64,000 nt of DNA from Salipiger bermudensis (GTDB lineage Archaea; Thermoplasmatota; Poseidoniia; Poseidoniales; Poseidoniaceae). Positions 1 to 64,000 of the stretch are shown here, piece after piece; positions within the stretch are counted from its first letter, which is position 1; every line of letters begins with the position of its first letter. A program made the translations under genes and the position numbers. Location: NCBI GenBank assembly GCA_964227855.1, contig CAXQWT010000040.1:2548-66547 (forward strand), read 5' to 3'. The notes below the pieces were generated by a model. That model searched no databases. It was not told the origin of the DNA and saw only the letters and a list, made by a program, of their open reading frames with translations.

Positions 1-1
1 T

Positions 2-3000
2 ACTGGCGACACAATCTGGACATTTTCCGGCGTAGGATATGGCGATTTGGCACACCAAAACTCATTCCAAACCGGTGCGACCTTCGATACAATCCAATTG
101 AACAACAGTTCAAGCATGCCGTCTCCGATTCTCTTGCCAAAGAATGCCACAATTCAGTCGAGTCAAGCGAACATTACCTACTCTCCGCAAATAGATGGCC
201 AATACATCCCAGTTGGGGCCGTACGACACATGATGTTGGGTGATTCGAATGGGGATAATTTGACCGATGCATTTGTCTTTTCTACGACAAATTCCACGAC
301 TGGAGTCAACACTGGTTTCGCTGTCGTTGAAAGCAATCAAACAACAATGCAATACAATTTGACTGCGTGGACTTCGACCTGCATTAACTCAGACCAGATG
401 CGTATTGCAGACATGAACAACGATTCTCACGACGACGTCGTTACCTTTTCTGCTGGCAGCTCTATGATGTGTATCCACTACTACAACACAACAACAATGG
501 CCTATGACCCTTCCTTTAGTGTCAACATTACAAGCAGCCCTATCGATGTCCAAATCGCTGATATGAATGGAGACGGGTTTCCAGATTTCATCACTATTCA
601 CGGATATTCCGGCGAAGGCCTCGTTTCATTGACACTGTTCAATGGTTCGAGTGATGTGGTCCGTCAGGACGATGACATCCCCATTTTCCGCTGGAACTTC
701 GGCCAAGGCCGAACAAGCATGCGAAGCCTGAGAGTAGACGACTTCTTCGACCGAAACGAGACCGTAATCATCGTTTCAGATGCTTGGAACGATGCTACTG
801 AAGTTACTTATGACGCGCAAACACGTCAACTGAACGCCAATATCGTCAAATTCCGTAACCTCACTGAAGGTTCGATTGCAGGCGATTTTGATGGGGACGG
901 AGATATTGATTTCTTGACTCCGAAGGAAACTGAATCTGTCCTCGTCATTAACAATCAGACAGCGTGGGAGCAGGTCACCCTTCTCGATGTTCTGGACACG
1001 ACCAATGCCACAGTTTTCGATCACAATAACGATGGCTCAATCTCTCTTCTCACGCCAAACCCACAGTTTGGAGATGGGAATTCAGCAACAATTGAGGGGA
1101 ACATCGGCATACGTTCAATCACTGCAACTGGCCTCGGAACGCCAAGTCTTTCGCCTTTGACACCATATTCGGTTCCAAGAGATGTCCAAGTGGCTGATAT
1201 CAATCAAGATGGATTAATTGATCAATTTGTACTTGCTGGAGAAACACTTCAAGGTGTCTTTATTGGAGCATGGCACAATGTTTCGTTGGATACTGATGTT
1301 GATGGAGATGATGATTTGTGGGCAGAGGGGTATTCAAGTACAACAATTCCTCACATTGGTGTCTTGACAATCATAGATGGTAACGATGTCATTCGAGACA
1401 CTGTATCTCCATACATTCCAGCCTACCCTGGAATATCGGATGGTTATGGAATTGAAATGGTAACCAATCTAATGTCAATTTCGAGCAACTCGAAGGGGAT
1501 TGCAAATTTCACTGATCTTGACATTGCTTACGATATCGAATTTTCTGTCAAAACAAGTACAGGAACAATTGGTTCATTGAGCAACTCACTCAATCAACAG
1601 ATGCTTCCGGGTTCGGGCTCGTTCACAGTCACTCTACCAGTTGAGACCACAAAAGCAGGACAGTTTGATGCGATTTATTTGAGCATGAACTATACGCTTG
1701 GTGCTCCAAATCTCGCACTTCCACCAACACCTCTCTTGTCGGTTCAGTCTCTTACTGAAACGGGTGTGACCATTGAATGGCAAGCGCTTTCTGAATTCGG
1801 CTCCGACCTTCAAGAATTCCAAGTTTTCCGAATGTCATCGACCACTTCATACGATTATACATCTCCGTATGAAATCGTGATTGGACAGAACTCCTTTACC
1901 GATTCAAACGTTGACATCGGTTCGACGTATGGCTACATTGTCCGCTCCATTCATTCTTACGGAATTGTGAGTAATCTTTCACAAGCACTGGAAGTAACTA
2001 TTCCAAACCCATCCGCCCCTTCAGCAGTCACAAATGTCCAATTGGTTGACCTTGATACTGAAACAGCATCGGCTCCATTGAAGGTAATGTGGGATGCAAG
2101 CACTGATCCCGGTGTTGTAGAATACATGATTTATGTCGCTACATCCGATTTGAACGCAAGCGGCTTGAACAACGCATTAACTTCAAGCAAGGCCTATTCA
2201 ATTGGTGGCGTGACCTATCAAGCCGCAGCGACCGTATCATCCTCGACGACAGAAGCTGAGATTTCACTCACAAGCGAATATGCTGATGTTTCCGGAACAA
2301 CATCATCGGAATCAATTCAGGATGGGCAGCAGTATTGGGTTGCAGTTGCAGCGATTGACACTTACGATAATGCCACCCTTCCGCTTCCATTCGCTGGACC
2401 AACGACCGTATTCAACAACACCTACATCGATAGTCAACTGGAACTCACAGTAACCTCTGGTCCGACTTCAGCAAGTGAGAATGTGCTAGAATCCAACAGC
2501 CAGATGTTGGTTAGCGTCTATGCGCATTATCTCGACGACAGTCAACAGAATGTTGCTATCGAAAACGCTCAACTTGAAATGACGATGACATACGGTACGG
2601 ACACGCTCGTTCTCAATGGTCAAAGTGACAGCAATGGGCAATGGGTTGTGATCGATGTTGATTCTCTTCACGATGCCACCATCCCACAAACCCTTCTTGA
2701 TTACTCAGCCAATCCTGATGGAGTCGTGAGCATTGATGTGTCGATGCAAGCGATTGAGATCGTTGATACACAGCCGTACTCATCAGCGACTACATCAGAT
2801 TCAATGGGCACTGCAATCTCTGTAGAACTTGAAGGACCAGCATCACCAGTTGATATGGATGCGAACGATGCGATCGATATTAACATCACATTGAGTGCTG
2901 TCGACTCTGCCAACCCAGCTCATCAAGCCTCATTAGAAGGAACAACCATCTTATGGGAAGCATTCAATGATTCTTCCCAAAATGCTTCAATGAGTGGCTC

Positions 3001-4027
3001 TGAAACGATTTCAACCGGTAAGATTCGAATTGCTTCATCCTTCGAGAACATGTCCAGAATTGAGTTCACTGTCGATCCAGGTTCCAGAATCATCTTCGGA
3101 ACGACCACATTCACCGTGTCTCTCAATGAGTACACCGTTCCTACACAGAACAACGAAACAAATGAAACGGAAACAGAATGGGTTCCAACATCCATTCAAT
3201 CCGTTACCATTGCATGTGAGAGTGCCACAATTCTAACGAATCAACAAGCAGCCGACGACCCAATCGATTGTCTTGTTCAAAACCCTAATCCGTTTTCCGT
3301 AGATGTTGATATTTCGGTCACAGAAAATCCATCTCTGTTCAAGACGTCTGGTACAATAAGCATCGCAGCAAATGAATCTGCGACCGTTTCCTTTGTTCCG
3401 AAGTATGAGGACCCATTGTGGGCTCGACAAGACGATGCAGGCGTTGAAAATCAATTTTCTATTCAACTTCGTACAAGTTCCCCTGATTACGAACTTCCAG
3501 GCGAACCAATCGTGGAAAACGATGTCGTGACCTGGACCGCGGACCTCTTCGTTGAGGTTGTAACAACTCCTGATGGTGAGGAGAAGAGCTCATCCAATGT
3601 CGTCCTCTTCGGAGGAATTGGGGCGGCCATTTTTGCTCTTGCTGCAGTTGGTTTCATCCTTTACCGCAAAGCTTCAGCCGACTTTGAGGATGAGTCCTTC
3701 TACGAAGAAGAAGACGCTTTCCTCGAAGATGATGACGAACCTGTTGAGATTCCACAAGGAAAGCCGCTCGATGAGTTTGAAGATAAGACGATTTCTGCAG
3801 AACCCGAAATCATTGAACGGCCCGGCGATTCACTGATCTCAGAAGTGACAGAATCGAACGAGGACATTCCAGAAGATGAACCAGAGTCTGAAGAAGAAGT
3901 CGAAGAAACAGAAGAAGATGATGGAATCTCTGTTGATGAATTTGGAACAGAATGGTACGAGGATGAGGTCGGACAATGGTGGTACCGAGAAGAAGGCGCC
4001 GAAGATTGGTCCGAATACAACGAGTAA
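2..4027 (+). CDS. Large cell-surface protein, N-terminally truncated by the window edge. It has FG-GAP/VCBS-like Ca-binding repeats, two FN3-like domains, a C-terminal TM helix and an acidic cytoplasmic tail.
   Basis: The ORF track starts at a TTG at 47, but the reading frame is open back to nt 2 with no stop, so the gene begins upstream of the window. Repeats DMNGDGFPDF, DFDGDGDIDF and DINQDGLIDQ are present. FN3-like segments run VTIEWQALSEF...FQVFRMS and PLKVMWDASTDPGVVEYMIYV. The TM helix is VVLFGGIGAAIFALAAVGFILYRK, followed by a D/E-rich tail to 4027. A T-tract (tatttttct) follows the stop at 4037-4045. Confidence 0.7.
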   Translation, partial: TGDTIWTFSGVGYGDLAHQNSFQTGATFDTIQLNNSSSMPSPILLPKNATIQSSQANITYSPQIDGQYIPVGAVRHMMLGDSNGDNLTDAFVFSTTNSTTGVNTGFAVVESNQTTMQYNLTAWTSTCINSDQMRIADMNNDSHDDVVTFSAGSSMMCIHYYNTTTMAYDPSFSVNITSSPIDVQIADMNGDGFPDFITIHGYSGEGLVSLTLFNGSSDVVRQDDDIPIFRWNFGQGRTSMRSLRVDDFFDRNETVIIVSDAWNDATEVTYDAQTRQLNANIVKFRNLTEGSIAGDFDGDGDIDFLTPKETESVLVINNQTAWEQVTLLDVLDTTNATVFDHNNDGSISLLTPNPQFGDGNSATIEGNIGIRSITATGLGTPSLSPLTPYSVPRDVQVADINQDGLIDQFVLAGETLQGVFIGAWHNVSLDTDVDGDDDLWAEGYSSTTIPHIGVLTIIDGNDVIRDTVSPYIPAYPGISDGYGIEMVTNLMSISSNSKGIANFTDLDIAYDIEFSVKTSTGTIGSLSNSLNQQMLPGSGSFTVTLPVETTKAGQFDAIYLSMNYTLGAPNLALPPTPLLSVQSLTETGVTIEWQALSEFGSDLQEFQVFRMSSTTSYDYTSPYEIVIGQNSFTDSNVDIGSTYGYIVRSIHSYGIVSNLSQALEVTIPNPSAPSAVTNVQLVDLDTETASAPLKVMWDASTDPGVVEYMIYVATSDLNASGLNNALTSSKAYSIGGVTYQAAATVSSSTTEAEISLTSEYADVSGTTSSESIQDGQQYWVAVAAIDTYDNATLPLPFAGPTTVFNNTYIDSQLELTVTSGPTSASENVLESNSQMLVSVYAHYLDDSQQNVAIENAQLEMTMTYGTDTLVLNGQSDSNGQWVVIDVDSLHDATIPQTLLDYSANPDGVVSIDVSMQAIEIVDTQPYSSATTSDSMGTAISVELEGPASPVDMDANDAIDINITLSAVDSANPAHQASLEGTTILWEAFNDSSQNASMSGSETISTGKIRIASSFENMSRIEFTVDPGSRIIFGTTTFTVSLNEYTVPTQNNETNETETEWVPTSIQSVTIACESATILTNQQAADDPIDCLVQNPNPFSVDVDISVTENPSLFKTSGTISIAANESATVSFVPKYEDPLWARQDDAGVENQFSIQLRTSSPDYELPGEPIVENDVVTWTADLFVEVVTTPDGEEKSSSNVVLFGGIGAAIFALAAVGFILYRKASADFEDESFYEEEDAFLEDDDEPVEIPQGKPLDEFEDKTISAEPEIIERPGDSLISEVTESNEDIPEDEPESEEEVEETEEDDGISVDEFGTEWYEDEVGQWWYREEGAEDWSEYNE

Positions 4028-4078
4028 GTGCCGAGATATTTTTCTAACACGAGCCGACCCCCAAAATGAGGCGTGAGT

Positions 4079-4828
4079 ATGAAACAACAGTTTGGAACGT
4101 ACGACCTAGTTCTTCGTTCGGGTGTTGACCCGACGACAGGCGGCGTTGCGATTTGTGGCTTTACGACTGCCGGGATGGTTGGCGTTATCGCTGCATCTCA
4201 CATCATCGAATCACTCAACCTGACGCAGTTAGGGACGGTAATGGATGAGAACTTTCCTGCCGTTGCTCTGATTCAAAACGAAGTTCCACGTCACCCTGTT
4301 CGAGTGTATCAGGGCGACGGAATTGGTGTGTTCACCGCAGAGATCCAATTTGACAAAGAACAGGACATTGCTTTCGGATCGACCGTCCTCGAATGGTTCC
4401 GAGTAGGCGGCTTTGATCAACTCATTATCATCGATGGAATTCTCAAACCAGAGAAACAAATCCATGGAGAAGGGTTGTTCGCAGTTGGAGCAAATGCAGC
4501 AGCTCGCACACGTCTGAAGTCCTTGGAATTACAAACAATCCAACGAGGCGTTGTATCGGGGATTACAGGATTCCTCCTTAGCGAAGGTGACCGATTGAAT
4601 CTCGACATTACCGCACTTCTCTCTGAAGCAAGCCCAATGTATCCCGATGTTCGTGCTGCAGCGGTTGCTATCGAAGCAATCACAGAGATGACTGGAAAGG
4701 AAATCCCGCTCTCAAAAATGCTCGAGAATGCCCGGAGCATCGAACAATCCGTTCAAGAAATCATTGAAAGTTCTACACCGTTGTTGCCTTCACCAGATGA
4801 AGAAATTAACGACCCATCATTCGGTTGA
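4079..4828 (+). CDS. PAC2-family protein (COG1938), a candidate archaeal proteasome-assembly-chaperone-like protein.
   Basis: The N-terminal pattern AICGFTTAGMVGVIAASHIIESL...FPAVALI...PVRVYQ matches the PAC2 consensus (GFPG-GLVG-IA..YLIE.L...FPP.A.I...P.RIY). Length is ~250 aa. A GAGG Shine-Dalgarno lies 7 nt upstream of the ATG at 4079; the ORF-track start at 4073 is a GTG. Confidence 0.55.
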   Translation: MKQQFGTYDLVLRSGVDPTTGGVAICGFTTAGMVGVIAASHIIESLNLTQLGTVMDENFPAVALIQNEVPRHPVRVYQGDGIGVFTAEIQFDKEQDIAFGSTVLEWFRVGGFDQLIIIDGILKPEKQIHGEGLFAVGANAAARTRLKSLELQTIQRGVVSGITGFLLSEGDRLNLDITALLSEASPMYPDVRAAAVAIEAITEMTGKEIPLSKMLENARSIEQSVQEIIESSTPLLPSPDEEINDPSFG

Positions 4829-6208
4829 TTGAAACGAACGTACAATTTCGATAACCGATTCAAACGGTGCCTTTGTAGCAATGAACGGACGCAAGTCAGG
4901 CACTCGAGCAGTCAAGTGACCTTCACCATTGAGGGCGTCAATAAGTCGTTCCATGGTTGGTAACGAGCCTACATTTGCCAAGCGAGGGAGTTGGTCAAAA
5001 GCAAGCAGCAAATGATCACCTGATAGCAATGGGGCTGCAAGCGCAATGTGGCGTACGGAGCGGCGAATTTCTCGCTCAGCATAGAGTTGGTCTGCTTCGG
5101 TCCATTCAACTCCGTGTGCACCACCTCGCTCGATGTCGGATGGTTTTGCAAGGCATGTCTTCACAGCATTCTCTTCTGTCAATCGAGAACATATCTCTTC
5201 ATTCCATAACGGACCAATCCACATTGGTCCACTTGCGTGTTCCAGTTCTTCCGAAGTTGGATGGTTCGTGAATTTGTAGGGTTCGCCTTCGGTTCGAACT
5301 CTCCATCCCATAAGTTCACGATTTCGATCGGCGCCTTGTTTGCTCTTTCGAACGCGTACGGAAACACGGACATGATGCCCATCGAATAAAGCCAGGATGG
5401 GCTCAATGGCCCGATCGAGTTGGGCTGCTCTGGTTGCAATCGTTCCGAGTAATACACGCACAGCATCATCATGAGCATAGAAATCAACAATGCCTTTGTG
5501 ACCGTATCGACGCATTCCTGATGTTGCTGAGGAGCCCGTTAGTGCCGCAGTATCGGTAGCTGTCACTTCGAGGACCCCGACTCTACCGAGAGCTTGCAGA
5601 GCACCATCAATGAATGTAATCGGAGAACCAAATGGGTCCACATCAATCCATTGGAAGGAGCCTTGCACCATGGCCATTCGCGCATCATTATATTGGAACT
5701 TAATGCCGTTCTTTTCGATGAATTTCGGTTGGATTTGCTCATCATCGATAGGGGAAGTAATCTCAACACCCACGTCGGAATCTATGGATGTTAAGGCCCA
5801 ATCCAACGCATTCTTGTCCAAATCGTTCGCTGTAATGTGGAGTCGATGCTGATGTTGCGGGTTGATCTCATTCCGCCATCGTCGAACACGAATTCCTGTT
5901 GCACATAGAGCATCCAGAGCGCGGATAGGACGATCTCCATTGATCCATCCGTGCTCCAGAGCGTCTTGTAGAAGCAAGACAGAACGCGTGCGTGCAGGGG
6001 CCATTGCAGGATTCATGAATCCAGTTCCTGATTTTGCAGCAGGACCTCTCGGCATGTGAGAGGGTCGAGGTTGGCCATCCTTCAGGTGAACAAATGTGCG
6101 CCCTTCGCACCACAAGTGGCCAGGCCATCCGTCCGGATGTTCTCGACCCGTGAAGGATTCGCCCATGGCAAGACGAGATGATACCTCTTCTTGACCACAC
6201 CGCTTCAA
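4817..6208 (-). CDS. trm1: tRNA (guanine26-N2)-dimethyltransferase Trm1.
   Basis: Trm1-like segments LDALCATGIRVRRW and FQWIDVDPFGSPITFIDGALQAL...VLEVTATD. Size ~460 aa fits archaeal Trm1. Confidence 0.75.
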   Translation of the reverse strand: MKRCGQEEVSSRLAMGESFTGREHPDGWPGHLWCEGRTFVHLKDGQPRPSHMPRGPAAKSGTGFMNPAMAPARTRSVLLLQDALEHGWINGDRPIRALDALCATGIRVRRWRNEINPQHQHRLHITANDLDKNALDWALTSIDSDVGVEITSPIDDEQIQPKFIEKNGIKFQYNDARMAMVQGSFQWIDVDPFGSPITFIDGALQALGRVGVLEVTATDTAALTGSSATSGMRRYGHKGIVDFYAHDDAVRVLLGTIATRAAQLDRAIEPILALFDGHHVRVSVRVRKSKQGADRNRELMGWRVRTEGEPYKFTNHPTSEELEHASGPMWIGPLWNEEICSRLTEENAVKTCLAKPSDIERGGAHGVEWTEADQLYAEREIRRSVRHIALAAPLLSGDHLLLAFDQLPRLANVGSLPTMERLIDALNGEGHLTARVPDLRPFIATKAPFESVIEIVRSFQSTE

Positions 6209-7302
6209 TAGTGTTCAAAGAAAATCTCTGGATTGGAATGTGTGACCTTGTGGCCGTTGGAATGAACGTGTCCGATGATGGCAGCCTTAGGTTCGTATTG
6301 CTGAAGGAATGAAAGAATGGATTCAGCATGTTCACTCGCAACAGCAAGAACCATGCCAAGGCCCATGTTGAACGTTCGATGCATTTCCAAGTCGGTTACG
6401 TTTCCTTGACGTTGGAGCCAAGTGAATTCCGGAGGTATTGGCATTGGCGTATCGATATGCCATCCGAGATCTTCATGCAAACGAAGCAAATTGGACAAAC
6501 CTCCCCCTGTGATGTGCGCAATTCCATGAACTGCATGCACTGAGTTCTGAGAAGATTTGAGATGATTGAGTAATCCAATAACAGGGGAACAGTAAATTTT
6601 GGTTGGAATTAAGAGAACATCTGCAAGGGTTGGGTTTTCTGGAATCTCTCTGCCGGTAAACTCTGTATCGAATGGACATGCATCCGTGTACGAGAGGCCA
6701 ATGTGATTGATGATGTTTCGAACAAGAGAAAATCCATTTGAGTGAATACCAGACGACGGTAATCCAATCAAGAGATCTCCAGATTCCAAGCGTTCACCAG
6801 TGATTGCAGAATCTTTGTCAAGGAACCCGAGTGCTGTACCGGAGAGGTCGAGTTCGGTCACAATTCCAGGGAGTGATGCTGTTTCACCACCGGCGAGCGT
6901 TACGTTCGCCAATTGACAAGCTTTTGCGAGAGATGCGCCAACTGCAGAATGGACTTCGGGGTCAGGCTTAGGGACGGCAATGTAGTCAACGAACGCAATT
7001 GGTTCAGCACCAACACACAACAGGTCGTTCACGTTCATTGCCATGCAATCAATACCTACGCTGTCCCAATTTTTGACGGCAGTAGCAATCTGGAGTTTAC
7101 TTCCAACACCATCGGTCGCCATGGCGAGAAGATGATTTCCAAATTCAATCAATCCACCAAAACCACCCGGTAAGTCAACAGGAGCTCCTGGCGTTCCTGC
7201 TTTTCGGGATGAACGCTGAAGCGAACCGATGAGAGAGGCAACCGCAGCGCCTTCAAGATCGATGTCGACACCGCTTGAGGCGTAATCCATAGGGTCGCTC
7301 AT
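6205..7302 (-). CDS. purM: Phosphoribosylformylglycinamidine cyclo-ligase (AIR synthetase, PurM).
   Basis: Starts MSDPMDYASSGVDID and includes GGFGGLIEF and ATDGVGSKL (PurM N-domain) and a PurM C-domain. The ATG at 7300-7302 was chosen over the upstream ORF-track start. The stop overlaps trm1 by 4 nt. Confidence 0.85.
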   Translation of the reverse strand: MSDPMDYASSGVDIDLEGAAVASLIGSLQRSSRKAGTPGAPVDLPGGFGGLIEFGNHLLAMATDGVGSKLQIATAVKNWDSVGIDCMAMNVNDLLCVGAEPIAFVDYIAVPKPDPEVHSAVGASLAKACQLANVTLAGGETASLPGIVTELDLSGTALGFLDKDSAITGERLESGDLLIGLPSSGIHSNGFSLVRNIINHIGLSYTDACPFDTEFTGREIPENPTLADVLLIPTKIYCSPVIGLLNHLKSSQNSVHAVHGIAHITGGGLSNLLRLHEDLGWHIDTPMPIPPEFTWLQRQGNVTDLEMHRTFNMGLGMVLAVASEHAESILSFLQQYEPKAAIIGHVHSNGHKVTHSNPEIFFEHY

Positions 7303-7324
7303 ATTTTTTCCAAAGCAAGACCAT

Positions 7325-7837
7325 TCATGAATCAATCGTATCGCCAATCAACAACTGAGCAGCGCTGATAATCTCCGTGTGGGAGTTTGCAAGTCGATGG
7401 CCATCATCCACTTGGTGAAAGGCAACGACGTCTTTTCCTGACCGTTCAGCATATTCAATACTGCATGAAATTGGAACAATGTCATCATCAATCCCATGGA
7501 TGATGGCGGTCTTCATCCCCTTCGGAGCAGTCAGAACGATTTCATCGTTGATTGGGGGCTCGTTGAGGTGAAGTGCCGGAGCGCAGAGTAGAAGCCCCCG
7601 AAAAGCATCGGGCATTCGCATCGCAACAATAGATGCAGCCAATCCACCGTAACTCGACCCAGCAAGAACAGGGGACTTTTCTCTGTGTTCTTCGCAGACA
7701 TCTTGTAGAACGCTGACTCGCTCCTCGAGAGGCATGCCTTGGAAATCAGGTGCAACAACTTCGAATCCGGCTTCGCGTAGCGACCGAATCTTGCTCCCAT
7801 TCGGGGTACCTTCCATGCCGTGTGCGAAAATAATCAT
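7325..7837 (-). CDS. Small alpha/beta-hydrolase-fold esterase (YqiA/UPF0227-like).
   Basis: MIIFAHGMEG, the nucleophile elbow AGSSYGGLAA and C-terminal HGIDDDIVP. The ORF-track start at 7855 is a TTG; the first ATG is at 7835-7837. Confidence 0.55.
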   Translation of the reverse strand: MIIFAHGMEGTPNGSKIRSLREAGFEVVAPDFQGMPLEERVSVLQDVCEEHREKSPVLAGSSYGGLAASIVAMRMPDAFRGLLLCAPALHLNEPPINDEIVLTAPKGMKTAIIHGIDDDIVPISCSIEYAERSGKDVVAFHQVDDGHRLANSHTEIISAAQLLIGDTIDS

Positions 7838-7869
7838 GATAATCCCTCTAATCAACCCGATATGAACTT

Positions 7870-10140
7870 ATGGAGTCTGGCCTTTTTCCACTTCCTACGA
7901 AAAGCGAGACAAATGAAGGTGTGAACACCCTCCATTCTCCAGTGGAAATGAAGGGGCGCAGAGATTGCAATGGAACCATTAAGAACGGTGGCCATCCATA
8001 TCCGACTCCTTGGTGTGGTGCGAGTATGATTCAAGACTTTGATTTGACAGCGCGATGGTCTACACTCCTCCATGCTCATTTTACAGAAGATGTGCACAAT
8101 ATTGCCCAACTGTGGCCAGATGTTCAGAGTCTTGAAGTTTCATATCGGACCATCGAGGGATTTGACCCAACGTTTGCACAGAGCATCCTCGAGCAACCCG
8201 ATCTCCATAACGAGGCATCCAACCGAGCGCTCCGAGAATTGCTTGCTGATGTGGGGTATGGGACGATTAACCCATGGGTGCGAATTGTCCATCTTCCAAG
8301 CGATCAAGTGAGAACCGTTTCTCAACTTCGCTCGGATGATATCGGCCTGATGATTTCCATTGATGCAGTGGTCACGAAGATTTCCGGGGTTCGACCAAGA
8401 ATGTACACTGCTAGTTTCAAATGTGTGGCCTGCGAGCACCTTATCACCATTCAACAACCGAACGAACAGGAACTGATCAACCCCATGGAATGCTCTCAAA
8501 TCGATGGAGGATGCGGGCTGACCAATCGCCAAACACGATTCCAACTGCTCCAAGAACGTTCAACGTTAACGAATTCTCAATTTATTGAATTGCAAGAACT
8601 CCCTGAACAGGTCCGAGGAGGAGTTCAACCAGAACGCATCTCCTGTATCGCAGAACACGATCTTACTGGAAAAGTCAACCCTGGTGACCGTGTTAAAGCA
8701 AATGGCGTATTGTTCATTCGCTCACAGCGTAAGTTTGGAAAAGATACTCCAGTGTTTGACATTTTCATGCGCGTTCAATCCCTCGAACGACAGAATCTCG
8801 CTCTCGAGGAAATTGTTGTGAGCGATGAAGAGGAAGCAGAAATTCGGGCATTTGCCTCTGATCAAGATGTCTACAAGCGAATTTCTGAATCGATTGCTCC
8901 ATCGATTTTCGGGATGGAGAAGATCAAGGAAACACTGATGTTGCAACTGTTTGGAGGCGTTGCTCGACTCAATCAAGACGGTACGAGGAACCGTGGTGAC
9001 ATCCACATTCTTCTCATGGGTGACCCTGGTGTTGCAAAGTCGCAACTTCTGGCATACATGGGAAATATATCTCCTCGAGGCCGATTCACATCAGGAATGT
9101 CCGCCTCTGCAGCTGGTCTCACAGCAGCAGCAGTTCAGGACGCTAGTGCTGACGGAAGATGGACACTTGAAGCAGGAGCCCTGGTTCTTGCTGATCAAGG
9201 ACTTGCTGCGATTGATGAATTCGATAAGATGAACCCAGCCGACCGATCAAGCATGCACGAAGCAATGGAACAACAGACCATTTCCATCTCCAAAGCGGGA
9301 ATCAATGCAAGCCTACGCACACGCTGTGCAGTCTTGGCAGCTGCGAACCCAAAGGCAGGACGATTTCAACCTGTTTCCGAAGTGCCATTCACTGGACAAA
9401 TCAATCTCGCTCCACCTCTCATTTCACGTTTTGACGTCATCTGGTTGTTGACAGACCAGCCATCGGAAGACAAAGACGCTAAGATTGCTGGCCACATCGT
9501 CGAGAATCGACTGTCTGGAACAAGTGAACTTCTCGTTAACGAAGGGTCAAGACCCGATCCGCGAAAACTCAGCTCCGTCATGACCAAACCAAGCCATACC
9601 GATGGGCACCTCCACAGAGAATTCATCCGAAAGTACGTGGCATATGCAAAGCGAACTGTTCACCCGAACTTGGATGAAGATGCGAAAAAGCACATCATCG
9701 ACTACTACGTTTCCACTCGAAAACAATCGGGTGAATTCCAGGATTCGGTTGCAATTACAGCCCGTGCCCTCGAAGCACTCGCTCGACTTGCTGAAGCGAG
9801 TGCACGAATTCGTCTCTCTGAAACAGCAAGCATTCAGGATGCTGAGCGGGCCGTACGATTAACCAAGACATGGCGGTATGATCTTATGGGCGAGAATTTC
9901 GATGAAACGGCTATCGCCTCCAATCAGAAAGGAAAGGCCCGTCATGCCGAGCGTAGCATTCTCGATATTGTCGAGCGTTTGTCCGCAAACGGCGAAGGCT
10001 TTGCCCAACTCGTCGATGTACTCAATGAAGCTGAACGTCTTGACATCTCCAGAGAAAAGGCTGAGGAAGTCATTGACAAACTCAATCAAAACGGTCGACT
10101 TATGCGACCAACTGGTTACGATACATTGCAAATTGTTTAG
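7870..10140 (+). CDS. mcm: MCM replicative helicase. The true start may be the internal ATG near 8023.
   Basis: C4 zinc finger CVACEH...CSQIDGGC; Walker A ILLMGDPGVAKSQLL; Walker B AIDEFDKM; arginine-finger region SRFDVIW. No intein is present. Only 32 nt separate this ORF from the divergent upstream gene if it starts at 7870. Confidence 0.9.
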   Translation: MESGLFPLPTKSETNEGVNTLHSPVEMKGRRDCNGTIKNGGHPYPTPWCGASMIQDFDLTARWSTLLHAHFTEDVHNIAQLWPDVQSLEVSYRTIEGFDPTFAQSILEQPDLHNEASNRALRELLADVGYGTINPWVRIVHLPSDQVRTVSQLRSDDIGLMISIDAVVTKISGVRPRMYTASFKCVACEHLITIQQPNEQELINPMECSQIDGGCGLTNRQTRFQLLQERSTLTNSQFIELQELPEQVRGGVQPERISCIAEHDLTGKVNPGDRVKANGVLFIRSQRKFGKDTPVFDIFMRVQSLERQNLALEEIVVSDEEEAEIRAFASDQDVYKRISESIAPSIFGMEKIKETLMLQLFGGVARLNQDGTRNRGDIHILLMGDPGVAKSQLLAYMGNISPRGRFTSGMSASAAGLTAAAVQDASADGRWTLEAGALVLADQGLAAIDEFDKMNPADRSSMHEAMEQQTISISKAGINASLRTRCAVLAAANPKAGRFQPVSEVPFTGQINLAPPLISRFDVIWLLTDQPSEDKDAKIAGHIVENRLSGTSELLVNEGSRPDPRKLSSVMTKPSHTDGHLHREFIRKYVAYAKRTVHPNLDEDAKKHIIDYYVSTRKQSGEFQDSVAITARALEALARLAEASARIRLSETASIQDAERAVRLTKTWRYDLMGENFDETAIASNQKGKARHAERSILDIVERLSANGEGFAQLVDVLNEAERLDISREKAEEVIDKLNQNGRLMRPTGYDTLQIV

Positions 10141-10163
10141 ATGCGAAGCAATCATCTCTTGAA

Positions 10164-12212
10164 GTGGTGACGCTTGGCAAGTGTATGGCAGATGTCGGTC
10201 GTCAGGAACCTGAGGGTGATGTGACCGATGCATCGACCTTCGATACAGAGCAATTAGGGTTCATGTGTGGTATTGAAGTCCACCAGCAACTTGCTACCGG
10301 AAAGCTCCATTCACGCCAACCTTCAATGCTCTTTGATGTAACCATTGATACCGTTCCAGACGATTGGCCTCGTTACGCTCGTAAACTGCGATTGGCTAGT
10401 GGCGAGGGCGGTAAAGTCGATGTGGCAGCGCGCTTTGAAAAGCGAAGAAACCGTTCTTTCGTATACATTCAATCACCAAATTCTGGTTTGATTGAATTGG
10501 ATGAAAGTCCTCCGCTCACACATGATTCTGATGCCCTCGATGTAGCGCTAACCGTCTCAGCAATGCTTGGAGCAAAGCCTGTAGGTGCTGTCCAAACAAT
10601 GAGAAAAACCGTTGTCGATGGTTCCAATACAAGCGGTTTCCAACGTACTTCTCTTATCTCAACAGATGGCACATTGAAGACTGAAACGGGGGATGTAGGA
10701 ATCGATGTTCTATGCCTTGAAGAAGACAGTGCTCGTAAACTGGAGAGTATATCTACCGATCACGGTGAACAGGTCATCTACAATCTTGACCGTCTTGGAG
10801 TACCGTTGATCGAGATTGCAACATCTCCTGATATCCAATCGCCCGAGCATGCAAAAGAGACGGCTATGGCTTTAGGACGAACGTTGCGAGACACCCGACG
10901 CGTTCGACGTGGACTTGGTTCCATTCGGCAAGATTTGAATGTCAGTGTTGCATGTGGAGACCGAGTTGAAATCAAGGGTTGTCAAGATCTTGGATGGATC
11001 CCTCGAATCGTTCGGCTAGAAATGGTTCGTCAAGTCCACATGTATCGTCTTGCGAACGAATTGCGTTCGTCACTCGGTTTGCCGTCACTCCCCCCAGATC
11101 GTGATCTTGATGACGTTCAAACTGAATCTGAAGTCGCTGAATCCGTTGCCAAACACATCCCTCTCGAATTCATGGATGTTACCTCATCCTTCTCGTCCTG
11201 TGAGAGTCGTATGGTTGTAGAAGGGCTTTCTGAAGGGTATTCAATGCTTGCACTCTCACTCAAGGGATTTGATGGGAAAATAGGTTCCAAGACTTTGGAT
11301 GTCGATGGCTCTCAACTCCCTCGACTCGGACGAGAGTTAGCAGGAGCTGCAAAACTTGCCGGTGTGCGAGGGGTCTTCCATTCTGACGAACTTCCCGCTT
11401 ACGGCATTGAACAAGAGCATGTTGAACTTGTTTGTTCTGAATTACAACTTGATGAAGCGGATGCGTTCGTACTCTGCCTTGCCCCAATCTGGCAAGCACG
11501 GCTTGCACTTGAATCGGTTGGGCGTAGGGCACGATTGGCATTCCATCGAATTCCCCAAGAGGTTCGAAATGTCGTTGTCAAGAAAGGAGCTCCTGATGAC
11601 GGAACAACCTCTCCCATGCGCCCACTACCGGGTGGTGCACGAATGTATCCTGAAACGGATGTACCAACCATTCCAATCCAACCAAGTCATTGGCAACGTA
11701 TCGCTGAGAATCTCCCAATGCGACAAGATGAGCGAATGCAACGCTTAGCCGGGACTGAACTTTCTGAAGATCAATGCAAACAACTTCTGTCACGAGAATT
11801 GGACGATTCATTCTTCGATTATCATGACTCAAAAAGCAAGGCTTGGGGAATGCTTCTCCTCGAACATGAATCTGTCCAACCAATCGTTTTGTCTCAAATT
11901 TTATCGGTTCGTGAACAAGGAAGACTCACCCGTGAAGGAATTGAGCAGGTTGTGGAACATTTCGCTCACGCCAATCATATCACGGCTGGAGAGATTGAAA
12001 CCTTTGCTCATGAAAACAATCTTGTTCCAGCCGATGTTGGTGACCTTGAATCAATTGTAGAAGGTATCGTTTTGGAACGTATTGATTTCGTCAAAGAGCG
12101 AGGAATGGGTGCAATGGGCCCACTCATGGGTGTTGTCATGGGCGCTTGTCCTGGAGTCGATGGCAAGGAAGTCAGTTCAGTACTCCGGACAATGATCCAG
12201 AGGCATTCATGA
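10164..12212 (+). CDS. gatE: Glutamyl-tRNA(Gln) amidotransferase subunit E (GatE).
   Basis: Conserved GatE N-terminus GIEVHQQLATGKLH, an AspRS-like insertion domain, and a GatB/YqeY-like C-terminal domain. Length ~680 aa. Confidence 0.8.
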   Translation: MVTLGKCMADVGRQEPEGDVTDASTFDTEQLGFMCGIEVHQQLATGKLHSRQPSMLFDVTIDTVPDDWPRYARKLRLASGEGGKVDVAARFEKRRNRSFVYIQSPNSGLIELDESPPLTHDSDALDVALTVSAMLGAKPVGAVQTMRKTVVDGSNTSGFQRTSLISTDGTLKTETGDVGIDVLCLEEDSARKLESISTDHGEQVIYNLDRLGVPLIEIATSPDIQSPEHAKETAMALGRTLRDTRRVRRGLGSIRQDLNVSVACGDRVEIKGCQDLGWIPRIVRLEMVRQVHMYRLANELRSSLGLPSLPPDRDLDDVQTESEVAESVAKHIPLEFMDVTSSFSSCESRMVVEGLSEGYSMLALSLKGFDGKIGSKTLDVDGSQLPRLGRELAGAAKLAGVRGVFHSDELPAYGIEQEHVELVCSELQLDEADAFVLCLAPIWQARLALESVGRRARLAFHRIPQEVRNVVVKKGAPDDGTTSPMRPLPGGARMYPETDVPTIPIQPSHWQRIAENLPMRQDERMQRLAGTELSEDQCKQLLSRELDDSFFDYHDSKSKAWGMLLLEHESVQPIVLSQILSVREQGRLTREGIEQVVEHFAHANHITAGEIETFAHENNLVPADVGDLESIVEGIVLERIDFVKERGMGAMGPLMGVVMGACPGVDGKEVSSVLRTMIQRHS

Positions 12213-13831
12213 TGAGGATTGCATCGGTTCTTGTGCTTACACTGTTCATTGTACCTCTCGCCCAAGCCTCCTCAGATTCCTCATGGACGCATGAATTTGA
12301 ATCTGGATATATTTCAACGCAGCCTCTTATTCAAGAGGATTCCGTATTCGTTCGGATTTCGGGATTCTGGACGGGTGAAGAACGACCAATTGTTGCAGCA
12401 TTTGAACTCGAAACTGGAAACGAGATGTGGAGATACACGTCACAAACATCGCTTCAGCACGACATGGCACCTCTTCTCTTCGTAGAGGAGGGGGCTGGGG
12501 CCTGTGGCACTTGGAACGATCTTCTTTTGGTTGGTTGGGCTGATGGAATCATCACTGCCCATTCACCAACAAACGGCTCAATTGTCTGGCAAAATCAAAC
12601 CGAAGTAGAACTCATTGGCATCACGGGTAAGATGGCATTGGATGAAGACCGAGTAGTTGTTCCAACGCGCACAGGGCTGTCGAGTTTCTGTCTTGCAGAC
12701 GGTGTTGAATTGCTGGATGTTGACACTGGAAACATCGGTTGGAGAAATGGAGTTACGGTCATGGAGGGGGGGTACGTCTTCGGAGACGAATCCGGTTACC
12801 TCCACGAAGTGGATAGGAATGGAATTCTTTCAAGCACATTTCTTGGTGAAGGAAAAATACGCCATGCACCATTGGACACACGGCACGGCCTTCTTGTCCA
12901 TCTTCAAACATTGCAAGGTTCGACAATCTACCTCAATGGCTCAATCATAGCCAATGCAGGTACATCTCCTGCTATCCCTCTTCTCCACGAAGATCGCATC
13001 TATGCTGCTACCAATGATGAGTGGATTTCCATTCAATGCGATGAACAATCATGCGCTGTTGACTCTATGGAATCGTTCCGTTCCAACGGCGAATTGGCGT
13101 TACGTCTCGTTGAAAATGAAATCGAAGTATGGGCTCCATCCAACACTCCAGATGGCGGCTGGGGTGTTTTCAATCAATCTTCATTCATCCGTATGGAAAC
13201 GACCGTGTTCGACACATATGGAACCTCTGCACCGGGATTTGGACAAGGGGCAATCGCATTGGGTAATGACGCTGGTATTCTCTCGGTAAGTTACTCAGCC
13301 ACGAAGGATTCGTCACCAAACACATCCGAACTTGACGTTCTTGGAACAGTTCATTATCTGGTTATCATCATGCTTTTTGCTCTCTCGTGCTGTTTCTTTG
13401 CCTTGCAAAATTGGCAACAATTGGCGAAGTTTGGATCCGCTTTCCTTCTCGTTGTAGCTATCGCAGTAGTGCCGGAATTGTCCATTAAACTCTCCGAGCA
13501 AACCGCATCGGATCAGAACGTGGAATGGGATGCAACATGGCCAGATGAATGGAAAGGAACACAAGTAATCCTCTTCGAAATTAATGGTAAGGAGCATGTA
13601 ATTGGTGGATTAGAGCCGCAAGATACGGTCTATGATTTGACGTTGTTAGCGTGCGACTCACTGGAGATTACAACAGAAATTGAACAACAGTATCTCGGCG
13701 CATATTTGGTTTCGTTCAACGGGAGCGTTGGTGACGGTTGGGAATTTACAATCGATGGGACGTGGGCATCAGTTGGAATGTCTGATGCGCAACTTAATCC
13801 TGATTCAATCGTAGAATGGCGACCCGTTTGA
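12209..13831 (+). CDS. Surface protein: signal peptide, PQQ-like (BamB-like) beta-propeller, two TM helices and a C-terminal DUF4430-like (transcobalamin beta-domain-like) module.
   Basis: The ATG at 12209 overlaps the gatE TGA (ATGA). Signal peptide is MMRIASVLVLTLFIVPLAQA. PQQ-type blades: ETGNEMWRYT, TNGSIVWQNQ, DTGNIGWRNG. TM helices are VHYLVIIMLFALSCCFFAL and AFLLVVAIAVV. The C-terminus YLVSFNGSVGDGWEFTIDGTWASVGMSDAQLNPDSIVEWRP follows the DUF4430 W.Y.VNG...G......L..GD.I.W pattern. Confidence 0.55.
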   Translation: MMRIASVLVLTLFIVPLAQASSDSSWTHEFESGYISTQPLIQEDSVFVRISGFWTGEERPIVAAFELETGNEMWRYTSQTSLQHDMAPLLFVEEGAGACGTWNDLLLVGWADGIITAHSPTNGSIVWQNQTEVELIGITGKMALDEDRVVVPTRTGLSSFCLADGVELLDVDTGNIGWRNGVTVMEGGYVFGDESGYLHEVDRNGILSSTFLGEGKIRHAPLDTRHGLLVHLQTLQGSTIYLNGSIIANAGTSPAIPLLHEDRIYAATNDEWISIQCDEQSCAVDSMESFRSNGELALRLVENEIEVWAPSNTPDGGWGVFNQSSFIRMETTVFDTYGTSAPGFGQGAIALGNDAGILSVSYSATKDSSPNTSELDVLGTVHYLVIIMLFALSCCFFALQNWQQLAKFGSAFLLVVAIAVVPELSIKLSEQTASDQNVEWDATWPDEWKGTQVILFEINGKEHVIGGLEPQDTVYDLTLLACDSLEITTEIEQQYLGAYLVSFNGSVGDGWEFTIDGTWASVGMSDAQLNPDSIVEWRPV

Positions 13832-14529
13832 GCGGTAACACTCAAGGCTCACCGCTAAGTCGGGAGAACATGTTGAGCGCAATAGGCACCCACGGGCCTA
13901 CCGTCTCACCGCTTGCGATGGGGCTATTGAATGCCTCACTTTTCGCAGTCGCCGTTTGGTTGTTGGTTAAACCACAGCAAAAGACCGAAACATGGCTTTG
14001 GCCATTGTTCCTGTTCGTCGGCTTGGCTTCGGTTTCACGCATTGCAATGAGTTTCATTCCAAACGTAATGCCCGTCACCATCATGGCCGTTATGATCGGG
14101 TCCAAGTTTGGTGCGCAGCGCGGCTTTTCCTTTGCGATACTCGTTACGCTTGCTAGCAATGCAGTGCTTGGACATGGATGGTGGAGTTTCTTCCAGATGA
14201 TTGGATGGGGCTCAGTTGCTGCCGCAGCATCGATTGTGAAGGTTCATGATGTGGAAGGGAAACTATCGATGAGTCGACTTGCATTCGCATCTTTGTGGAG
14301 CGTTCCAATCTTCAGTATCATCGTCTCGGTTTCAATTCTTGATTCAAGCATGTCAATGATTGAATTCGGCCTCTACGTTGCGAATGGATTGCTGTACGAC
14401 GTTCTTCACTTCCTCGGCAATGTCTTCTTTGCCATGTGGTTTGGGCAATGGTTTGAGCGTCTGCTCATGATGAATCAACCGCAAAACCAGCTCGTCCAAC
14501 AGGAGAATGAGCATGTCAGCACTTTCTGA
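13816..14529 (+). CDS. Polytopic membrane protein (6-7 TM), possibly an ECF-transporter S-component-like protein.
   Basis: About seven hydrophobic helices with no soluble domains. The ATG at 13816 overlaps the upstream stop by 16 nt; the alternative ATG at 13870 (MLSAIG) leaves a short gap. The functional call is weak. Confidence 0.4.
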   Translation: MATRLSGNTQGSPLSRENMLSAIGTHGPTVSPLAMGLLNASLFAVAVWLLVKPQQKTETWLWPLFLFVGLASVSRIAMSFIPNVMPVTIMAVMIGSKFGAQRGFSFAILVTLASNAVLGHGWWSFFQMIGWGSVAAAASIVKVHDVEGKLSMSRLAFASLWSVPIFSIIVSVSILDSSMSMIEFGLYVANGLLYDVLHFLGNVFFAMWFGQWFERLLMMNQPQNQLVQQENEHVSTF

Positions 14530-14539
14530 TCCACCGACT

Positions 14540-14884
14540 ATGGCGTTTCTTTGTCGGGTTGACCTCCAACTTTCATCTGGAAAGCTTGCTGTACAATGCG
14601 CACATGCGGCTGTGAGTTCTCTTCAGCGGGCCAAGAAAACGCATTCGAGAATGGTTCAACGTTGGACTGAATCAGCATCACGTAAGATTTGTCTTGCAGT
14701 CGAGGATGAAGATGAATTGGAGTATTACCTTGAACGTGTTCAAGACGCGTCACTTCCATTTGCTCTCATCAAGGATGCCGGTTTAACAGAAGTTGCACCA
14801 GGAACTGTGACCGTACTCGGAGTTGGACCCGGCCCGCGACACACAATGGACTCGCTGTTTCGAAATCTGAAAGCATACGAATGA
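14540..14884 (+). CDS. pth2: Peptidyl-tRNA hydrolase, PTH2 family (copy 1).
   Basis: MAFLCRVDLQLSSGKLAVQCAHAAV...TVLGVGPGP matches the archaeal/eukaryotic Pth2 fold consensus. Length ~115 aa. Confidence 0.8.
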   Translation: MAFLCRVDLQLSSGKLAVQCAHAAVSSLQRAKKTHSRMVQRWTESASRKICLAVEDEDELEYYLERVQDASLPFALIKDAGLTEVAPGTVTVLGVGPGPRHTMDSLFRNLKAYE

Positions 14885-14971
14885 GGTCATCGGATGGGTT
14901 TTCGAAGTTTTCTCCATCGAATCACTGCGCCGAAATTCCAACGGTTTGTTCATCGGGATGAATCGCTGAAG

Positions 14972-15313
14972 ATGGTTTTCATCATTAATCACGACCTGAA
15001 AATGGGGAAAGGAAAAATAGCAGCACAAGTCGGTCACGCGGCTGTTAAAGCTACTCTGAAATCGGGAGAACTCCAGCCAGAACTCCTCGATGCATGGCTC
15101 TCTACAGGGCAGAAAAAAATCTGTGTGAAGGCCGATGATGCAAGGCATATTGAGCAGATTGAACAACAAGCAAAGCAACTTCAGGTTCTTACATCAAAGA
15201 TTTACGATGCTGGCCACACTCAAATTCCAGCAGGTTCGCTAACCGTTCTTGCACTGGGCCCTGAAGACGATAAGAAACTCGATACATTAACGGGAGAATT
15301 GAAACTTCTCTAA
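14972..15313 (+). CDS. Peptidyl-tRNA hydrolase, PTH2 family (copy 2, tandem paralog). The upstream alternative start is at 14894.
   Basis: [25 protein letters not shown]...TVLALGPE carries the same PTH2 core motifs as copy 1 but is clearly diverged from it. Confidence 0.75.
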
Positions 15314-15351
15314 GTCGATTCTTTGAACATGGGAAACAAGGTGGACCAACC

Positions 15352-16398
15352 ATGCGCGACATCAACTCCAATCGGATTGACTTACGGTCGGATACCGTAA
15401 CCCAACCAACGATCGGAATGCGTGAGGCCATGGCACAAGCAGAAGTTGGAGACGATGTTCTCGGTGACGATCCTACTGTTCAGCAACTCGAATCGATGGT
15501 TGCTGAACTCTGTGGCAAGGAGGCTGGCCTCTTTGTTCCATCAGGAACCATGTCGAACGCTGTGGCATTGAAGACGCATACAGTACCAGGGGATGAGATT
15601 GTCACTGAGCGTTACAGCCACATCTACCTCTACGAAGGAGGCGGATATGCTGCTCTCTGTGGCTCAAGTATAGCTCTTCCAGAGGGAGTAAACGGCCTAC
15701 TAACGCCAGATCTCGTCGAACAATCCATCCGGAAGCAAAGCGGTTCGCAATCCCATTACCCGGATGGGACTCTGGTTTGCGTTGAGAATACAGCAAATCG
15801 CGGCGGTGGAACCTGCTACGAACAGGACGTTCTTGATGCAATTGCCGAAGTCTCGAAATCAAAGAATTGTTCAACGCACATCGATGGAGCCCGTATCTTC
15901 AATGCTTCAGTTGCAACAAACACAGCCTTGCCTCGAATGACACGCGATTACGATTCCATTTCCATTTGTTTATCCAAGGGCTTGGGCGCTCCAGTCGGTT
16001 CCGTACTCGTTGGTTCGGAAGCGTTCATTGAACAAGCCCATCGTTGGCGGAAAATGTTTGGCGGTGGCATGCGCCAATCAGGAATTCTTGCTGCTGCAGG
16101 ACTCTATGCACTCGAGAACAACATTCAACGAATGGAAGACGACCATCGTAGAGCGAGAACCATTGCTCAAGCAATTGATGAAATGGATCACGTTTCGGTG
16201 GACTTCGATGCCGTTCAAACCAATATGGTGTATTTCTCTGCAAGCAATTATTCTGCAAACGAAGTCTCACAAAAAATGGCTAAGGCAGGTATTGACATGT
16301 TCGATATTTCACCGACACATTGTCGAATCGTAACACACCTCCACATAACAGATGATGATGTCAAGAACGTTATCGAAGTGTTGTCGAATCTCGGTTGA
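15352..16398 (+). CDS. ltaE: Low-specificity L-threonine aldolase (PLP-dependent).
   Basis: N-terminal [12 protein letters not shown], the GTMSNAVAL region and [11 protein letters not shown] (PLP lysine region). Length ~350 aa. Confidence 0.85.
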
Positions 16399-16430
16399 AA
16401 CTTTTTAACACCTCGACAGACAAAACCTGC

Positions 16431-18689
16431 ATGATTGGGGAAGCCTGTGGCATCTGCCAAAACGAAAACATCGAAACAAACTGTTCAATCTGCATCCGCT
16501 GTGTTGAGTTAACAGAAGAAAGTAAATGGGCGCCGTCGTTACCTTTGGAGGTACATCAGCGAATGGCTGACGTCTTAGGTGGGCCTGTACGCTCACTTCG
16601 CAAACGATGGGGAAACCTTGAACGATTCATGTCTCATACTCCGGATGTTGATTGGGCCCGACTCGATGATCCCGAAATGGATCCGGTTCGAATGTCGCCT
16701 TTCCCTGAAGAAGAAGAAAAAATCTTCATTGAAAAACTTGAAAATCGAAGTGGTATTTCTGGTTATGAAAAAGAACGGTTGGAGGATGGCTTCCTCATGT
16801 CCGATGGAACTCTGCTATCCTTTATTGATGGAAGGATGTGGATTGATGGACGCTCACACGAAGCGAGAATTCCAACCGAGCAGTTTCTTCTTCTTCTCAT
16901 GAATACCGAAGAACGCAAAGGATGGGATGTAATCAAACTTTTTCTAGCGATCAGCGGGTTGTACCAAACAATCGATCTGCGAGGGCGGCCACAACGATAC
17001 ATGCAACGTTTCCATCGGCTTTTTGGTCAAATAGAGCGAGACCTTCTTTCTTCCTTTGACGCCTTTGCACAAACATCATTCCTCTTGGATCAAAATGAAC
17101 GAAGAAAGAAGATATCGAAGCTTCCAGATGAGCAAAGCTGGTCATATGAATTGATGAATCAACTTTCAGGGCGTCGTCCACGCCAAAGACTCAAGTTTGC
17201 GCGAAGGTTTATTCGAGAAGGGGAAAACAAATCCCTTTGCCCTTCAAAATGGCCTTGGGTTCAACGCTGGGTTGAAGTAAACAGTCAGGCCAATCACTCC
17301 AATGTTAGCTATCCATTCATGGTAAATGCAAAGGGTGTCCTTTGTTTTCGAACACTTGCTAAAAATGGAAATGTCCGACGAACTCCAATCCCGTTTCGTC
17401 CTGAATTATTGGCAGGTTTGATTTCGTGGGGATCGTCACCACATGCTTCGAAAGAAGGTGAATGGCTCATTGCTACACAAATGAATTGGACTGCGCCCTA
17501 TGGGGATGCAGAGACTGCAGACGTTCCATTCCGCCGTTCAATGCAATTCCTTCGAGGTGTACTCGAACAATTTCCAAACGATACCTGGGTTCACAGAGAC
17601 CGTTTACTCGTGCGAGGAATGCTTGGGCACTTCTACGAGGTCCGCATTAGCAGAGGAGCCCACAATGCACCCTTCAAAATCCATGGAGTAGGGAAAAAGC
17701 AAACACAGCGTCATTCGATTTGCATTCATACTGGAAAATACCATCGAGATATACCAATCGGAGACACGATTGCTATTGTTGTTCTCTCATTACTTTCGGA
17801 TGTCACCACTGGAAAACGCGTGAACAGTCTCCAAATGCATCTGATGACACAACCACCGATCGGCCATCCACAAAAGGATACAGGCGTAGACCCACAGACC
17901 TTTTACCAGACAAATGGCAGTGGATTTCGGTTTCCTTTGCACCCGCTCCTTCTTCGCGATGAAGGGGAGGTCGAAGAAATCGATTTGCAATCCCTTGATT
18001 TGATGACGGACAAGTCAATTGTTGAGGACTGGAGGATGCGTCCTTTGCGAGATGCAAGCTACGATCGGCCTGGCCATCTCAACCCTGCATTCGATTTTGA
18101 TTGGGATGATGAACAAATCCAAGAAGGGGACTTCTACCGCCGACGAGAAAACCCACCGTTCTTTCAGCAAATTCGAAACAACGTGATTGAGTACCGAGAC
18201 AATATAATCGAGTATAGAAACCTCGTTGAGGGCCGGCAGGACGAGGGTGAAGAAAGACCTCGTCTTGGCGACGATCAGTTTCATCGTTGGTATCATACGA
18301 TGCCCCTCGTATGGGAGGCTTTGTCCTTACAACCAATTGGACATCAAGTCGAACTAGGAGGAATTCGGGGCTTGTTTCGGATGCAGGGATGCAGGTTGAG
18401 ACTTACAATCCGCTCCGCTCAGGAGGAAGACGCCTTGCGACGAATTCTCGAAATCCTTGGATACCGACATGCTCGCTATCGGCAACTCAATCAAGTCTAC
18501 ATCCGCAGAGACTTCCCTATTGCAGATCCGCGACAGGTGCTGCGAGAACTGATGGAACCGATGACAGAAGAATTTGGTTTCGCTAACATTGATGATTACG
18601 TCCTTCGCTTCATCGAAGTAGGACGCCCGCCTGATCGGATGCCTGAAGTCGATGCACGTTTGCATGCAAACATGGTAGACTTTTACTGA
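16431..18689 (+). CDS. Large uncharacterised protein with an N-terminal Cys-rich zinc ribbon.
   Basis: The ORF-track start at 16395 is a TTG overlapping the ltaE stop; the first ATG is at 16431. The zinc ribbon is CGICQNENIETNCSICIRC. The remaining ~700 aa show no family I can recognise. It converges on the downstream gene with a 7-nt overlap. Confidence 0.5.
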   Translation: MIGEACGICQNENIETNCSICIRCVELTEESKWAPSLPLEVHQRMADVLGGPVRSLRKRWGNLERFMSHTPDVDWARLDDPEMDPVRMSPFPEEEEKIFIEKLENRSGISGYEKERLEDGFLMSDGTLLSFIDGRMWIDGRSHEARIPTEQFLLLLMNTEERKGWDVIKLFLAISGLYQTIDLRGRPQRYMQRFHRLFGQIERDLLSSFDAFAQTSFLLDQNERRKKISKLPDEQSWSYELMNQLSGRRPRQRLKFARRFIREGENKSLCPSKWPWVQRWVEVNSQANHSNVSYPFMVNAKGVLCFRTLAKNGNVRRTPIPFRPELLAGLISWGSSPHASKEGEWLIATQMNWTAPYGDAETADVPFRRSMQFLRGVLEQFPNDTWVHRDRLLVRGMLGHFYEVRISRGAHNAPFKIHGVGKKQTQRHSICIHTGKYHRDIPIGDTIAIVVLSLLSDVTTGKRVNSLQMHLMTQPPIGHPQKDTGVDPQTFYQTNGSGFRFPLHPLLLRDEGEVEEIDLQSLDLMTDKSIVEDWRMRPLRDASYDRPGHLNPAFDFDWDDEQIQEGDFYRRRENPPFFQQIRNNVIEYRDNIIEYRNLVEGRQDEGEERPRLGDDQFHRWYHTMPLVWEALSLQPIGHQVELGGIRGLFRMQGCRLRLTIRSAQEEDALRRILEILGYRHARYRQLNQVYIRRDFPIADPRQVLRELMEPMTEEFGFANIDDYVLRFIEVGRPPDRMPEVDARLHANMVDFY

Positions 18690-19579
18690 TTCTTGCGCAA
18701 CAATGCTACTGCAAGAATTGAAAGTACCGTCAATGACATTGGGATGAACGGCGTATCTTCAGTAATTGGTTCGGGTTGTTGTTCTTCTTCAATGACGACT
18801 GGTTCGATGTATTCTTCAAAAACGAGATGGACTTCTAGATCACTATCGTCGTAGGCATTTGCATAGCTGACATCCATCGTTCCAGTTGAGAAGCCAGTAG
18901 AGTCTACGACTCCTACGTCAATAATTTCTCGCAGGACGTGAGGATAATACTGCTGGTTGTTTGTGCCTTCGGGAAAGTAAGCCACTGTTTCTACCATCCA
19001 AATCGAGACGTTGTAAATCTTGTCGGTCGAATGATTGAAACTCCACGTAACGGTTCCAGAGTTTGTACCAGTAGGCACCCACATTAACGACATTAACCCC
19101 TCTCCTGCATCGTTAGGACGCTGTGCTAAATCAGTGTAATCAGCAACTAGAGAATCTCCAACAGGTTTGCTTCCTGTAATGGCATAGAGTCCGTTAAATC
19201 CTGCAATTGGTGGAGACCAAGGGGTGAAATCACCATATCGATCACGGAACCATTGGTCAACAGATTCACTTCCAAGGGGGTCCTCAGGGTCGTAGATGTT
19301 TCGATGGACGGCATAAATTTGCATGTTGACGCTTAGGGCAACTTCATCCATTGCCTCCTCCACATCCACACAATTCGAGCACCATGTAGCCGTGTAATCT
19401 TCGACAATTGCAGGTAGGTCATCGAAGGAACTGTTCACTGCAATGGATTCATTTGCCATTCCATGCAGTCCGCCGAGCAACAAACCTGAATCCAACTCTT
19501 CAACTTCAGCAGCATTGGATGAAGGAATCAGGCAGGACAATACGATCACGGACAAAGCCATAGCGAGAATACGAGACAT
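18683..19579 (-). CDS. Secreted thioredoxin-fold (WCSNC CxxC) protein with a C-terminal hydrophobic anchor.
   Basis: Signal peptide MSRILAMALSVIVLSCLIPSSNA. Redox motif ATWCSNCVD. The C-terminal PFIPMSLTVLSILAVALLRKNQ resembles an archaeal C-terminal sorting/anchor signal. Confidence 0.45.
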   Translation of the reverse strand: MSRILAMALSVIVLSCLIPSSNAAEVEELDSGLLLGGLHGMANESIAVNSSFDDLPAIVEDYTATWCSNCVDVEEAMDEVALSVNMQIYAVHRNIYDPEDPLGSESVDQWFRDRYGDFTPWSPPIAGFNGLYAITGSKPVGDSLVADYTDLAQRPNDAGEGLMSLMWVPTGTNSGTVTWSFNHSTDKIYNVSIWMVETVAYFPEGTNNQQYYPHVLREIIDVGVVDSTGFSTGTMDVSYANAYDDSDLEVHLVFEEYIEPVVIEEEQQPEPITEDTPFIPMSLTVLSILAVALLRKNQ

Positions 19580-19626
19580 GAATTCTCGCACAAGTAACCC
19601 CCTTATGAGGGAATCCTCTGTCTGAT

Positions 19627-20700
19627 TCAATACTCTTTTTGCAGTACGCCATAGTCAACAATCTTGCCTGAGGCAACCTTTTTGAGAAGTGCTTTGAGCC
19701 GATTCTTGATGGTGTTACGACATTTGCCAATGGCTTGAGCAATGTTCTCAAGTCGACCTTGTTCCACACCAAAGGCTTCGCATGAAATTTGGAAAAGGAT
19801 GGCACACAAAACCTTGGCTCCGATGTTCTCCTGCGAAAGCGGAGAGCCGCTCATAGTAGGCTCGCCTAGGCGAAACAGTCGTTGTTTGTAATCGTCCATG
19901 ATTTGAGATTTCAAGGATTCATCGAGACCATCGAGAAGTTGCTTAAGACGAGCCGTTGTGTTCTGGATTTCGGTGTTTCGCAACTCAAACTGGACAGTTC
20001 GTCGGTCAGCCCGCTCTTCGATGAGTTTGGCTTTTTCACAGAGGTTGAGGTACTTCATCACAACTTTCGCAGCATCGACAACCTGCTTCAAGGTCAAGCC
20101 TGTTCCTTCGATCATCTGAGGCCAATCGATGTTGATTTTTCCAGTACGTTCTTGGTGAGCTCGTAGACAGGCAAGCGCAAGCAAACGTTCGTTGTTTTGC
20201 GTGCTACCTCCACGAGTCTTCTTTCGACATACCGAGTTCTTTGGAAGGATGATTTCATCCTCCGATGCAATCTCCTTGAGGGCCTTCGCCTTCTCACCTT
20301 CGAGTGGGACGGTTGCGAGTGCGATGACTTTCTTCGCTTTCATTGCGTTGTCCTTTCCTGCCAACTCCTTTGCAGCATCCATCGTGGCCTGAGCCATGGG
20401 GTGCATATCCTTGATGCCCTGATTGTTCAGGTTGCTTAGGATTTTCCACTTACCTTTTGCTTCACCTGGTCTACCGATGTATGAACCAAGTCCGTTTCCT
20501 TTGGACCCCGTCTTAATTTTCGATTCATCCTTTGTTGGCGTGTTAAAACTGTGCTCGCCCCACATTGTTCCTGCGTTATCGTTTTGTGTCGCCGACGCTT
20601 GATCGTCGATGACGAGGCCACAATCATTGCAAACCACTTCGCCTCGGGCAACATCCGCATTCAAGTCATAACTTCCACATTCTTCACACTTTTTCGTCAA
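19627..20700 (-). CDS. tfb: Transcription initiation factor TFB (TFIIB-like). It is a divergent copy with an extended linker and a diverged first cyclin repeat, and it uses a TTG start.
   Basis: N-terminal zinc ribbon CEECGS...CNDCG. The C-terminal cyclin/HTH region KVLCAILFQISCEAFGVEQGRLENIAQAIGKCRNTIKNRLK is recognisable. The start codon is a TTG (plus strand 20698-20700) preceded by GGAGGAA with 7-nt spacing. No in-frame ATG exists back to the upstream stop. Confidence 0.75.
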   Translation of the reverse strand: MTKKCEECGSYDLNADVARGEVVCNDCGLVIDDQASATQNDNAGTMWGEHSFNTPTKDESKIKTGSKGNGLGSYIGRPGEAKGKWKILSNLNNQGIKDMHPMAQATMDAAKELAGKDNAMKAKKVIALATVPLEGEKAKALKEIASEDEIILPKNSVCRKKTRGGSTQNNERLLALACLRAHQERTGKINIDWPQMIEGTGLTLKQVVDAAKVVMKYLNLCEKAKLIEERADRRTVQFELRNTEIQNTTARLKQLLDGLDESLKSQIMDDYKQRLFRLGEPTMSGSPLSQENIGAKVLCAILFQISCEAFGVEQGRLENIAQAIGKCRNTIKNRLKALLKKVASGKIVDYGVLQKEY

Positions 20701-20956
20701 TTTACTTCCTCCATGTTCTCTTTTGTACCAACATGATTAAGACGAGAACCTCGATGGGTAAGTAGAAGGGAGGTCCTGTCCGACACGCTGGAGTATACAC
20801 ATGGCTTCGGTTCTATTTAAGACCTTGCATTCATGTTGTAAATACGGCAAAACAAGAATCTTTCTTGTTTAGAATTCTATTATCCGACATCTTGGCCAAA
20901 GGGATTCGAAATCAACCTCTTACCAGAAAAAATAACAAAATACACACACGTTTCCT

Positions 20957-20962
20957 TTTATA
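20957..20962 (+). promoter_or_regulatory. Archaeal TATA box (TTTATA) about 26 nt upstream of the ATG at 20985, implying a leaderless or near-leaderless transcript of the AddB-like/AddA-like operon.
   Basis: The sequence is cctTTTATAcggtcgtcttctatgctgaggaATG. An A-rich tract (aaaaaataacaaaata) lies just upstream, in the BRE position. Confidence 0.5.
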
Positions 20963-20984
20963 CGGTCGTCTTCTATGCTGAGGA

Positions 20985-23900
20985 ATGGGGGAGAATGTAG
21001 TGAACATCACGGTTGAAGCATGCTCTCCGGAATACATCGTTCCTTCATGGTTGATTGCTGATGTTGCAAACGGAAGGGATGATATTCTTGTCATCTATCC
21101 AAATGAAACAACACGATCAAACTCGATGAAATTAATTCTTCAAAAGACAGGAACAGTCGATTCAAGCAGACATACAACACTTCACCGACTTGTCAAAGCA
21201 CTCGCAATTGACTTCAGACTCCCCGTCGTTGTCCCTGCATCCACGATTGGTCTTGTTCAAGTTCATGAGAAACTAGCCGCTGCAGCCTCAGAACATCGTT
21301 TCCCTCGCCTCCATCCGGACACAACTCGTCCGTGGACCCTCTCGAAATCTGAGCGATTGCTCAAACTCCATTCTTATGCGACGAGCCATCAGATTTTTTC
21401 CGAATGGAAAGACGATCCTGGAGCATACGAAGCAGAACGAATTCTTTCAACTTTCGAGAAAGATGGTCTTCTCCACGAACATCACGTCCAGTCTCGACTT
21501 TGCTTACATCTGTCGGATACTGAGATTCCAGTTCCTTTCACCCTTGGAGCAATTTCTGGAATACTGCTTCTCAATCATCCACCAGATTTTTCTGAGAATG
21601 AAAAGCGATTCCTGAAAGCACTATCACTGAGGGCCCCAATTCATCATTTGTGCGTTAGCGGTTCCTTCCGCCTGGGGTATCATGGCGCTTACATTGATGA
21701 TGGAATTAAAGCCATTAATGAGGAAGAGAAACTACCCTCATGGGTCCCCCGACACCCCGTTCAGAGAGTTCAACCACAACCTGATGATTACGCGACAGAA
21801 GGCGTTCACATCCTGAGTTTTGATCAAGCGACACAAGTGATGGATGCAGCACTTTCGGCATTACAACTTTACCGAAATCATTCAGGGGGTTCCGTCTTAC
21901 TCGTCGACGCAAACAAAAGCAGACACCGCGATTGGGTTCGTCGCCTGAACCAAATTGGCTTCACATCCAAAACTCAATCCGATGTTGTGGGGAGTACGTC
22001 GGCCGTACAAGCAATCCTCCGTTTCTTATCGATATCTCGAGGACAAGACGCTTGGTCAGCAACCAAGTTGTTTGACATCATCCAATCACAGACATTCCCA
22101 CTTCTTGGCAATTTGTTTGCGGATCTTGAACACCCAACCAACAAAGATTGGCGGCCACATCCGCATTTGGATGTTATCGAAAACATCGGTCGAAGCTTCC
22201 ACGTTCTCGGTGGGAAAGGAGCCTTACAACGATGGCTTGGATCCTTATCTGCTGCAACGCCATACTCCATGGAAGCCTATCGGCGTGAGAAAGAATCGCA
22301 AGAACTCGAGGAAACACAATGGTGGTTACAATGTCTGGCAGTCTCTTGGTCAGCCCTTTTGAGCGAACAGGAATGCAAATATCTTGATGCGGAATGTGTT
22401 GGTACATCATCGAAAGAGGTCCTTCCTTTACCACAGGTAAGCAAATTTCCAAGGGATGTTCTCACATCGATGTTGCAAGCATGTGACTGGGAGAGTTTGT
22501 TCGCTCGGACTCAGCGGTACGATGCTTCTGTAGGTGCTGTTCAAAATTGGATACAAGCCATTGATGCATTGCTTCAGTATGATTCAAGCGTTGATTTCGT
22601 AGAACTTTGCCGGATAGCATCGGAGCAAACGAAGATACCAAACCATCGTGTTGATCACTCAGATGTGCGCATTTGCACGCCGCTTGAAGCATATGGTGTT
22701 GAATCAGACATCACACTGTTTGTTGGTCTTGATGCAGAATCATGGTCAATGAAAGCAGAGCGGATTCCTTGGGTTGATGATGCCGTTCGGGTAGAATTAG
22801 GTCTAACGGATGGAGATTTACCAATCCGACGTGCACGTCATTTGTTCAAGTCATTACTTAATGCCAGCCAACAAGCGATTCTTTTTGACACGGAACACGA
22901 CGAATCCGTAGGAAATTCTACGCCAGTTGCTGAATATCTTTCAATGGTAGAATTGAATGGTTATCTCTCAACGTTGAGGCAAGCTCCAGATTTCATAAAA
23001 CCATTAATTTCTGATGGTGCAGGGTGGTCGATGATGACAAGAGATGATGGAAATGTCGTTACCTATCGAAGTTCAGCACTTTCTATCAATGGTCGCGAGG
23101 TGCTCCTCGAACGTGCGGAAAATTCGCTTCGAGACCAACAACAACAAGCAGGCCTTGAACTCAGATCCATTCGCCATCCAACCACCCTCGTCCAATCCTC
23201 CAATTCAATTGCAGCTCGACATGAACGGGAAATCAATCTTGATCGATTCCGCCGTCAACCGAAGTTCAAACCCTTGGAAAATGGGAGCACCATGAACTGG
23301 GCGACAAGAAACAATCTGTTGACGACGACGAACCTCATCATTCAGCCCACCGTATCTCAAGCGAGTGTTGCCGGAGGCAGAACGGCGACTTCTTATCCTC
23401 ATCTTGGTTACAAAAAGAATGGAATCTCAAGAGGGCCTTCTATCGATCCAAGACCGCTTCCACCACCACAATTTGATTCTCAGAGTTTGACCGCTATTCT
23501 ATCAACCAAAACAAGGGATGAAGAACCGAGAATCTGGTCAACAAGTCGATTGAATCCTTGGTTCATATGTCCTCGACAAGCCTGGACCGAACAGGTTTTG
23601 CAGGCAACAGAATCTTCACCAGAACCTTCTGAAGACATCGCACCGCTGACAAAAGGAACACTGGTACATTCCATTGAAGAGCATCTCTTGACAATGCTCG
23701 GGATTGAGGTTGGCGGCCGGCCACTCCCAATAGGCACGCCAATGCATCTCGGAGTCTTGCTTTCAGAACAAGAGATGTGGGAAAGTGTACTTGGTCGCTT
23801 ATCAGAACTCGCCCCTTGGTTAGCGAGAACCAACGCAGTTTCTGTTCACCGTTGCAATGACCTTATTGGATGCACGCCAGAAAATTGGAATGCGTGGATT

Positions 23901-24677
23901 GAAGGTGGTCAAGAATTACCAATCAACGGACGATTAGGGCGCCTCCTCCTCGCCGATCTTCGCCTCACATCTGCTGCTCCAATTGCGAGTGAATGGGCGC
24001 TTGAGCATGGAAGCGAGCAATACGTCGAGATTCAAGGATTCAACGATTCGATGGACATCGCTTCAATCAATGTCCGTGGGAGAATTGACCGTGTTGACCA
24101 TATTGTCTTCTCTGCTGAAGATATTGAGCAATTACATGAGAATGGCCTTTATGCAGAGGACGCTGAAGAATTACCTCTCTTCTTTACCGGCAAGGAGGCA
24201 CCTGCAAAACGCTTCATCATTATCCGAGATATCAAAACCATTGAGGGGCCAAAACCTGGACAATCGGGCGTACGTCACACTGCAGGGTTGTTCAAAGAAA
24301 TCCAACTTGCCATGTATGCTCGAGCATGGGAAATTGCACATCCAGGGGACCGCGTCATTGGGGTTGGGATTTCAGAAGTTGGTGATGACACCGAGCATTT
24401 TGTTGAACTAGATCCGAGTTTCCATTCACTCACCGCCCACCTTAATTTCGGAACGCCAACCACATATTCGACAAACCACTTTCGCATTCCAAATGAAGAT
24501 GCAAGTCCCCAAAGCAACAGTTTCCGCGCATGGATGAGTTCCCGGATCACATCTGCATTGCGAGCGCGTGACGCAAGCCAACTTGGTTGGAATCATCCGA
24601 CGCCGGGCACACACTGCTCCTATTGTTCACTTGCAAATGCCTGTCCATCGGCATCGATCGGAGGTGAGTTGAAGTGA
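20985..24677 (+). CDS. AddB-like subunit: a large protein with a C-terminal RecB-family (PD-(D/E)xK) nuclease domain bracketed by a 4-Cys (Fe-S staple-like) cluster. The N-terminal ~900 aa have no recognisable P-loop.
   Basis: Nuclease motifs are RGRIDRVDHIV (II), IIIRDIKTI (III) and QLAMYARAW (QxxxY). Cysteines are WFICPRQ upstream and HCSYCSLANAC at the C-terminus (24615-24644). The stop overlaps the GTG start of the next gene (GTGA at 24674-24677). Confidence 0.65.
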   Translation: MGENVVNITVEACSPEYIVPSWLIADVANGRDDILVIYPNETTRSNSMKLILQKTGTVDSSRHTTLHRLVKALAIDFRLPVVVPASTIGLVQVHEKLAAAASEHRFPRLHPDTTRPWTLSKSERLLKLHSYATSHQIFSEWKDDPGAYEAERILSTFEKDGLLHEHHVQSRLCLHLSDTEIPVPFTLGAISGILLLNHPPDFSENEKRFLKALSLRAPIHHLCVSGSFRLGYHGAYIDDGIKAINEEEKLPSWVPRHPVQRVQPQPDDYATEGVHILSFDQATQVMDAALSALQLYRNHSGGSVLLVDANKSRHRDWVRRLNQIGFTSKTQSDVVGSTSAVQAILRFLSISRGQDAWSATKLFDIIQSQTFPLLGNLFADLEHPTNKDWRPHPHLDVIENIGRSFHVLGGKGALQRWLGSLSAATPYSMEAYRREKESQELEETQWWLQCLAVSWSALLSEQECKYLDAECVGTSSKEVLPLPQVSKFPRDVLTSMLQACDWESLFARTQRYDASVGAVQNWIQAIDALLQYDSSVDFVELCRIASEQTKIPNHRVDHSDVRICTPLEAYGVESDITLFVGLDAESWSMKAERIPWVDDAVRVELGLTDGDLPIRRARHLFKSLLNASQQAILFDTEHDESVGNSTPVAEYLSMVELNGYLSTLRQAPDFIKPLISDGAGWSMMTRDDGNVVTYRSSALSINGREVLLERAENSLRDQQQQAGLELRSIRHPTTLVQSSNSIAARHEREINLDRFRRQPKFKPLENGSTMNWATRNNLLTTTNLIIQPTVSQASVAGGRTATSYPHLGYKKNGISRGPSIDPRPLPPPQFDSQSLTAILSTKTRDEEPRIWSTSRLNPWFICPRQAWTEQVLQATESSPEPSEDIAPLTKGTLVHSIEEHLLTMLGIEVGGRPLPIGTPMHLGVLLSEQEMWESVLGRLSELAPWLARTNAVSVHRCNDLIGCTPENWNAWIEGGQELPINGRLGRLLLADLRLTSAAPIASEWALEHGSEQYVEIQGFNDSMDIASINVRGRIDRVDHIVFSAEDIEQLHENGLYAEDAEELPLFFTGKEAPAKRFIIIRDIKTIEGPKPGQSGVRHTAGLFKEIQLAMYARAWEIAHPGDRVIGVGISEVGDDTEHFVELDPSFHSLTAHLNFGTPTTYSTNHFRIPNEDASPQSNSFRAWMSSRITSALRARDASQLGWNHPTPGTHCSYCSLANACPSASIGGELK

Positions 24678-27600
24678 TTTCTTTCAACAGAAGCCAGCGT
24701 TTGGGCCTGAACTTGGATCAGCACATTGCTTTGGATGCTGGAGCAGGCACAGGAAAAACGACCGTCATGGCAGAACGATACGTTCAGCATCTCTTATCTG
24801 GTGAACAACGAGCAACGCATGTGTTGCCACCTCCAATACGACAAGAACCGTTCGGCTCAGGAAAAATTTTGGCGGCAAAGCGTGATCGAACACCGTTAAA
24901 CGAATGGAAAGGCCTCTTGCCTCAAGAGATTGTTGCAATAACGTTCACTCGAAAAGCTGCATCCGAACTCCGTTCTCGCATCCGCCAACGAATTCAATCC
25001 CTGCGTGCAAACCCGGTCAATGAAGAGGATAGAATGGGCGTTCACGACCCTCGGCTTCGCCACCAAGGCGATGTCTCAATGCTGATGTCATTGCTCGAGG
25101 CAGCACCAATTTCAACGATTGATGCTTTCCTGTCTGAAATATTGGCGCCTCACATTGACCTGGTCGCTCTTCATTTGAGTAGAGAACAATTGCCTGAAGA
25201 GAAAGCACCTCTCCTACGTACACAAGCCCTCAATTCAGCTTGGAGAATTCGGAATGCTCGTGATGCTATCGAGGCAGGAATGCTCCAATCTGCAGATGAG
25301 TTTATCGCCGCTCGAAACCGACTAGCAATCCGACTCGGCGGGCAGCAGAGTGCTCAAACTGTGTTGGAGGGCCTTCTGGAATCCTCACTGTTTGTTGAGG
25401 AATCAAGACGTCGTCTTCGTTCTCGTTCCATTCGACTAAACTTGCCCTGGGACGGCCACTCTCCCCCCGATTATCGTTTGATTGAGGATATGATTTTGCA
25501 GGAGTGTCAACACCTGGTCGACCCAGTTGTTGAAGACGTTCATGCAGTTCTCAATGAATGGGTTGATGTTTTTCTTCAGTATCACTCAATTTTTGTTGCA
25601 CCAGCACAGACGGAAACAACGAGCACTCGATTCAACCAACTTGTCCACCTGGCAAGAGAATCACTACCTGACACGCCAATTGAACGGCTTCAATGGCTGT
25701 ATCAGGTCGTAGCCTCTGCGACTTCCTTTACTCAATTGAATGAGGTTACCCCTTCTCTTCTGAAAGGAGGAAACTTCCCACGTAACAATTCGCTTGCGGG
25801 ATGGCCAGCAGGTTTGATGACATGGTCCTCCGTGCTCAAAGGAAAGGATGAGAAAGGTCTGAAAAATCAAATTTCAGCTGCCGCTTCGGACGCAGCAGAA
25901 CGATTGCAACACCGCATTCATGACCCAACAGATGGTAGGCTTGTTTTCATGCTCTCCAAAGTGGCTTACTGCCTTAATCCATCTCGCCCATTCGTTCATA
26001 GAGATGCAAACGAGCGCTACGATCATCAATTGCTTGGCCTTCAATTGAGTCAAGAACCACCTCATGCAAACATGCGAGTTTCCAGAGAACTCCAAGTTGA
26101 AGTTCTCAATGATCTTTACATCGTACACTCAGGTTGCCAAGATTTACTTCGCCATCTAAAGTCTCAGGAAGAGGCCCATGATTTCGATGACGTGCAGGTT
26201 ATGGTTGGAGATTTACTTCTTGCGCGCTGCCCAGCGATCGTTCGTCACTGGTACCCTCCAGAGGCTGTACAGGCTTTGGATGATCTTGGAGATGAACCAT
26301 GGTCTGATGAACACATCCGGAGAGCTCTTACAATCATGCAAGGCGATGAACAGAAATACGTTGATTTGCAACGAAGGTATGCGCTCCTAAAACAGATTCG
26401 TGCTCGATATCGAGCATTCATTATCGACGAATATCAGGATACGAATCCTGAACATGCACGTCTTCTTTCACGATTGTGGGGCCGCCGTGAAGGCATATCG
26501 GACGAACATCCAGCACCATTAGGTCCGTGGGATCCGACCATTTGTATTGTTGGAGATATGAAACAGAGCATCTACCGATTCAGACAGGCTGAGGTCACCG
26601 TTATGCGTCGTATGGTTGCATCAATTCGTGTTGCCAACAGCATCGAAAACAATGAGCCAAGGCTAGAATCCTTTACTCAAAATGGGCATGGACGAGATCC
26701 ACGACCAATTGGCGCAGGAGGTGAATCAGGTTCGTTCATTCAGGCATCGGACTTTTCGCGTGAAGAGCAATCAGCCCCTTGGGATTACGTTTCTTTCGGT
26801 ATCGATGATTCCGGGTTAGCAAACGATGATTCGACTACGCAAGAACGAACCGAAGGACACATCCAATTGCGAACAAATTTCCGTACAGCCCCTGGTTTGC
26901 TTCGAACACTCAACAATATGTTTGATGATACATTTGATGCAAGACATCATCAGTTCCCAGGGGATTTTCATGCAACTGCACAGCCTCTTGACGCTGGTCG
27001 AGAAACCTCCAGCGAAGGAGTGATTGAATGGCTTCTTCCAACCCAAAACAACACTGATGAATTACCCTTGGATATGATGGAAGGATACAATCTCTACGAT
27101 GCGGGGAATGCCAACCTCCGTCATCTCGAACATGAACTCATCGCCTCAAGGTTGGACGCTTTGGTTCGAGGATTGTCGACTCAAATTTGGTCTGTAGAAG
27201 CTGCAGCGTATGTCGAAATAGAGCCAGAAGAGACAATCTCACCTGAAGATGTCATGATTCTCGTACATTCTCGTAAGCACATTCCTGATCTTGTAGCCCG
27301 TCTTCAGTCACGAGGCCTACCTGTTATGGCGGATAAACAAGGCGAGTTGCTCAAACAACCCGTTGTTCAGCCACTGATGGCGGTTCTGGAACTTCTCGCA
27401 CATCCAAATTCAAGACATGCTGCTCACTCCTTTGTTCGTTCGTCAATCATTGGTGCTTCATCCGTGCAAATCGAGGAGTTATTAGGAACTGAAGCCATTG
27501 AAAATTACTGGCTCCATGCTGCGGAATATTTTGCATCAGCGCCACAAGGCCCCCTTCTGGCAGCATTTGCTCAAATGGTTCAACATGGTGCAATTTACGA

Positions 27601-29647
27601 AGTCTTCGATGCAGTGTTAGACTACAGTGATTTGCTCATTGCCTTCCCTGATGAATCTGAACGTCAAGTAGCGGAAATGTGGTGTGCATTAGTTCAGAAG
27701 ATTGGGTCCGATACTGGCCATGAACCAGCGGCAATTCTAGAACAAATGAGGGCATTTGCAACACTCGGAAACAAGGGTCCGCAAGCGAGCACATCCCCGA
27801 CGAGCGGGGCAATTCAAATTATGACCATCCATGGTGCAAAGGGGCTACAAGCACCGGTTGTCGTTGTAACCGGATTGTTTGAAGCTGGACGCCGTAGTTC
27901 AAGTATTGAAGCGCAAAACAACGTTCTAATCACGCCTGATGTCATCGCCGGAAGGATTCAGCCATGGAAGTCTAAAGAGAAACCAGAAGATGCTCTTTGG
28001 ATGCTAGCAGAACAAATGAATAAGGCCCAGAATCAGGCCGAATTGCGACGTCAATTCTACGTAGCTTTAACTCGCGTTAAAGATCGACTTATTTTTGTTG
28101 GATCCCCAAATGCACCGTGTTCCATCGGTGAGGATTTCATGGTGAAGATGAAAATCAATTCGAAAGGGAACAATATGGGTGATTTGATGCTGGATGGATT
28201 CCGATACATGGGACTTCGTTCTGGAGATGAACAAGTATGGAGTTTGGAAGGTGACGTGCAAGGTGAACGTATGGTTGAATACGGAGAACAAGTGTTGGAA
28301 TTTGATCCTATTGCTCTTTTCCAAGCAAGCGGATTCATGGATGAATCACTTCAACAATTGCGCATGTACCATCATCCTGATTGCTTTTCAACCCAAACAC
28401 CGACCTCAGTTCTATCAAATTGGTTGGATATCGAGGAACGTCTTTCAGAGCCTGTTGAAGCTACTCAATCTGACCAACAAATGGTCCATCAAGCGCCAAC
28501 ACTCCGGATGACGGCACATGGATTGGATACTGCAAATTCGTGCCGACGTAGATATTGGTTGTCGCACATGAAGGGATGGCAAAGTGAACCTTTTCACATT
28601 GGAGGCAGTTCAAGACTGCCAGCCGACGAAGAAGAATTCAAAGACCGTTCAGGTGGAGAGGACTTGGAGCAAGCAGTCATCGGTTGGCCTTCTGCAACAT
28701 CATTCGGGTCTATGTTTCACAGACTTGTTGAGATTGGTCTGGCCAATCCAGCCGAAATGAGATCTGATAAATTTGAACTGAGTCCAGCATGGCTGAATGC
28801 TCAGACAAATCATCTATTGTCGAGCAAAGAAATCGACGACGCAACGCAATCACAGCCAGAATGGCATCGATTATCCCGCGAAGAACAACAGCAAACTCGA
28901 GTAAGAATCATCGAACTCGCAACCTTGCTGACAAATGGATCCTTGGGAAGGATGGTCGATGGTGAAGAAGTCAATGGTTGCCAAATCGAAGGTTTACGAA
29001 CAGAAGCATCGTTCATTTACGACCATGAAGTAAATCTTGAAGGCCTCGTGCGTTCACCACTGACGCAATTGAATCGATTGTATGTTACGCTCATTGAATC
29101 GGTCAACATTCTCTTTGAAGGGCAGGCTGATCTTGTTTTGGCTGGTGTTCAAGACGAACGTTCATGGTTGCAAGTTGTCGATTTGAAAACGTCAGGTGCT
29201 CGCGAAGAAGTCCTCGAGAGTCATTCGTTGTATGATTCTTTGAAAGAGCCGTTTTCGTTTGAACCACAAAACGATACTGAGCTCCAAATGCTTCAAAATC
29301 ACCGTCTTCAACTTACCCTGTATTCTCTTGTCTTCCGGCGGCAAGAGGAACGAAAACCAGCTGACCAGCGAAGAGAGGTACGGCCTCCTGCATTACTGAT
29401 TGCAAGTACCGGGCGTTTTGTCCAAATGCCTAACAAAATGTACGAAGAGGCAGAGAAGGAATTGGGCCGTCTCCTCGATTGGATGGCAAACTTGACCGCT
29501 AATCCGAACGGCACTGATGAACCGAAACGTCTTCCGATGGAATTTATGGACACGTGTAAGAAATGTCCCTTCTTCAAGGGTGATGTGCGAATGTGTGGTC
29601 CACAGGGAATGGAATTGGGATTCAACGCTGACTCTTCTTCCCAATGA
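24674..29647 (+). CDS. AddA-like subunit: a UvrD/Rep superfamily-1 helicase with a C-terminal RecB-family nuclease and 4-Cys cluster.
   Basis: The GTG start is forced, since an in-frame TGA lies 9 nt upstream. Walker A is DAGAGTGKTT (24740-24760). Motif Ia is AITFTRKAASEL; II is IIDEYQDTN (26426-26446); III is GDMKQSIYRFRQA; IV is LRTNFRT; V is IMTIHGAKGLQAPVVVV; VI is YVALTRVKDRL. Nuclease motifs are QADLVL...VVDLKTSG and LQLTLYSLVF. Cysteines are NSCRRRYW upstream and CKKCPFFKGDVRMC (29555-29596). Confidence 0.8.
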   Translation: MISFNRSQRLGLNLDQHIALDAGAGTGKTTVMAERYVQHLLSGEQRATHVLPPPIRQEPFGSGKILAAKRDRTPLNEWKGLLPQEIVAITFTRKAASELRSRIRQRIQSLRANPVNEEDRMGVHDPRLRHQGDVSMLMSLLEAAPISTIDAFLSEILAPHIDLVALHLSREQLPEEKAPLLRTQALNSAWRIRNARDAIEAGMLQSADEFIAARNRLAIRLGGQQSAQTVLEGLLESSLFVEESRRRLRSRSIRLNLPWDGHSPPDYRLIEDMILQECQHLVDPVVEDVHAVLNEWVDVFLQYHSIFVAPAQTETTSTRFNQLVHLARESLPDTPIERLQWLYQVVASATSFTQLNEVTPSLLKGGNFPRNNSLAGWPAGLMTWSSVLKGKDEKGLKNQISAAASDAAERLQHRIHDPTDGRLVFMLSKVAYCLNPSRPFVHRDANERYDHQLLGLQLSQEPPHANMRVSRELQVEVLNDLYIVHSGCQDLLRHLKSQEEAHDFDDVQVMVGDLLLARCPAIVRHWYPPEAVQALDDLGDEPWSDEHIRRALTIMQGDEQKYVDLQRRYALLKQIRARYRAFIIDEYQDTNPEHARLLSRLWGRREGISDEHPAPLGPWDPTICIVGDMKQSIYRFRQAEVTVMRRMVASIRVANSIENNEPRLESFTQNGHGRDPRPIGAGGESGSFIQASDFSREEQSAPWDYVSFGIDDSGLANDDSTTQERTEGHIQLRTNFRTAPGLLRTLNNMFDDTFDARHHQFPGDFHATAQPLDAGRETSSEGVIEWLLPTQNNTDELPLDMMEGYNLYDAGNANLRHLEHELIASRLDALVRGLSTQIWSVEAAAYVEIEPEETISPEDVMILVHSRKHIPDLVARLQSRGLPVMADKQGELLKQPVVQPLMAVLELLAHPNSRHAAHSFVRSSIIGASSVQIEELLGTEAIENYWLHAAEYFASAPQGPLLAAFAQMVQHGAIYEVFDAVLDYSDLLIAFPDESERQVAEMWCALVQKIGSDTGHEPAAILEQMRAFATLGNKGPQASTSPTSGAIQIMTIHGAKGLQAPVVVVTGLFEAGRRSSSIEAQNNVLITPDVIAGRIQPWKSKEKPEDALWMLAEQMNKAQNQAELRRQFYVALTRVKDRLIFVGSPNAPCSIGEDFMVKMKINSKGNNMGDLMLDGFRYMGLRSGDEQVWSLEGDVQGERMVEYGEQVLEFDPIALFQASGFMDESLQQLRMYHHPDCFSTQTPTSVLSNWLDIEERLSEPVEATQSDQQMVHQAPTLRMTAHGLDTANSCRRRYWLSHMKGWQSEPFHIGGSSRLPADEEEFKDRSGGEDLEQAVIGWPSATSFGSMFHRLVEIGLANPAEMRSDKFELSPAWLNAQTNHLLSSKEIDDATQSQPEWHRLSREEQQQTRVRIIELATLLTNGSLGRMVDGEEVNGCQIEGLRTEASFIYDHEVNLEGLVRSPLTQLNRLYVTLIESVNILFEGQADLVLAGVQDERSWLQVVDLKTSGAREEVLESHSLYDSLKEPFSFEPQNDTELQMLQNHRLQLTLYSLVFRRQEERKPADQRREVRPPALLIASTGRFVQMPNKMYEEAEKELGRLLDWMANLTANPNGTDEPKRLPMEFMDTCKKCPFFKGDVRMCGPQGMELGFNADSSSQ

Positions 29648-30248
29648 TGGCCAACGTACCTTGTTTGCCAGGTGCCTGGTTGGCTCGCCAAGCGTGTACT
29701 TCAGAAAAACCAACATCCCTCCACATTTCTATCCATTCACGTTCTGAGAATGTAGACATGTGCACATCGAGTGCTTCTGGCCAACCAAGACTCTCCTCGT
29801 GTTCCGAATAATGATCGATTCCAATCACAGCCCACCCGCCATCGATTAACCAATCATCGTGAATTGATTGCAACATTTGCTTCGGTTCATGCAAATAGTA
29901 GATGAATTCCATTGAATGGATGAGATTGTATTGCTGTCCTGGCTTCGTTTGGGGAAACATTGCGAGATGATATTCGTTGCTCGAATCAACCGCCTTCGCC
30001 TTTGCAATCATATGTTCTGCACCATCGAATCCATCGGCTTTCGTACACGTTTCATGTTGAGCAGCCAGGCGGACAACCCATCCATTTCCACAACCTAAAT
30101 CAGCAAATGAGAATGAATCCACATCAGATAAGACACGCTCCAACGCAAGGTCCAACATCTCTCGAACAGCAGGACCATGCCCTCGTTCCATCCCCTCGTC
30201 TTTGCCTCGATGTGCCCAGTCGTTGAAGACGTCCGTTGCCTGCTTCAT
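29622..30248 (-). CDS. Class I SAM-dependent methyltransferase.
   Basis: The SAM-binding motif I is FADLGCGNGWVV, and a post-I acidic residue follows. The start was chosen at MKQATDVFNDWAHRG (ATG 30246-30248). It converges with the AddA-like 3' end (26-nt overlap) and is divergent from pip. Confidence 0.6.
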   Translation of the reverse strand: MKQATDVFNDWAHRGKDEGMERGHGPAVREMLDLALERVLSDVDSFSFADLGCGNGWVVRLAAQHETCTKADGFDGAEHMIAKAKAVDSSNEYHLAMFPQTKPGQQYNLIHSMEFIYYLHEPKQMLQSIHDDWLIDGGWAVIGIDHYSEHEESLGWPEALDVHMSTFSEREWIEMWRDVGFSEVHAWRANQAPGKQGTLAIIGKKSQR

Positions 30249-30318
30249 GTATGTGCCAGTGCATATGCCGAAAAAAGGCATCGAAAGCAACATGTTCCTT
30301 ATTCTCATGGGAGTGGGT

Positions 30319-31272
30319 ATGGGGTCACAATCCATCAATGACGTCTTGTATCCAAAAATCGAAGCATACGCAACAGGAATGCTTCCTGTTTCAGAACGGC
30401 ACACGATTGCCTGGGAATGTGCCGGCAACCCCGACGGAATACCTGTCATCGTAATTCACGGCGGTCCCGGAGGAGGAAGTCAACCCTCATATCGACAATA
30501 TTTTGATCCCCAAAAATGGAACATCATTCAGTTTGATCAACGAGGTTGTGGCAAATCAACACCTTATGCTGACCTCGAAGAAAACACGACAATGCATCTC
30601 GTTTCCGATATAGAGGTACTTCGAAATCATTTCAACATTGAGACATGGCATGTCTTTGGTGGTTCATGGGGCTCAACACTCTCGCTCATCTATGGAATCA
30701 CTCATCCTGAGCGTGTCCGTTCCTTCATACTTCGAGGTATTTTCATGTGCAGGAGATCAGAACTGCACTGGTTTTACCAGGATGGAGCAAGCCATGTTTT
30801 CCCTGACGCATTTGAACCCTACCAGCAACACATTCCTGAAGAGGAACAACTGACCCTCATCCCTGCCTACTACAGCCGATTAACGAGCGAGGATGTTCAG
30901 GTTCGAAGAAATGCAGCCAAGGAATGGACGCGATGGGAAATGGCAACGAGTCGCCTGTTCCCCGACCCCGAGTATCTCGATAAGGCGGAAGACCTCGATT
31001 TCGCAGTAGCATTCGCACGCATCGAATGTCATTATTTTATCAATGGAATATTCGTAGAAGATTCCTACATCCTCAACAATACGGAATCGATACAACACAT
31101 TCCTACAGTCATCGTCCAAGGCCGATACGATATGGTTTGTCCAGTCAAGAGTGCGTGGGAATTGCACAAGCAACTACCTAACTCGATTTTGCACATCATT
31201 CCAGATGCAGGTCACTCGATGGGTGAAGTACCGATTGCGAGAACCTTGGTCGAGGCTACCGATTCAGTGTAA
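30319..31272 (+). CDS. pip: Proline iminopeptidase (prolyl aminopeptidase, S33 family).
   Basis: LYPKIEAYATGMLPVSERHTIAWECAGNPDGIPVIVIHGGPGGG is the textbook Pip N-terminus. GGSWGSTL is the nucleophile elbow. An alternative ATG lies at 30307. Confidence 0.85.
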   Translation: MGSQSINDVLYPKIEAYATGMLPVSERHTIAWECAGNPDGIPVIVIHGGPGGGSQPSYRQYFDPQKWNIIQFDQRGCGKSTPYADLEENTTMHLVSDIEVLRNHFNIETWHVFGGSWGSTLSLIYGITHPERVRSFILRGIFMCRRSELHWFYQDGASHVFPDAFEPYQQHIPEEEQLTLIPAYYSRLTSEDVQVRRNAAKEWTRWEMATSRLFPDPEYLDKAEDLDFAVAFARIECHYFINGIFVEDSYILNNTESIQHIPTVIVQGRYDMVCPVKSAWELHKQLPNSILHIIPDAGHSMGEVPIARTLVEATDSV

Positions 31273-31511
31273 GAAGTACGCTTTAGAGACCTTGCAGTGT
31301 AAATGAGTCAATAAGGGAGAAGGAAGACGCATGAGGGCGAAGATGATGTTGCAAAACCGAGTAGGTTCCGGTTCCCCCAGCAGCCCAAAACAGAAGTTCT
31401 GACGCATAAGAATACTTTGACTCAGAACCAAATTATCACCTTCAAACAAGCGTCGGCTTCATAGGGTAAAGGCGACTGGGTTGAAATGGAGGCATTCCTC
31501 CGGGTGAAATA

Positions 31512-32300
31512 ATGAGTGAAGAAGGAACCCTCACCCCTGAAGTTCAAATCGGTCAACTTGAAGAGGCTCTGGCCACAGAAACCGACCGTTTGAAGAAACT
31601 CTTTGCAGCCTATGAGACTCAAGAGAAAGAACTGGTTGATGCACGAGCAGAAATTGAAGTTCTTGAAAAAGAAATCATCGATAAGGAAATCGAACGAGAA
31701 GCACAAGAATCGTTGATTGCAGAGAAAGATTTCCGCATCCGTGAACTGGAAATGAAAGCGACCAAGGCTGACAAGCGTGTTGAGCACTTGGAACCTGCCC
31801 TCCAGACTATGGAAGAGAAGTATTCCCGTGAAAAAGATCGTCTCGGCAAGGTCTTTGGAATAGCGGAAGAACTCGATAACGATCTGAAACTTGCTGTAAC
31901 AGAGATGAAAGCTCGTGACGATTGGTATGTTAATCATATGACACTCTTCGAAGATCTCAATAAAGCCATCAAGGAACGGTATGAAATGATTGAGCGCGCA
32001 GTTGAGGCTGAACGTCAATCACAGCACATGTCTCGGGCCTTTACTGATCGAATGGACGAGATGGTCGAAGCACGTGCAGCAGAAATGACCGTTGAAGAGG
32101 CAGAGTCTCTGATTGAAGAAGAATCGGCTGAAGAAACTCCAGAAGATGAAGCACCAGTAGAAGTATCTGAAGAGGTAGTTGAAGAAGCCGTTGAAGAGGA
32201 CGCTCCGGAAGAAGAGGTGGAAGCAGTAGCCGAAGAAGAAACTGAAGCACCTGCCGACGAGACTTGGAATTCGGACGTCGACCCTTGGGCTGACAACTGA
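31512..32300 (+). CDS. Coiled-coil protein with a highly acidic (E/D/A/V-rich) C-terminal tail; function unknown.
   Basis: Heptad-rich E/K/L/R sequence runs for ~170 aa. The tail EEAESLIEEESAEETPEDEAPVEVSEEVVEEAVEED... is very acidic. The sequence is low-complexity, but the ORF is long and directly upstream of psd. Confidence 0.45.
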   Translation: MSEEGTLTPEVQIGQLEEALATETDRLKKLFAAYETQEKELVDARAEIEVLEKEIIDKEIEREAQESLIAEKDFRIRELEMKATKADKRVEHLEPALQTMEEKYSREKDRLGKVFGIAEELDNDLKLAVTEMKARDDWYVNHMTLFEDLNKAIKERYEMIERAVEAERQSQHMSRAFTDRMDEMVEARAAEMTVEEAESLIEEESAEETPEDEAPVEVSEEVVEEAVEEDAPEEEVEAVAEEETEAPADETWNSDVDPWADN

Positions 32301-32311
32301 GGTGAAACAAC

Positions 32312-33166
32312 TTGGCTGGTCTCGCCCGAGGGGGGCATGCTCCTGTTGCAACGTTTGCACTAGCAGGAGTTGCAATTCTAATTGGCGGAGTCTATCTCGA
32401 TCCATTAAACGGCCTGCTGCCACTTTTGGGCGTTGTCTGTCTCATGATTGCCGTCTTCTTCGCAAATTTTTGGAGAGATCCAGATCGCCCAATACCCCAA
32501 GATTCTGGAATTCTGGTTTCTCCAGCCGATGGTCATGTGATGTTCGTCCGCCGAGAACGAGCCAACGGGCGTCGCCCATCTCGTACGGAGCGAGAAAAAG
32601 GGGGCATTGAACAAGATGAACTCACTGGCGATTGGTTTCCTAAGCCTTGTGAACATCCACTTTCTTTCGAAACTGAACAACGATTTGTTCCTGCTGAAGG
32701 AGCACCTCAGGATACAGACGTATGGCGAATAGCCATCTTCATGTCACCACTCGATGTCCATGTGAATCGTGCTCCTCGGGCTGCAAACATCATTGCTATG
32801 GAACACCGTACTGGAAAAAGTCGAAGACGCGGCCCATTTGCTCCCGCATATCGCAAAGAAAGCGAATTCAATGAACGAATACGGACGGTGTTTGAATCAG
32901 AAGATGGTGAACGTACCGAAGTGATGCAAATTTCCGGCGCTCTTGCACGAACAATCGTGCCATGGAAGGGCATTGGCGACGCGCTCCGTCGTGGTGAACG
33001 ATACGGAATGATTCGACTCGGCAGCCGAGTGGATGTTCGTGTCCCAGCGGCATCATATGAACCGCAAGTCATTTCTGCGGAAGAGAAAGATCCGAAGCAT
33101 CCGAAAGGACAATTCATCAAAGCAGGGTCGGACATCATCTTCAAAAAAATACAGGAAGAGGAATAG
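32312..33166 (+). CDS. psd: Phosphatidylserine (archaetidylserine) decarboxylase-related proenzyme.
   Basis: Two N-terminal TM helices precede LVSPADGHV, FMSPLDVHVNRAP and GERYGMIRLGSRVDV. The last segment contains a G-S pyruvoyl-forming site in the position of the LGST motif. A ~50-aa insertion is present. Confidence 0.65.
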   Translation: MAGLARGGHAPVATFALAGVAILIGGVYLDPLNGLLPLLGVVCLMIAVFFANFWRDPDRPIPQDSGILVSPADGHVMFVRRERANGRRPSRTEREKGGIEQDELTGDWFPKPCEHPLSFETEQRFVPAEGAPQDTDVWRIAIFMSPLDVHVNRAPRAANIIAMEHRTGKSRRRGPFAPAYRKESEFNERIRTVFESEDGERTEVMQISGALARTIVPWKGIGDALRRGERYGMIRLGSRVDVRVPAASYEPQVISAEEKDPKHPKGQFIKAGSDIIFKKIQEEE

Positions 33167-33180
33167 GCTGAGGTGGAGTA

Positions 33181-34347
33181 ATGTCGTCGGGTAAAGGTCT
33201 CACAATGCTGGGTGATGACTCAAAGGGTCTCAAGATTCACGACCTTGTCAAGGCACCTGCGAATACACCGTGGGCAAAGGAACGTCAACAGTCTTGGGAT
33301 GCTTCGTTCCCTGCAACGGTTTATTCCACTCCTGAGATGACAACAGAAGGACAGCCTTGTTCAGCAGTTACCGTCATTCTTCGAACCAAAGGATGCCACT
33401 GGTGGTGGTCATCCGGATGTACGTTCTGTGGTTACTTCAACGACACACGTGACGATGTCAACAGTGAAGATCTTCATGCACAATGGCAACATGCAAAAGA
33501 GAAATTCAACAATTTCGAAGGCCAAGAAATGGTGAAAGTCTACACTTCAGGTTCCTTGCTTGAAGATCGAGAAATACCCGTTGATTTCCAAGAAACAGTA
33601 CTTCGCGATTGTTTTGAACTCGGCAAGGAACTCATTGTTGAAAGCAGGACGGAGCAACTTACTGAAGAAAAGTTGGCCTGGGCGACATCGATTAATCCGA
33701 AGTTTACAGTTGCAATAGGTCTCGAGGCTTATGACGATGAAGTTCTGAGGTTTCATGTCAACAAAGGGTTCTCAGCTGCTTCATGGGACAGGGCTGTTGA
33801 ACGTCTCAAGAAATTCAATCTGCGAGTCAAAACCTACCTCATGTTCAAACCCCCATTCATGAGCGAGGCTGATGCCCTTGATCACTGTGTCAAATGGATT
33901 GAAGCAGTTGCTCAACAAAGCGACGAGATTTCTATCAATCCGATGAACATTCAACGTGGAACCGTCATCGATCGCCTTCACCGTCACAGAGAATACCGGC
34001 CGCCATGGTTATGGTCACTGGTCGAACTTATTCAGCAAAGCCACCACGTTGTTCATCCAAACGGCGGCGTCAACGGAGATGAAGGCCAGGTATCGCGTTT
34101 GATAATTCACCCAACGGCCGGTGGAAAAATTCGAGGTTCACACAACTGCGGAGAATGCGATGGAGAGGTTGTTGCTGCAATCGAACGATACGCAGTTTCA
34201 GGTTCATTGGATGAGTTCGATGGGCTGGAATGTGCGTGCAAGAATCGCTGGAATCAAGAACTAACCAATGACCGTTCAATTCCCGTTCCACTCGGCACCT
34301 CAATGCCAAGACGGGGTTCTCTAACCGACATCCTTCGCTCCCCATAG
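33181..34347 (+). CDS. Radical-SAM-like Fe-S protein of the archaeal TIGR01210/COG1244 family (the family that includes the archaeosine-pathway enzyme RaSEA).
   Basis: The Cys motif GCHWWWSSGCTFCGY (C-x7-C-x2-C) is non-canonical. It is followed by a TIM-barrel-like region. A further C-terminal cysteine cluster is CGECDG...CACK. Confidence 0.45.
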   Translation: MSSGKGLTMLGDDSKGLKIHDLVKAPANTPWAKERQQSWDASFPATVYSTPEMTTEGQPCSAVTVILRTKGCHWWWSSGCTFCGYFNDTRDDVNSEDLHAQWQHAKEKFNNFEGQEMVKVYTSGSLLEDREIPVDFQETVLRDCFELGKELIVESRTEQLTEEKLAWATSINPKFTVAIGLEAYDDEVLRFHVNKGFSAASWDRAVERLKKFNLRVKTYLMFKPPFMSEADALDHCVKWIEAVAQQSDEISINPMNIQRGTVIDRLHRHREYRPPWLWSLVELIQQSHHVVHPNGGVNGDEGQVSRLIIHPTAGGKIRGSHNCGECDGEVVAAIERYAVSGSLDEFDGLECACKNRWNQELTNDRSIPVPLGTSMPRRGSLTDILRSP

Positions 34348-34448
34348 GTAAGCCGGTTTATTGAGCGCTTCAATGATGCTCTTGGTGAATGTTTATCACC
34401 GCGCTTCGAGTCGGAGGCATGTCCAACTTGGGCACGTGAGGGCACATT

Positions 34449-34721
34449 ATGTCGAACAGTACAGAACTCCCCGATGCAGTTATTGGAACTGCAGAACCAT
34501 CTTCGAGCCGTGTAATTCTTGTCCTTCTTTCTGTAGTAACAGTTGGAATGTTTGGTCTCTTCAGCACAATTTTCGGATGGGATAACATTCCGGTCATAGG
34601 CGATATAGTGCCACTCATGTCCAATCTTGGAGGTTCAGGAATCTGGTACTATTTGCTTGGGTTCATTGTAGGCCTAGGAGCGATTGTATCCACGCTAGCA
34701 GGCGAGGTCCTAGCAGATTGA
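34449..34721 (+). CDS. Small 2-TM membrane protein.
   Basis: Two hydrophobic helices. The stop lies 1 nt before the start of the large membrane protein, suggesting co-translation. Confidence 0.35.
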   Translation: MSNSTELPDAVIGTAEPSSSRVILVLLSVVTVGMFGLFSTIFGWDNIPVIGDIVPLMSNLGGSGIWYYLLGFIVGLGAIVSTLAGEVLAD

Positions 34722-34722
34722 G

Positions 34723-36693
34723 GTGGTATGGATGATTGAAGTATTTGCAGCATTAATATTCTTCTTCACCGTCATTGGTTTTGCGACGTTCTATGTCCAA
34801 CGCGGCATTGGCAACATGGCAGATCCAATGCGCCAATTCGGTCTTTTCCTTCTCAACAAAGCACCTGCAGGAATTGTTGATCTTTTCAACGATGACAAAG
34901 GTAGCGGATCAAAGACTTGGATGAACCTAGGAATGATTTGGCTTACGTTCGCTGCGATTGGAACGTTTCTGGCTCTATGGCATGATTATGATGGCACTGC
35001 ACTCGATTCCTTGGCGAGCATTGGTTGGTCCTATGACGATGGAAGTGCTCTGAACACATTTGTTGATCTGACACTTATGACAGGGCTCATCTCAATTCTC
35101 ATCGGCGGTGGACTCGTTGCTGCAGCACGAGCAGGAGCAGGACGTCTGGCAAGTGAGGCGAACGCAAGCCTTACTGCAATTCTGTTCTCTGTCTTGACCA
35201 TTTCATCGATGCTCTTGCCAACCATTCTTGGTCTTCTTATCGACTTGACTCCTGCCAATGAAGCCCTCATCCAAGATCTCTTCATGCATGCTTTGCGCTC
35301 GTTCATCATTATCGCTGTAATGATCAACGTTCTCCTAACCGTATCACAGCGTAAAGGTGAGATTGTTTCTGCAAGTAACTGGTTCTTGTTCATGGCTCTT
35401 GCATCGTTTATCTTCGGATCCCAATTCAGGTTCTTTGGGGAGTTAGCCGGATCTACTCAAACCGTTTGGCTTGGTGAGCGAATGTCCCAATCTTGGACAC
35501 TTATCGCACTCATCTTCTCAGTCGCCTACCACGTTGTACCACGAGCTGCGAGCCGACCGATTTGGTCCGACTCGATGACCAAGGCGAGCCTCCTTCTCCT
35601 CTTCCTCACATTACCGCCGTTCATCCTATCTACAGCGGATGCTGGAACACTTCTGGAGAACCTTGGTGCCATTTTGATGACACTTGCTCTCCTTCCAATC
35701 ATGGCTGGTTCTGTGAACATCATCATGACTTCACTTAGCAACGCAACTGGAGTCGTCTCCCGTCCTGGAGCCCTTGCAGCAACATTGGCAATGGTCTTTT
35801 TCCCACTCTATGCGCTTGGCGGGTACTTCACTTCCTTGGATGTCTTCATCGGCCTTGGAGCCTTGAACGACATGGCTGCAACTGTCGACATCGGGTTCAT
35901 GTGGACCGTTGGTGGTTTGATGGCCGTGGCATGTGTCGCAGAATCCTACCCATTGGCTGGAAACCGCCAACTTGCATCACCTTCCTCAGCATCTCTTTCA
36001 ACGATGTTGATCGCCTTCGGTGGCGTCACATCGACGGTTGCTAAACTCATGGGTGACTTTACCGAGAAGGCCCTCCTTGACTCTGGTAGCGAAGATGTTG
36101 TCATGACCGATGGAGGCTTCAGCCTAACAGCAGCAGTTTTGTTTTATTTCGGCTCAATTGGTATCATCCTCCTGTTCCTTAACCTCATTCGAACCTCTAT
36201 TGGTGGAATGAAAGTCGACACCTCAGTCTCAACAGTTTCCGATATCTCTCGTTATTCGATGCAGCGTGGAGAATCCTCAATTCGCAAACTTTTGCAACGT
36301 GGCGTTGGAGTTGACACAATTCTCGTGGTCGGTGCGGATGTCGAAGACGATGGCGGCATGACCATTATCGACGTATCCTCAACCCTTCACAACGATGAAA
36401 TCGATGAGTTCCCGGTAGAGAAGAATGAATTGGAAATGTTGTCAGATTATCTTGAAAAGAAAGAGATGAGCATCTTCGAATTCTTCCGCTCGATTGATCT
36501 CGATGACTCCGGTCTTATTGATGGATATGAGCTACAACAAGCCCTACGAAGCGCTGACATCGCTGATCTTCCACCATGGGATATTGCCAAGTTGATGGCA
36601 TTCGTCGACCTTGATGGTGACGGACGAGTCAATCTCCCTGAACTTGACATTGCAATTGCTCGTGTTCGTTCAGGCGTAACTGAAGAAGAGTGA
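34723..36693 (+). CDS. Polytopic membrane protein (about 12 or more TM) with a C-terminal EF-hand pair.
   Basis: Many hydrophobic segments across ~480 aa. The C-terminal soluble domain carries two 12-residue loops, DLDDSGLIDGYE and DLDGDGRVNLPE, in canonical EF-hand spacing. Confidence 0.5.
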   Translation: MVWMIEVFAALIFFFTVIGFATFYVQRGIGNMADPMRQFGLFLLNKAPAGIVDLFNDDKGSGSKTWMNLGMIWLTFAAIGTFLALWHDYDGTALDSLASIGWSYDDGSALNTFVDLTLMTGLISILIGGGLVAAARAGAGRLASEANASLTAILFSVLTISSMLLPTILGLLIDLTPANEALIQDLFMHALRSFIIIAVMINVLLTVSQRKGEIVSASNWFLFMALASFIFGSQFRFFGELAGSTQTVWLGERMSQSWTLIALIFSVAYHVVPRAASRPIWSDSMTKASLLLLFLTLPPFILSTADAGTLLENLGAILMTLALLPIMAGSVNIIMTSLSNATGVVSRPGALAATLAMVFFPLYALGGYFTSLDVFIGLGALNDMAATVDIGFMWTVGGLMAVACVAESYPLAGNRQLASPSSASLSTMLIAFGGVTSTVAKLMGDFTEKALLDSGSEDVVMTDGGFSLTAAVLFYFGSIGIILLFLNLIRTSIGGMKVDTSVSTVSDISRYSMQRGESSIRKLLQRGVGVDTILVVGADVEDDGGMTIIDVSSTLHNDEIDEFPVEKNELEMLSDYLEKKEMSIFEFFRSIDLDDSGLIDGYELQQALRSADIADLPPWDIAKLMAFVDLDGDGRVNLPELDIAIARVRSGVTEEE

Positions 36694-36710
36694 AGCGAGG
36701 CGGTTGAACC

Positions 36711-37985
36711 GTGCGTATCGGGTTGGTTGGAAAACCAAATGTTGGCAAATCAACGTTCTTTGCTGCATCAACATTGATTCCAGTAGATATTGCGAATTAT
36801 CCCTTTTGCACCATCGAACCCAACGTTGGATTCTCATTTATTCCAAGCCGCCTTCCATGCCCATGCGGTTCTTTACGGGAGCGACTCGAGGAAGACGGAA
36901 GAGCGCAACTCAGCGATAGTCGTGGGGGAAGCATATGTTCTCCGCGCACAGGATCGTGTGAAGGCCACCAACGCTACGTCCCTTGCATGTTGGTCGATGT
37001 TGCAGGACTCGTACCAGGGGCAAGCCAAGGTCGTGGTCGTGGAAACGCCTTCCTTTCCGATTTAGCAGAATGTGATGCATTAATTCAGGTCATTGATGTT
37101 GCAGGAACGACCGATATTGAAGGAAATCCTACCGGCTTGAAAGCATCAAAAAACCAAGCGATTGAGCAAGCCCTGACAGAAGTTGAATTCTTGACGGGCG
37201 AACTTGACGCATGGATTCTTGGCCTTGTCAAGGACGGTTGGGCGAGAGGAGCGCGACGAATCCAAGCCGAGGGTGTGAAAGGATTCACACAATACTTGCA
37301 AGAGCGTCTTTCCGGATTGGGTGCAACCGATTCCATTTGCCAACGCTCGTTCGATGCATTTGCTCAACAACATCAGGATATGACATCTCCATGGGACTGG
37401 TCAGATGGTGTTCTTATGCTTCTAGCATCCTCAATTCGAAAGCATTTGTTCCCAATTTTTGTTGCAGGAAACAAAGCAGATCTTGCACCAGAAGGTGTTC
37501 TTGAGCATCTTCATGAGGCCCTACCTTACTTTACGCCATGTTCTGCTGAAACCGAACTTGCATTAAGGCAAGCAGCAAAAGCGGGATTCATTAAGTACGT
37601 TGCAGGAAACACCTCCTTTCAATTAAACGAAGATCAATCCATGAGCGATGCTCAGAGGAAAGGGCTCTCTGTCCTCTCAGAACGGGTTGAGAAGTTGCAA
37701 GGAACTGGGCTCATCAAATTACTTGATCAGGTACTCTTTGATGAGCTTCAACGAATTGTCGTTTACCCTGTACAAGACGAGAGTCAATGGACAGACGGTG
37801 ACGGAAATGTACTACCTGATGCACTTGTTGTCCAGGACGGAATACAAGCCAAACAAGTTGCTTACAAGGTCCATTCCGACCTTGGTGACGGATTTATCAA
37901 AGGCGTTGATGGACGTACTCGTCGAATTGTTGGAGCAGATCACGAACTATCCGATGGCGATGTTTTGAGAATACACTCAAAGTAA
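36711..37985 (+). CDS. ychF: YchF/Ola1-family Obg-like ATPase (GTP-binding protein) with a C-terminal TGS domain and a Cys-rich insertion in the G domain.
   Basis: G1 is GLVGKPNVGKSTFF and the start of G2/switch I is NYPFCTIEPNVG. DVAGLVPGAS follows. The TGS-like C-terminus is DGDVLRIHSK. The insertion PCPCGS...C...C...C sits between G1 and G3. Confidence 0.8.
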   Translation: MRIGLVGKPNVGKSTFFAASTLIPVDIANYPFCTIEPNVGFSFIPSRLPCPCGSLRERLEEDGRAQLSDSRGGSICSPRTGSCEGHQRYVPCMLVDVAGLVPGASQGRGRGNAFLSDLAECDALIQVIDVAGTTDIEGNPTGLKASKNQAIEQALTEVEFLTGELDAWILGLVKDGWARGARRIQAEGVKGFTQYLQERLSGLGATDSICQRSFDAFAQQHQDMTSPWDWSDGVLMLLASSIRKHLFPIFVAGNKADLAPEGVLEHLHEALPYFTPCSAETELALRQAAKAGFIKYVAGNTSFQLNEDQSMSDAQRKGLSVLSERVEKLQGTGLIKLLDQVLFDELQRIVVYPVQDESQWTDGDGNVLPDALVVQDGIQAKQVAYKVHSDLGDGFIKGVDGRTRRIVGADHELSDGDVLRIHSK

Positions 37986-37989
37986 GCCG

Positions 37990-38376
37990 TCAATGTCCTT
38001 TCGGGCGTTCATAATCAGGTGTGAGTCGAGAGAGTGTACTGGAATACTTTGCTGCACTTGTGAAGAAAAGCACAGTCGATGCGAGAGTAAGCACTGCTAA
38101 CATAATCAGCATATACCAGCCCCATGGGTCGATACTGCGTACGGTTGTGATGTAGATTCCCCACAACACAGTCAGGTAAAGGAAGGGGCGGTATCGACGA
38201 GTTACGGTACTAAGACGAGCGGACTTTAGTATGTCATCGTAGAGGTTTGCAGCATCATCTTTGTTGACATAACCGTGTTCTACTCCACATCGTGAGCAAA
38301 CCTGTGTGTTGGGTCCATTTCCATGGATAAAGAATTCTCGAGGGTATGTTCCTGAGCAGAGTCGACAGATAGGCAT
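37990..38376 (-). CDS. Small membrane protein with an N-terminal zinc ribbon and two TM helices.
   Basis: Zinc ribbon CRLCSG...CSRCG, followed by two hydrophobic helices. Confidence 0.35.
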   Translation of the reverse strand: MPICRLCSGTYPREFFIHGNGPNTQVCSRCGVEHGYVNKDDAANLYDDILKSARLSTVTRRYRPFLYLTVLWGIYITTVRSIDPWGWYMLIMLAVLTLASTVLFFTSAAKYSSTLSRLTPDYERPKGH

Positions 38377-38425
38377 CTTCTTCCCTCATCCCAATCCAAA
38401 TACTGCCGTCATTTCAACCATGCGC

Positions 38426-40642
38426 TCAATACTCAAGGAATTTGGCAAGGATATCGACTCCAGATTGGCTTCCAACCGATTCCGGATGGAACTGGACTCC
38501 AAAGACTGAGGCATCAGTAGAATGCAATCCCATAACCAACGATTTTGTGTCATCGGTCGCATCCACGACGATGGTGGGATGGTTATCAAGATCGGCTGTT
38601 AACAGCGTCAATGAATTGTATCTCGTCATTTCGATGTCCTCTGCATTTTGGAACAAACCTTCCCCATTATGAATACATTTGACAGGCGTACCATGGACCG
38701 GCCCAATCGGGCTCGGGACCAACTCCAAACCTGATGCCAATCCTATCGCTTGGTGTCCAAGGCAAATCCCAAGAAGCGGGGGAGTTTTTCCCTGAAGCGA
38801 TAATGATGCAAATTCCATCGTAAGTTGACTATCCTGTGGCCATCCAGGCCCTGGACCGAGGATGATGTGAGAAGGCTGCAATTTGTCAATGAGATGCTGC
38901 GCAGAAGATTGCACAGGATTTCGTCCTGAAATGATGTTTACATGATGACCAAGCCCGCATACACTGTGAGCGATGTTGTAGGTAAATGAGTCCAGATTAT
39001 CGATCAGAAGAACTGCGTTCTTTTCGAATGAATCGGTATGTATAGCGGTTGAAACCTGGTGGTTGCTCTGTTCGTTCTCGAGAGGCAGAGGGTGTATTGT
39101 GAGACTCTTGACGGAGTTGGATGGACTAGCCGCATCGAGCCAACCACATGATCGCAGGAGGGCATTTGCTTTCCATTTCGCTTCTGCAACTTCCGATTTT
39201 GGATTTGATTCAATGGTGATTCCACCACCTGCAGTTACACGAGAGTGCCAACGTTCGCCCCGTTTTCGAAGTTCTGCTGTTCGAATCAGGATGTTCCATG
39301 ATGAATTGTTTGTTGAAGGGTCGAACCACCCCATCGATCCTGTCCAAAATGAGCGCGGTTGACGTTCCAACTCATCGATTGCAGCACAAACGACTGTCCT
39401 TGGGCACCCTGTAATCGAACCGCCCGGAAACACATTCTCAATGGAATCAAAGACGTCAATATTTTCACTCAGGCGGCCCTTAATTCGAGAAACGAGATGC
39501 TGCACCTCTGCATAAGCCTCCACATCAAATCGCTCAACCCATACTTGATTTGGTTGCGATATTCGGCCAACATCGTTACGCATTAAGTCGACAAGCATTC
39601 GATGTTCTGCACGTTCTTTTCGATCTGAAATCATATCTTCGCGTAGAAGTGATTCCTCAGCTTCCGACGCACCTCGAGGAGCAGTTCCTTTGATCGGTGC
39701 AGTTGTGATGACCCCGTCTTTCGTGGAGAGAAGCGATTCAGGAGATGCTGATACAAGTGCAAAAGCCTCATCCTTCATGTGAAGGAAACCTGAGTATGGG
39801 GCGGGATTTGATGATATGGAATGTGAGAAAACATCCCATGGCTCGGATTCAATTTCTCCGCTCCAAGAGCGACCGTAATTCAACTGGTATAATTGGCCAT
39901 CAACAATCGCTGATTGAACGCGTTTTACAATCTCTTCATGCTCTTCATCGGTGCAATTTGACATTGGCTTCTCACTGAGTTTCACTTCGGTTGACTTATG
40001 TTCCATTGTATTGCTTTCTAGACACTTCTGAACGTTCTGTTGCCACTTCGCATCGGTAGAAAGAATGATGATGGAATCATCGTTTTTGTCATGAACAACG
40101 CACCGATTAATTTCCCACAATATGCATAACAACTCATCTTCTCTAGGCAAGTGTTGCAATCGAAGAGGTTGCGTTAATTGTAACAAATCATATGCGAATG
40201 CTCCCGCCCAGAATGGACCATTGAACGGAATTGATTCGGGAACGTGCATATGAAAGGTTGAATCACTTTTCGAGCAGACCTGCCTTAATCCACGAGCGAG
40301 GGACGTTTCAGTTGCCGAAAAATCCGTTTCCCACTGAGCCCCATTCCACGTTTCGCGTTGAAACAAGAACGCGCTCCCTTCTTCCAGTTTTGTTTCGCCA
40401 GAAAGGGGGGAGTGATCTTCTGCGGCGCTCAAAACATCTCTTGATGGTTGACGTAAAGTAACCCTGCGCATGGGCGGTCCGCACAGCAATGAGAACTGTG
40501 AGAGATGACTCATTGGGCCCGCTGATAGCAACATCAATTCATCAGGTGCACCATAGAGATGCGCATCTTCTCCAAGAAGTCCGCTTTCCATCAACTGATG
40601 ACGAACTGACTGAAAATCCTTCATCACCAGACCCCCTCCCAA
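38426..40642 (-). CDS. pabBA: Fused aminodeoxychorismate (or anthranilate) synthase: component I (chorismate-binding, PabB/TrpE-like) followed by component II (class-I glutamine amidotransferase, PabA/TrpG-like).
   Basis: Component I motifs are FPGGSITGCPRTVVCAAIDELE and GGGITIESNP. The GATase has the catalytic triad context LLGICLGHQAIG and FGVQFHPES. Assignment to the pABA branch rests on the adjacent pabC-like gene. Confidence 0.7.
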   Translation of the reverse strand: MGGGLVMKDFQSVRHQLMESGLLGEDAHLYGAPDELMLLSAGPMSHLSQFSLLCGPPMRRVTLRQPSRDVLSAAEDHSPLSGETKLEEGSAFLFQRETWNGAQWETDFSATETSLARGLRQVCSKSDSTFHMHVPESIPFNGPFWAGAFAYDLLQLTQPLRLQHLPREDELLCILWEINRCVVHDKNDDSIIILSTDAKWQQNVQKCLESNTMEHKSTEVKLSEKPMSNCTDEEHEEIVKRVQSAIVDGQLYQLNYGRSWSGEIESEPWDVFSHSISSNPAPYSGFLHMKDEAFALVSASPESLLSTKDGVITTAPIKGTAPRGASEAEESLLREDMISDRKERAEHRMLVDLMRNDVGRISQPNQVWVERFDVEAYAEVQHLVSRIKGRLSENIDVFDSIENVFPGGSITGCPRTVVCAAIDELERQPRSFWTGSMGWFDPSTNNSSWNILIRTAELRKRGERWHSRVTAGGGITIESNPKSEVAEAKWKANALLRSCGWLDAASPSNSVKSLTIHPLPLENEQSNHQVSTAIHTDSFEKNAVLLIDNLDSFTYNIAHSVCGLGHHVNIISGRNPVQSSAQHLIDKLQPSHIILGPGPGWPQDSQLTMEFASLSLQGKTPPLLGICLGHQAIGLASGLELVPSPIGPVHGTPVKCIHNGEGLFQNAEDIEMTRYNSLTLLTADLDNHPTIVVDATDDTKSLVMGLHSTDASVFGVQFHPESVGSQSGVDILAKFLEY

Positions 40643-41397
40643 TTCTCAGGATTGGAGTGGATTTCTTCGAATGCTGAGGAACAGAATTCAAACAATTGAG
40701 AACTCTCATCTCCGATTGGTTCACCGTCAATCGAATCAATTTTCAAAACTCCAACGCCGCTACCGACAGCAACGGCTTCCACACAACGAGCAACAAGCCT
40801 TTCGTTCAACTTTCCTTGCTGAATATGGTACCCCTCGCTCAGTAACGGGCTACGGAGAGCCTCGAAAGTAACGGATTCAACAGAATATCTCGAATCACTG
40901 ATCCAAATGATTCCATCTTCGTCCAAGATGAATGGTGAGCAACGATCGGCATCAACGATTGAGTATTCATGTACCATGAGTGCTAGATCCGCGCCCGTTT
41001 CTTCAGCAAGTTTCCGAGCCTCAAGGTAAGCATCCCATGCTCCATGTTTGGTTCCAGCAATTCGAGTTGGCCATACGGGGCTCGGAACAGTTACTGCATC
41101 GACTTGTTCATTTTGAAGCGAAAATGGCCTGTATGCAACATTGATTTGGGAGGCTTTCGTACATTCTATCCGTAGGAGACCTTCACCCAACTCAGGGGGG
41201 CTTTCTCTAAGGTGATACAAAATTGCATCCCGGTTGATGTTTGAGACATCAATTTTCAATCTTGTAGCATGTTCAATCAGGCGAAGAAGATGCCGCTCAA
41301 ACAAAAACAGACCATGTTCCTGAGAGAACCTCATCGTTGTAAAAACGGACGAGCGAGGGCCTTTGGTAACCTCGCCCATGACAAGTCCTTGACCCAC
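40624..41397 (-). CDS. pabC: Aminodeoxychorismate lyase-like (class IV aminotransferase fold, PabC).
   Basis: About 255 aa with a PLP fold-type IV pattern. It lies immediately upstream of pabBA on the same strand, overlapping by 19 nt. Confidence 0.45.
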   Translation of the reverse strand: MGQGLVMGEVTKGPRSSVFTTMRFSQEHGLFLFERHLLRLIEHATRLKIDVSNINRDAILYHLRESPPELGEGLLRIECTKASQINVAYRPFSLQNEQVDAVTVPSPVWPTRIAGTKHGAWDAYLEARKLAEETGADLALMVHEYSIVDADRCSPFILDEDGIIWISDSRYSVESVTFEALRSPLLSEGYHIQQGKLNERLVARCVEAVAVGSGVGVLKIDSIDGEPIGDESSQLFEFCSSAFEEIHSNPENWEGVW

Positions 41398-41418
41398 TAT
41401 GCCTTGAGCATCACGGTA

Positions 41419-44400
41419 TCACAACAAGTCGTCAAGGAACGATGTGTCGATACCTGAACTGGTTTTTTCTTGAGGCGTTCCGATGTCTAGGTCGTTGAGG
41501 AGGCTCTCATCAATCGGTGTTCGGACGGGATTCATTACTGGCCTTGGGGCAACGTATTGCTCTCGACCAATATCTTGAGATTCAATTCGTTCAGCAGCTC
41601 TGAAGAGAGATTCTGCCTGTACAGGTGTTGTCGGCGGTGGTGGAGGCACGTTGGACTGTGGGGGGTTGTCCCATGAATCATCACTGATCCCCCATGTGGC
41701 TGTTTGAATCTCCCATTCCTTTTCCTTCTGATTTCTGTTGCCACGTCCTCGAACAATAGCAAGCAAGAGGAAGAGTGAGAGTACAACAAGACCAGCCGCA
41801 AGGAGGTTTGGAGTGGTTAACAGCGATTCAAGGTTGTTTTCAGAATTCGTTTCTTCAGTAACCTGATTTGAAGCATCGACGGAGTTGATCTTCTTTGCAT
41901 CCACGGATTTTCGCACTTCGTTTTCATCAAATGTCGTTACCGAAATAAACCAATCCGACGAATTGACAAGGTCGGGGAATACTGTTGCAGAGATAACAAA
42001 TGAGTTAGCAGTTCGGGTTTCACCAACGAACGTAGCATCCGATATGTCCATGAAATCTTCTGAATTGATGTGTATCTGGTATCCCTTCACATCCAAATCG
42101 TTGGAGTGATTCCATGTGACAAGAATGTCAGTCTCCTCGACCCAAGTCAGTGTAATGCCATCGATGCTTGGTAGGTAATTACCAGGGTCCGTCACCCCAT
42201 CATCAATGGATTGAGAGGATACGACTGTCAGATCGGTCTTGATGGAATTTCCAGAGGACTCGACAGGTACGACAGCCACCCATGTTTCTTGTCCTGCAAG
42301 AACTGGTAAGTCTCCAGCCAAGGTTGAGATTGTGAACGGAAGGTCAGGATTTCTCTCAAGAGTTGCGATTGGTTCGTTTGGACCATCCGCACCTACGCCA
42401 ACACTGGTAAACGACCAAGATGCTGCATATACTTGATATTGATCAACGTCACTGGCTTCTGAGAGTTCAAAGTCAAGAAGAAGTGCAGAACCATCGTCCA
42501 TTGGTCGATCCGATAGGCTAACGTTGTCCAAACGCGGCGGCGGTGTTGTATCTTCGAAGTTGTTGATGGGTACAACGCTAGCAGAGAGCAAGGAATCCGT
42601 GTATACGTTACCTTGAAGATCGTGAACGGTTACTGTCACAAACAATTCAATTCCAGGCTTGATCAATTGTGGCGTATCGGCAGGCCCAAACTGATCTGTC
42701 TGTGTTCCGACACCATAGAGTGCAGTATTCAGTGTCAGTTCGATTGGGTTCTTGTCTTCATCAATCCATTGCTTATCGATGACAATACATCCACAAGTAG
42801 CTGAATCATCACCGTACATGTTCCAGAGGTAACTGACATCTTCAACAGGCTTGTCTGCTGCCCATACGATGTATTTACTGAAATCACCAGCATCTGAAAT
42901 GGACCAAACAACGTCGATTGCAGTTCCATCATCATCTGGATGATCGTATGCTTGGATGTTTTCAATTCGGTTTGGAGGCATTGCTGCACCGTTTGAGTTG
43001 TCAATCGGAGTGGCGGTAACAATCTCTACGTCATTGAGGTTACCATTTAGCCATGTATCAAATGCAACAACACCGATGTAGTATTCTAAATTATTAACGA
43101 GTGGAAGGTCATCAAGTTGTGAAACGATGGTTGTATTGTCATCGCAGTTGTTAACGATGGTTGACTCTGAGAAACCTGCAACTGAGGACGGATAGGTCGT
43201 AAATACAACACCAGTGATCATGTAAACGACGTAGTAAGCGCAATCGCTAGCATCGCTTGCGTCCCATCCGACCGTGATTCGACCACCTTCATCATCTGGG
43301 GTGTCAATGGCCCATACATTTTCCAGCTTTGCTGGCGCTAAACCATCATCAACGCCACCTGTTGGCACCACTGGGCCAATAATTGTAGCATTCATGATGT
43401 CTTCTTGTCCGGTCAAATCAACACACGTAAATCCGAGCCAGTACGGTTTACCAGGTTCGAGGTTGAGGATAGTTGTGTTTCCTTCAGTCGGCAAAACCGA
43501 GGCTTCGACGTTGAGGCCGAGAATATTTGTCATTGCTTGAGACGATGCGTAAATGCGAGTTTCGAGGAGGTCAAGAGCGGTACAACGCGCCCATTCGGTC
43601 TCTAAATCACCTGCAACACCGCCGCTCAGAGGCTGAGCAGTTGCCCATTTCGGCGGAGTGGGAACTTCATTGCTTGTCGTCACAGGGCCAAAGACCTGAC
43701 TTGGTAGCCCGTATCGACCGTTGTTGTACTCGACAACAACGAGAGCATAGTAATCGACTCCATCCACGAGCGGAACCCCATTCGCTGTGGTAACATCTGC
43801 CTTCAATCGGCTATGAATTGATTCGGACTTGTCGATGATTCGTCCGACGAGATCGATGTCTGTTGGAAGACCAGTCCATGGTTGATCGCTGACGTAAACG
43901 AGGTATCGACTGAAATCAGGGTCATGAACCAACGTCCATTCAACTGTGAGTGTTTCGCCACCGTCGTCTGGTCGGTCGTACATATCTGAAATTTCGACAG
44001 GTGTGTCTAAGCGAACCCAATCGTAGGTTAATCGAACTTCTATTGACCCGTTCGTAGGTGCGATGAGCTTGACTGGAACAAATCGAGTACCGTTGATCAG
44101 TTGGCCGTTGTTGATGGCGAGTTGGAGTCCATCTTCAACACCAGTAGTGTTGTCAAGTTCAAGCACCGCATCGTATCTCAACGTCGTAGATTTAGCCCAG
44201 ACTGCGGCATTGGAGACCGGCGAGGTCATGATGAGTGGTACGGTTTGGAACAACAACCCATGGATGCCAGCTTGTCCGACTGAATTGTCAAGTTCGACAG
44301 GGCTGTTTGGAGTAACGAGGTCAATTCTGTATCCAGGATGAGTCATGTTCGAGATGTCCATGTATTGAGAGTTGAATCCAATATTGAGTGGATTCGCATA

Positions 44401-47400
44401 GCGAGAAGTTTGGCTTTCCATCTCATCAAAGGCGGTTGCTGGCGTCCAACCGCGAAGGCCTGCGTCACTGGTGGTTAACCAGAATCCATTCGCACCAACA
44501 GCAACGTTGGTTGGATTTCGGATTGTTGCCGACTTTACACTGGAATGCGATGCAGTATGTGCTTCAACGATGGTCATTGCATTCAAGCCCATGAGCATGA
44601 GGTGGGTTCCATCACTGCTCATTCTGTAAATCGGCCATGATGGTATCTGAGAACCCGACAAACCATCTTCAAACTCATTTGACAAACCATCAAAGTGTAT
44701 CATTGGTCCAACATCGGTTGCAATGTGCAATCCTGCATAATCAGAAGCAACGGCCGTCACGTAATTTGAAGGTAATTGATCGAAGCGGTGTGTTTCAATG
44801 ACTGCATTGTTGGAGGAATCCATTATCGAAGCACCAGGGCGCTCTGATCCCGCCCCATCATGTCCTAGAATCAGGTTGTACGATCCGCTGATACCCGGTG
44901 GTGAATAGGTTTCAATTGACCACACAGAATTACCGAGTAAACCATCTGCGCTTGAATTGGTTGTGATTGCACCGGTTGTTGGGATGTACTGTGTCAGTCC
45001 ACTGGCGGATGCGATGTAAAGTGTGTTTGAGATGAACTTGATGTCTTCGATGTTTGAAGATGGTAGCCCGTCTGCAGTAGTTAGCGGGTTGTCCCAGTCA
45101 TCCGCAGAGATGTTCCATCGGCCAATACCGTTCTGTGTTGCAACGTAGACGTGGTCGTTCGAGAAAGCAAATCCTTGGATGTTATCAGATGGAAGGCCTG
45201 AGAGAAGTTGGCCACCTCCAAATTGTTGGGTTGAGATATCGAATGATTGCACTCCAGCAGCCGTTGAGAATGTGCCAAGTAATCCGATGTAAAGAGTTGA
45301 CACTCCGTTGGATTGGTGCATGTCCATGCCTCCGAGGCTGTTGTGAATCGAACCGGTTTGCCGCTGTAAAACGCCAGTCGTTGCATTGAGCGTATACATT
45401 CCACTTCCGGATGTTGTGATGTAGATGGTCGTCCCATCCATGAGCATGTCTTCAATTGAAGCGAAGACTGGTAGAGACCATCCCTCTTCCCAATCAATTC
45501 CTCCGCTGCTGTTGAATGTACCTTGTAGAATTCCAGCGGAGCCTTGTCCTCCCCCGTTCCCTGTTGTCGCCGCAGATTCTGTCGCGACCCAGATCTTGGA
45601 ACCATCACTCACCATTGAACGAACATTCCCACTTACCAAAGCAGGCAACTCAAATGCAGTGTAGAGGCCTGAACTGCCAAGAACGTCGACTCGAGAGTAG
45701 CCGCTTGCTGCGCCTGCCTGGCCAATGAGCCACTCAGTTCCTGTATGTTGAATTGAGGTTACAGGGGTTCCTATGCGTTGGATACTCGCCTGACCTGAGA
45801 TGGCGCCAAGTGTTGAAATGATTGCAAATCCACCGCCCTCATCGTAACCAATCATGAGTTTGCCATTGGCGTAATTCATAGCATCGAGCCACATTGGGTC
45901 TTCAGGAAGATTGTTTGAAGCGGTGGTTAGCTTCGACATCCAAGCACCTGTGGATGTATCGTATTTGGAAATCCCTTGATTGGAGGCATCGTATCCAACA
46001 TACAGCGTATCGGCAGTATCGCATGCAACAGCAGCAACTCGGCCGTTGCTTAGCACTGATGTGGTGAATGAACCCTGTACGGAGGAACTGTTGAGGTCCA
46101 TGTACGTCACGCCACCATTGTTGTTGAACAACCCGATGTAGAGATAGGAGCCGCATTGGCTCATGGAAAGAGGATAACCGTTTGGGACGCCATTTTGTCC
46201 GGTGTTGAAGGTCGACCATGTTGTACTTGAACCATCAAGATGGCCTACAACACCTCGTTGGAAACCTCCCCAACCTGTGAAAGTTGCAGAGCCAACAACC
46301 AGATGGTTTCCATCAGTCCAAAGTTCACCGACCCAATCGCCCATATTGCTTGGCAATCCATTTCCGGCCGTCCATGTCGATTGCCATGAGAAGGATGTTT
46401 CATTGAATCGTTCAACTCCATCCTCGGTTGCAAACAATATGAGGCCATCGTATTCGACGATTTCTCGAATTGGGAATTCAAGGTTATCCCAGAATCCAAG
46501 TTTGGTCCCGCTTGGGCTGTAGACTTCAAGTCCAATGTCGCCCCAAGAGATCCACGTGTGGCCGCTCGAAGATTCAAACGCTGTAACCCGGTCAACCTGA
46601 CCTGATGGTAGAACAGATGTGTTCCATGTGCTTGATGGTAGGTCATATTGAACGATGCCGCCGCTTCCATCTTGATTCCACCATTGACCCGAGACAACAC
46701 TCGCCAGTAAGGTGTCACCAATGATTTCCAGACCAACAACGTCACCCCCATTCTCACCTATTCGTTGTCCAGCATCGAGTGGGGTGATGGCGGTAAAGTT
46801 TGCAACATCGATACCATAGATGCTGTCGCTTGAGGTTCCCTGATGGTAATACATGGTGTATCCATACATGGTCAAATCGTACGGATTTCCGTTACCAGAA
46901 TAGAGTGAGTTTGATTTTTCGATGTCGTAGAATTCAGTGCCATTGGCTGTTCCGAGGAGTTGGAACCCATCTTGTCCTCCAATCCAAACATAGCCTTGAC
47001 GTATGTCGGCAACGATACCTGTAACCACTTCATTTCCATTGTCGAGAACGTTATCGTCAGTCCAAGTCGTGAGCCATTGACTGTTTGTAATGTCCCAACG
47101 AGCAACTCCAATTCCAGTTAATCCGATGTAAGCGACATCGTCGATCACTTCGACAACAGCACCCGAGGTTGTTGCTGTTGCTTCCCACTCATCATCGACT
47201 GTAAAGCTGCTTTTGTCAATGAGTCCAACGCCACTAAAGGTTCCGCCAAAGATTGTGGTGCTGTTAGCCCCTACAGCATAGGTTGCCCAGTTTGGCATAC
47301 CGTCGTAGACGTTGAGACAGTCATCGATTGCGCCTGTGCTTGGCGAGTAACGGCACACTCCAATGTTTGTGCCGGCATACATCCAACTCCCATCGAGTTC

Positions 47401-49695
47401 GAAATCAAAGTGTTGAGAAGGCCTTCGAGTCCAATCACTGCCTGAGGTCGTTAGCCGACTCATCGTTGAACCATCCCAAATGAAACCACCAAGTTGTGTG
47501 CCGATCCAAAGATCGTTTCCATTCGCCTCAAGTGCGTAAACGGTGTTGCTTGTCATGATACTGTTGTCTGATGTGAGTGGCGTGAGTATTTCTCCAGTCG
47601 AGAGGTCTTTTCGTGCAACACCGTAGCCAGCGAGACCCATGTGGAGGACATCACCAACAACAGCCACGGGGGCATAATCGACACCGTTGACGCCGGTTGA
47701 GCCCCAGGCAGCAAGGAAGGTGTCGTTGCTGATGTCATAGCGTAGCAAACCTTCGTCTGAAGACCAATATCCGACACCGGCATATGTCGCAACTTGGCCG
47801 GTTAGGAGATAATCAGATGTGAGCAGTGTTGCAGAGCCAACTGCAGTTGAATCAACGTCTGCCCTGTATGCGGCGTACTCTTGGATAAAGAGAATCTGAC
47901 AACCACTGGTGGTGGTACAATCGCCAACAGCTGCAATGTCAACGATGTATTTTGAGTTTGAATCAGAGCTTGCACCTGCTGGTATGTTGGTTCGGATGGA
48001 TCCATTTTCAATGAGGAACAAACCATCGCCGAGGGTACCAGCGATGATTGTATCACCTGTGACGGCGAGAGATGTGACAGCATCACCTAGATTGATTGGA
48101 GTGAGCCAAACTGAGGAAGCAATGTCGAATCGGTCGATTGTTTCAGAAAAATAACCGGCAACGTAGAGGATTCCATTGTGTTCTAACGCATCCGTCAATG
48201 CAGGTGTTGATGGGCCACTTGCAAGAACAATTTCCTTGTTGACATTGCTTTGCATGCTTGCTTCAATGAGGACAATTCGCCCACCATCCGCTGCAACATG
48301 CATCATGGTTGATGGTGCACGCTCACCGCCAGGCGACCATGCAAACAGGGCGTTGTAGTCCGATTCACTCAGACCAGCATCGTTTAGAAGAATGGAAGAC
48401 CCAAAGACTCCAGTCGTCAAATTGTAACGAAGAAGTTGGTCACCGCTCATGATATGGAGCGTGTCTTGGAATGCTTTGATTCCTGAAACTTCATTGGAAG
48501 GAAGCCAATTTGCGTCACTCCATGTTGCCAACCAAAATCCAGAATTCCAATTGTATCTGGCAAGACCACTGTCGTCAGAAGCGAAGAGGAGCTGATTGCC
48601 TGCTGTTTCTATCGCAGTGATCTCGTTGCTGTGAAGGACATTGGCCGAACTCCAAACCGAGAGCGGTTGATTAGCGTTCAAATCGTATCTGCCAACTCCG
48701 TTATTCGTTGCAGCATACAGAATCCCGTTCTGCTCATGAAGGTCGTTGACTTCAGTGGATGAAGGCCAACTGTTAGAGGAAGCAGAAACAACTTGCGTCC
48801 AGACATTGGAGGCATCGAGTTCAAGGAGGGTACCGTCTCCTGTCATGGAGTAAATGCCTGAGGGGAGCACTTCGAAGAGAGCAATATCAAACCCTGCATC
48901 GGGGAGGCCATCACTGACGGTTCCATTGACGTGAGAGATGAGTTTGAACATTCCATTGGAGAAAGCAACGTGGAGATTGTTGTTTGGCCCAATGCCCATG
49001 CCGACAATTTCTGTATTGAGTTCGTCAAAATTGTAGAAGTCGATGAACGCCGGGTCGTTGTTTGCGTCAAGGACAAGGATTGTTGTACCACTTTGAAGGT
49101 ACAACTGGCCGTCCATTGGATGTTGAATTGCATCGTAAAGAGGAATGCTAACTGGGGTAAACGAAGTGATTGGGTCAACTGGAGCCAGTGCTTCAAAGGC
49201 AAGTTCTGTTATGACTGCATCTGAAGGGAGTGTCCACCCGGCTCCCGAAGCACTGTTGGGTGACAAGCGGTCTGAGTATGGATTCGCTCCATCAAAGGAA
49301 TCGGATGCGCCTAGTGTTCCAAGACCCCTCCAATCAAAGAGATTGACGCCGATATCGTTAGCAACGAGAAGTGGCTGATCAATCATCAACCCATTCGAAC
49401 CGTTCACATGGACTTGGAAGGATACGTTCGAGATCTCGGCACCAGGTGCGAATTCAAGCACCCAATCCGCCGTTGCTTGACTTGACAAGATCGGGTCTGC
49501 ACCAACGACTGCATCGAGTTGGACCCAACCCGTATCGTTGCTACCAGAAAGAGGCCAAGAGACGACATCATCGGCTTCATGTGCTGATGCAAGAGGTATG
49601 CCTGCGAGGGCTACAGACCACGAGGCAAGAAGCATGAGCATGGTCAAAAAGACGGCCTTGTTTTGACCGGCTCGGTTACCATAGCGGTTGCTCAT
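41419..49695 (-). CDS. Giant (2758 aa) cell-surface protein: signal peptide, extensive beta-propeller-type repeats, about five FN3-like domains, a C-terminal TM anchor and a Pro-rich cytoplasmic tail.
   Basis: Signal peptide FLTMLMLLASWSVALAGIPLASA. The central ~1900 aa are a G/S/T/W/Y-rich propeller-like repeat region. FN3-like repeats are DDGGETLTVEWTL...YLVYV, DDEGGRITVGWDA...YYVVYM, DDDGTAIDVVWSI...YIVWA and MDDGSALLLDFEL...YQVYA. The TM anchor is LLAAGLVVLSLFLLLAIV, then PPPPPTTP. Confidence 0.75.
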   Translation of the reverse strand: MSNRYGNRAGQNKAVFLTMLMLLASWSVALAGIPLASAHEADDVVSWPLSGSNDTGWVQLDAVVGADPILSSQATADWVLEFAPGAEISNVSFQVHVNGSNGLMIDQPLLVANDIGVNLFDWRGLGTLGASDSFDGANPYSDRLSPNSASGAGWTLPSDAVITELAFEALAPVDPITSFTPVSIPLYDAIQHPMDGQLYLQSGTTILVLDANNDPAFIDFYNFDELNTEIVGMGIGPNNNLHVAFSNGMFKLISHVNGTVSDGLPDAGFDIALFEVLPSGIYSMTGDGTLLELDASNVWTQVVSASSNSWPSSTEVNDLHEQNGILYAATNNGVGRYDLNANQPLSVWSSANVLHSNEITAIETAGNQLLFASDDSGLARYNWNSGFWLATWSDANWLPSNEVSGIKAFQDTLHIMSGDQLLRYNLTTGVFGSSILLNDAGLSESDYNALFAWSPGGERAPSTMMHVAADGGRIVLIEASMQSNVNKEIVLASGPSTPALTDALEHNGILYVAGYFSETIDRFDIASSVWLTPINLGDAVTSLAVTGDTIIAGTLGDGLFLIENGSIRTNIPAGASSDSNSKYIVDIAAVGDCTTTSGCQILFIQEYAAYRADVDSTAVGSATLLTSDYLLTGQVATYAGVGYWSSDEGLLRYDISNDTFLAAWGSTGVNGVDYAPVAVVGDVLHMGLAGYGVARKDLSTGEILTPLTSDNSIMTSNTVYALEANGNDLWIGTQLGGFIWDGSTMSRLTTSGSDWTRRPSQHFDFELDGSWMYAGTNIGVCRYSPSTGAIDDCLNVYDGMPNWATYAVGANSTTIFGGTFSGVGLIDKSSFTVDDEWEATATTSGAVVEVIDDVAYIGLTGIGVARWDITNSQWLTTWTDDNVLDNGNEVVTGIVADIRQGYVWIGGQDGFQLLGTANGTEFYDIEKSNSLYSGNGNPYDLTMYGYTMYYHQGTSSDSIYGIDVANFTAITPLDAGQRIGENGGDVVGLEIIGDTLLASVVSGQWWNQDGSGGIVQYDLPSSTWNTSVLPSGQVDRVTAFESSSGHTWISWGDIGLEVYSPSGTKLGFWDNLEFPIREIVEYDGLILFATEDGVERFNETSFSWQSTWTAGNGLPSNMGDWVGELWTDGNHLVVGSATFTGWGGFQRGVVGHLDGSSTTWSTFNTGQNGVPNGYPLSMSQCGSYLYIGLFNNNGGVTYMDLNSSSVQGSFTTSVLSNGRVAAVACDTADTLYVGYDASNQGISKYDTSTGAWMSKLTTASNNLPEDPMWLDAMNYANGKLMIGYDEGGGFAIISTLGAISGQASIQRIGTPVTSIQHTGTEWLIGQAGAASGYSRVDVLGSSGLYTAFELPALVSGNVRSMVSDGSKIWVATESAATTGNGGGQGSAGILQGTFNSSGGIDWEEGWSLPVFASIEDMLMDGTTIYITTSGSGMYTLNATTGVLQRQTGSIHNSLGGMDMHQSNGVSTLYIGLLGTFSTAAGVQSFDISTQQFGGGQLLSGLPSDNIQGFAFSNDHVYVATQNGIGRWNISADDWDNPLTTADGLPSSNIEDIKFISNTLYIASASGLTQYIPTTGAITTNSSADGLLGNSVWSIETYSPPGISGSYNLILGHDGAGSERPGASIMDSSNNAVIETHRFDQLPSNYVTAVASDYAGLHIATDVGPMIHFDGLSNEFEDGLSGSQIPSWPIYRMSSDGTHLMLMGLNAMTIVEAHTASHSSVKSATIRNPTNVAVGANGFWLTTSDAGLRGWTPATAFDEMESQTSRYANPLNIGFNSQYMDISNMTHPGYRIDLVTPNSPVELDNSVGQAGIHGLLFQTVPLIMTSPVSNAAVWAKSTTLRYDAVLELDNTTGVEDGLQLAINNGQLINGTRFVPVKLIAPTNGSIEVRLTYDWVRLDTPVEISDMYDRPDDGGETLTVEWTLVHDPDFSRYLVYVSDQPWTGLPTDIDLVGRIIDKSESIHSRLKADVTTANGVPLVDGVDYYALVVVEYNNGRYGLPSQVFGPVTTSNEVPTPPKWATAQPLSGGVAGDLETEWARCTALDLLETRIYASSQAMTNILGLNVEASVLPTEGNTTILNLEPGKPYWLGFTCVDLTGQEDIMNATIIGPVVPTGGVDDGLAPAKLENVWAIDTPDDEGGRITVGWDASDASDCAYYVVYMITGVVFTTYPSSVAGFSESTIVNNCDDNTTIVSQLDDLPLVNNLEYYIGVVAFDTWLNGNLNDVEIVTATPIDNSNGAAMPPNRIENIQAYDHPDDDGTAIDVVWSISDAGDFSKYIVWAADKPVEDVSYLWNMYGDDSATCGCIVIDKQWIDEDKNPIELTLNTALYGVGTQTDQFGPADTPQLIKPGIELFVTVTVHDLQGNVYTDSLLSASVVPINNFEDTTPPPRLDNVSLSDRPMDDGSALLLDFELSEASDVDQYQVYAASWSFTSVGVGADGPNEPIATLERNPDLPFTISTLAGDLPVLAGQETWVAVVPVESSGNSIKTDLTVVSSQSIDDGVTDPGNYLPSIDGITLTWVEETDILVTWNHSNDLDVKGYQIHINSEDFMDISDATFVGETRTANSFVISATVFPDLVNSSDWFISVTTFDENEVRKSVDAKKINSVDASNQVTEETNSENNLESLLTTPNLLAAGLVVLSLFLLLAIVRGRGNRNQKEKEWEIQTATWGISDDSWDNPPQSNVPPPPPTTPVQAESLFRAAERIESQDIGREQYVAPRPVMNPVRTPIDESLLNDLDIGTPQEKTSSGIDTSFLDDLL

Positions 49696-49753
49696 GAGGA
49701 CAATGCAATCACTTGACTACATAAAGGCCCTGTGTCGTTGACAGAACAACGCA

Positions 49754-51223
49754 TCATTCTAAATCAGACAATTCGCCCTGTTCATTGACGAAAAGAAGTC
49801 GAATTGTGGAGGTTCTTCCTGATATTGCTAAGGGTGAACCAGAGATGGCGACAATGGTATCATGAGGGCGAATTTTCTTCTTTTCATACAGTTGCTTAAC
49901 CGCTTCAGCAACGGTAGAACGCGCACGTGATTGCTCCTCGACGATGAGGCACTCAACTCCGGGTAGAATCGTTGTGCGCCGAGCAGCTCGAATCCGGTTT
50001 GTCATGGCGTAAATTGGAATTCTCGGACGATGTGCAGCCATCAAACGTGCAGCATTCCCATGTTCGGTTCCTACAATGAGGTGCTTTGCGTCTGTTTCAC
50101 GAGCGATTTCAATCGCGGCCCCTGCAATAACTCGCGTTGAAACAAATGCTGCTAGGGCAGGAGGATCTGGCAATCCCTTTGTTGACCGCTCAACAGTTTC
50201 TGCAATTCGAGCCATTGTTTCCACTGCTTTTACCGGATGTTGCCCACCGGCGGTCTCTCCTGACAACATGACTGCGCTGACATGTTGGCGTATCGCAGTA
50301 GCAACATCCGTCACTTCAGCTCGAGTAGGTCTGGCATGATTGACCATGCTCTCCAACATCTGTGTGGCCACGACAACAGGTGTGCCACGTTGAAGACATG
50401 CTGACACGATTCGTTCCTGGGCGGCGGGAACTTCTTCGAGAGGTATTTCAACGCCCAAATCTCCTCGGGCGACCATGACGACATCAGCTGATTCAACAAT
50501 TGCAGTGAGGTCCTCAAGAGCAGCGGGATGTTCGATTTTTGCAACGATCCAAGTATGAACTCCGGCAGCTTGTATTCGCTCACGAGCAGGAAGCAAATCA
50601 GCAGCGCTTCGAACATAGGAGACCGCTACAAAATCTACATTTTGGGACAGTGCATGATCGAGACAATCAATGTCATGAGGTCCTACAGCAGGAAGTTTGA
50701 CCAGTGTTCGAGGGACGTTGATTCCCTTTCGCTCTGTTAGAATGCCACCGTCCTCAACCCGACAACGAACAATCTCGCCCTCGAAATCTGGTGCTGAGAG
50801 AACCTCGAGCCGGATGAGGCCATCTGAGAGAAGAACAGGATCACCTTTCTGAAGGTCTTTTGACAACCCGTCCCATTCAACGGGGAGGGTTTTGACCATC
50901 TCACCAAGGATGGTTGTACTTCGAGGTGGCAATCCTTCAGCGTATCCACAATGGAGATCAACAAGTTCACCTCGCAGCAACTCGACTTCGCCCTCAAACC
51001 GCCCTAGCCGAAGTTTCGGCCCTGGCAAATCGGCCAGTAATCCGATGTGCATGCCCGTTTTCGCTTCCGCACCTCGGATGTTCTGAATCGTTTGTTCCTT
51101 GCCCTCAAAATCACCGTGTGAATAATTGAGGCGAGCAATGTTCATGCCTGCTTGCATCATTTCTGCCAGCGTATCCACATTGTCGCTTGCAGGGCCAATC
51201 GTAGCAATAATTCGAGACCTCAT
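49754..51223 (-). CDS. pyk: Pyruvate kinase.
   Basis: RIIATIGPAS...NIARLNYSHG, the K/Mg-site region MVARGDLGVEIP and a C-terminal allosteric domain. Confidence 0.9.
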   Translation of the reverse strand: MRSRIIATIGPASDNVDTLAEMMQAGMNIARLNYSHGDFEGKEQTIQNIRGAEAKTGMHIGLLADLPGPKLRLGRFEGEVELLRGELVDLHCGYAEGLPPRSTTILGEMVKTLPVEWDGLSKDLQKGDPVLLSDGLIRLEVLSAPDFEGEIVRCRVEDGGILTERKGINVPRTLVKLPAVGPHDIDCLDHALSQNVDFVAVSYVRSAADLLPARERIQAAGVHTWIVAKIEHPAALEDLTAIVESADVVMVARGDLGVEIPLEEVPAAQERIVSACLQRGTPVVVATQMLESMVNHARPTRAEVTDVATAIRQHVSAVMLSGETAGGQHPVKAVETMARIAETVERSTKGLPDPPALAAFVSTRVIAGAAIEIARETDAKHLIVGTEHGNAARLMAAHRPRIPIYAMTNRIRAARRTTILPGVECLIVEEQSRARSTVAEAVKQLYEKKKIRPHDTIVAISGSPLAISGRTSTIRLLFVNEQGELSDLE

Positions 51224-51377
51224 ATGTCGCCCTCATTCACCCATGCATACACGTCATCCATAGTCCTTCCATTGAAAACGGTGTATTCAATCAACGTTCA
51301 GAACCTTGCGAAATAAGCGGATAACGAGCGAAGACTCAAACCATTGATGCGTTCAAGCATACGTTAAGGGGAACAAA

Positions 51378-53696
51378 ATGGACGATAAGAAAGACCAACT
51401 TCTTCGACAAGAAGCCCTTGACTATCATGAGGAATCGCCTCAAGGAAAAATCAAGGTTGTACCAACAAAACCCCACTCAACCGCCCACGAACTTTCGCTT
51501 GCATATTCACCAGGGGTAGCCTATCCCTGCCTTGAGATTGCAAAACGTCCTGAGGATGCCTACAGATATACTTCGAAAGGAAATCTGGTCGCCGTCATTT
51601 CCAACGGAACAGCCGTTCTTGGCCTTGGAAACATTGGGGCACTTGCAAGCAAGCCGGTTATGGAAGGGAAGGGTTTGTTGCTCAAAACCTTCGCAGATAT
51701 CGACGTTTTTGACATTGAAATTGATGTGACCGATCCTGAAGAATTCATACAGACGGTCGTCAACATTTCCAAGACCTTTGGAGGAATCAATCTTGAGGAC
51801 ATCAAAGCCCCTGAATGTTTTGAAATCGAACGCCGAATTGCAGAGGCAACAAATATTCCCGTCATGCACGATGATCAGCATGGTACTGCGATAATATCTG
51901 GGGCGGCGTTGTTGAATGCAGTTGAATTACAAGAAAAGCAATTGGATCAAATCTCGGTCGTCGTCGTAGGGGCTGGGGCCTCAGCCTTTGCATGCGCAGA
52001 ACACTATGTTGCACTTGGTGTCCAACGTTCGAACATCAAGATGGTTGATTCTCAAGGGATTATCACGAAAGCACGTCTAGACCGTGGGGAACTAAATCAA
52101 TACAAGGCGAAGTTTGCTGCTGATTGTGAAGATGGGCAACTTATTGATGCCATGAAGGGAGCTGATGTCCTTCTCGGCCTTTCCAAAGGAGGTTTGGTTT
52201 CACAAGAGATGGTTGCAGCAATGGCGGATAAACCGATTCTGTTCGCTTTGGCGAATCCTACCCCAGAAATCATGCCGGAAGAGATTCTTGAAGTGCGTAA
52301 CGATGCCATCATCGCAACAGGACGCTCGGACTATCCAAACCAAGTCAACAATGTTCTTGGATTCCCGTACATTTTCCGAGGTGCACTTGACGTGCGGGCA
52401 CGTGACATCACTCAAAACATGAAGATGGCAGCCACGCGCTCACTTGCTGAACTTGCAAAGGAACCGGTCCCAGACTACATTTCAGCTGCCTATGATGGGG
52501 CGACAATGGAGTACGGACCAGAGTACATTATTCCTAAACCATTTGATCGTCGAGTACTGATTTGGGAGGCTTCGGCGGTCGCCCAAGCCGCTGTTGATGA
52601 GGGCATTGCATCGGTTACGAGCGAAGAATTCTCACTGCAATCATACCGAGAAGATTTGGAAGCACGTTTGGGCATGACCTATTCTATCATGCGGAGCATT
52701 ATCAATCAAGTCCGACGTCGCAACAAGCGCATTGTCTTCCCTGAAGGTGACAATGAGAAGGTGATTCGTGCTGCGGCTCAACTGGCAGAACAGAAAATTT
52801 GCAAGCCAATCTTACTCGGTCCGGTCGATCGTATTGCTCGAATGATGGAAGAAATGCACTTCACCTTCGACTACGAATGTTACGATCCACGTTTCGATGA
52901 ACGTCGCAAAGGTGCCTATACGGATGCATTGTTTGAACGAAGAAAACGAAAAGGCGTGACAAAGGTGGATGCTGCACGATTGCTGAAAAGCCGTCCATAT
53001 TTCGCAAGTCAGATGGTCGAAGCTGGCGATGCAGATGGCTTTGTTGGAGGCGTCAGTCGAAACTACAGCGACGTCCTACGTCCCGTATTGGAAACCATTG
53101 GAGCCTCTGATGATGCACACTGCCTCATCGGCTGTTACATGGTTACGGTCAAAGGAAAGATTCTGTTCCTTGCTGATGCGACAGTGAACGTTTATCCAGA
53201 CAGCAGGACACTTGCTGAAATCGCGGTTCAAACAGCAAAGGTCGCTCGTAGATTCGGGGTTGATCCAAAGGTTGCTATGCTCTCCTTTTCCAACTTTGGA
53301 AGTACACGTGCGCAGCGTAGTGATCGGATTGAAGAGGCGGTTGAAATGGCCCGCATACTCGACCCAACTTTGGTCATAGACGGGCCAATGCAAGCAGATA
53401 CTGCTCTGGACTCAAACGTTCAGAAGGAATATCCATTCATGGAATTCACAGGTCCAGCAAATGTCCTTGTTCTACCAAATTTGGCGTCTGCGAACATTGT
53501 TTACAAGATGCTTGAACAACTTGCAGATGCTGAAATGACCGGGCCAATTCTTGAGGGAATGAAACATCCAGTCCAACTCGTAGCCCGTCAAGACGGCGTT
53601 CGCCACATCGTTAACATGGCAGCAATTTGTGTTGCTGACTCGATGAGAAAGGATTCCTATTGGGAAACACTAGCCAACAGTTCATCTGATTCTTGA
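51378..53696 (+). CDS. maeB: NADP-dependent malic enzyme of the MaeB type: malic enzyme fused to a phosphotransacetylase-like domain.
   Basis: The malic enzyme N-terminus is LSLAYSPGVA, with the Rossmann loop VVVGAGASAFA. The C-terminal ~330 aa form a PTA-like domain (FPEGDNEKVIRAAAQL...). Length ~770 aa. Confidence 0.9.
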   Translation: MDDKKDQLLRQEALDYHEESPQGKIKVVPTKPHSTAHELSLAYSPGVAYPCLEIAKRPEDAYRYTSKGNLVAVISNGTAVLGLGNIGALASKPVMEGKGLLLKTFADIDVFDIEIDVTDPEEFIQTVVNISKTFGGINLEDIKAPECFEIERRIAEATNIPVMHDDQHGTAIISGAALLNAVELQEKQLDQISVVVVGAGASAFACAEHYVALGVQRSNIKMVDSQGIITKARLDRGELNQYKAKFAADCEDGQLIDAMKGADVLLGLSKGGLVSQEMVAAMADKPILFALANPTPEIMPEEILEVRNDAIIATGRSDYPNQVNNVLGFPYIFRGALDVRARDITQNMKMAATRSLAELAKEPVPDYISAAYDGATMEYGPEYIIPKPFDRRVLIWEASAVAQAAVDEGIASVTSEEFSLQSYREDLEARLGMTYSIMRSIINQVRRRNKRIVFPEGDNEKVIRAAAQLAEQKICKPILLGPVDRIARMMEEMHFTFDYECYDPRFDERRKGAYTDALFERRKRKGVTKVDAARLLKSRPYFASQMVEAGDADGFVGGVSRNYSDVLRPVLETIGASDDAHCLIGCYMVTVKGKILFLADATVNVYPDSRTLAEIAVQTAKVARRFGVDPKVAMLSFSNFGSTRAQRSDRIEEAVEMARILDPTLVIDGPMQADTALDSNVQKEYPFMEFTGPANVLVLPNLASANIVYKMLEQLADAEMTGPILEGMKHPVQLVARQDGVRHIVNMAAICVADSMRKDSYWETLANSSSDS

Positions 53697-54520
53697 AGCC
53701 CTTCTTCGTATGGAATCGAAGGTCGCCGTGGCCGCCAAATGGCCCCCGTTACAAACCCAGCAACAAGACCACCAAACAAGAGATTAGCCCAACCATCGAT
53801 GGCATAGGATCCAAAGCCTCGAATCACTGGAATCAAAAATGATGGAATGACCCCCAATATCGTCGTCCAAACAACTTCAGTTCGAAGGTTGCCAATGACA
53901 TCAGCACTCATGGGCACGCGTCGTGCTGGTTCGTTTCGTTTCGGTGAAAGAACAAACCTTAGCACAGTGTTGGGAAGAGGTCGATCGACTGGGATGTTTG
54001 ATGTTGCGTATGTCTCTGTTTTCCGAGGATGCATCTCAACAGCAAGCCGGTGATGCTGAAGCGGTCCATCTGTCTCGTTAGGTCTTGGGCGTCCATCCAT
54101 CATGCCTCCGCGGTGGCTCGTAGCGGCGGCATCACTGAGTATTTCGACGACACCTGGTTCAAGTTCGATGGAGGGAAAAGCATGACTCCACTCAGGAAAC
54201 GATGGCAATCGCGCTTCTAATGAAGCATCCATATTCATTGAATTGAATTCTGATTGAATCGTTGTTTGAAGTGATTGAATCTCGTCAACTGTAAGTCCAA
54301 TCATCGGTTCATTTGCATGTTCAGGCTGCTCAGATTCTGCCAGCAATTGTGCGACTTGGCCACGGGTCAGTGGTTTCTGCAAGATGTAGAACGATGGAAG
54401 TCGAACCTCATACCGGGGACGTTGGCTGGCGTAGATCCATCCACCTTTGGCGCTTCCAAGCCATGAACTTCCAGAAGCGATAGGAATGAATTCGAGTCCA
54501 CTGATACTGATGCTTTCCAC
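53657..54520 (-). CDS. Compact FGE-sulfatase (SUMF1/EgtB-type) domain protein with C-terminal TM segments.
   Basis: FIPIASGSSWLGS...RPRYEVRLPSFYILQKPLTRGQV...HRGG follows FGE-domain landmarks in shortened form. The C-terminal ~80 aa are hydrophobic. The call is tentative. Confidence 0.35.
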   Translation of the reverse strand: MESISISGLEFIPIASGSSWLGSAKGGWIYASQRPRYEVRLPSFYILQKPLTRGQVAQLLAESEQPEHANEPMIGLTVDEIQSLQTTIQSEFNSMNMDASLEARLPSFPEWSHAFPSIELEPGVVEILSDAAATSHRGGMMDGRPRPNETDGPLQHHRLAVEMHPRKTETYATSNIPVDRPLPNTVLRFVLSPKRNEPARRVPMSADVIGNLRTEVVWTTILGVIPSFLIPVIRGFGSYAIDGWANLLFGGLVAGFVTGAIWRPRRPSIPYEEGLQESDELLASVSQ

Positions 54521-54524
54521 GAAA

Positions 54525-55214
54525 TCACTTCAGTTGTTGTTCCATTAATCTGTACCACTTCATGCCCACTTCATGCTCCTCGAGCAATTTGAATTGCTTG
54601 AACGGCGAAATCGATCGCATGTAGCCAAAGGCAGCGAAGTCGACAAGGTTTGGCTCTTGTCCCCCAAAGAAGGATTGACCGTCAAATGAAGCGGTGTAAT
54701 CGGTCAGTAAATCGTGCCAGAGTTTTTTTGGTGTTCGCCCGTCTTTCTTTACTCGTTTTCGAGCAATGATGCCCCACATGATTGGAAAGCCCGCCCATGC
54801 ATAGAGCCTTCGGGAAATGAATCCAAATTTTTCTAGTTTTGAGACGCGGCGTGTAGTGCTTAGTGCGGATCCTAATGATCCGTACAAAATCGGAATGGTT
54901 GCACGTTTCCAAGCCTCATCAACGTGAGAAAGCATTGCATCGTATCGCTCGCTACCGCTGTCTTTGGAAAGGGAACTGTTGTTGTATTTCTCATCGATGT
55001 AATACATGATCGGAGTTGAGTCCACAACTACTTCACCGTCATTATCGGTGAAAACAGGAACCTTGTTCCATCCGTTGGTGAAAGAGAGCTCCTTCTTTGT
55101 ACGCATCGCATTGACCTGGACTTCGCGAACGTCGAGTCCTAGATGTTCGACGAGTCCACGTACTTTCCATGAGAACGGACAGGTTTGCAGCACGTGCAAG
55201 GTTGCTTGGCTCAT
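54525..55214 (-). CDS. GST/glutaredoxin-2-like thiol transferase (mPGES2-like thioredoxin-fold N-domain plus GST C-domain).
   Basis: LHVLQTCPFSWKVRGLVEHLGL...VPVF..DGEVVVDSTPIM is a CPFC-type GST_N domain. A helical GST_C-like C-terminus follows. The ATG at 55212-55214 was chosen; the ORF-track start is a TTG. Confidence 0.5.
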   Translation of the reverse strand: MSQATLHVLQTCPFSWKVRGLVEHLGLDVREVQVNAMRTKKELSFTNGWNKVPVFTDNDGEVVVDSTPIMYYIDEKYNNSSLSKDSGSERYDAMLSHVDEAWKRATIPILYGSLGSALSTTRRVSKLEKFGFISRRLYAWAGFPIMWGIIARKRVKKDGRTPKKLWHDLLTDYTASFDGQSFFGGQEPNLVDFAAFGYMRSISPFKQFKLLEEHEVGMKWYRLMEQQLK

Positions 55215-55240
55215 GGTGGTCCCCAATTGAATGACCTTCT

Positions 55241-55576
55241 TCAATCCTCGTTAACGTCTTGGTCAGGCCGCCAACCGGGTTTCCAAAATTCATCATCGTC
55301 TAACCATCCCACCCATTCATCATCCGCACATGCAAGCAAGCGGTAAGCCCGGCTTTCGAGACCTTCACGATTGTATTCTGGCAACGTACCTTCAGTAAAG
55401 GCTTGATGCCAATGAACCTGCATTTGTCGAATTTCTCTTCGTGCTCCTTCCGGATTATCGAAGTTCATTTCGCAGACATCGCGCAACTCTGAAAGCCACT
55501 GCCGCGTATCCTTGCGAAGAGGATCATCAATCCGATGCTTAGGGGTTGATTTCCTCTTAAACGGCCACCAACCCAT
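55241..55576 (-). CDS. Small hypothetical protein (111 aa); its stop abuts the downstream GST-like gene.
   Basis: The ORF is W-rich and charged, with no recognisable domain. It is positioned as the first gene of a three-gene minus-strand unit. Confidence 0.3.
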   Translation of the reverse strand: MGWWPFKRKSTPKHRIDDPLRKDTRQWLSELRDVCEMNFDNPEGARREIRQMQVHWHQAFTEGTLPEYNREGLESRAYRLLACADDEWVGWLDDDEFWKPGWRPDQDVNED

Positions 55577-55599
55577 AACAGTACTTTCAGTCCCTATGC

Positions 55600-55624
55600 T
55601 TTCATCTTTCGCATGAAGATGAAA
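55600..55624. promoter_or_regulatory. Perfect 9-bp inverted repeat (TTTCATCTT-n7-AAGATGAAA) in the 71-bp divergent intergenic region; a candidate operator.
   Basis: Read directly from the sequence: cTTTCATCTTtcgcatgAAGATGAAAaac. It lies between the minus-strand start at 55576 and the rlmH start at 55648. Confidence 0.4.
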
Positions 55625-55647
55625 AACACGAACGCATTCGGGACTTC

Positions 55648-56070
55648 ATGGGGCGAATGCATCTTCATCTCCACGGTCGTTTGAAAGACCCCTCTCTCAA
55701 ATCACTCGCAGAGACGTATCAAGCTCGATTGCAAAATTCTGGACTTACCGTTCATACACATACGGATGAGTTACCAAAATATCTAACCAAACTCGAATCA
55801 ATGAAAGGACAATTGTTCCTCCTTGATGAACGAGGATCGACGTACACTTCTGTTGGTTTTGCAGAACGAGTTCAATCATGGACTCTTCTATCATCGGATA
55901 CCCACGTTGCCATCGGTCCCGCAGAGGGTTGGCAAAATCTTGGACAGCATCTGCCCAGAATTTCGCTGTCTGACATGACCTTTCCGCATGAATTTGCAGC
56001 AGTGCTTTTCCTTGAACAATTGTACAGGGCTTTTCAAATCAACAAGGGAACATCCTATCACAAGGCTTGA
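55648..56070 (+). CDS. rlmH: RlmH-like SPOUT rRNA (pseudouridine-N3) methyltransferase.
   Basis: C-terminal AIGPAEGW...ISLSDMTFPHEFAAVLFLEQLYRAFQINKGTSYHK matches RlmH/YbeA motifs. Length ~140 aa. Confidence 0.7.
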   Translation: MGRMHLHLHGRLKDPSLKSLAETYQARLQNSGLTVHTHTDELPKYLTKLESMKGQLFLLDERGSTYTSVGFAERVQSWTLLSSDTHVAIGPAEGWQNLGQHLPRISLSDMTFPHEFAAVLFLEQLYRAFQINKGTSYHKA

Positions 56071-56106
56071 GCGAATCCTAATCAATAGCGAGATGGAGGC
56101 TTAATC

Positions 56107-56877
56107 ATGGCCGTCCCATTCGGAGATGAGGCAAGTTTGCGTTGGATTCTTATCGCATTCGAATTCTTCATTGGAATTGCTCTTGTTTACAACAGCAAGA
56201 ATCAACCATTTCCACGGCCAAGCGCTCGATTTGGGTGGCTCGTCATCCTTCTTGCATCTCTGGTTCTCATTGGTCAAGCTGCACCGAAACCGATGACAAT
56301 CTTCGCACATTTCGTGATGCTTTCCGGACTTGGTGGTTTCGGATTGGTTGCTGGCGTCTATCAACTTGCACAAACCCAGCGAGATGTTTTGGTAGCTCCA
56401 TATTCAGGGATGATGTTCTGCGTTGGAGTTGTAGGTCTCATGGTTTCTACATGGGACGATCTCTCGAAAGTTGAACAATGGGCAGGATTTCTCACCATTG
56501 TCATCTTGGGTGGTGGAGAAACATGGCTCATCTTCCGTGGATTGTTGATTGGTAAACTACCGCGTGCATGGTCTCAAGCAGGAATGGTCGCGCTCATGCA
56601 GGGCCGACTTACAGGGCGAAACGGGGCTATCGAATGCTTTGAGAAGGGATGGGATGCTGACGAAGAGCATCTCAATCCAATGGCATATGTAGCATTACAT
56701 CGCATTCATCTGTTCTTGGGGCAAGATGAAGAGGCCCAAACATGGAAAACTTATCTTGATCGAGAAGGCGGTGAAACAGCCGTTGCCCATGAATACATAC
56801 GCGCCATTCATGACGCTCTGACGGATCTTGATTCACAGGCCGCTGAACGACTTCCCGCCTTATCAGAAGAAGAGTGA
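56107..56877 (+). CDS. Membrane protein (about 5 TM) with a C-terminal soluble helical domain; function unknown.
   Basis: Hydrophobic helices across the first ~170 aa, followed by a charged C-terminal ~80 aa. Confidence 0.35.
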   Translation: MAVPFGDEASLRWILIAFEFFIGIALVYNSKNQPFPRPSARFGWLVILLASLVLIGQAAPKPMTIFAHFVMLSGLGGFGLVAGVYQLAQTQRDVLVAPYSGMMFCVGVVGLMVSTWDDLSKVEQWAGFLTIVILGGGETWLIFRGLLIGKLPRAWSQAGMVALMQGRLTGRNGAIECFEKGWDADEEHLNPMAYVALHRIHLFLGQDEEAQTWKTYLDREGGETAVAHEYIRAIHDALTDLDSQAAERLPALSEEE

Positions 56878-56963
56878 CCGGGTTCGGGAACTTGTTTCCA
56901 GAATCTTTCACATTCTACGCAAAAACGAGATAATTTAAAGAACATAAACGTTGATTATATTAC

Positions 56964-57221
56964 ATGAACAAGCAAATTCCAGTTAAAATCTTCTTTTGGA
57001 TGGTCATGAGTTGGTCTGCTGCTAATGTCTTCGCGCAGGCCCTTTACATGGGATTCAACGGTGTTCCATTTGATGGAATCGCAATGATTGACTCCTTAGG
57101 GAACTGGTATTATTTGCTTGTTGTTGTTGAAGTTGCTGTTTGGATGTATGTGGCAATGTACTTTGGAAAGCGCTTCATCTCAAAATTGAATTCGCCCACG
57201 CAAATTCAAGTGAACCATTGA
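56964..57221 (+). CDS. Small 2-3 TM membrane protein (85 aa).
   Basis: An AT-rich TATA-like stretch (gagataatttaaag) lies ~25 nt upstream. The product is hydrophobic. Confidence 0.3.
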   Translation: MNKQIPVKIFFWMVMSWSAANVFAQALYMGFNGVPFDGIAMIDSLGNWYYLLVVVEVAVWMYVAMYFGKRFISKLNSPTQIQVNH

Positions 57222-57284
57222 AATTGGGTCCTTGCATCGTTTTCATCCGATGAGATTAAGGGGTGCCATGAAGAACATGCCATC

Positions 57285-57767
57285 ATGTTCAATCTTGACA
57301 GAGAACCCTTGTTTTCTGGTCAACCGATGTTGGTGGACGATTTGAGTGAAGACGAAGTATGTCGCCTGGATATCGAAAACCTAAGTGTTCTCAGCATCGA
57401 TCAAGTCCGCGAAACTCTCCCAGATGTCGAGCGTCAACTATCAACGCTTCAGGCGATTGTCGACGAAGCTCATGATATGACTGAAGAAATCGAAATCCTT
57501 CTCGAAACTCTCCCTCCGGAGCATCCGCATGTTGTTGAGATGTCTGAATTACTTGGGGGGCTGGTCGCACATTGGCAGCAAACCATTGCCAGGATTGAAC
57601 GTCACGGCGCTCGTGTTGCAGGATTAGACCCAGGGCGAATTGAATGGTATGGGGTTGTTGATAATCATCTCATGTTGTATTCTTGGACATCTGGAGAATC
57701 CGATATTGAATGGTACTATGGCCTCGATGAAGGCTTCTCGTCCCGAAAACCACTCATAGAAGCATAA
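57285..57767 (+). CDS. Acidic hypothetical protein (160 aa), immediately upstream of the adenosyltransferase gene.
   Basis: No recognisable motifs. It lies 24 nt upstream of the next gene on the same strand. Confidence 0.35.
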   Translation: MFNLDREPLFSGQPMLVDDLSEDEVCRLDIENLSVLSIDQVRETLPDVERQLSTLQAIVDEAHDMTEEIEILLETLPPEHPHVVEMSELLGGLVAHWQQTIARIERHGARVAGLDPGRIEWYGVVDNHLMLYSWTSGESDIEWYYGLDEGFSSRKPLIEA

Positions 57768-57791
57768 CTTCCCAGGAACATAGGGGAGCGC

Positions 57792-58490
57792 ATGGTTCGA
57801 ATCGACCGAGTTCATACAGGTGGCGGTGATAAGGGAGAATCCTCCCTTGTCGATGGTAGTCGACGTTTGAAATCGGATTTGCGTTTCTCCGTCGTTGGCG
57901 ACTGTGATGAATTGAATTCAATCATTGGATTGGTACGGATGGAAAGCTCACGGGTTCCAATGCACCATCGAGATGGCGGAGACCGTAAAGGAGCAGGGCG
58001 CGTCCACTTCATCTGTGATACTGCCTTGTCACGCATTCAGCATGAACTGTTCGATCTTGGTGCAGAGTTGGCTTGTCCGCCCGAGAATCTCCCTGAGTAC
58101 ATGGTCTTGATTAACGAAAATCAAGCGGATACCTTGGTTTCAGATATGGATGCATGGCTGACTCAAGTCGAACCTTTGACGTCGTTTATCCTTCCCGCAG
58201 GAGGGCCTCCTCAAGCCGTTCTCCATCATGCAAGAACCGTTGCTCGAAGACTTGAACGCGGTATCGTCAAACTCCGTGAACATGAGGGTGAACAGTCTGT
58301 ACGCCCACTTGTTCTTACCTATGTCAATCGCCTTTCAGACTGGTTGTTTGTTTTAGGCAGGTGGATTACCGCAGTACTTGGAGAGGAAGAAATGCTTTGG
58401 CTCCCTCTTGGCAAGCGCGGAAAGGAAGATGGTATTGCGAGTTCAATTCTACGGCAAGCAGAACACGATTCAGATTTTGACAACATCTAA
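57792..58490 (+). CDS. pduO: ATP:cob(I)alamin (corrinoid) adenosyltransferase, PduO/MMAB type.
   Basis: MVRIDRVHTGGGDKGESSL (consensus MVKIYTRTGDKGETSL), DELNSIIG, LFDLGAELA, FILPAGGP, LHHARTVARRLER and NRLSDWLFVLGR. A Shine-Dalgarno-like AGGGGAG lies 4-9 nt upstream. Confidence 0.85.
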   Translation: MVRIDRVHTGGGDKGESSLVDGSRRLKSDLRFSVVGDCDELNSIIGLVRMESSRVPMHHRDGGDRKGAGRVHFICDTALSRIQHELFDLGAELACPPENLPEYMVLINENQADTLVSDMDAWLTQVEPLTSFILPAGGPPQAVLHHARTVARRLERGIVKLREHEGEQSVRPLVLTYVNRLSDWLFVLGRWITAVLGEEEMLWLPLGKRGKEDGIASSILRQAEHDSDFDNI

Positions 58491-58966
58491 TTCGTCGACT
58501 TGATTTTATCCCATGCGCGTCGTACAACGTTACGGGTCTCATCATGCGTCAACTGTGCTAGTGCCTGTTCCCAATCCAGCCACAAATGATCTCGATGTTC
58601 GTGCGAAAGTGTAACATCGAGAGATTCTGTTTCAGCAAGGAACCAGAACACTTCCTTCTCCCGTTTTCTGCCTTTATGACGGTAGGTGTAAGCAGTACGC
58701 TCGACAAACTCTTCGTCGAAAGTGAGTTCGGTAATTCCAGTCTCTTCTGCTAATTCACGACGAACGGTTGCGACATGGTCCACGTCAGTATCCTCGACGT
58801 GGCCTTTCGGTAAATCCCAATGACCTTGCGGATATTGAAGCAGCAAGATACTATCGATGTTGACCAGAACGACGCCGCAAGAAGTCTCCACCTCATCCCC
58901 TCTTATTGCCCCTGTCAGGAGTATGGTTTGATATCTTCGCGTACCGTGTTTGCCCAAGAGATTCAA
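58487..58966 (-). CDS. NUDIX hydrolase.
   Basis: The Nudix box is GHVEDTDVDHVATVRRELAEETGI. Confidence 0.8.
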   Translation of the reverse strand: MNLLGKHGTRRYQTILLTGAIRGDEVETSCGVVLVNIDSILLLQYPQGHWDLPKGHVEDTDVDHVATVRRELAEETGITELTFDEEFVERTAYTYRHKGRKREKEVFWFLAETESLDVTLSHEHRDHLWLDWEQALAQLTHDETRNVVRRAWDKIKSTN

Positions 58967-58986
58967 TATACGTCGAATTTGGAGGC

Positions 58987-59976
58987 ATGGATGTGACGGA
59001 CATGACCACGTTCCCAGATGTTCATCGAATCATCGCCGATTCAGATTTAGACGGAATGTGCGCTGCAGTCGTGTTAAAGAAAGCATATCCGAATGCTGAG
59101 GTTCACTTTGCTCACGCTGCTCTGATCCGCTCAGGGATTCTTGACCATCTCATCGACGAACAAACAGTCACGGTTGACCTCCCATTTCACCCAAACAGTG
59201 GTTGGTATCTCGATCATCACCTGACCAACAAACCAACAGAGTTGGAGCATGATGAATTCACCTCAAAAGGCGGAATTGTTCACTGGGACCATGCTCCTTC
59301 TGCGGCCCGACTTGCATTCGAACTGTTTCGGGAAGAATTCAACTTCCCTCATCTTGAAGCCATCATGCCCCTTGTAGACGACCTTGACTCAGGAGGCATT
59401 TCATTGAACACATTCCTTGAGGATGGCCCCCTTCTTCAACTCTCACGCACATTGAATTACAACGACGCATCATACATGCACCACCTTCTTTCCCTGTTTC
59501 AAAATTGTACGTCGATGGATGAAATCTATGCGGATGATGCAGTAATGGAACGAATGAATGAAGCACGCGAATCCCGACAGGAATTATTGAGATTGGTTCA
59601 AGAAAAGACTACAATTGTCAACCGTCTAGCAATCTGTCGTCTTGAAAATACAGGTCATCGGTCAAACGGGTATCTCATTACTGCACATGCTGGTGCGGAT
59701 GCCGATGCCTGTTGCATCATTCATGGATACTCTGATGGCGAAATTGGCGATAAATCACGACCTCCACTTTCTGCTAGTTTCTATGCAAACTCGTTCCTCC
59801 CAGAAGGTCAAAATCGCTACGATCTCTCTCGTCTAGCAACAGAATTTGATCCTCATGGAGGTGGTCATGCGAATGCCTGTGGCTGCCGAATACAAGCCCC
59901 TGGTATCGACTCTAATCTTTCGAGATGGATGGAGATGTGGAACAATCGTGATGTTGATTTGAAGTATCACAATTAG
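58987..59976 (+). CDS. DHH-DHHA1 family phosphoesterase (NrnA-like nanoRNase/pAp phosphatase type).
   Basis: Motif I is ADSDLDGMCAA, the DHH motif is YLDHHLT, and the DHHA1 motif is GGGHANACG. The start was chosen at the ATG at 58987 (MDVTDM), which avoids overlap with the NUDIX gene. Confidence 0.65.
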   Translation: MDVTDMTTFPDVHRIIADSDLDGMCAAVVLKKAYPNAEVHFAHAALIRSGILDHLIDEQTVTVDLPFHPNSGWYLDHHLTNKPTELEHDEFTSKGGIVHWDHAPSAARLAFELFREEFNFPHLEAIMPLVDDLDSGGISLNTFLEDGPLLQLSRTLNYNDASYMHHLLSLFQNCTSMDEIYADDAVMERMNEARESRQELLRLVQEKTTIVNRLAICRLENTGHRSNGYLITAHAGADADACCIIHGYSDGEIGDKSRPPLSASFYANSFLPEGQNRYDLSRLATEFDPHGGGHANACGCRIQAPGIDSNLSRWMEMWNNRDVDLKYHN

Positions 59977-60437
59977 ATGACTTGGAACGTGTAAATGAGG
60001 CCAAGAAAGGCGTGAATCATCACCAAAGCCATCACCATATCAGAAGCTCGACCGTGCTTTGTTCGTTCAACGGAAAACGATTCATTGTTCTCTTTCAACT
60101 CTGCAGTTCGTCGTCCATGGCGTACAACCAGCCAAAGAAGCACTAGGCCAATTGGTCCAGAGAAGCCGTGAATGTTCTGCGGCAAAAGGTCGGAAGTCCA
60201 ATCGTCGTCAACAATGAACCCCGATACGGCACGGGCGAAGAATGCAATGAGTGCCAAGCAAATCCCCGACCATAGAAGCCATTCTCCGTGTCGCTGATGG
60301 CGAGCAAGCGCTTCTTTACGCTCTTCTCCCCGAAGGGCCATTCCTTTTTTTCTCCAGCCATATTGACGAACGAGCCAGAAAACAAATGCCGTCGCAAGAA
60401 TTGGGTGAATGAGCATAATCACCGTTCGCGTCACCAT
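59973..60437 (-). CDS. Membrane protein (4 TM); function unknown.
   Basis: Four hydrophobic helices. The start was chosen at MVTRTV (ATG), which leaves a ~100-nt divergent intergenic region. Confidence 0.35.
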   Translation of the reverse strand: MVTRTVIMLIHPILATAFVFWLVRQYGWRKKGMALRGEERKEALARHQRHGEWLLWSGICLALIAFFARAVSGFIVDDDWTSDLLPQNIHGFSGPIGLVLLWLVVRHGRRTAELKENNESFSVERTKHGRASDMVMALVMIHAFLGLIYTFQVI

Positions 60438-60536
60438 ATGCTCTCCCACTGTTTCTTCCGATGAAAGGGAGACTTGAATGCGTTTCTCTTGTGCTTGTGA
60501 CTTCGGCGGTGAGTTCAAAGGTTGAATGTCGAGGGA

Positions 60537-63500
60537 ATGTTGGGGGGGGCAATGCAAGAATCCTATCTTGAGGCATGTCTTGAAGTCGGATTCAAGACAA
60601 TTAAGAATCGACGGCTAAACGCTGTCGGTAAATGCCCTGAGTTCACACTGATGGACAAACCGTGGAAAGAACTGGTGAAACTCGCGGTTCTTGAGACCGA
60701 AATTCCAGGGCAAGATGAAGATGGCGAGACCATCGCACCATCACCTCGATTTCGACGTGGTCGCCGTCGAGGCCGTCAACAATCGACCATCCCCTCACCA
60801 GAGGACATTCAAGCCATGGGCGATGAATCAGCAGCTCTGCGCTTTGCCCTCCTTCTTGTCAACAAATTCTTGCATATCGATCAATGGTCTGAGGAAGACC
60901 ATGCTCCTCTTGAATCAGAATTACGAAATGCATGTCTTGACAAAGGCGTGCACCCTGTTTGGCATGAGATGGCTAAACGAAGCAATCTTTTCGGTCAATT
61001 TTCTGCATTCCCTGTCCTTGAATCGAAGGCAACATCGTCGAAGAAAAAACTTGACTTGTCAGAAATTGCCATCGATCCATTCGATGTATCATCGTGTCTA
61101 GATGTATTAAAATCAATTCCTGATGAGCAGTACAGCGCAGAAGATCTCGTCGCAATGAAGCGTCTCGTCAAGCGACTGTCCTCAGGTAAATGGCCAAATG
61201 TAGAATCAAATCTTCTCGATTTTGAAGGGAACCTTTCGCTTGTGTCCTTGTTGATTGCACTCAATACGAATGCACCGACAGATTCTATCCTTGAGCGACT
61301 TCGCAAAGCCAACAAATCACTTGCTGAAAGGTACGAATTGGCCATGATTCTTACCGGCGATACAATTGATTGGAACGATGATTACCTCTCACAAAACGAT
61401 GATGACCTAGGGCAGGCTCTTCTCAAATTGGCTTGGATGAACGGCCCATTGGAACATATGAATCCTTCAACAGCGCAGTTGGAAATCGGTCTTGACCTCC
61501 TCGTCAACGAACAAGCTCCAACCAGTCGAGTCGATGTCGTGCGTTGGAAAATGCTCCAGTGTTATGTTGTCGAGGAGCGAAGTGACGATGCCCTTGAAAT
61601 CATCAAGACGATTTCTCTCGAACATGATTCAGATGCTTCAGAATTGTTACCACTCTTAATTCAACTCGGTAATGATGAGGCATATGCATGGCTTGAGATG
61701 AACATGAGCAACATCGACGAGGGAGGATTGGTTTCCATCGCCCAAGAAGACGCCTTGCCATTACCGTTGCGTGCTGGGGCCCTGGTTTTGCTCAAGGAAC
61801 AGAATGGTGAAGGGTGGATGGAGTTACAATCTCTAGCCGTACACATATTCGTTCAGACACTCAACCTGGATGAATTAGCGACCATTCTGATTGATGATGA
61901 TGTTGCCATTCCTTCCCATCCTCATGAGACACTCATCGTCGCCCACCTTTTGAGCGCTTATCATGATGAGAACATCTGGAAGGCAGCACGAGAAGCTCGA
62001 AAGAAGGCTTTGCAAATGATTCAATCCACCGATGTACCCTCATCCATCAACGATGACGAACACAAACTTCTGCTCCTTCTCGAGGGTCGAATTGAAGAAT
62101 CTGTTGGCAAACTAAAGTTGACGGATACCCTTCCAAAAAAGGGCATCAAAGCCGTCAATCAAATTGTCAATGCTCTCTCTTCAGGAGGATCTCATCTTGT
62201 GGATGAAAAGCATCTCAGCAATATCATTGAATCCTTAGAAGAAAGCGAAATGACGGGAATGGGAGAAGCTCTCCTTCGAACAATTGTTTCGAAACTGCGC
62301 CTCAACAATGCCCGCCTTTCACTTGAACGAGGAGATGACTCAAACCAAGTGATTGCAACACTTGAGTCTGTCTTGAGTCAACCATCAATCCCGTACCCAA
62401 TTGTCGATGGAGTTCGCGAATTAATGTATGAGTTCGATCTTGGAATTTCTTCTCTTGTCCAATGGTATCAAGCCAACCATCAGCGTTCTATCTGGGCGTT
62501 GCTTGCTCAAGCAACCCTTGAGGCTTCCCAAGGCAAAAATCTCTCTGCAGCACGTTTGTTCAAACGTTCAGCAGATTCAGGTGAATTTGCCTATGATGAA
62601 GAGATTATGCTTTACCGAAAGGCACTAATCCACTTCGCATTCGATAAGAAATGGGGAGAAGCCAAGCAACTCCTTTCAGAACATCCGAATTTGCGTGCGG
62701 CAATCACGAAGCGTTTCCAACTCTATCTTGACGTATCACACAAAGCTTCGATACAAGAGACGGCGAAGGCTACGTCGATGCTCAAAAACTTCGTCAAACG
62801 GCAAGAAATCATTGTTGAGGAAACGGAAGAAGGTGAGAAAACAAGAACCAAGACGATCTTCAAAGAAGATGAACTCGACTTGCTCCATACCTACCCCGAC
62901 GAACATCCTAAACCGCTGCCAAGGGAACCATTCACAGGGCGACTTCTTGCTGCGACAAATGCATTGCAGCGAGATTACAGGACGCAGAGTTCGAAGTCGT
63001 TTGACCGCCGATATCGTGACATCATGGTTATGCGAAATCCAGAGGCAATGGAAGTCCATACCCTCGCTCAACAAGCGAGCGAGACATCTCCTCTTGATGC
63101 ACTCCGTATCCTAGAGCGTGCACAGTTGTCTGGACGTTTCCAAGATCGAAACAAATCGTTTGCAAATTTGGAATTGATGTTGTTCCGCCGCCACCAATCA
63201 GAAATTCGCACATCTGATCGCCGATATCTCAGGCATCTTCCACTCAAGCCACTTGTATTGGTGGACACAAACATTGTCATCGATGCCTTGTATCAAAGAC
63301 TTCAACAGCGTCTAAATCGATCAAATCATTTTGAAGATTCAACCAATCAACGCTCCCATTTTGCGGGCTATCTGCTTTACCTAGCAGCTAATGACAAGGT
63401 AGATCTGTGTTTGCCGAAGGTTGTGCGAAGCGAAGTCGAGAACATCGCTCGGTCGATCGATGACATCCGGTCACGATTCGAGAATGCGCTGGTTGACAGT

Positions 63501-63941
63501 GAGATTTTGGAATCAACCATGTCGACTGAGAATATGAAAAAGATTGTTGCTGAAGTCATTTCTGAATTTAGTACATGGGAAGGAAATACAGATGAAATTG
63601 AAGAAGAAGCTGTAAGTGAGGACGTTAAGGCTTCGATGAATGAATTCTTAACCCAGCACAATGAGATTTACGATGAATTAACAAAGATGCGTCAACATTA
63701 CCAAGGAAAGAACATCCGAACAGAAATTGATGGTAAGAAGATATATCCACAACATCCAGATCGAAAAATTATGCAGTACGCTGCCGTCCTTTCCAACAGG
63801 CCTATCGACGACGTTGGCTCAATTGTAGTCGCAACTCATGATGGTGATTTCACCGTTGTTGCCCGCGCCTTCGAGGAGAAGTTTGGTTTCGGAATTGCAA
63901 AGAACAGTCGAACACTGAAGCAATGGCTTCGTGAATCATGA
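60537..63941 (+). CDS. Large (~1130 aa) helical-repeat protein with a C-terminal PIN-domain nuclease module.
   Basis: The ORF-track start at 60522 is a TTG; ATGs are at 60537 and 60552. The N-terminal ~850 aa are predicted all-alpha, L/E/A-rich and repeat-like. The PIN acidic residues are VLVDTNIVIDAL (D), VRSEVEN (E) and VVATHDGDF (D, D), with a ~120-aa insertion between the second and third motifs. Confidence 0.55.
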   Translation: MLGGAMQESYLEACLEVGFKTIKNRRLNAVGKCPEFTLMDKPWKELVKLAVLETEIPGQDEDGETIAPSPRFRRGRRRGRQQSTIPSPEDIQAMGDESAALRFALLLVNKFLHIDQWSEEDHAPLESELRNACLDKGVHPVWHEMAKRSNLFGQFSAFPVLESKATSSKKKLDLSEIAIDPFDVSSCLDVLKSIPDEQYSAEDLVAMKRLVKRLSSGKWPNVESNLLDFEGNLSLVSLLIALNTNAPTDSILERLRKANKSLAERYELAMILTGDTIDWNDDYLSQNDDDLGQALLKLAWMNGPLEHMNPSTAQLEIGLDLLVNEQAPTSRVDVVRWKMLQCYVVEERSDDALEIIKTISLEHDSDASELLPLLIQLGNDEAYAWLEMNMSNIDEGGLVSIAQEDALPLPLRAGALVLLKEQNGEGWMELQSLAVHIFVQTLNLDELATILIDDDVAIPSHPHETLIVAHLLSAYHDENIWKAAREARKKALQMIQSTDVPSSINDDEHKLLLLLEGRIEESVGKLKLTDTLPKKGIKAVNQIVNALSSGGSHLVDEKHLSNIIESLEESEMTGMGEALLRTIVSKLRLNNARLSLERGDDSNQVIATLESVLSQPSIPYPIVDGVRELMYEFDLGISSLVQWYQANHQRSIWALLAQATLEASQGKNLSAARLFKRSADSGEFAYDEEIMLYRKALIHFAFDKKWGEAKQLLSEHPNLRAAITKRFQLYLDVSHKASIQETAKATSMLKNFVKRQEIIVEETEEGEKTRTKTIFKEDELDLLHTYPDEHPKPLPREPFTGRLLAATNALQRDYRTQSSKSFDRRYRDIMVMRNPEAMEVHTLAQQASETSPLDALRILERAQLSGRFQDRNKSFANLELMLFRRHQSEIRTSDRRYLRHLPLKPLVLVDTNIVIDALYQRLQQRLNRSNHFEDSTNQRSHFAGYLLYLAANDKVDLCLPKVVRSEVENIARSIDDIRSRFENALVDSEILESTMSTENMKKIVAEVISEFSTWEGNTDEIEEEAVSEDVKASMNEFLTQHNEIYDELTKMRQHYQGKNIRTEIDGKKIYPQHPDRKIMQYAAVLSNRPIDDVGSIVVATHDGDFTVVARAFEEKFGFGIAKNSRTLKQWLRES

Positions 63942-64000
63942 GCGTTGCCAAACCGCTCTGAACCTTAGGTGTTCTTCGTCTTGATATTGAACGACTGACA

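Follow-up and report, generated by a model that had tools for sequence, protein, structure and literature searches.

RecBCD, AddAB and AdnAB are by tradition considered to be bacterial and Mre11-Rad50-HerA-NurA archaeal, and archaeal addAB genes were reportedly noted by Cromie in 2009. In a passage of PMC2887965, Cromie 2009 is cited for the transfer of addAB "even into the archaea". With this citation and the haloarchaeal megaplasmid pairs described below, the view of AddAB as strictly bacterial, which was taken in the first-pass annotation of the DNA studied here, proved to be overstated.

In bacterial AddAB (RexAB; B. subtilis, PDB 3U44/3U4Q/4CEH-4CEJ) the two genes are adjacent, translationally coupled and arranged B-then-A. 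The A subunit joins an SF1A motor, having a Q-motif and a Phe-Arg pawl in motif III, to a RecB-family nuclease, and the B subunit joins a motor-dead helicase-like body to a C-terminal four-cysteine "iron staple" nuclease. B. subtilis AddB has a Walker A motif, although some AddB proteins are known to be without it (PMC3064778). Mycobacterial AdnAB (PDB 6PPJ, 9NP6) is also a heterodimer, built of two UvrD-like-plus-nuclease subunits, in which the lagging subunit AdnA keeps a motor-like domain that binds nucleotide; an Fe-S cluster, positioned at the fork junction, is described for AdnA only (PMC13000450). The archaeal Mre11-Rad50-HerA-NurA proteins, whose presumed task is likewise to provide 3' tails at DNA ends for RadA, are unrelated, and use a hexameric FtsK-like translocase and NurA in place of an SF1A motor and dual RecB-family nucleases. 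We have analysed a gene pair, ORF1 and ORF2, whose products we consider likely to pair as a heterodimeric helicase-nuclease of the AddAB type that is native to the archaea of Marine Group II (Poseidoniales), where the recombinase is RadA instead of RecA.

Gene coordinates and operon structure

Within the window, which is the whole 64,000-nucleotide stretch of DNA that was analysed, the two giant ORFs lie on the + strand in a B-like then A-like order, as had been proposed by comparison with Bacillus addB-addA. ORF1, the AddB-like subunit (20985..24677, 1230 aa), opens with an ATG, and ORF2, the AddA-like subunit (24674..29647, 1657 aa), opens with a GTG (24674-24676) that overlaps the TGA stop of ORF1 (24675-24677) in the sequence GTGA; coordinates, sizes and overlap were exactly as first claimed. 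The junction at 24660..24677 (+ strand) reads GGAGGTGAGTTGAAGTGA and contains, ahead of the ORF2 GTG, GGAGGTGA (24660-24667), which resembles a Shine-Dalgarno sequence. In the Thalassarchaeaceae and deep-lineage loci, too, the two genes overlap or abut, and this conserved adjacency, read together with the junction, suggests that ORF1 and ORF2 are co-transcribed and translationally coupled, as in bacterial AddAB. A pattern scan of the intergenic region 20701-20984 found a TATA-like hexamer, TTTATA (20957..20962, + strand), 28 nt upstream of the ORF1 ATG, which may be an archaeal promoter giving rise to a leaderless ORF1 transcript. Since both proteins have full-length homologues over a wide range of identity as well as invariant catalytic residues, ORF1 and ORF2 are real genes. 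The host belongs to the Poseidoniaceae, and the surroundings were confirmed to be archaeal, with MCM (7870-10140), GatE (10164-12212), a protein with a TFIIB zinc ribbon (19627-20700, - strand), Trm1 and PAC2 all identified in the window.

Domain architecture of the two subunits and their relatives

ORF1 consists of an inactivated SF1-helicase-like body (about aa 1-840) and a C-terminal PD-(D/E)xK "iron-staple" nuclease domain of the RecB family (23532..24674, + strand, about aa 850-1230), with the motifs IDRVDH, IRDIKT and QLAMY at aa 1034, 1080 and 1107. In alignment A1, composed of 29 family sequences, C862, H895, D1035, D1082, K1084, Q1107, Y1111, C1211, C1214 and C1220 were invariant, and the four cysteines fit the AddB/Cas4 Fe-S pattern C...CxxCx5C. 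The earlier remark that ORF1 has no recognisable P-loop held, as no Walker A was matched in it even by a loose pattern, nor was a motif II or any other ATPase motif found in ORF1 by alignment and pattern scan.

Full-length homologues of ORF1 range from 79% down to 28% identity and usually carry no annotation beyond "hypothetical" or "PD-(D/E)XK nuclease family protein". When PDB sequences were searched with the single sequence and with the family profile nothing useful was obtained (a weak Cas4 match, E 0.054), other weak Cas4 matches were also to the nuclease domain, and the curated AddB/RexB equivalogs (TIGR02773/TIGR02786/TIGR02774) gave 19.5 bits (addB_alphas) against a cut-off of 486. An exhaustive profile search, for which alignment A3 was built from shorter ORF1-family members, matched only 471 proteins among 1.84 billion representatives. 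The 150 of these matches that were listed have the appearance of ORF1-family proteins, complete or fragmentary, with no bridge to bacterial AddB among them, and ten that were looked up bore only the names Poseidoniales or Thalassarchaeaceae, or no name. The predicted structure of ORF1 matched AddB end to end, above AdnA, RecC and UvrD, and in both fold searches AddB ranked over AdnA and RecC, with AdnA second-best. Since sequence and profile searches stay within ORF1's own family, it is this predicted fold, at about 11-12% sequence identity, that points to homology with AddB.

ORF2 has the layout of the A subunit, with a complete SF1A UvrD/RecB-type motor region (24674..28123, + strand, aa 1-1150) followed by a RecB-family PD-(D/E)xK nuclease domain (28511..29644, + strand, about aa 1280-1657). 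All of the motifs quoted earlier for the two proteins were located in the translations, those of ORF2 being GAGTGKTT (aa 23), TFTRKAA (90), DEYQDTN (585), GDMKQSIYRFRQA (627), IHGAKGL (1052), YVALTRVKDRL (1129), VVDLKTSG (1501) and QLTLY (1546). The motor motifs, which were invariant across the family in alignment A4, comprise the Q-motif (S7/Q8), Walker A (AGAGTGKT, aa 22-29, with K28), motif II (DEYQD, 585-589), motif III (GDMKQSIYRFR, with the F636/R637 "pawl") and motifs V-VI (IHGAKGL and YVALTRVKDRL); the roles of the equivalent AddA residues, Q15 and F446/R447, are described in PMC13000450. In the nuclease domain H1349, D1486, D1503, K1505, Q1546 and Y1550 were invariant, as were the cysteines C1290, C1628 and C1631, while C1641 was at least 90% conserved. 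B. subtilis AddA has, to our knowledge, no Fe-S or cysteine cluster, and ORF2 further differs from it in being about 425 aa longer, with insertions. Pfam matches to UvrD-helicase, UvrD_C, AAA_19 and PDDEXK_1, together with these located, family-invariant motifs, bear out the claim that ORF2 has the full UvrD/Rep SF1 motif set and a RecB-family nuclease.

Homologues of ORF2 range from 86% to about 42% identity among the matches listed. The best PDB relative of ORF2 was AddA (3u44_A, E 1e-13 with the single sequence), to which it is about 25% identical over the helicase core, and the family profile ranked AddA (6e-32) above AdnB (1e-15) and RecB (1e-13). An AF2 model of aa 1150-1657 (pLDDT 79.5) had the Dna2 nuclease (5ean_A, E 3e-5) as its nearest match, followed by AddA (4cej_A, 6.5e-5), AddB and Cas4. 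NCBIfam scores of 148 bits for recB and 137 bits for addA were both far under cut-offs of about 700, and against the curated AddA equivalogs TIGR02785 and TIGR02784 ORF2 scored 137 and 111 bits, the cut-offs being 708 and 861. Thus HMM searches did yield UvrD, PDDEXK, AddA and RecB matches for ORF2, but the curated AddA, AddB and RecB thresholds were reached by neither protein, and judged by sequence the pair falls outside the curated bacterial AddAB families.

A pair on plasmid3 of Synechococcus sp. NIES-970 (BAW97989/BAW97988 "addA") has the same B-then-A order; its genes overlap, its B subunit lacks Walker A, and both of its subunits end in a Cas4-like nuclease with C...CxxCx5C, giving a cysteine cluster on each subunit as in the window pair. 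Over the helicase region ORF2 shares about 25-27% identity with this pair; however, the Synechococcus proteins, at 890 and 1078 aa, are far shorter, are plasmid-borne in a bacterial host, and are far nearer to canonical AddA (addA_Gpos 303 bits versus 137 for ORF2). The haloarchaeal megaplasmid pairs (Halapricum desulfuricans pHSR-Est01 WP_229123132/133; Natrinema pellirubrum pNATPE02) likewise have an archaeal host, overlapping genes in B-then-A order, and a B subunit with the Fe-S cysteine pattern and without Walker A. Unlike the window pair, with 111 and 19.5 (addB_alphas) bits, they score 340 bits for addA_alphas and 75 bits for addB_Gpos, their A subunit is without a cysteine cluster, and they are carried on plasmids in variable contexts, with Mre11/Rad50-like genes beside one and BrxA beside another. 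ORF2 is only 25% identical to the haloarchaeal A subunit, the alignment of ORF1 with the B subunit was confined to the nuclease domain (hhalign probability 94%), and the haloarchaeal pairs look like a separate acquisition. Since archaeal addAB is said to have been noted in 2009 and the haloarchaeal copies are more canonical, our result is incremental rather than categorical; we regard the pair as a new, highly divergent member of the AddAB kind, archaeal addAB itself having been known earlier.

Distribution, inheritance and alternative explanations

At least 347 GTDB species genomes encode a relative of ORF1, and all 78 loci returned by the scan for such relatives, CM001443.1 included, are from Poseidoniales. 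Wherever the contig was long enough, the returned loci had the same neighbourhood, in which a beta-eliminating lyase precedes ORF1-ORF2 and an alpha/beta hydrolase and PS decarboxylase follow. The Thalassarchaeaceae keep the wider arrangement of MCM-GatE-PTH2 and the pair, and on a 3.0 Mb contig of 71% GC, whose GatE is only 48% identical, MCM-GatE-PTH2, the pair and PSD-radical SAM were still found in place. The tetranucleotide composition of 20985-29647 was the most typical of any 8.7 kb stretch in the window (r = 0.972) and its GC3 was in line with that of the neighbouring genes, so that the composition test for a recent transfer of the pair was negative and the comparison with the flanks proposed in the first-pass annotation found a native pair. 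The survey of related archaea thus describes a pair that is near-universal in Poseidoniales and has a fixed housekeeping neighbourhood. Given this spread, the native composition, and a neighbourhood shared by Poseidoniaceae, Thalassarchaeaceae and a deeper relative of high GC, the pair is an ancient, vertically inherited core operon, and is neither a recent import nor a defence island nor an assembly artefact. Any horizontal acquisition was ancient, at or before the base of Poseidoniales/Poseidoniia, and the operon was probably taken over from bacteria no later than the time when the lineage arose, with vertical descent since.

It had been left open whether the pair was a horizontally acquired resection machine or an anti-MGE module. 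That it is a dedicated anti-virus/anti-plasmid helicase-nuclease which destroys linear invaders, in the manner of the defence-associated UvrD-Cas4 fusions (Hudaiberdiev et al. 2017), of Gabija GajB or of RecBCD in its anti-phage capacity, seems unlikely to us. Phage DNA is indeed degraded by RecBCD and AddAB, ORF2 matches GajB-type UvrD models in PADLOC, a BrxA gene adjoins one of the haloarchaeal pairs, and PMC5704561 associates UvrD-Cas4-like fusions of bacteria and mesophilic archaea with type III R-M and Dcm/Vsr gene contexts. However, the PADLOC matches were only generic UvrD-type ones for ORF2 (GajB, RTasHel) and weak Cas4 ones for ORF1, no defence genes were found flanking the pair in the window, and no R-M, Dcm/Vsr, GajA or other defence partner adjoins it. 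A fixed chromosomal site among housekeeping genes, from Poseidoniaceae to the deep high-GC relative, is furthermore the reverse of what defence systems show, which is a patchy distribution on islands. In a tblastn search that covered 72,556 plasmids, ORF1 had no match and ORF2 only matches of 23-27% identity in the helicase region, and an origin in, or affiliation with, mobile elements was rejected on this plasmid evidence. Near-universality in the order, the housekeeping neighbourhood, and the lack of defence neighbours and of close plasmid relatives thus favour resection and recombination over defence.

In another reading the helicase-nuclease serves a different task, such as Dna2-like processing of flaps and stalled forks or the degradation and recycling of genomes. 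This is decidedly improbable, as the likeness to Dna2 is limited to the common iron-staple nuclease fold, whereas the two-subunit architecture, the SF1A polarity class (Dna2 being SF1B) and the end-to-end match to AddB are those of the AddAB design.

The first-pass annotation had described the operon as AddAB/AdnAB-like, and of this the AddAB half stands by sequence, profile and fold, whereas the AdnAB half does not, because ORF1 is without ATPase motifs. A machine with two active motors as in AdnAB, whose AdnA is the second-best structural match to ORF1, would need nucleotide-binding motifs on both subunits, and ORF1 lacks both Walker A and motif II, whereas the motor-like domain of AdnA binds nucleotide (PMC13000450). 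In a RecBCD-like machine ORF1 would be a nuclease-dead, RecC-type scaffold accompanied by a separate SF1B RecD; the nuclease site and Fe-S-pattern cysteines of ORF1 are, however, intact, and a RecD-like gene was found neither in the window nor in any of the related loci. RecC has, as far as we know, neither an active nuclease nor an Fe-S cluster. With AddB placed above AdnA and RecC in both fold searches, we regard either arrangement as very unlikely.

That a bacterial fragment was mis-assembled into an archaeal contig is scarcely credible, for although the SF1A UvrD/RecB family is typical of bacteria and one related contig (L044) is filed under a "Rhodobiaceae bacterium" MAG, that contig carries archaeal neighbours at 62-91% identity and is therefore mis-binned, the composition of the pair is indistinguishable from the remaining window, and chimeric assembly is ruled out by the same junctions in more than 80 independent assemblies. 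The same archaeal genes flank the pair upstream and downstream in those independent MAG loci that are long enough to show them, and also in metagenome contigs, in CM001443.1, which is a scaffold of 2.06 Mb, and in contigs measuring 0.78, 1.5 and 3.0 Mb.

Proposed mechanism and significance

By analogy with B. subtilis AddAB, the AddAB-type complex of ORF1 and ORF2 would bind a double-stranded DNA end, where ORF2, as the only ATPase, would translocate 3'-to-5' along one strand and unwind the duplex. The 3' strand would be passed to ORF2's own C-terminal nuclease and the displaced 5' strand to the nuclease of ORF1, while the ATPase-dead helicase-like body of ORF1 would act as a scaffold and strand guide, and possibly as a scanner for a Chi-like sequence. 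Each of the two nuclease domains may be braced by an Fe-S cluster held on four cysteines. Processing of this kind would provide the archaeal recombinase RadA with a 3' single-stranded tail, and would make the repair of double-strand breaks and collapsed forks the primary role, with degradation of linear foreign DNA as a by-product, as is the case with RecBCD and AddAB. On this analogy, single-motor, dual-nuclease processing of double-strand-break ends is the most likely role of the pair.

Marine Group II archaea, the commonest planktonic archaea at the ocean surface, are globally abundant in UV-exposed surface water, are uncultured, and have been reported to undergo gene replacement by recombination. 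In the literature we found nothing linking Poseidoniales/MGII to AddAB, RecB/UvrD, Mre11/Rad50 or HerA/NurA, and the comparative-genomics papers Rinke 2018 and Deschamps 2014 do not mention the helicase-nuclease pair. No mre11, rad50, herA or nurA was found within the 64 kb window. It is conceivable, though doubtful, that the AddAB-type machine is the main or only system of double-strand-break end resection in MGII, having displaced or sidelined Mre11-Rad50-HerA-NurA, and that it feeds RadA and possibly has its own Chi-like sequence read by the ORF1 body. If so, bacterial resection and strand exchange of the archaeal/eukaryotic type would be naturally combined in MGII.

The finding would place an AddAB-type machine in the conserved core of an entire archaeal order that is abundant worldwide. 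Since MGII live in UV-exposed surface water and are uncultured, the way in which they repair breaks matters for their ecology, as well as for the gene replacement by recombination that has been reported in them. The pair adds a very distant point to the evolution of AddB, with Walker A lost and putative iron-staple nucleases on both subunits, and may serve as a natural test case for the coupling of a bacterial resection motor to RadA.

Operon layout and the two subunits

The first-pass annotation had placed a bacterial-type AddAB/AdnAB-like operon in an archaeal genome; the operon is real and this reading was essentially right, although the surprise is smaller than claimed, since AddAB-like genes had already been recorded in archaea. 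ORF1 (20985-24677, forward strand; ATG start, 1230 aa) and ORF2 (24674-29647, forward strand; GTG start, 1657 aa) have precisely the coordinates first assigned to them, and every motif quoted for them was recovered in the same order and spacing. At the junction, GGAGGTGAGTTGAAGTGA, the GTG start of ORF2 and the TGA stop of ORF1 lie in a four-base overlap, with a Shine-Dalgarno-like GGAGGTGA ahead of the GTG. A TTTATA hexamer, located 28 nt 5' of the ORF1 ATG, would fit an archaeal TATA box for a leaderless first gene. The neighbouring genes (MCM, GatE, a TFIIB-zinc-ribbon protein, Trm1 and PAC2) are archaeal, as had been proposed. The TFIIB-zinc-ribbon gene (19627-20700, reverse strand), divergent from ORF1, codes for a 357-aa protein of which the N-terminal zinc ribbon was the only recognised part. 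Its position is constant throughout the Poseidoniaceae and its product is very fast-evolving (22-27% identity between genera, against 62-75% for neighbours); at the Thalassarchaeaceae locus L079 no gene of its size and orientation was called at that position. The protein may be a divergent TFB paralogue whose gene has a promoter region in common with the AddAB-like operon.

ORF2, the AddA-like subunit, carries the Pfam domains UvrD-helicase, UvrD_C and AAA_19 and a C-terminal PDDEXK_1. Its top NCBIfam scores were to recB (148 bits), addA_Gpos (137) and addA_alphas (111), with PcrA, UvrD and Rep ranking lower, and all fell far short of the equivalog cut-offs (about 700-860 bits). By sequence, the solved structure nearest to ORF2 was B. 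subtilis AddA (single-sequence E 1e-13), and a 20-sequence family profile gave E 6e-32 for AddA versus 1e-15 for AdnB and 1e-13 for RecB. Residues S7 and Q8 of the Q-motif, K28 of Walker A, DEYQD (585-589), the motif III Phe-Arg pair F636/R637 and the later helicase motifs are invariant in the family. In AddA, Q15 and F446/R447, which have counterparts in ORF2, serve as the adenine contact and the translocation pawl (PMC13000450). The nuclease catalytic residues H1349, D1486, D1503, K1505, Q1546 and Y1550 are kept in the family, as are four cysteines (C1290, C1628 and C1631, with C1641 at 90% or more). A structure model of residues 1150-1657 (pLDDT 79.5) was nearest in fold to the Dna2 Fe-S nuclease (E 3e-5), followed by AddA, AddB and Cas4. 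B. subtilis AddA is not known to have a cysteine cluster of this type.

By sequence alone, nothing in ORF1 could be identified except a PD-(D/E)xK nuclease at the C-terminus, with weak matches to Cas4 and AddB, and searches of the PDB with ORF1 or its family profile gave no useful match. An AlphaFold2 model of residues 31-1230 was built from a 40-sequence alignment (mean pLDDT 82), and Foldseek placed five AddB chains on top over the full length (E 2.6e-18 to 5e-17, TM about 0.51), ahead of AdnA (1e-14) and then UvrD-like helicases and RecC (2.6e-8). On this fold evidence ORF1 is an AddB-like protein, with a helicase-shaped, motor-dead body and an active-looking nuclease. As annotated, ORF1 lacks a Walker A, and a relaxed pattern did not reveal one either; such a lack is a known state in part of the AddB family (PMC3064778). 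In an alignment of 29 family sequences (28-78% identity to ORF1), nuclease residues H895, D1035, D1082, K1084, Q1107 and Y1111 are invariant, as are C862 and C1211-x2-C1214-x5-C1220, the iron-staple pattern of AddB and Cas4.

Distribution, gene order and age

In a word-indexed search all 99 ORF1 matches were full-length or nearly so (1127-1312 aa), the named ones all coming from Poseidoniales or Thermoplasmatota MAGs, with identities in three tiers (57-79%, 34-39% and 28-30%); ORF2 behaved in the same way. The genome to which the window belongs is one of the Poseidoniaceae (MGIIa). Surveying one genome per GTDB species revealed an ORF1 relative in at least 347, and all 78 loci returned were from Poseidoniales (Marine Group II, MGII), including CM001443.1, the earliest MGII genome, which was published in 2012. 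Against 1.84 billion cluster representatives the ORF1 profile matched only 471 proteins (E <= 1e-3); the 150 listed were family-sized full-length proteins or short pieces covering part of the profile, and the ten that were checked were named Poseidoniales or Thalassarchaeaceae, or nameless. No match outside the family was among those 150, and the search thus gave no sequence link to any bacterial AddB; at this level ORF1 appears as an isolated, lineage-specific family.

The pair is preceded by a beta-eliminating lyase, a 764-aa protein, and a 315-aa and the TFIIB-zinc-ribbon protein (both reverse strand), and is followed by a methyltransferase (reverse strand), an alpha/beta hydrolase, a 262-aa protein and phosphatidylserine decarboxylase (PSD), an order seen across the 78 loci wherever the contig was long enough. 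Thalassarchaeaceae (MGIIb), which form the 28-30% tier, keep MCM-GatE-PTH2-...-lyase-ORF1-ORF2 with overlapping genes. MCM-GatE-...-PTH2-...-ORF1-ORF2-...-PSD-radical SAM is kept in L082 (ENA ERZ26167216; 3,002,195 bases, 71% GC), with a GatE 48% identical to that of the window and a pair of 1164 aa (AddB-like) and 1558 aa (AddA-like) at locus positions 10001-18168; this contig appears to be a deep, high-GC, larger-genome relative of MGII. Neither a conserved third gene nor RecD was found in the flanks of the pair, be it in the window or in related loci.

Two contigs call for separate mention. A contig of an "uncultured Rhodobiaceae bacterium" MAG (L044, CALDQY010000209.1) has the Poseidoniaceae lyase/TFIIB-zinc-ribbon/ORF1 neighbourhood, its proteins being 62-91% identical to those of the window; it is archaeal and was wrongly binned with a bacterial MAG. 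In MAG SP314 two contigs, L025 and L026 (PBET01000034.1 and PBET01000024.1), each hold the complete locus and are about equally similar to the window (68% for either ORF1), which suggests that the bin mixes strains or contains a duplicated region.

In tetranucleotide profile, 20985-29647 resembles the remainder of the window more closely than any other 8.7 kb stretch does (r = 0.972; mean 0.944), and GC and GC3 match those of neighbouring genes. The first-pass annotation had allowed for a defence module; distribution, synteny and composition argue against a mobile defence island. The same three lines exclude a recent transfer, and the fixed neighbourhood, distribution and native composition dispose of a chimeric assembly. 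Because of its distribution, synteny and composition, we conclude that the pair is no younger than the base of the order, and probably no younger than that of the class. Since members of the SF1A UvrD/RecB clade are typically found in bacteria, and since early bacterial-to-archaeal transfers into the core of the MGII/III lineage are documented in general terms (PMC4122925), a bacterial origin of the pair is naturally inferred.

Several other genes in the window drew attention. A 2758-aa ORF (41419-49695, reverse strand) lies in the compositional outlier of the window, where the tetranucleotide correlation drops to 0.85 (mean 0.94), and has a weak Reg_prop repeat as sole Pfam match; it may code for a giant surface/adhesion-type protein or have been acquired more recently. 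A 1326-aa ORF with FG-GAP and fibronectin-III repeats (47-4027, forward strand) and a 1139-aa ORF with no Pfam match whatever (60522-63941, forward strand) are probably cell-surface proteins. A 656-aa protein (34723-36693, forward strand) ends in an EF-hand pair (EF-hand_7, E 4.6e-8), the remainder being unrecognised; in archaea, proteins with calcium-binding EF-hands are uncommon.

Comparison with known systems

Bacterial AddAB is the closest characterised system. The closest layout is that of a pair on a cyanobacterial plasmid, annotated addA, which has C...CxxCx5C in both subunits and a B subunit without Walker A, like the pair described here; since it has both clusters, dual cysteine clusters are not unique to MGII. 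The abstract of Cromie (2009) reportedly describes unexpected archaeal addAB genes and AddB subsets without Walker A or the Fe-S motif. Overlapping AddB/AddA-like gene pairs were found on haloarchaeal megaplasmids, under generic names that do not give AddAB: a PD-(D/E)XK protein of 1062 aa and a UvrD-domain protein of 1212-1237 aa. In Halapricum desulfuricans plasmid pHSR-Est01 (L083; NZ_CP064792.1 69211-81556) the pair is divergent from Mre11/Rad50-like genes, and in Natrinema pellirubrum pNATPE02 (L084) it adjoins a BrxA gene. These pairs stand much nearer to the canonical type (addA_alphas 340 bits, addB_Gpos 75 bits); their A subunits share only about 25% identity with ORF2, and their B subunits align with ORF1 in the nuclease domain only. 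They look like a separate acquisition. A passage of PMC2887965, citing Cromie 2009, has addAB transferred "even into the archaea". The defence-linked UvrD-Cas4 fusions of Hudaiberdiev et al. each consist of one protein and occur in R-M or Dcm contexts, and the MGII pair differs in both respects. Our literature search found no paper describing an AddAB-like pair in MGII.

Proposed role in MGII

With the architecture, fold and conservation observed here, the pair very probably belongs, as a structural and biochemical class, to the AddAB-type helicase-nucleases. By analogy with AddAB, ORF1 and ORF2 would form a heterodimer that binds a DNA end, with ORF2 as the sole ATP hydrolyser tracking 3'-to-5'. 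The 3' strand would be cut by the ORF2 nuclease and the 5' strand by that of ORF1, while the cysteines would bind clusters and the Fe-S domains keep fork and nuclease folds in position. The helicase-like domains of ORF1 would steer the 3' strand and perhaps scan it, and the resulting 3' tail would be passed to the recombinase RadA. Break repair is likely to be its main job in the cell, where it might even take the place of the canonical archaeal Mre11-Rad50-HerA-NurA resection system; linear foreign DNA would be degraded secondarily, as for RecBCD/AddAB, which is compatible with a repair role.

What is new is a core operon, syntenic and close to universal in Poseidoniales, that encodes a very divergent AddAB-type family, with iron-staple cysteines on both nucleases and a B subunit recognisable by fold only.
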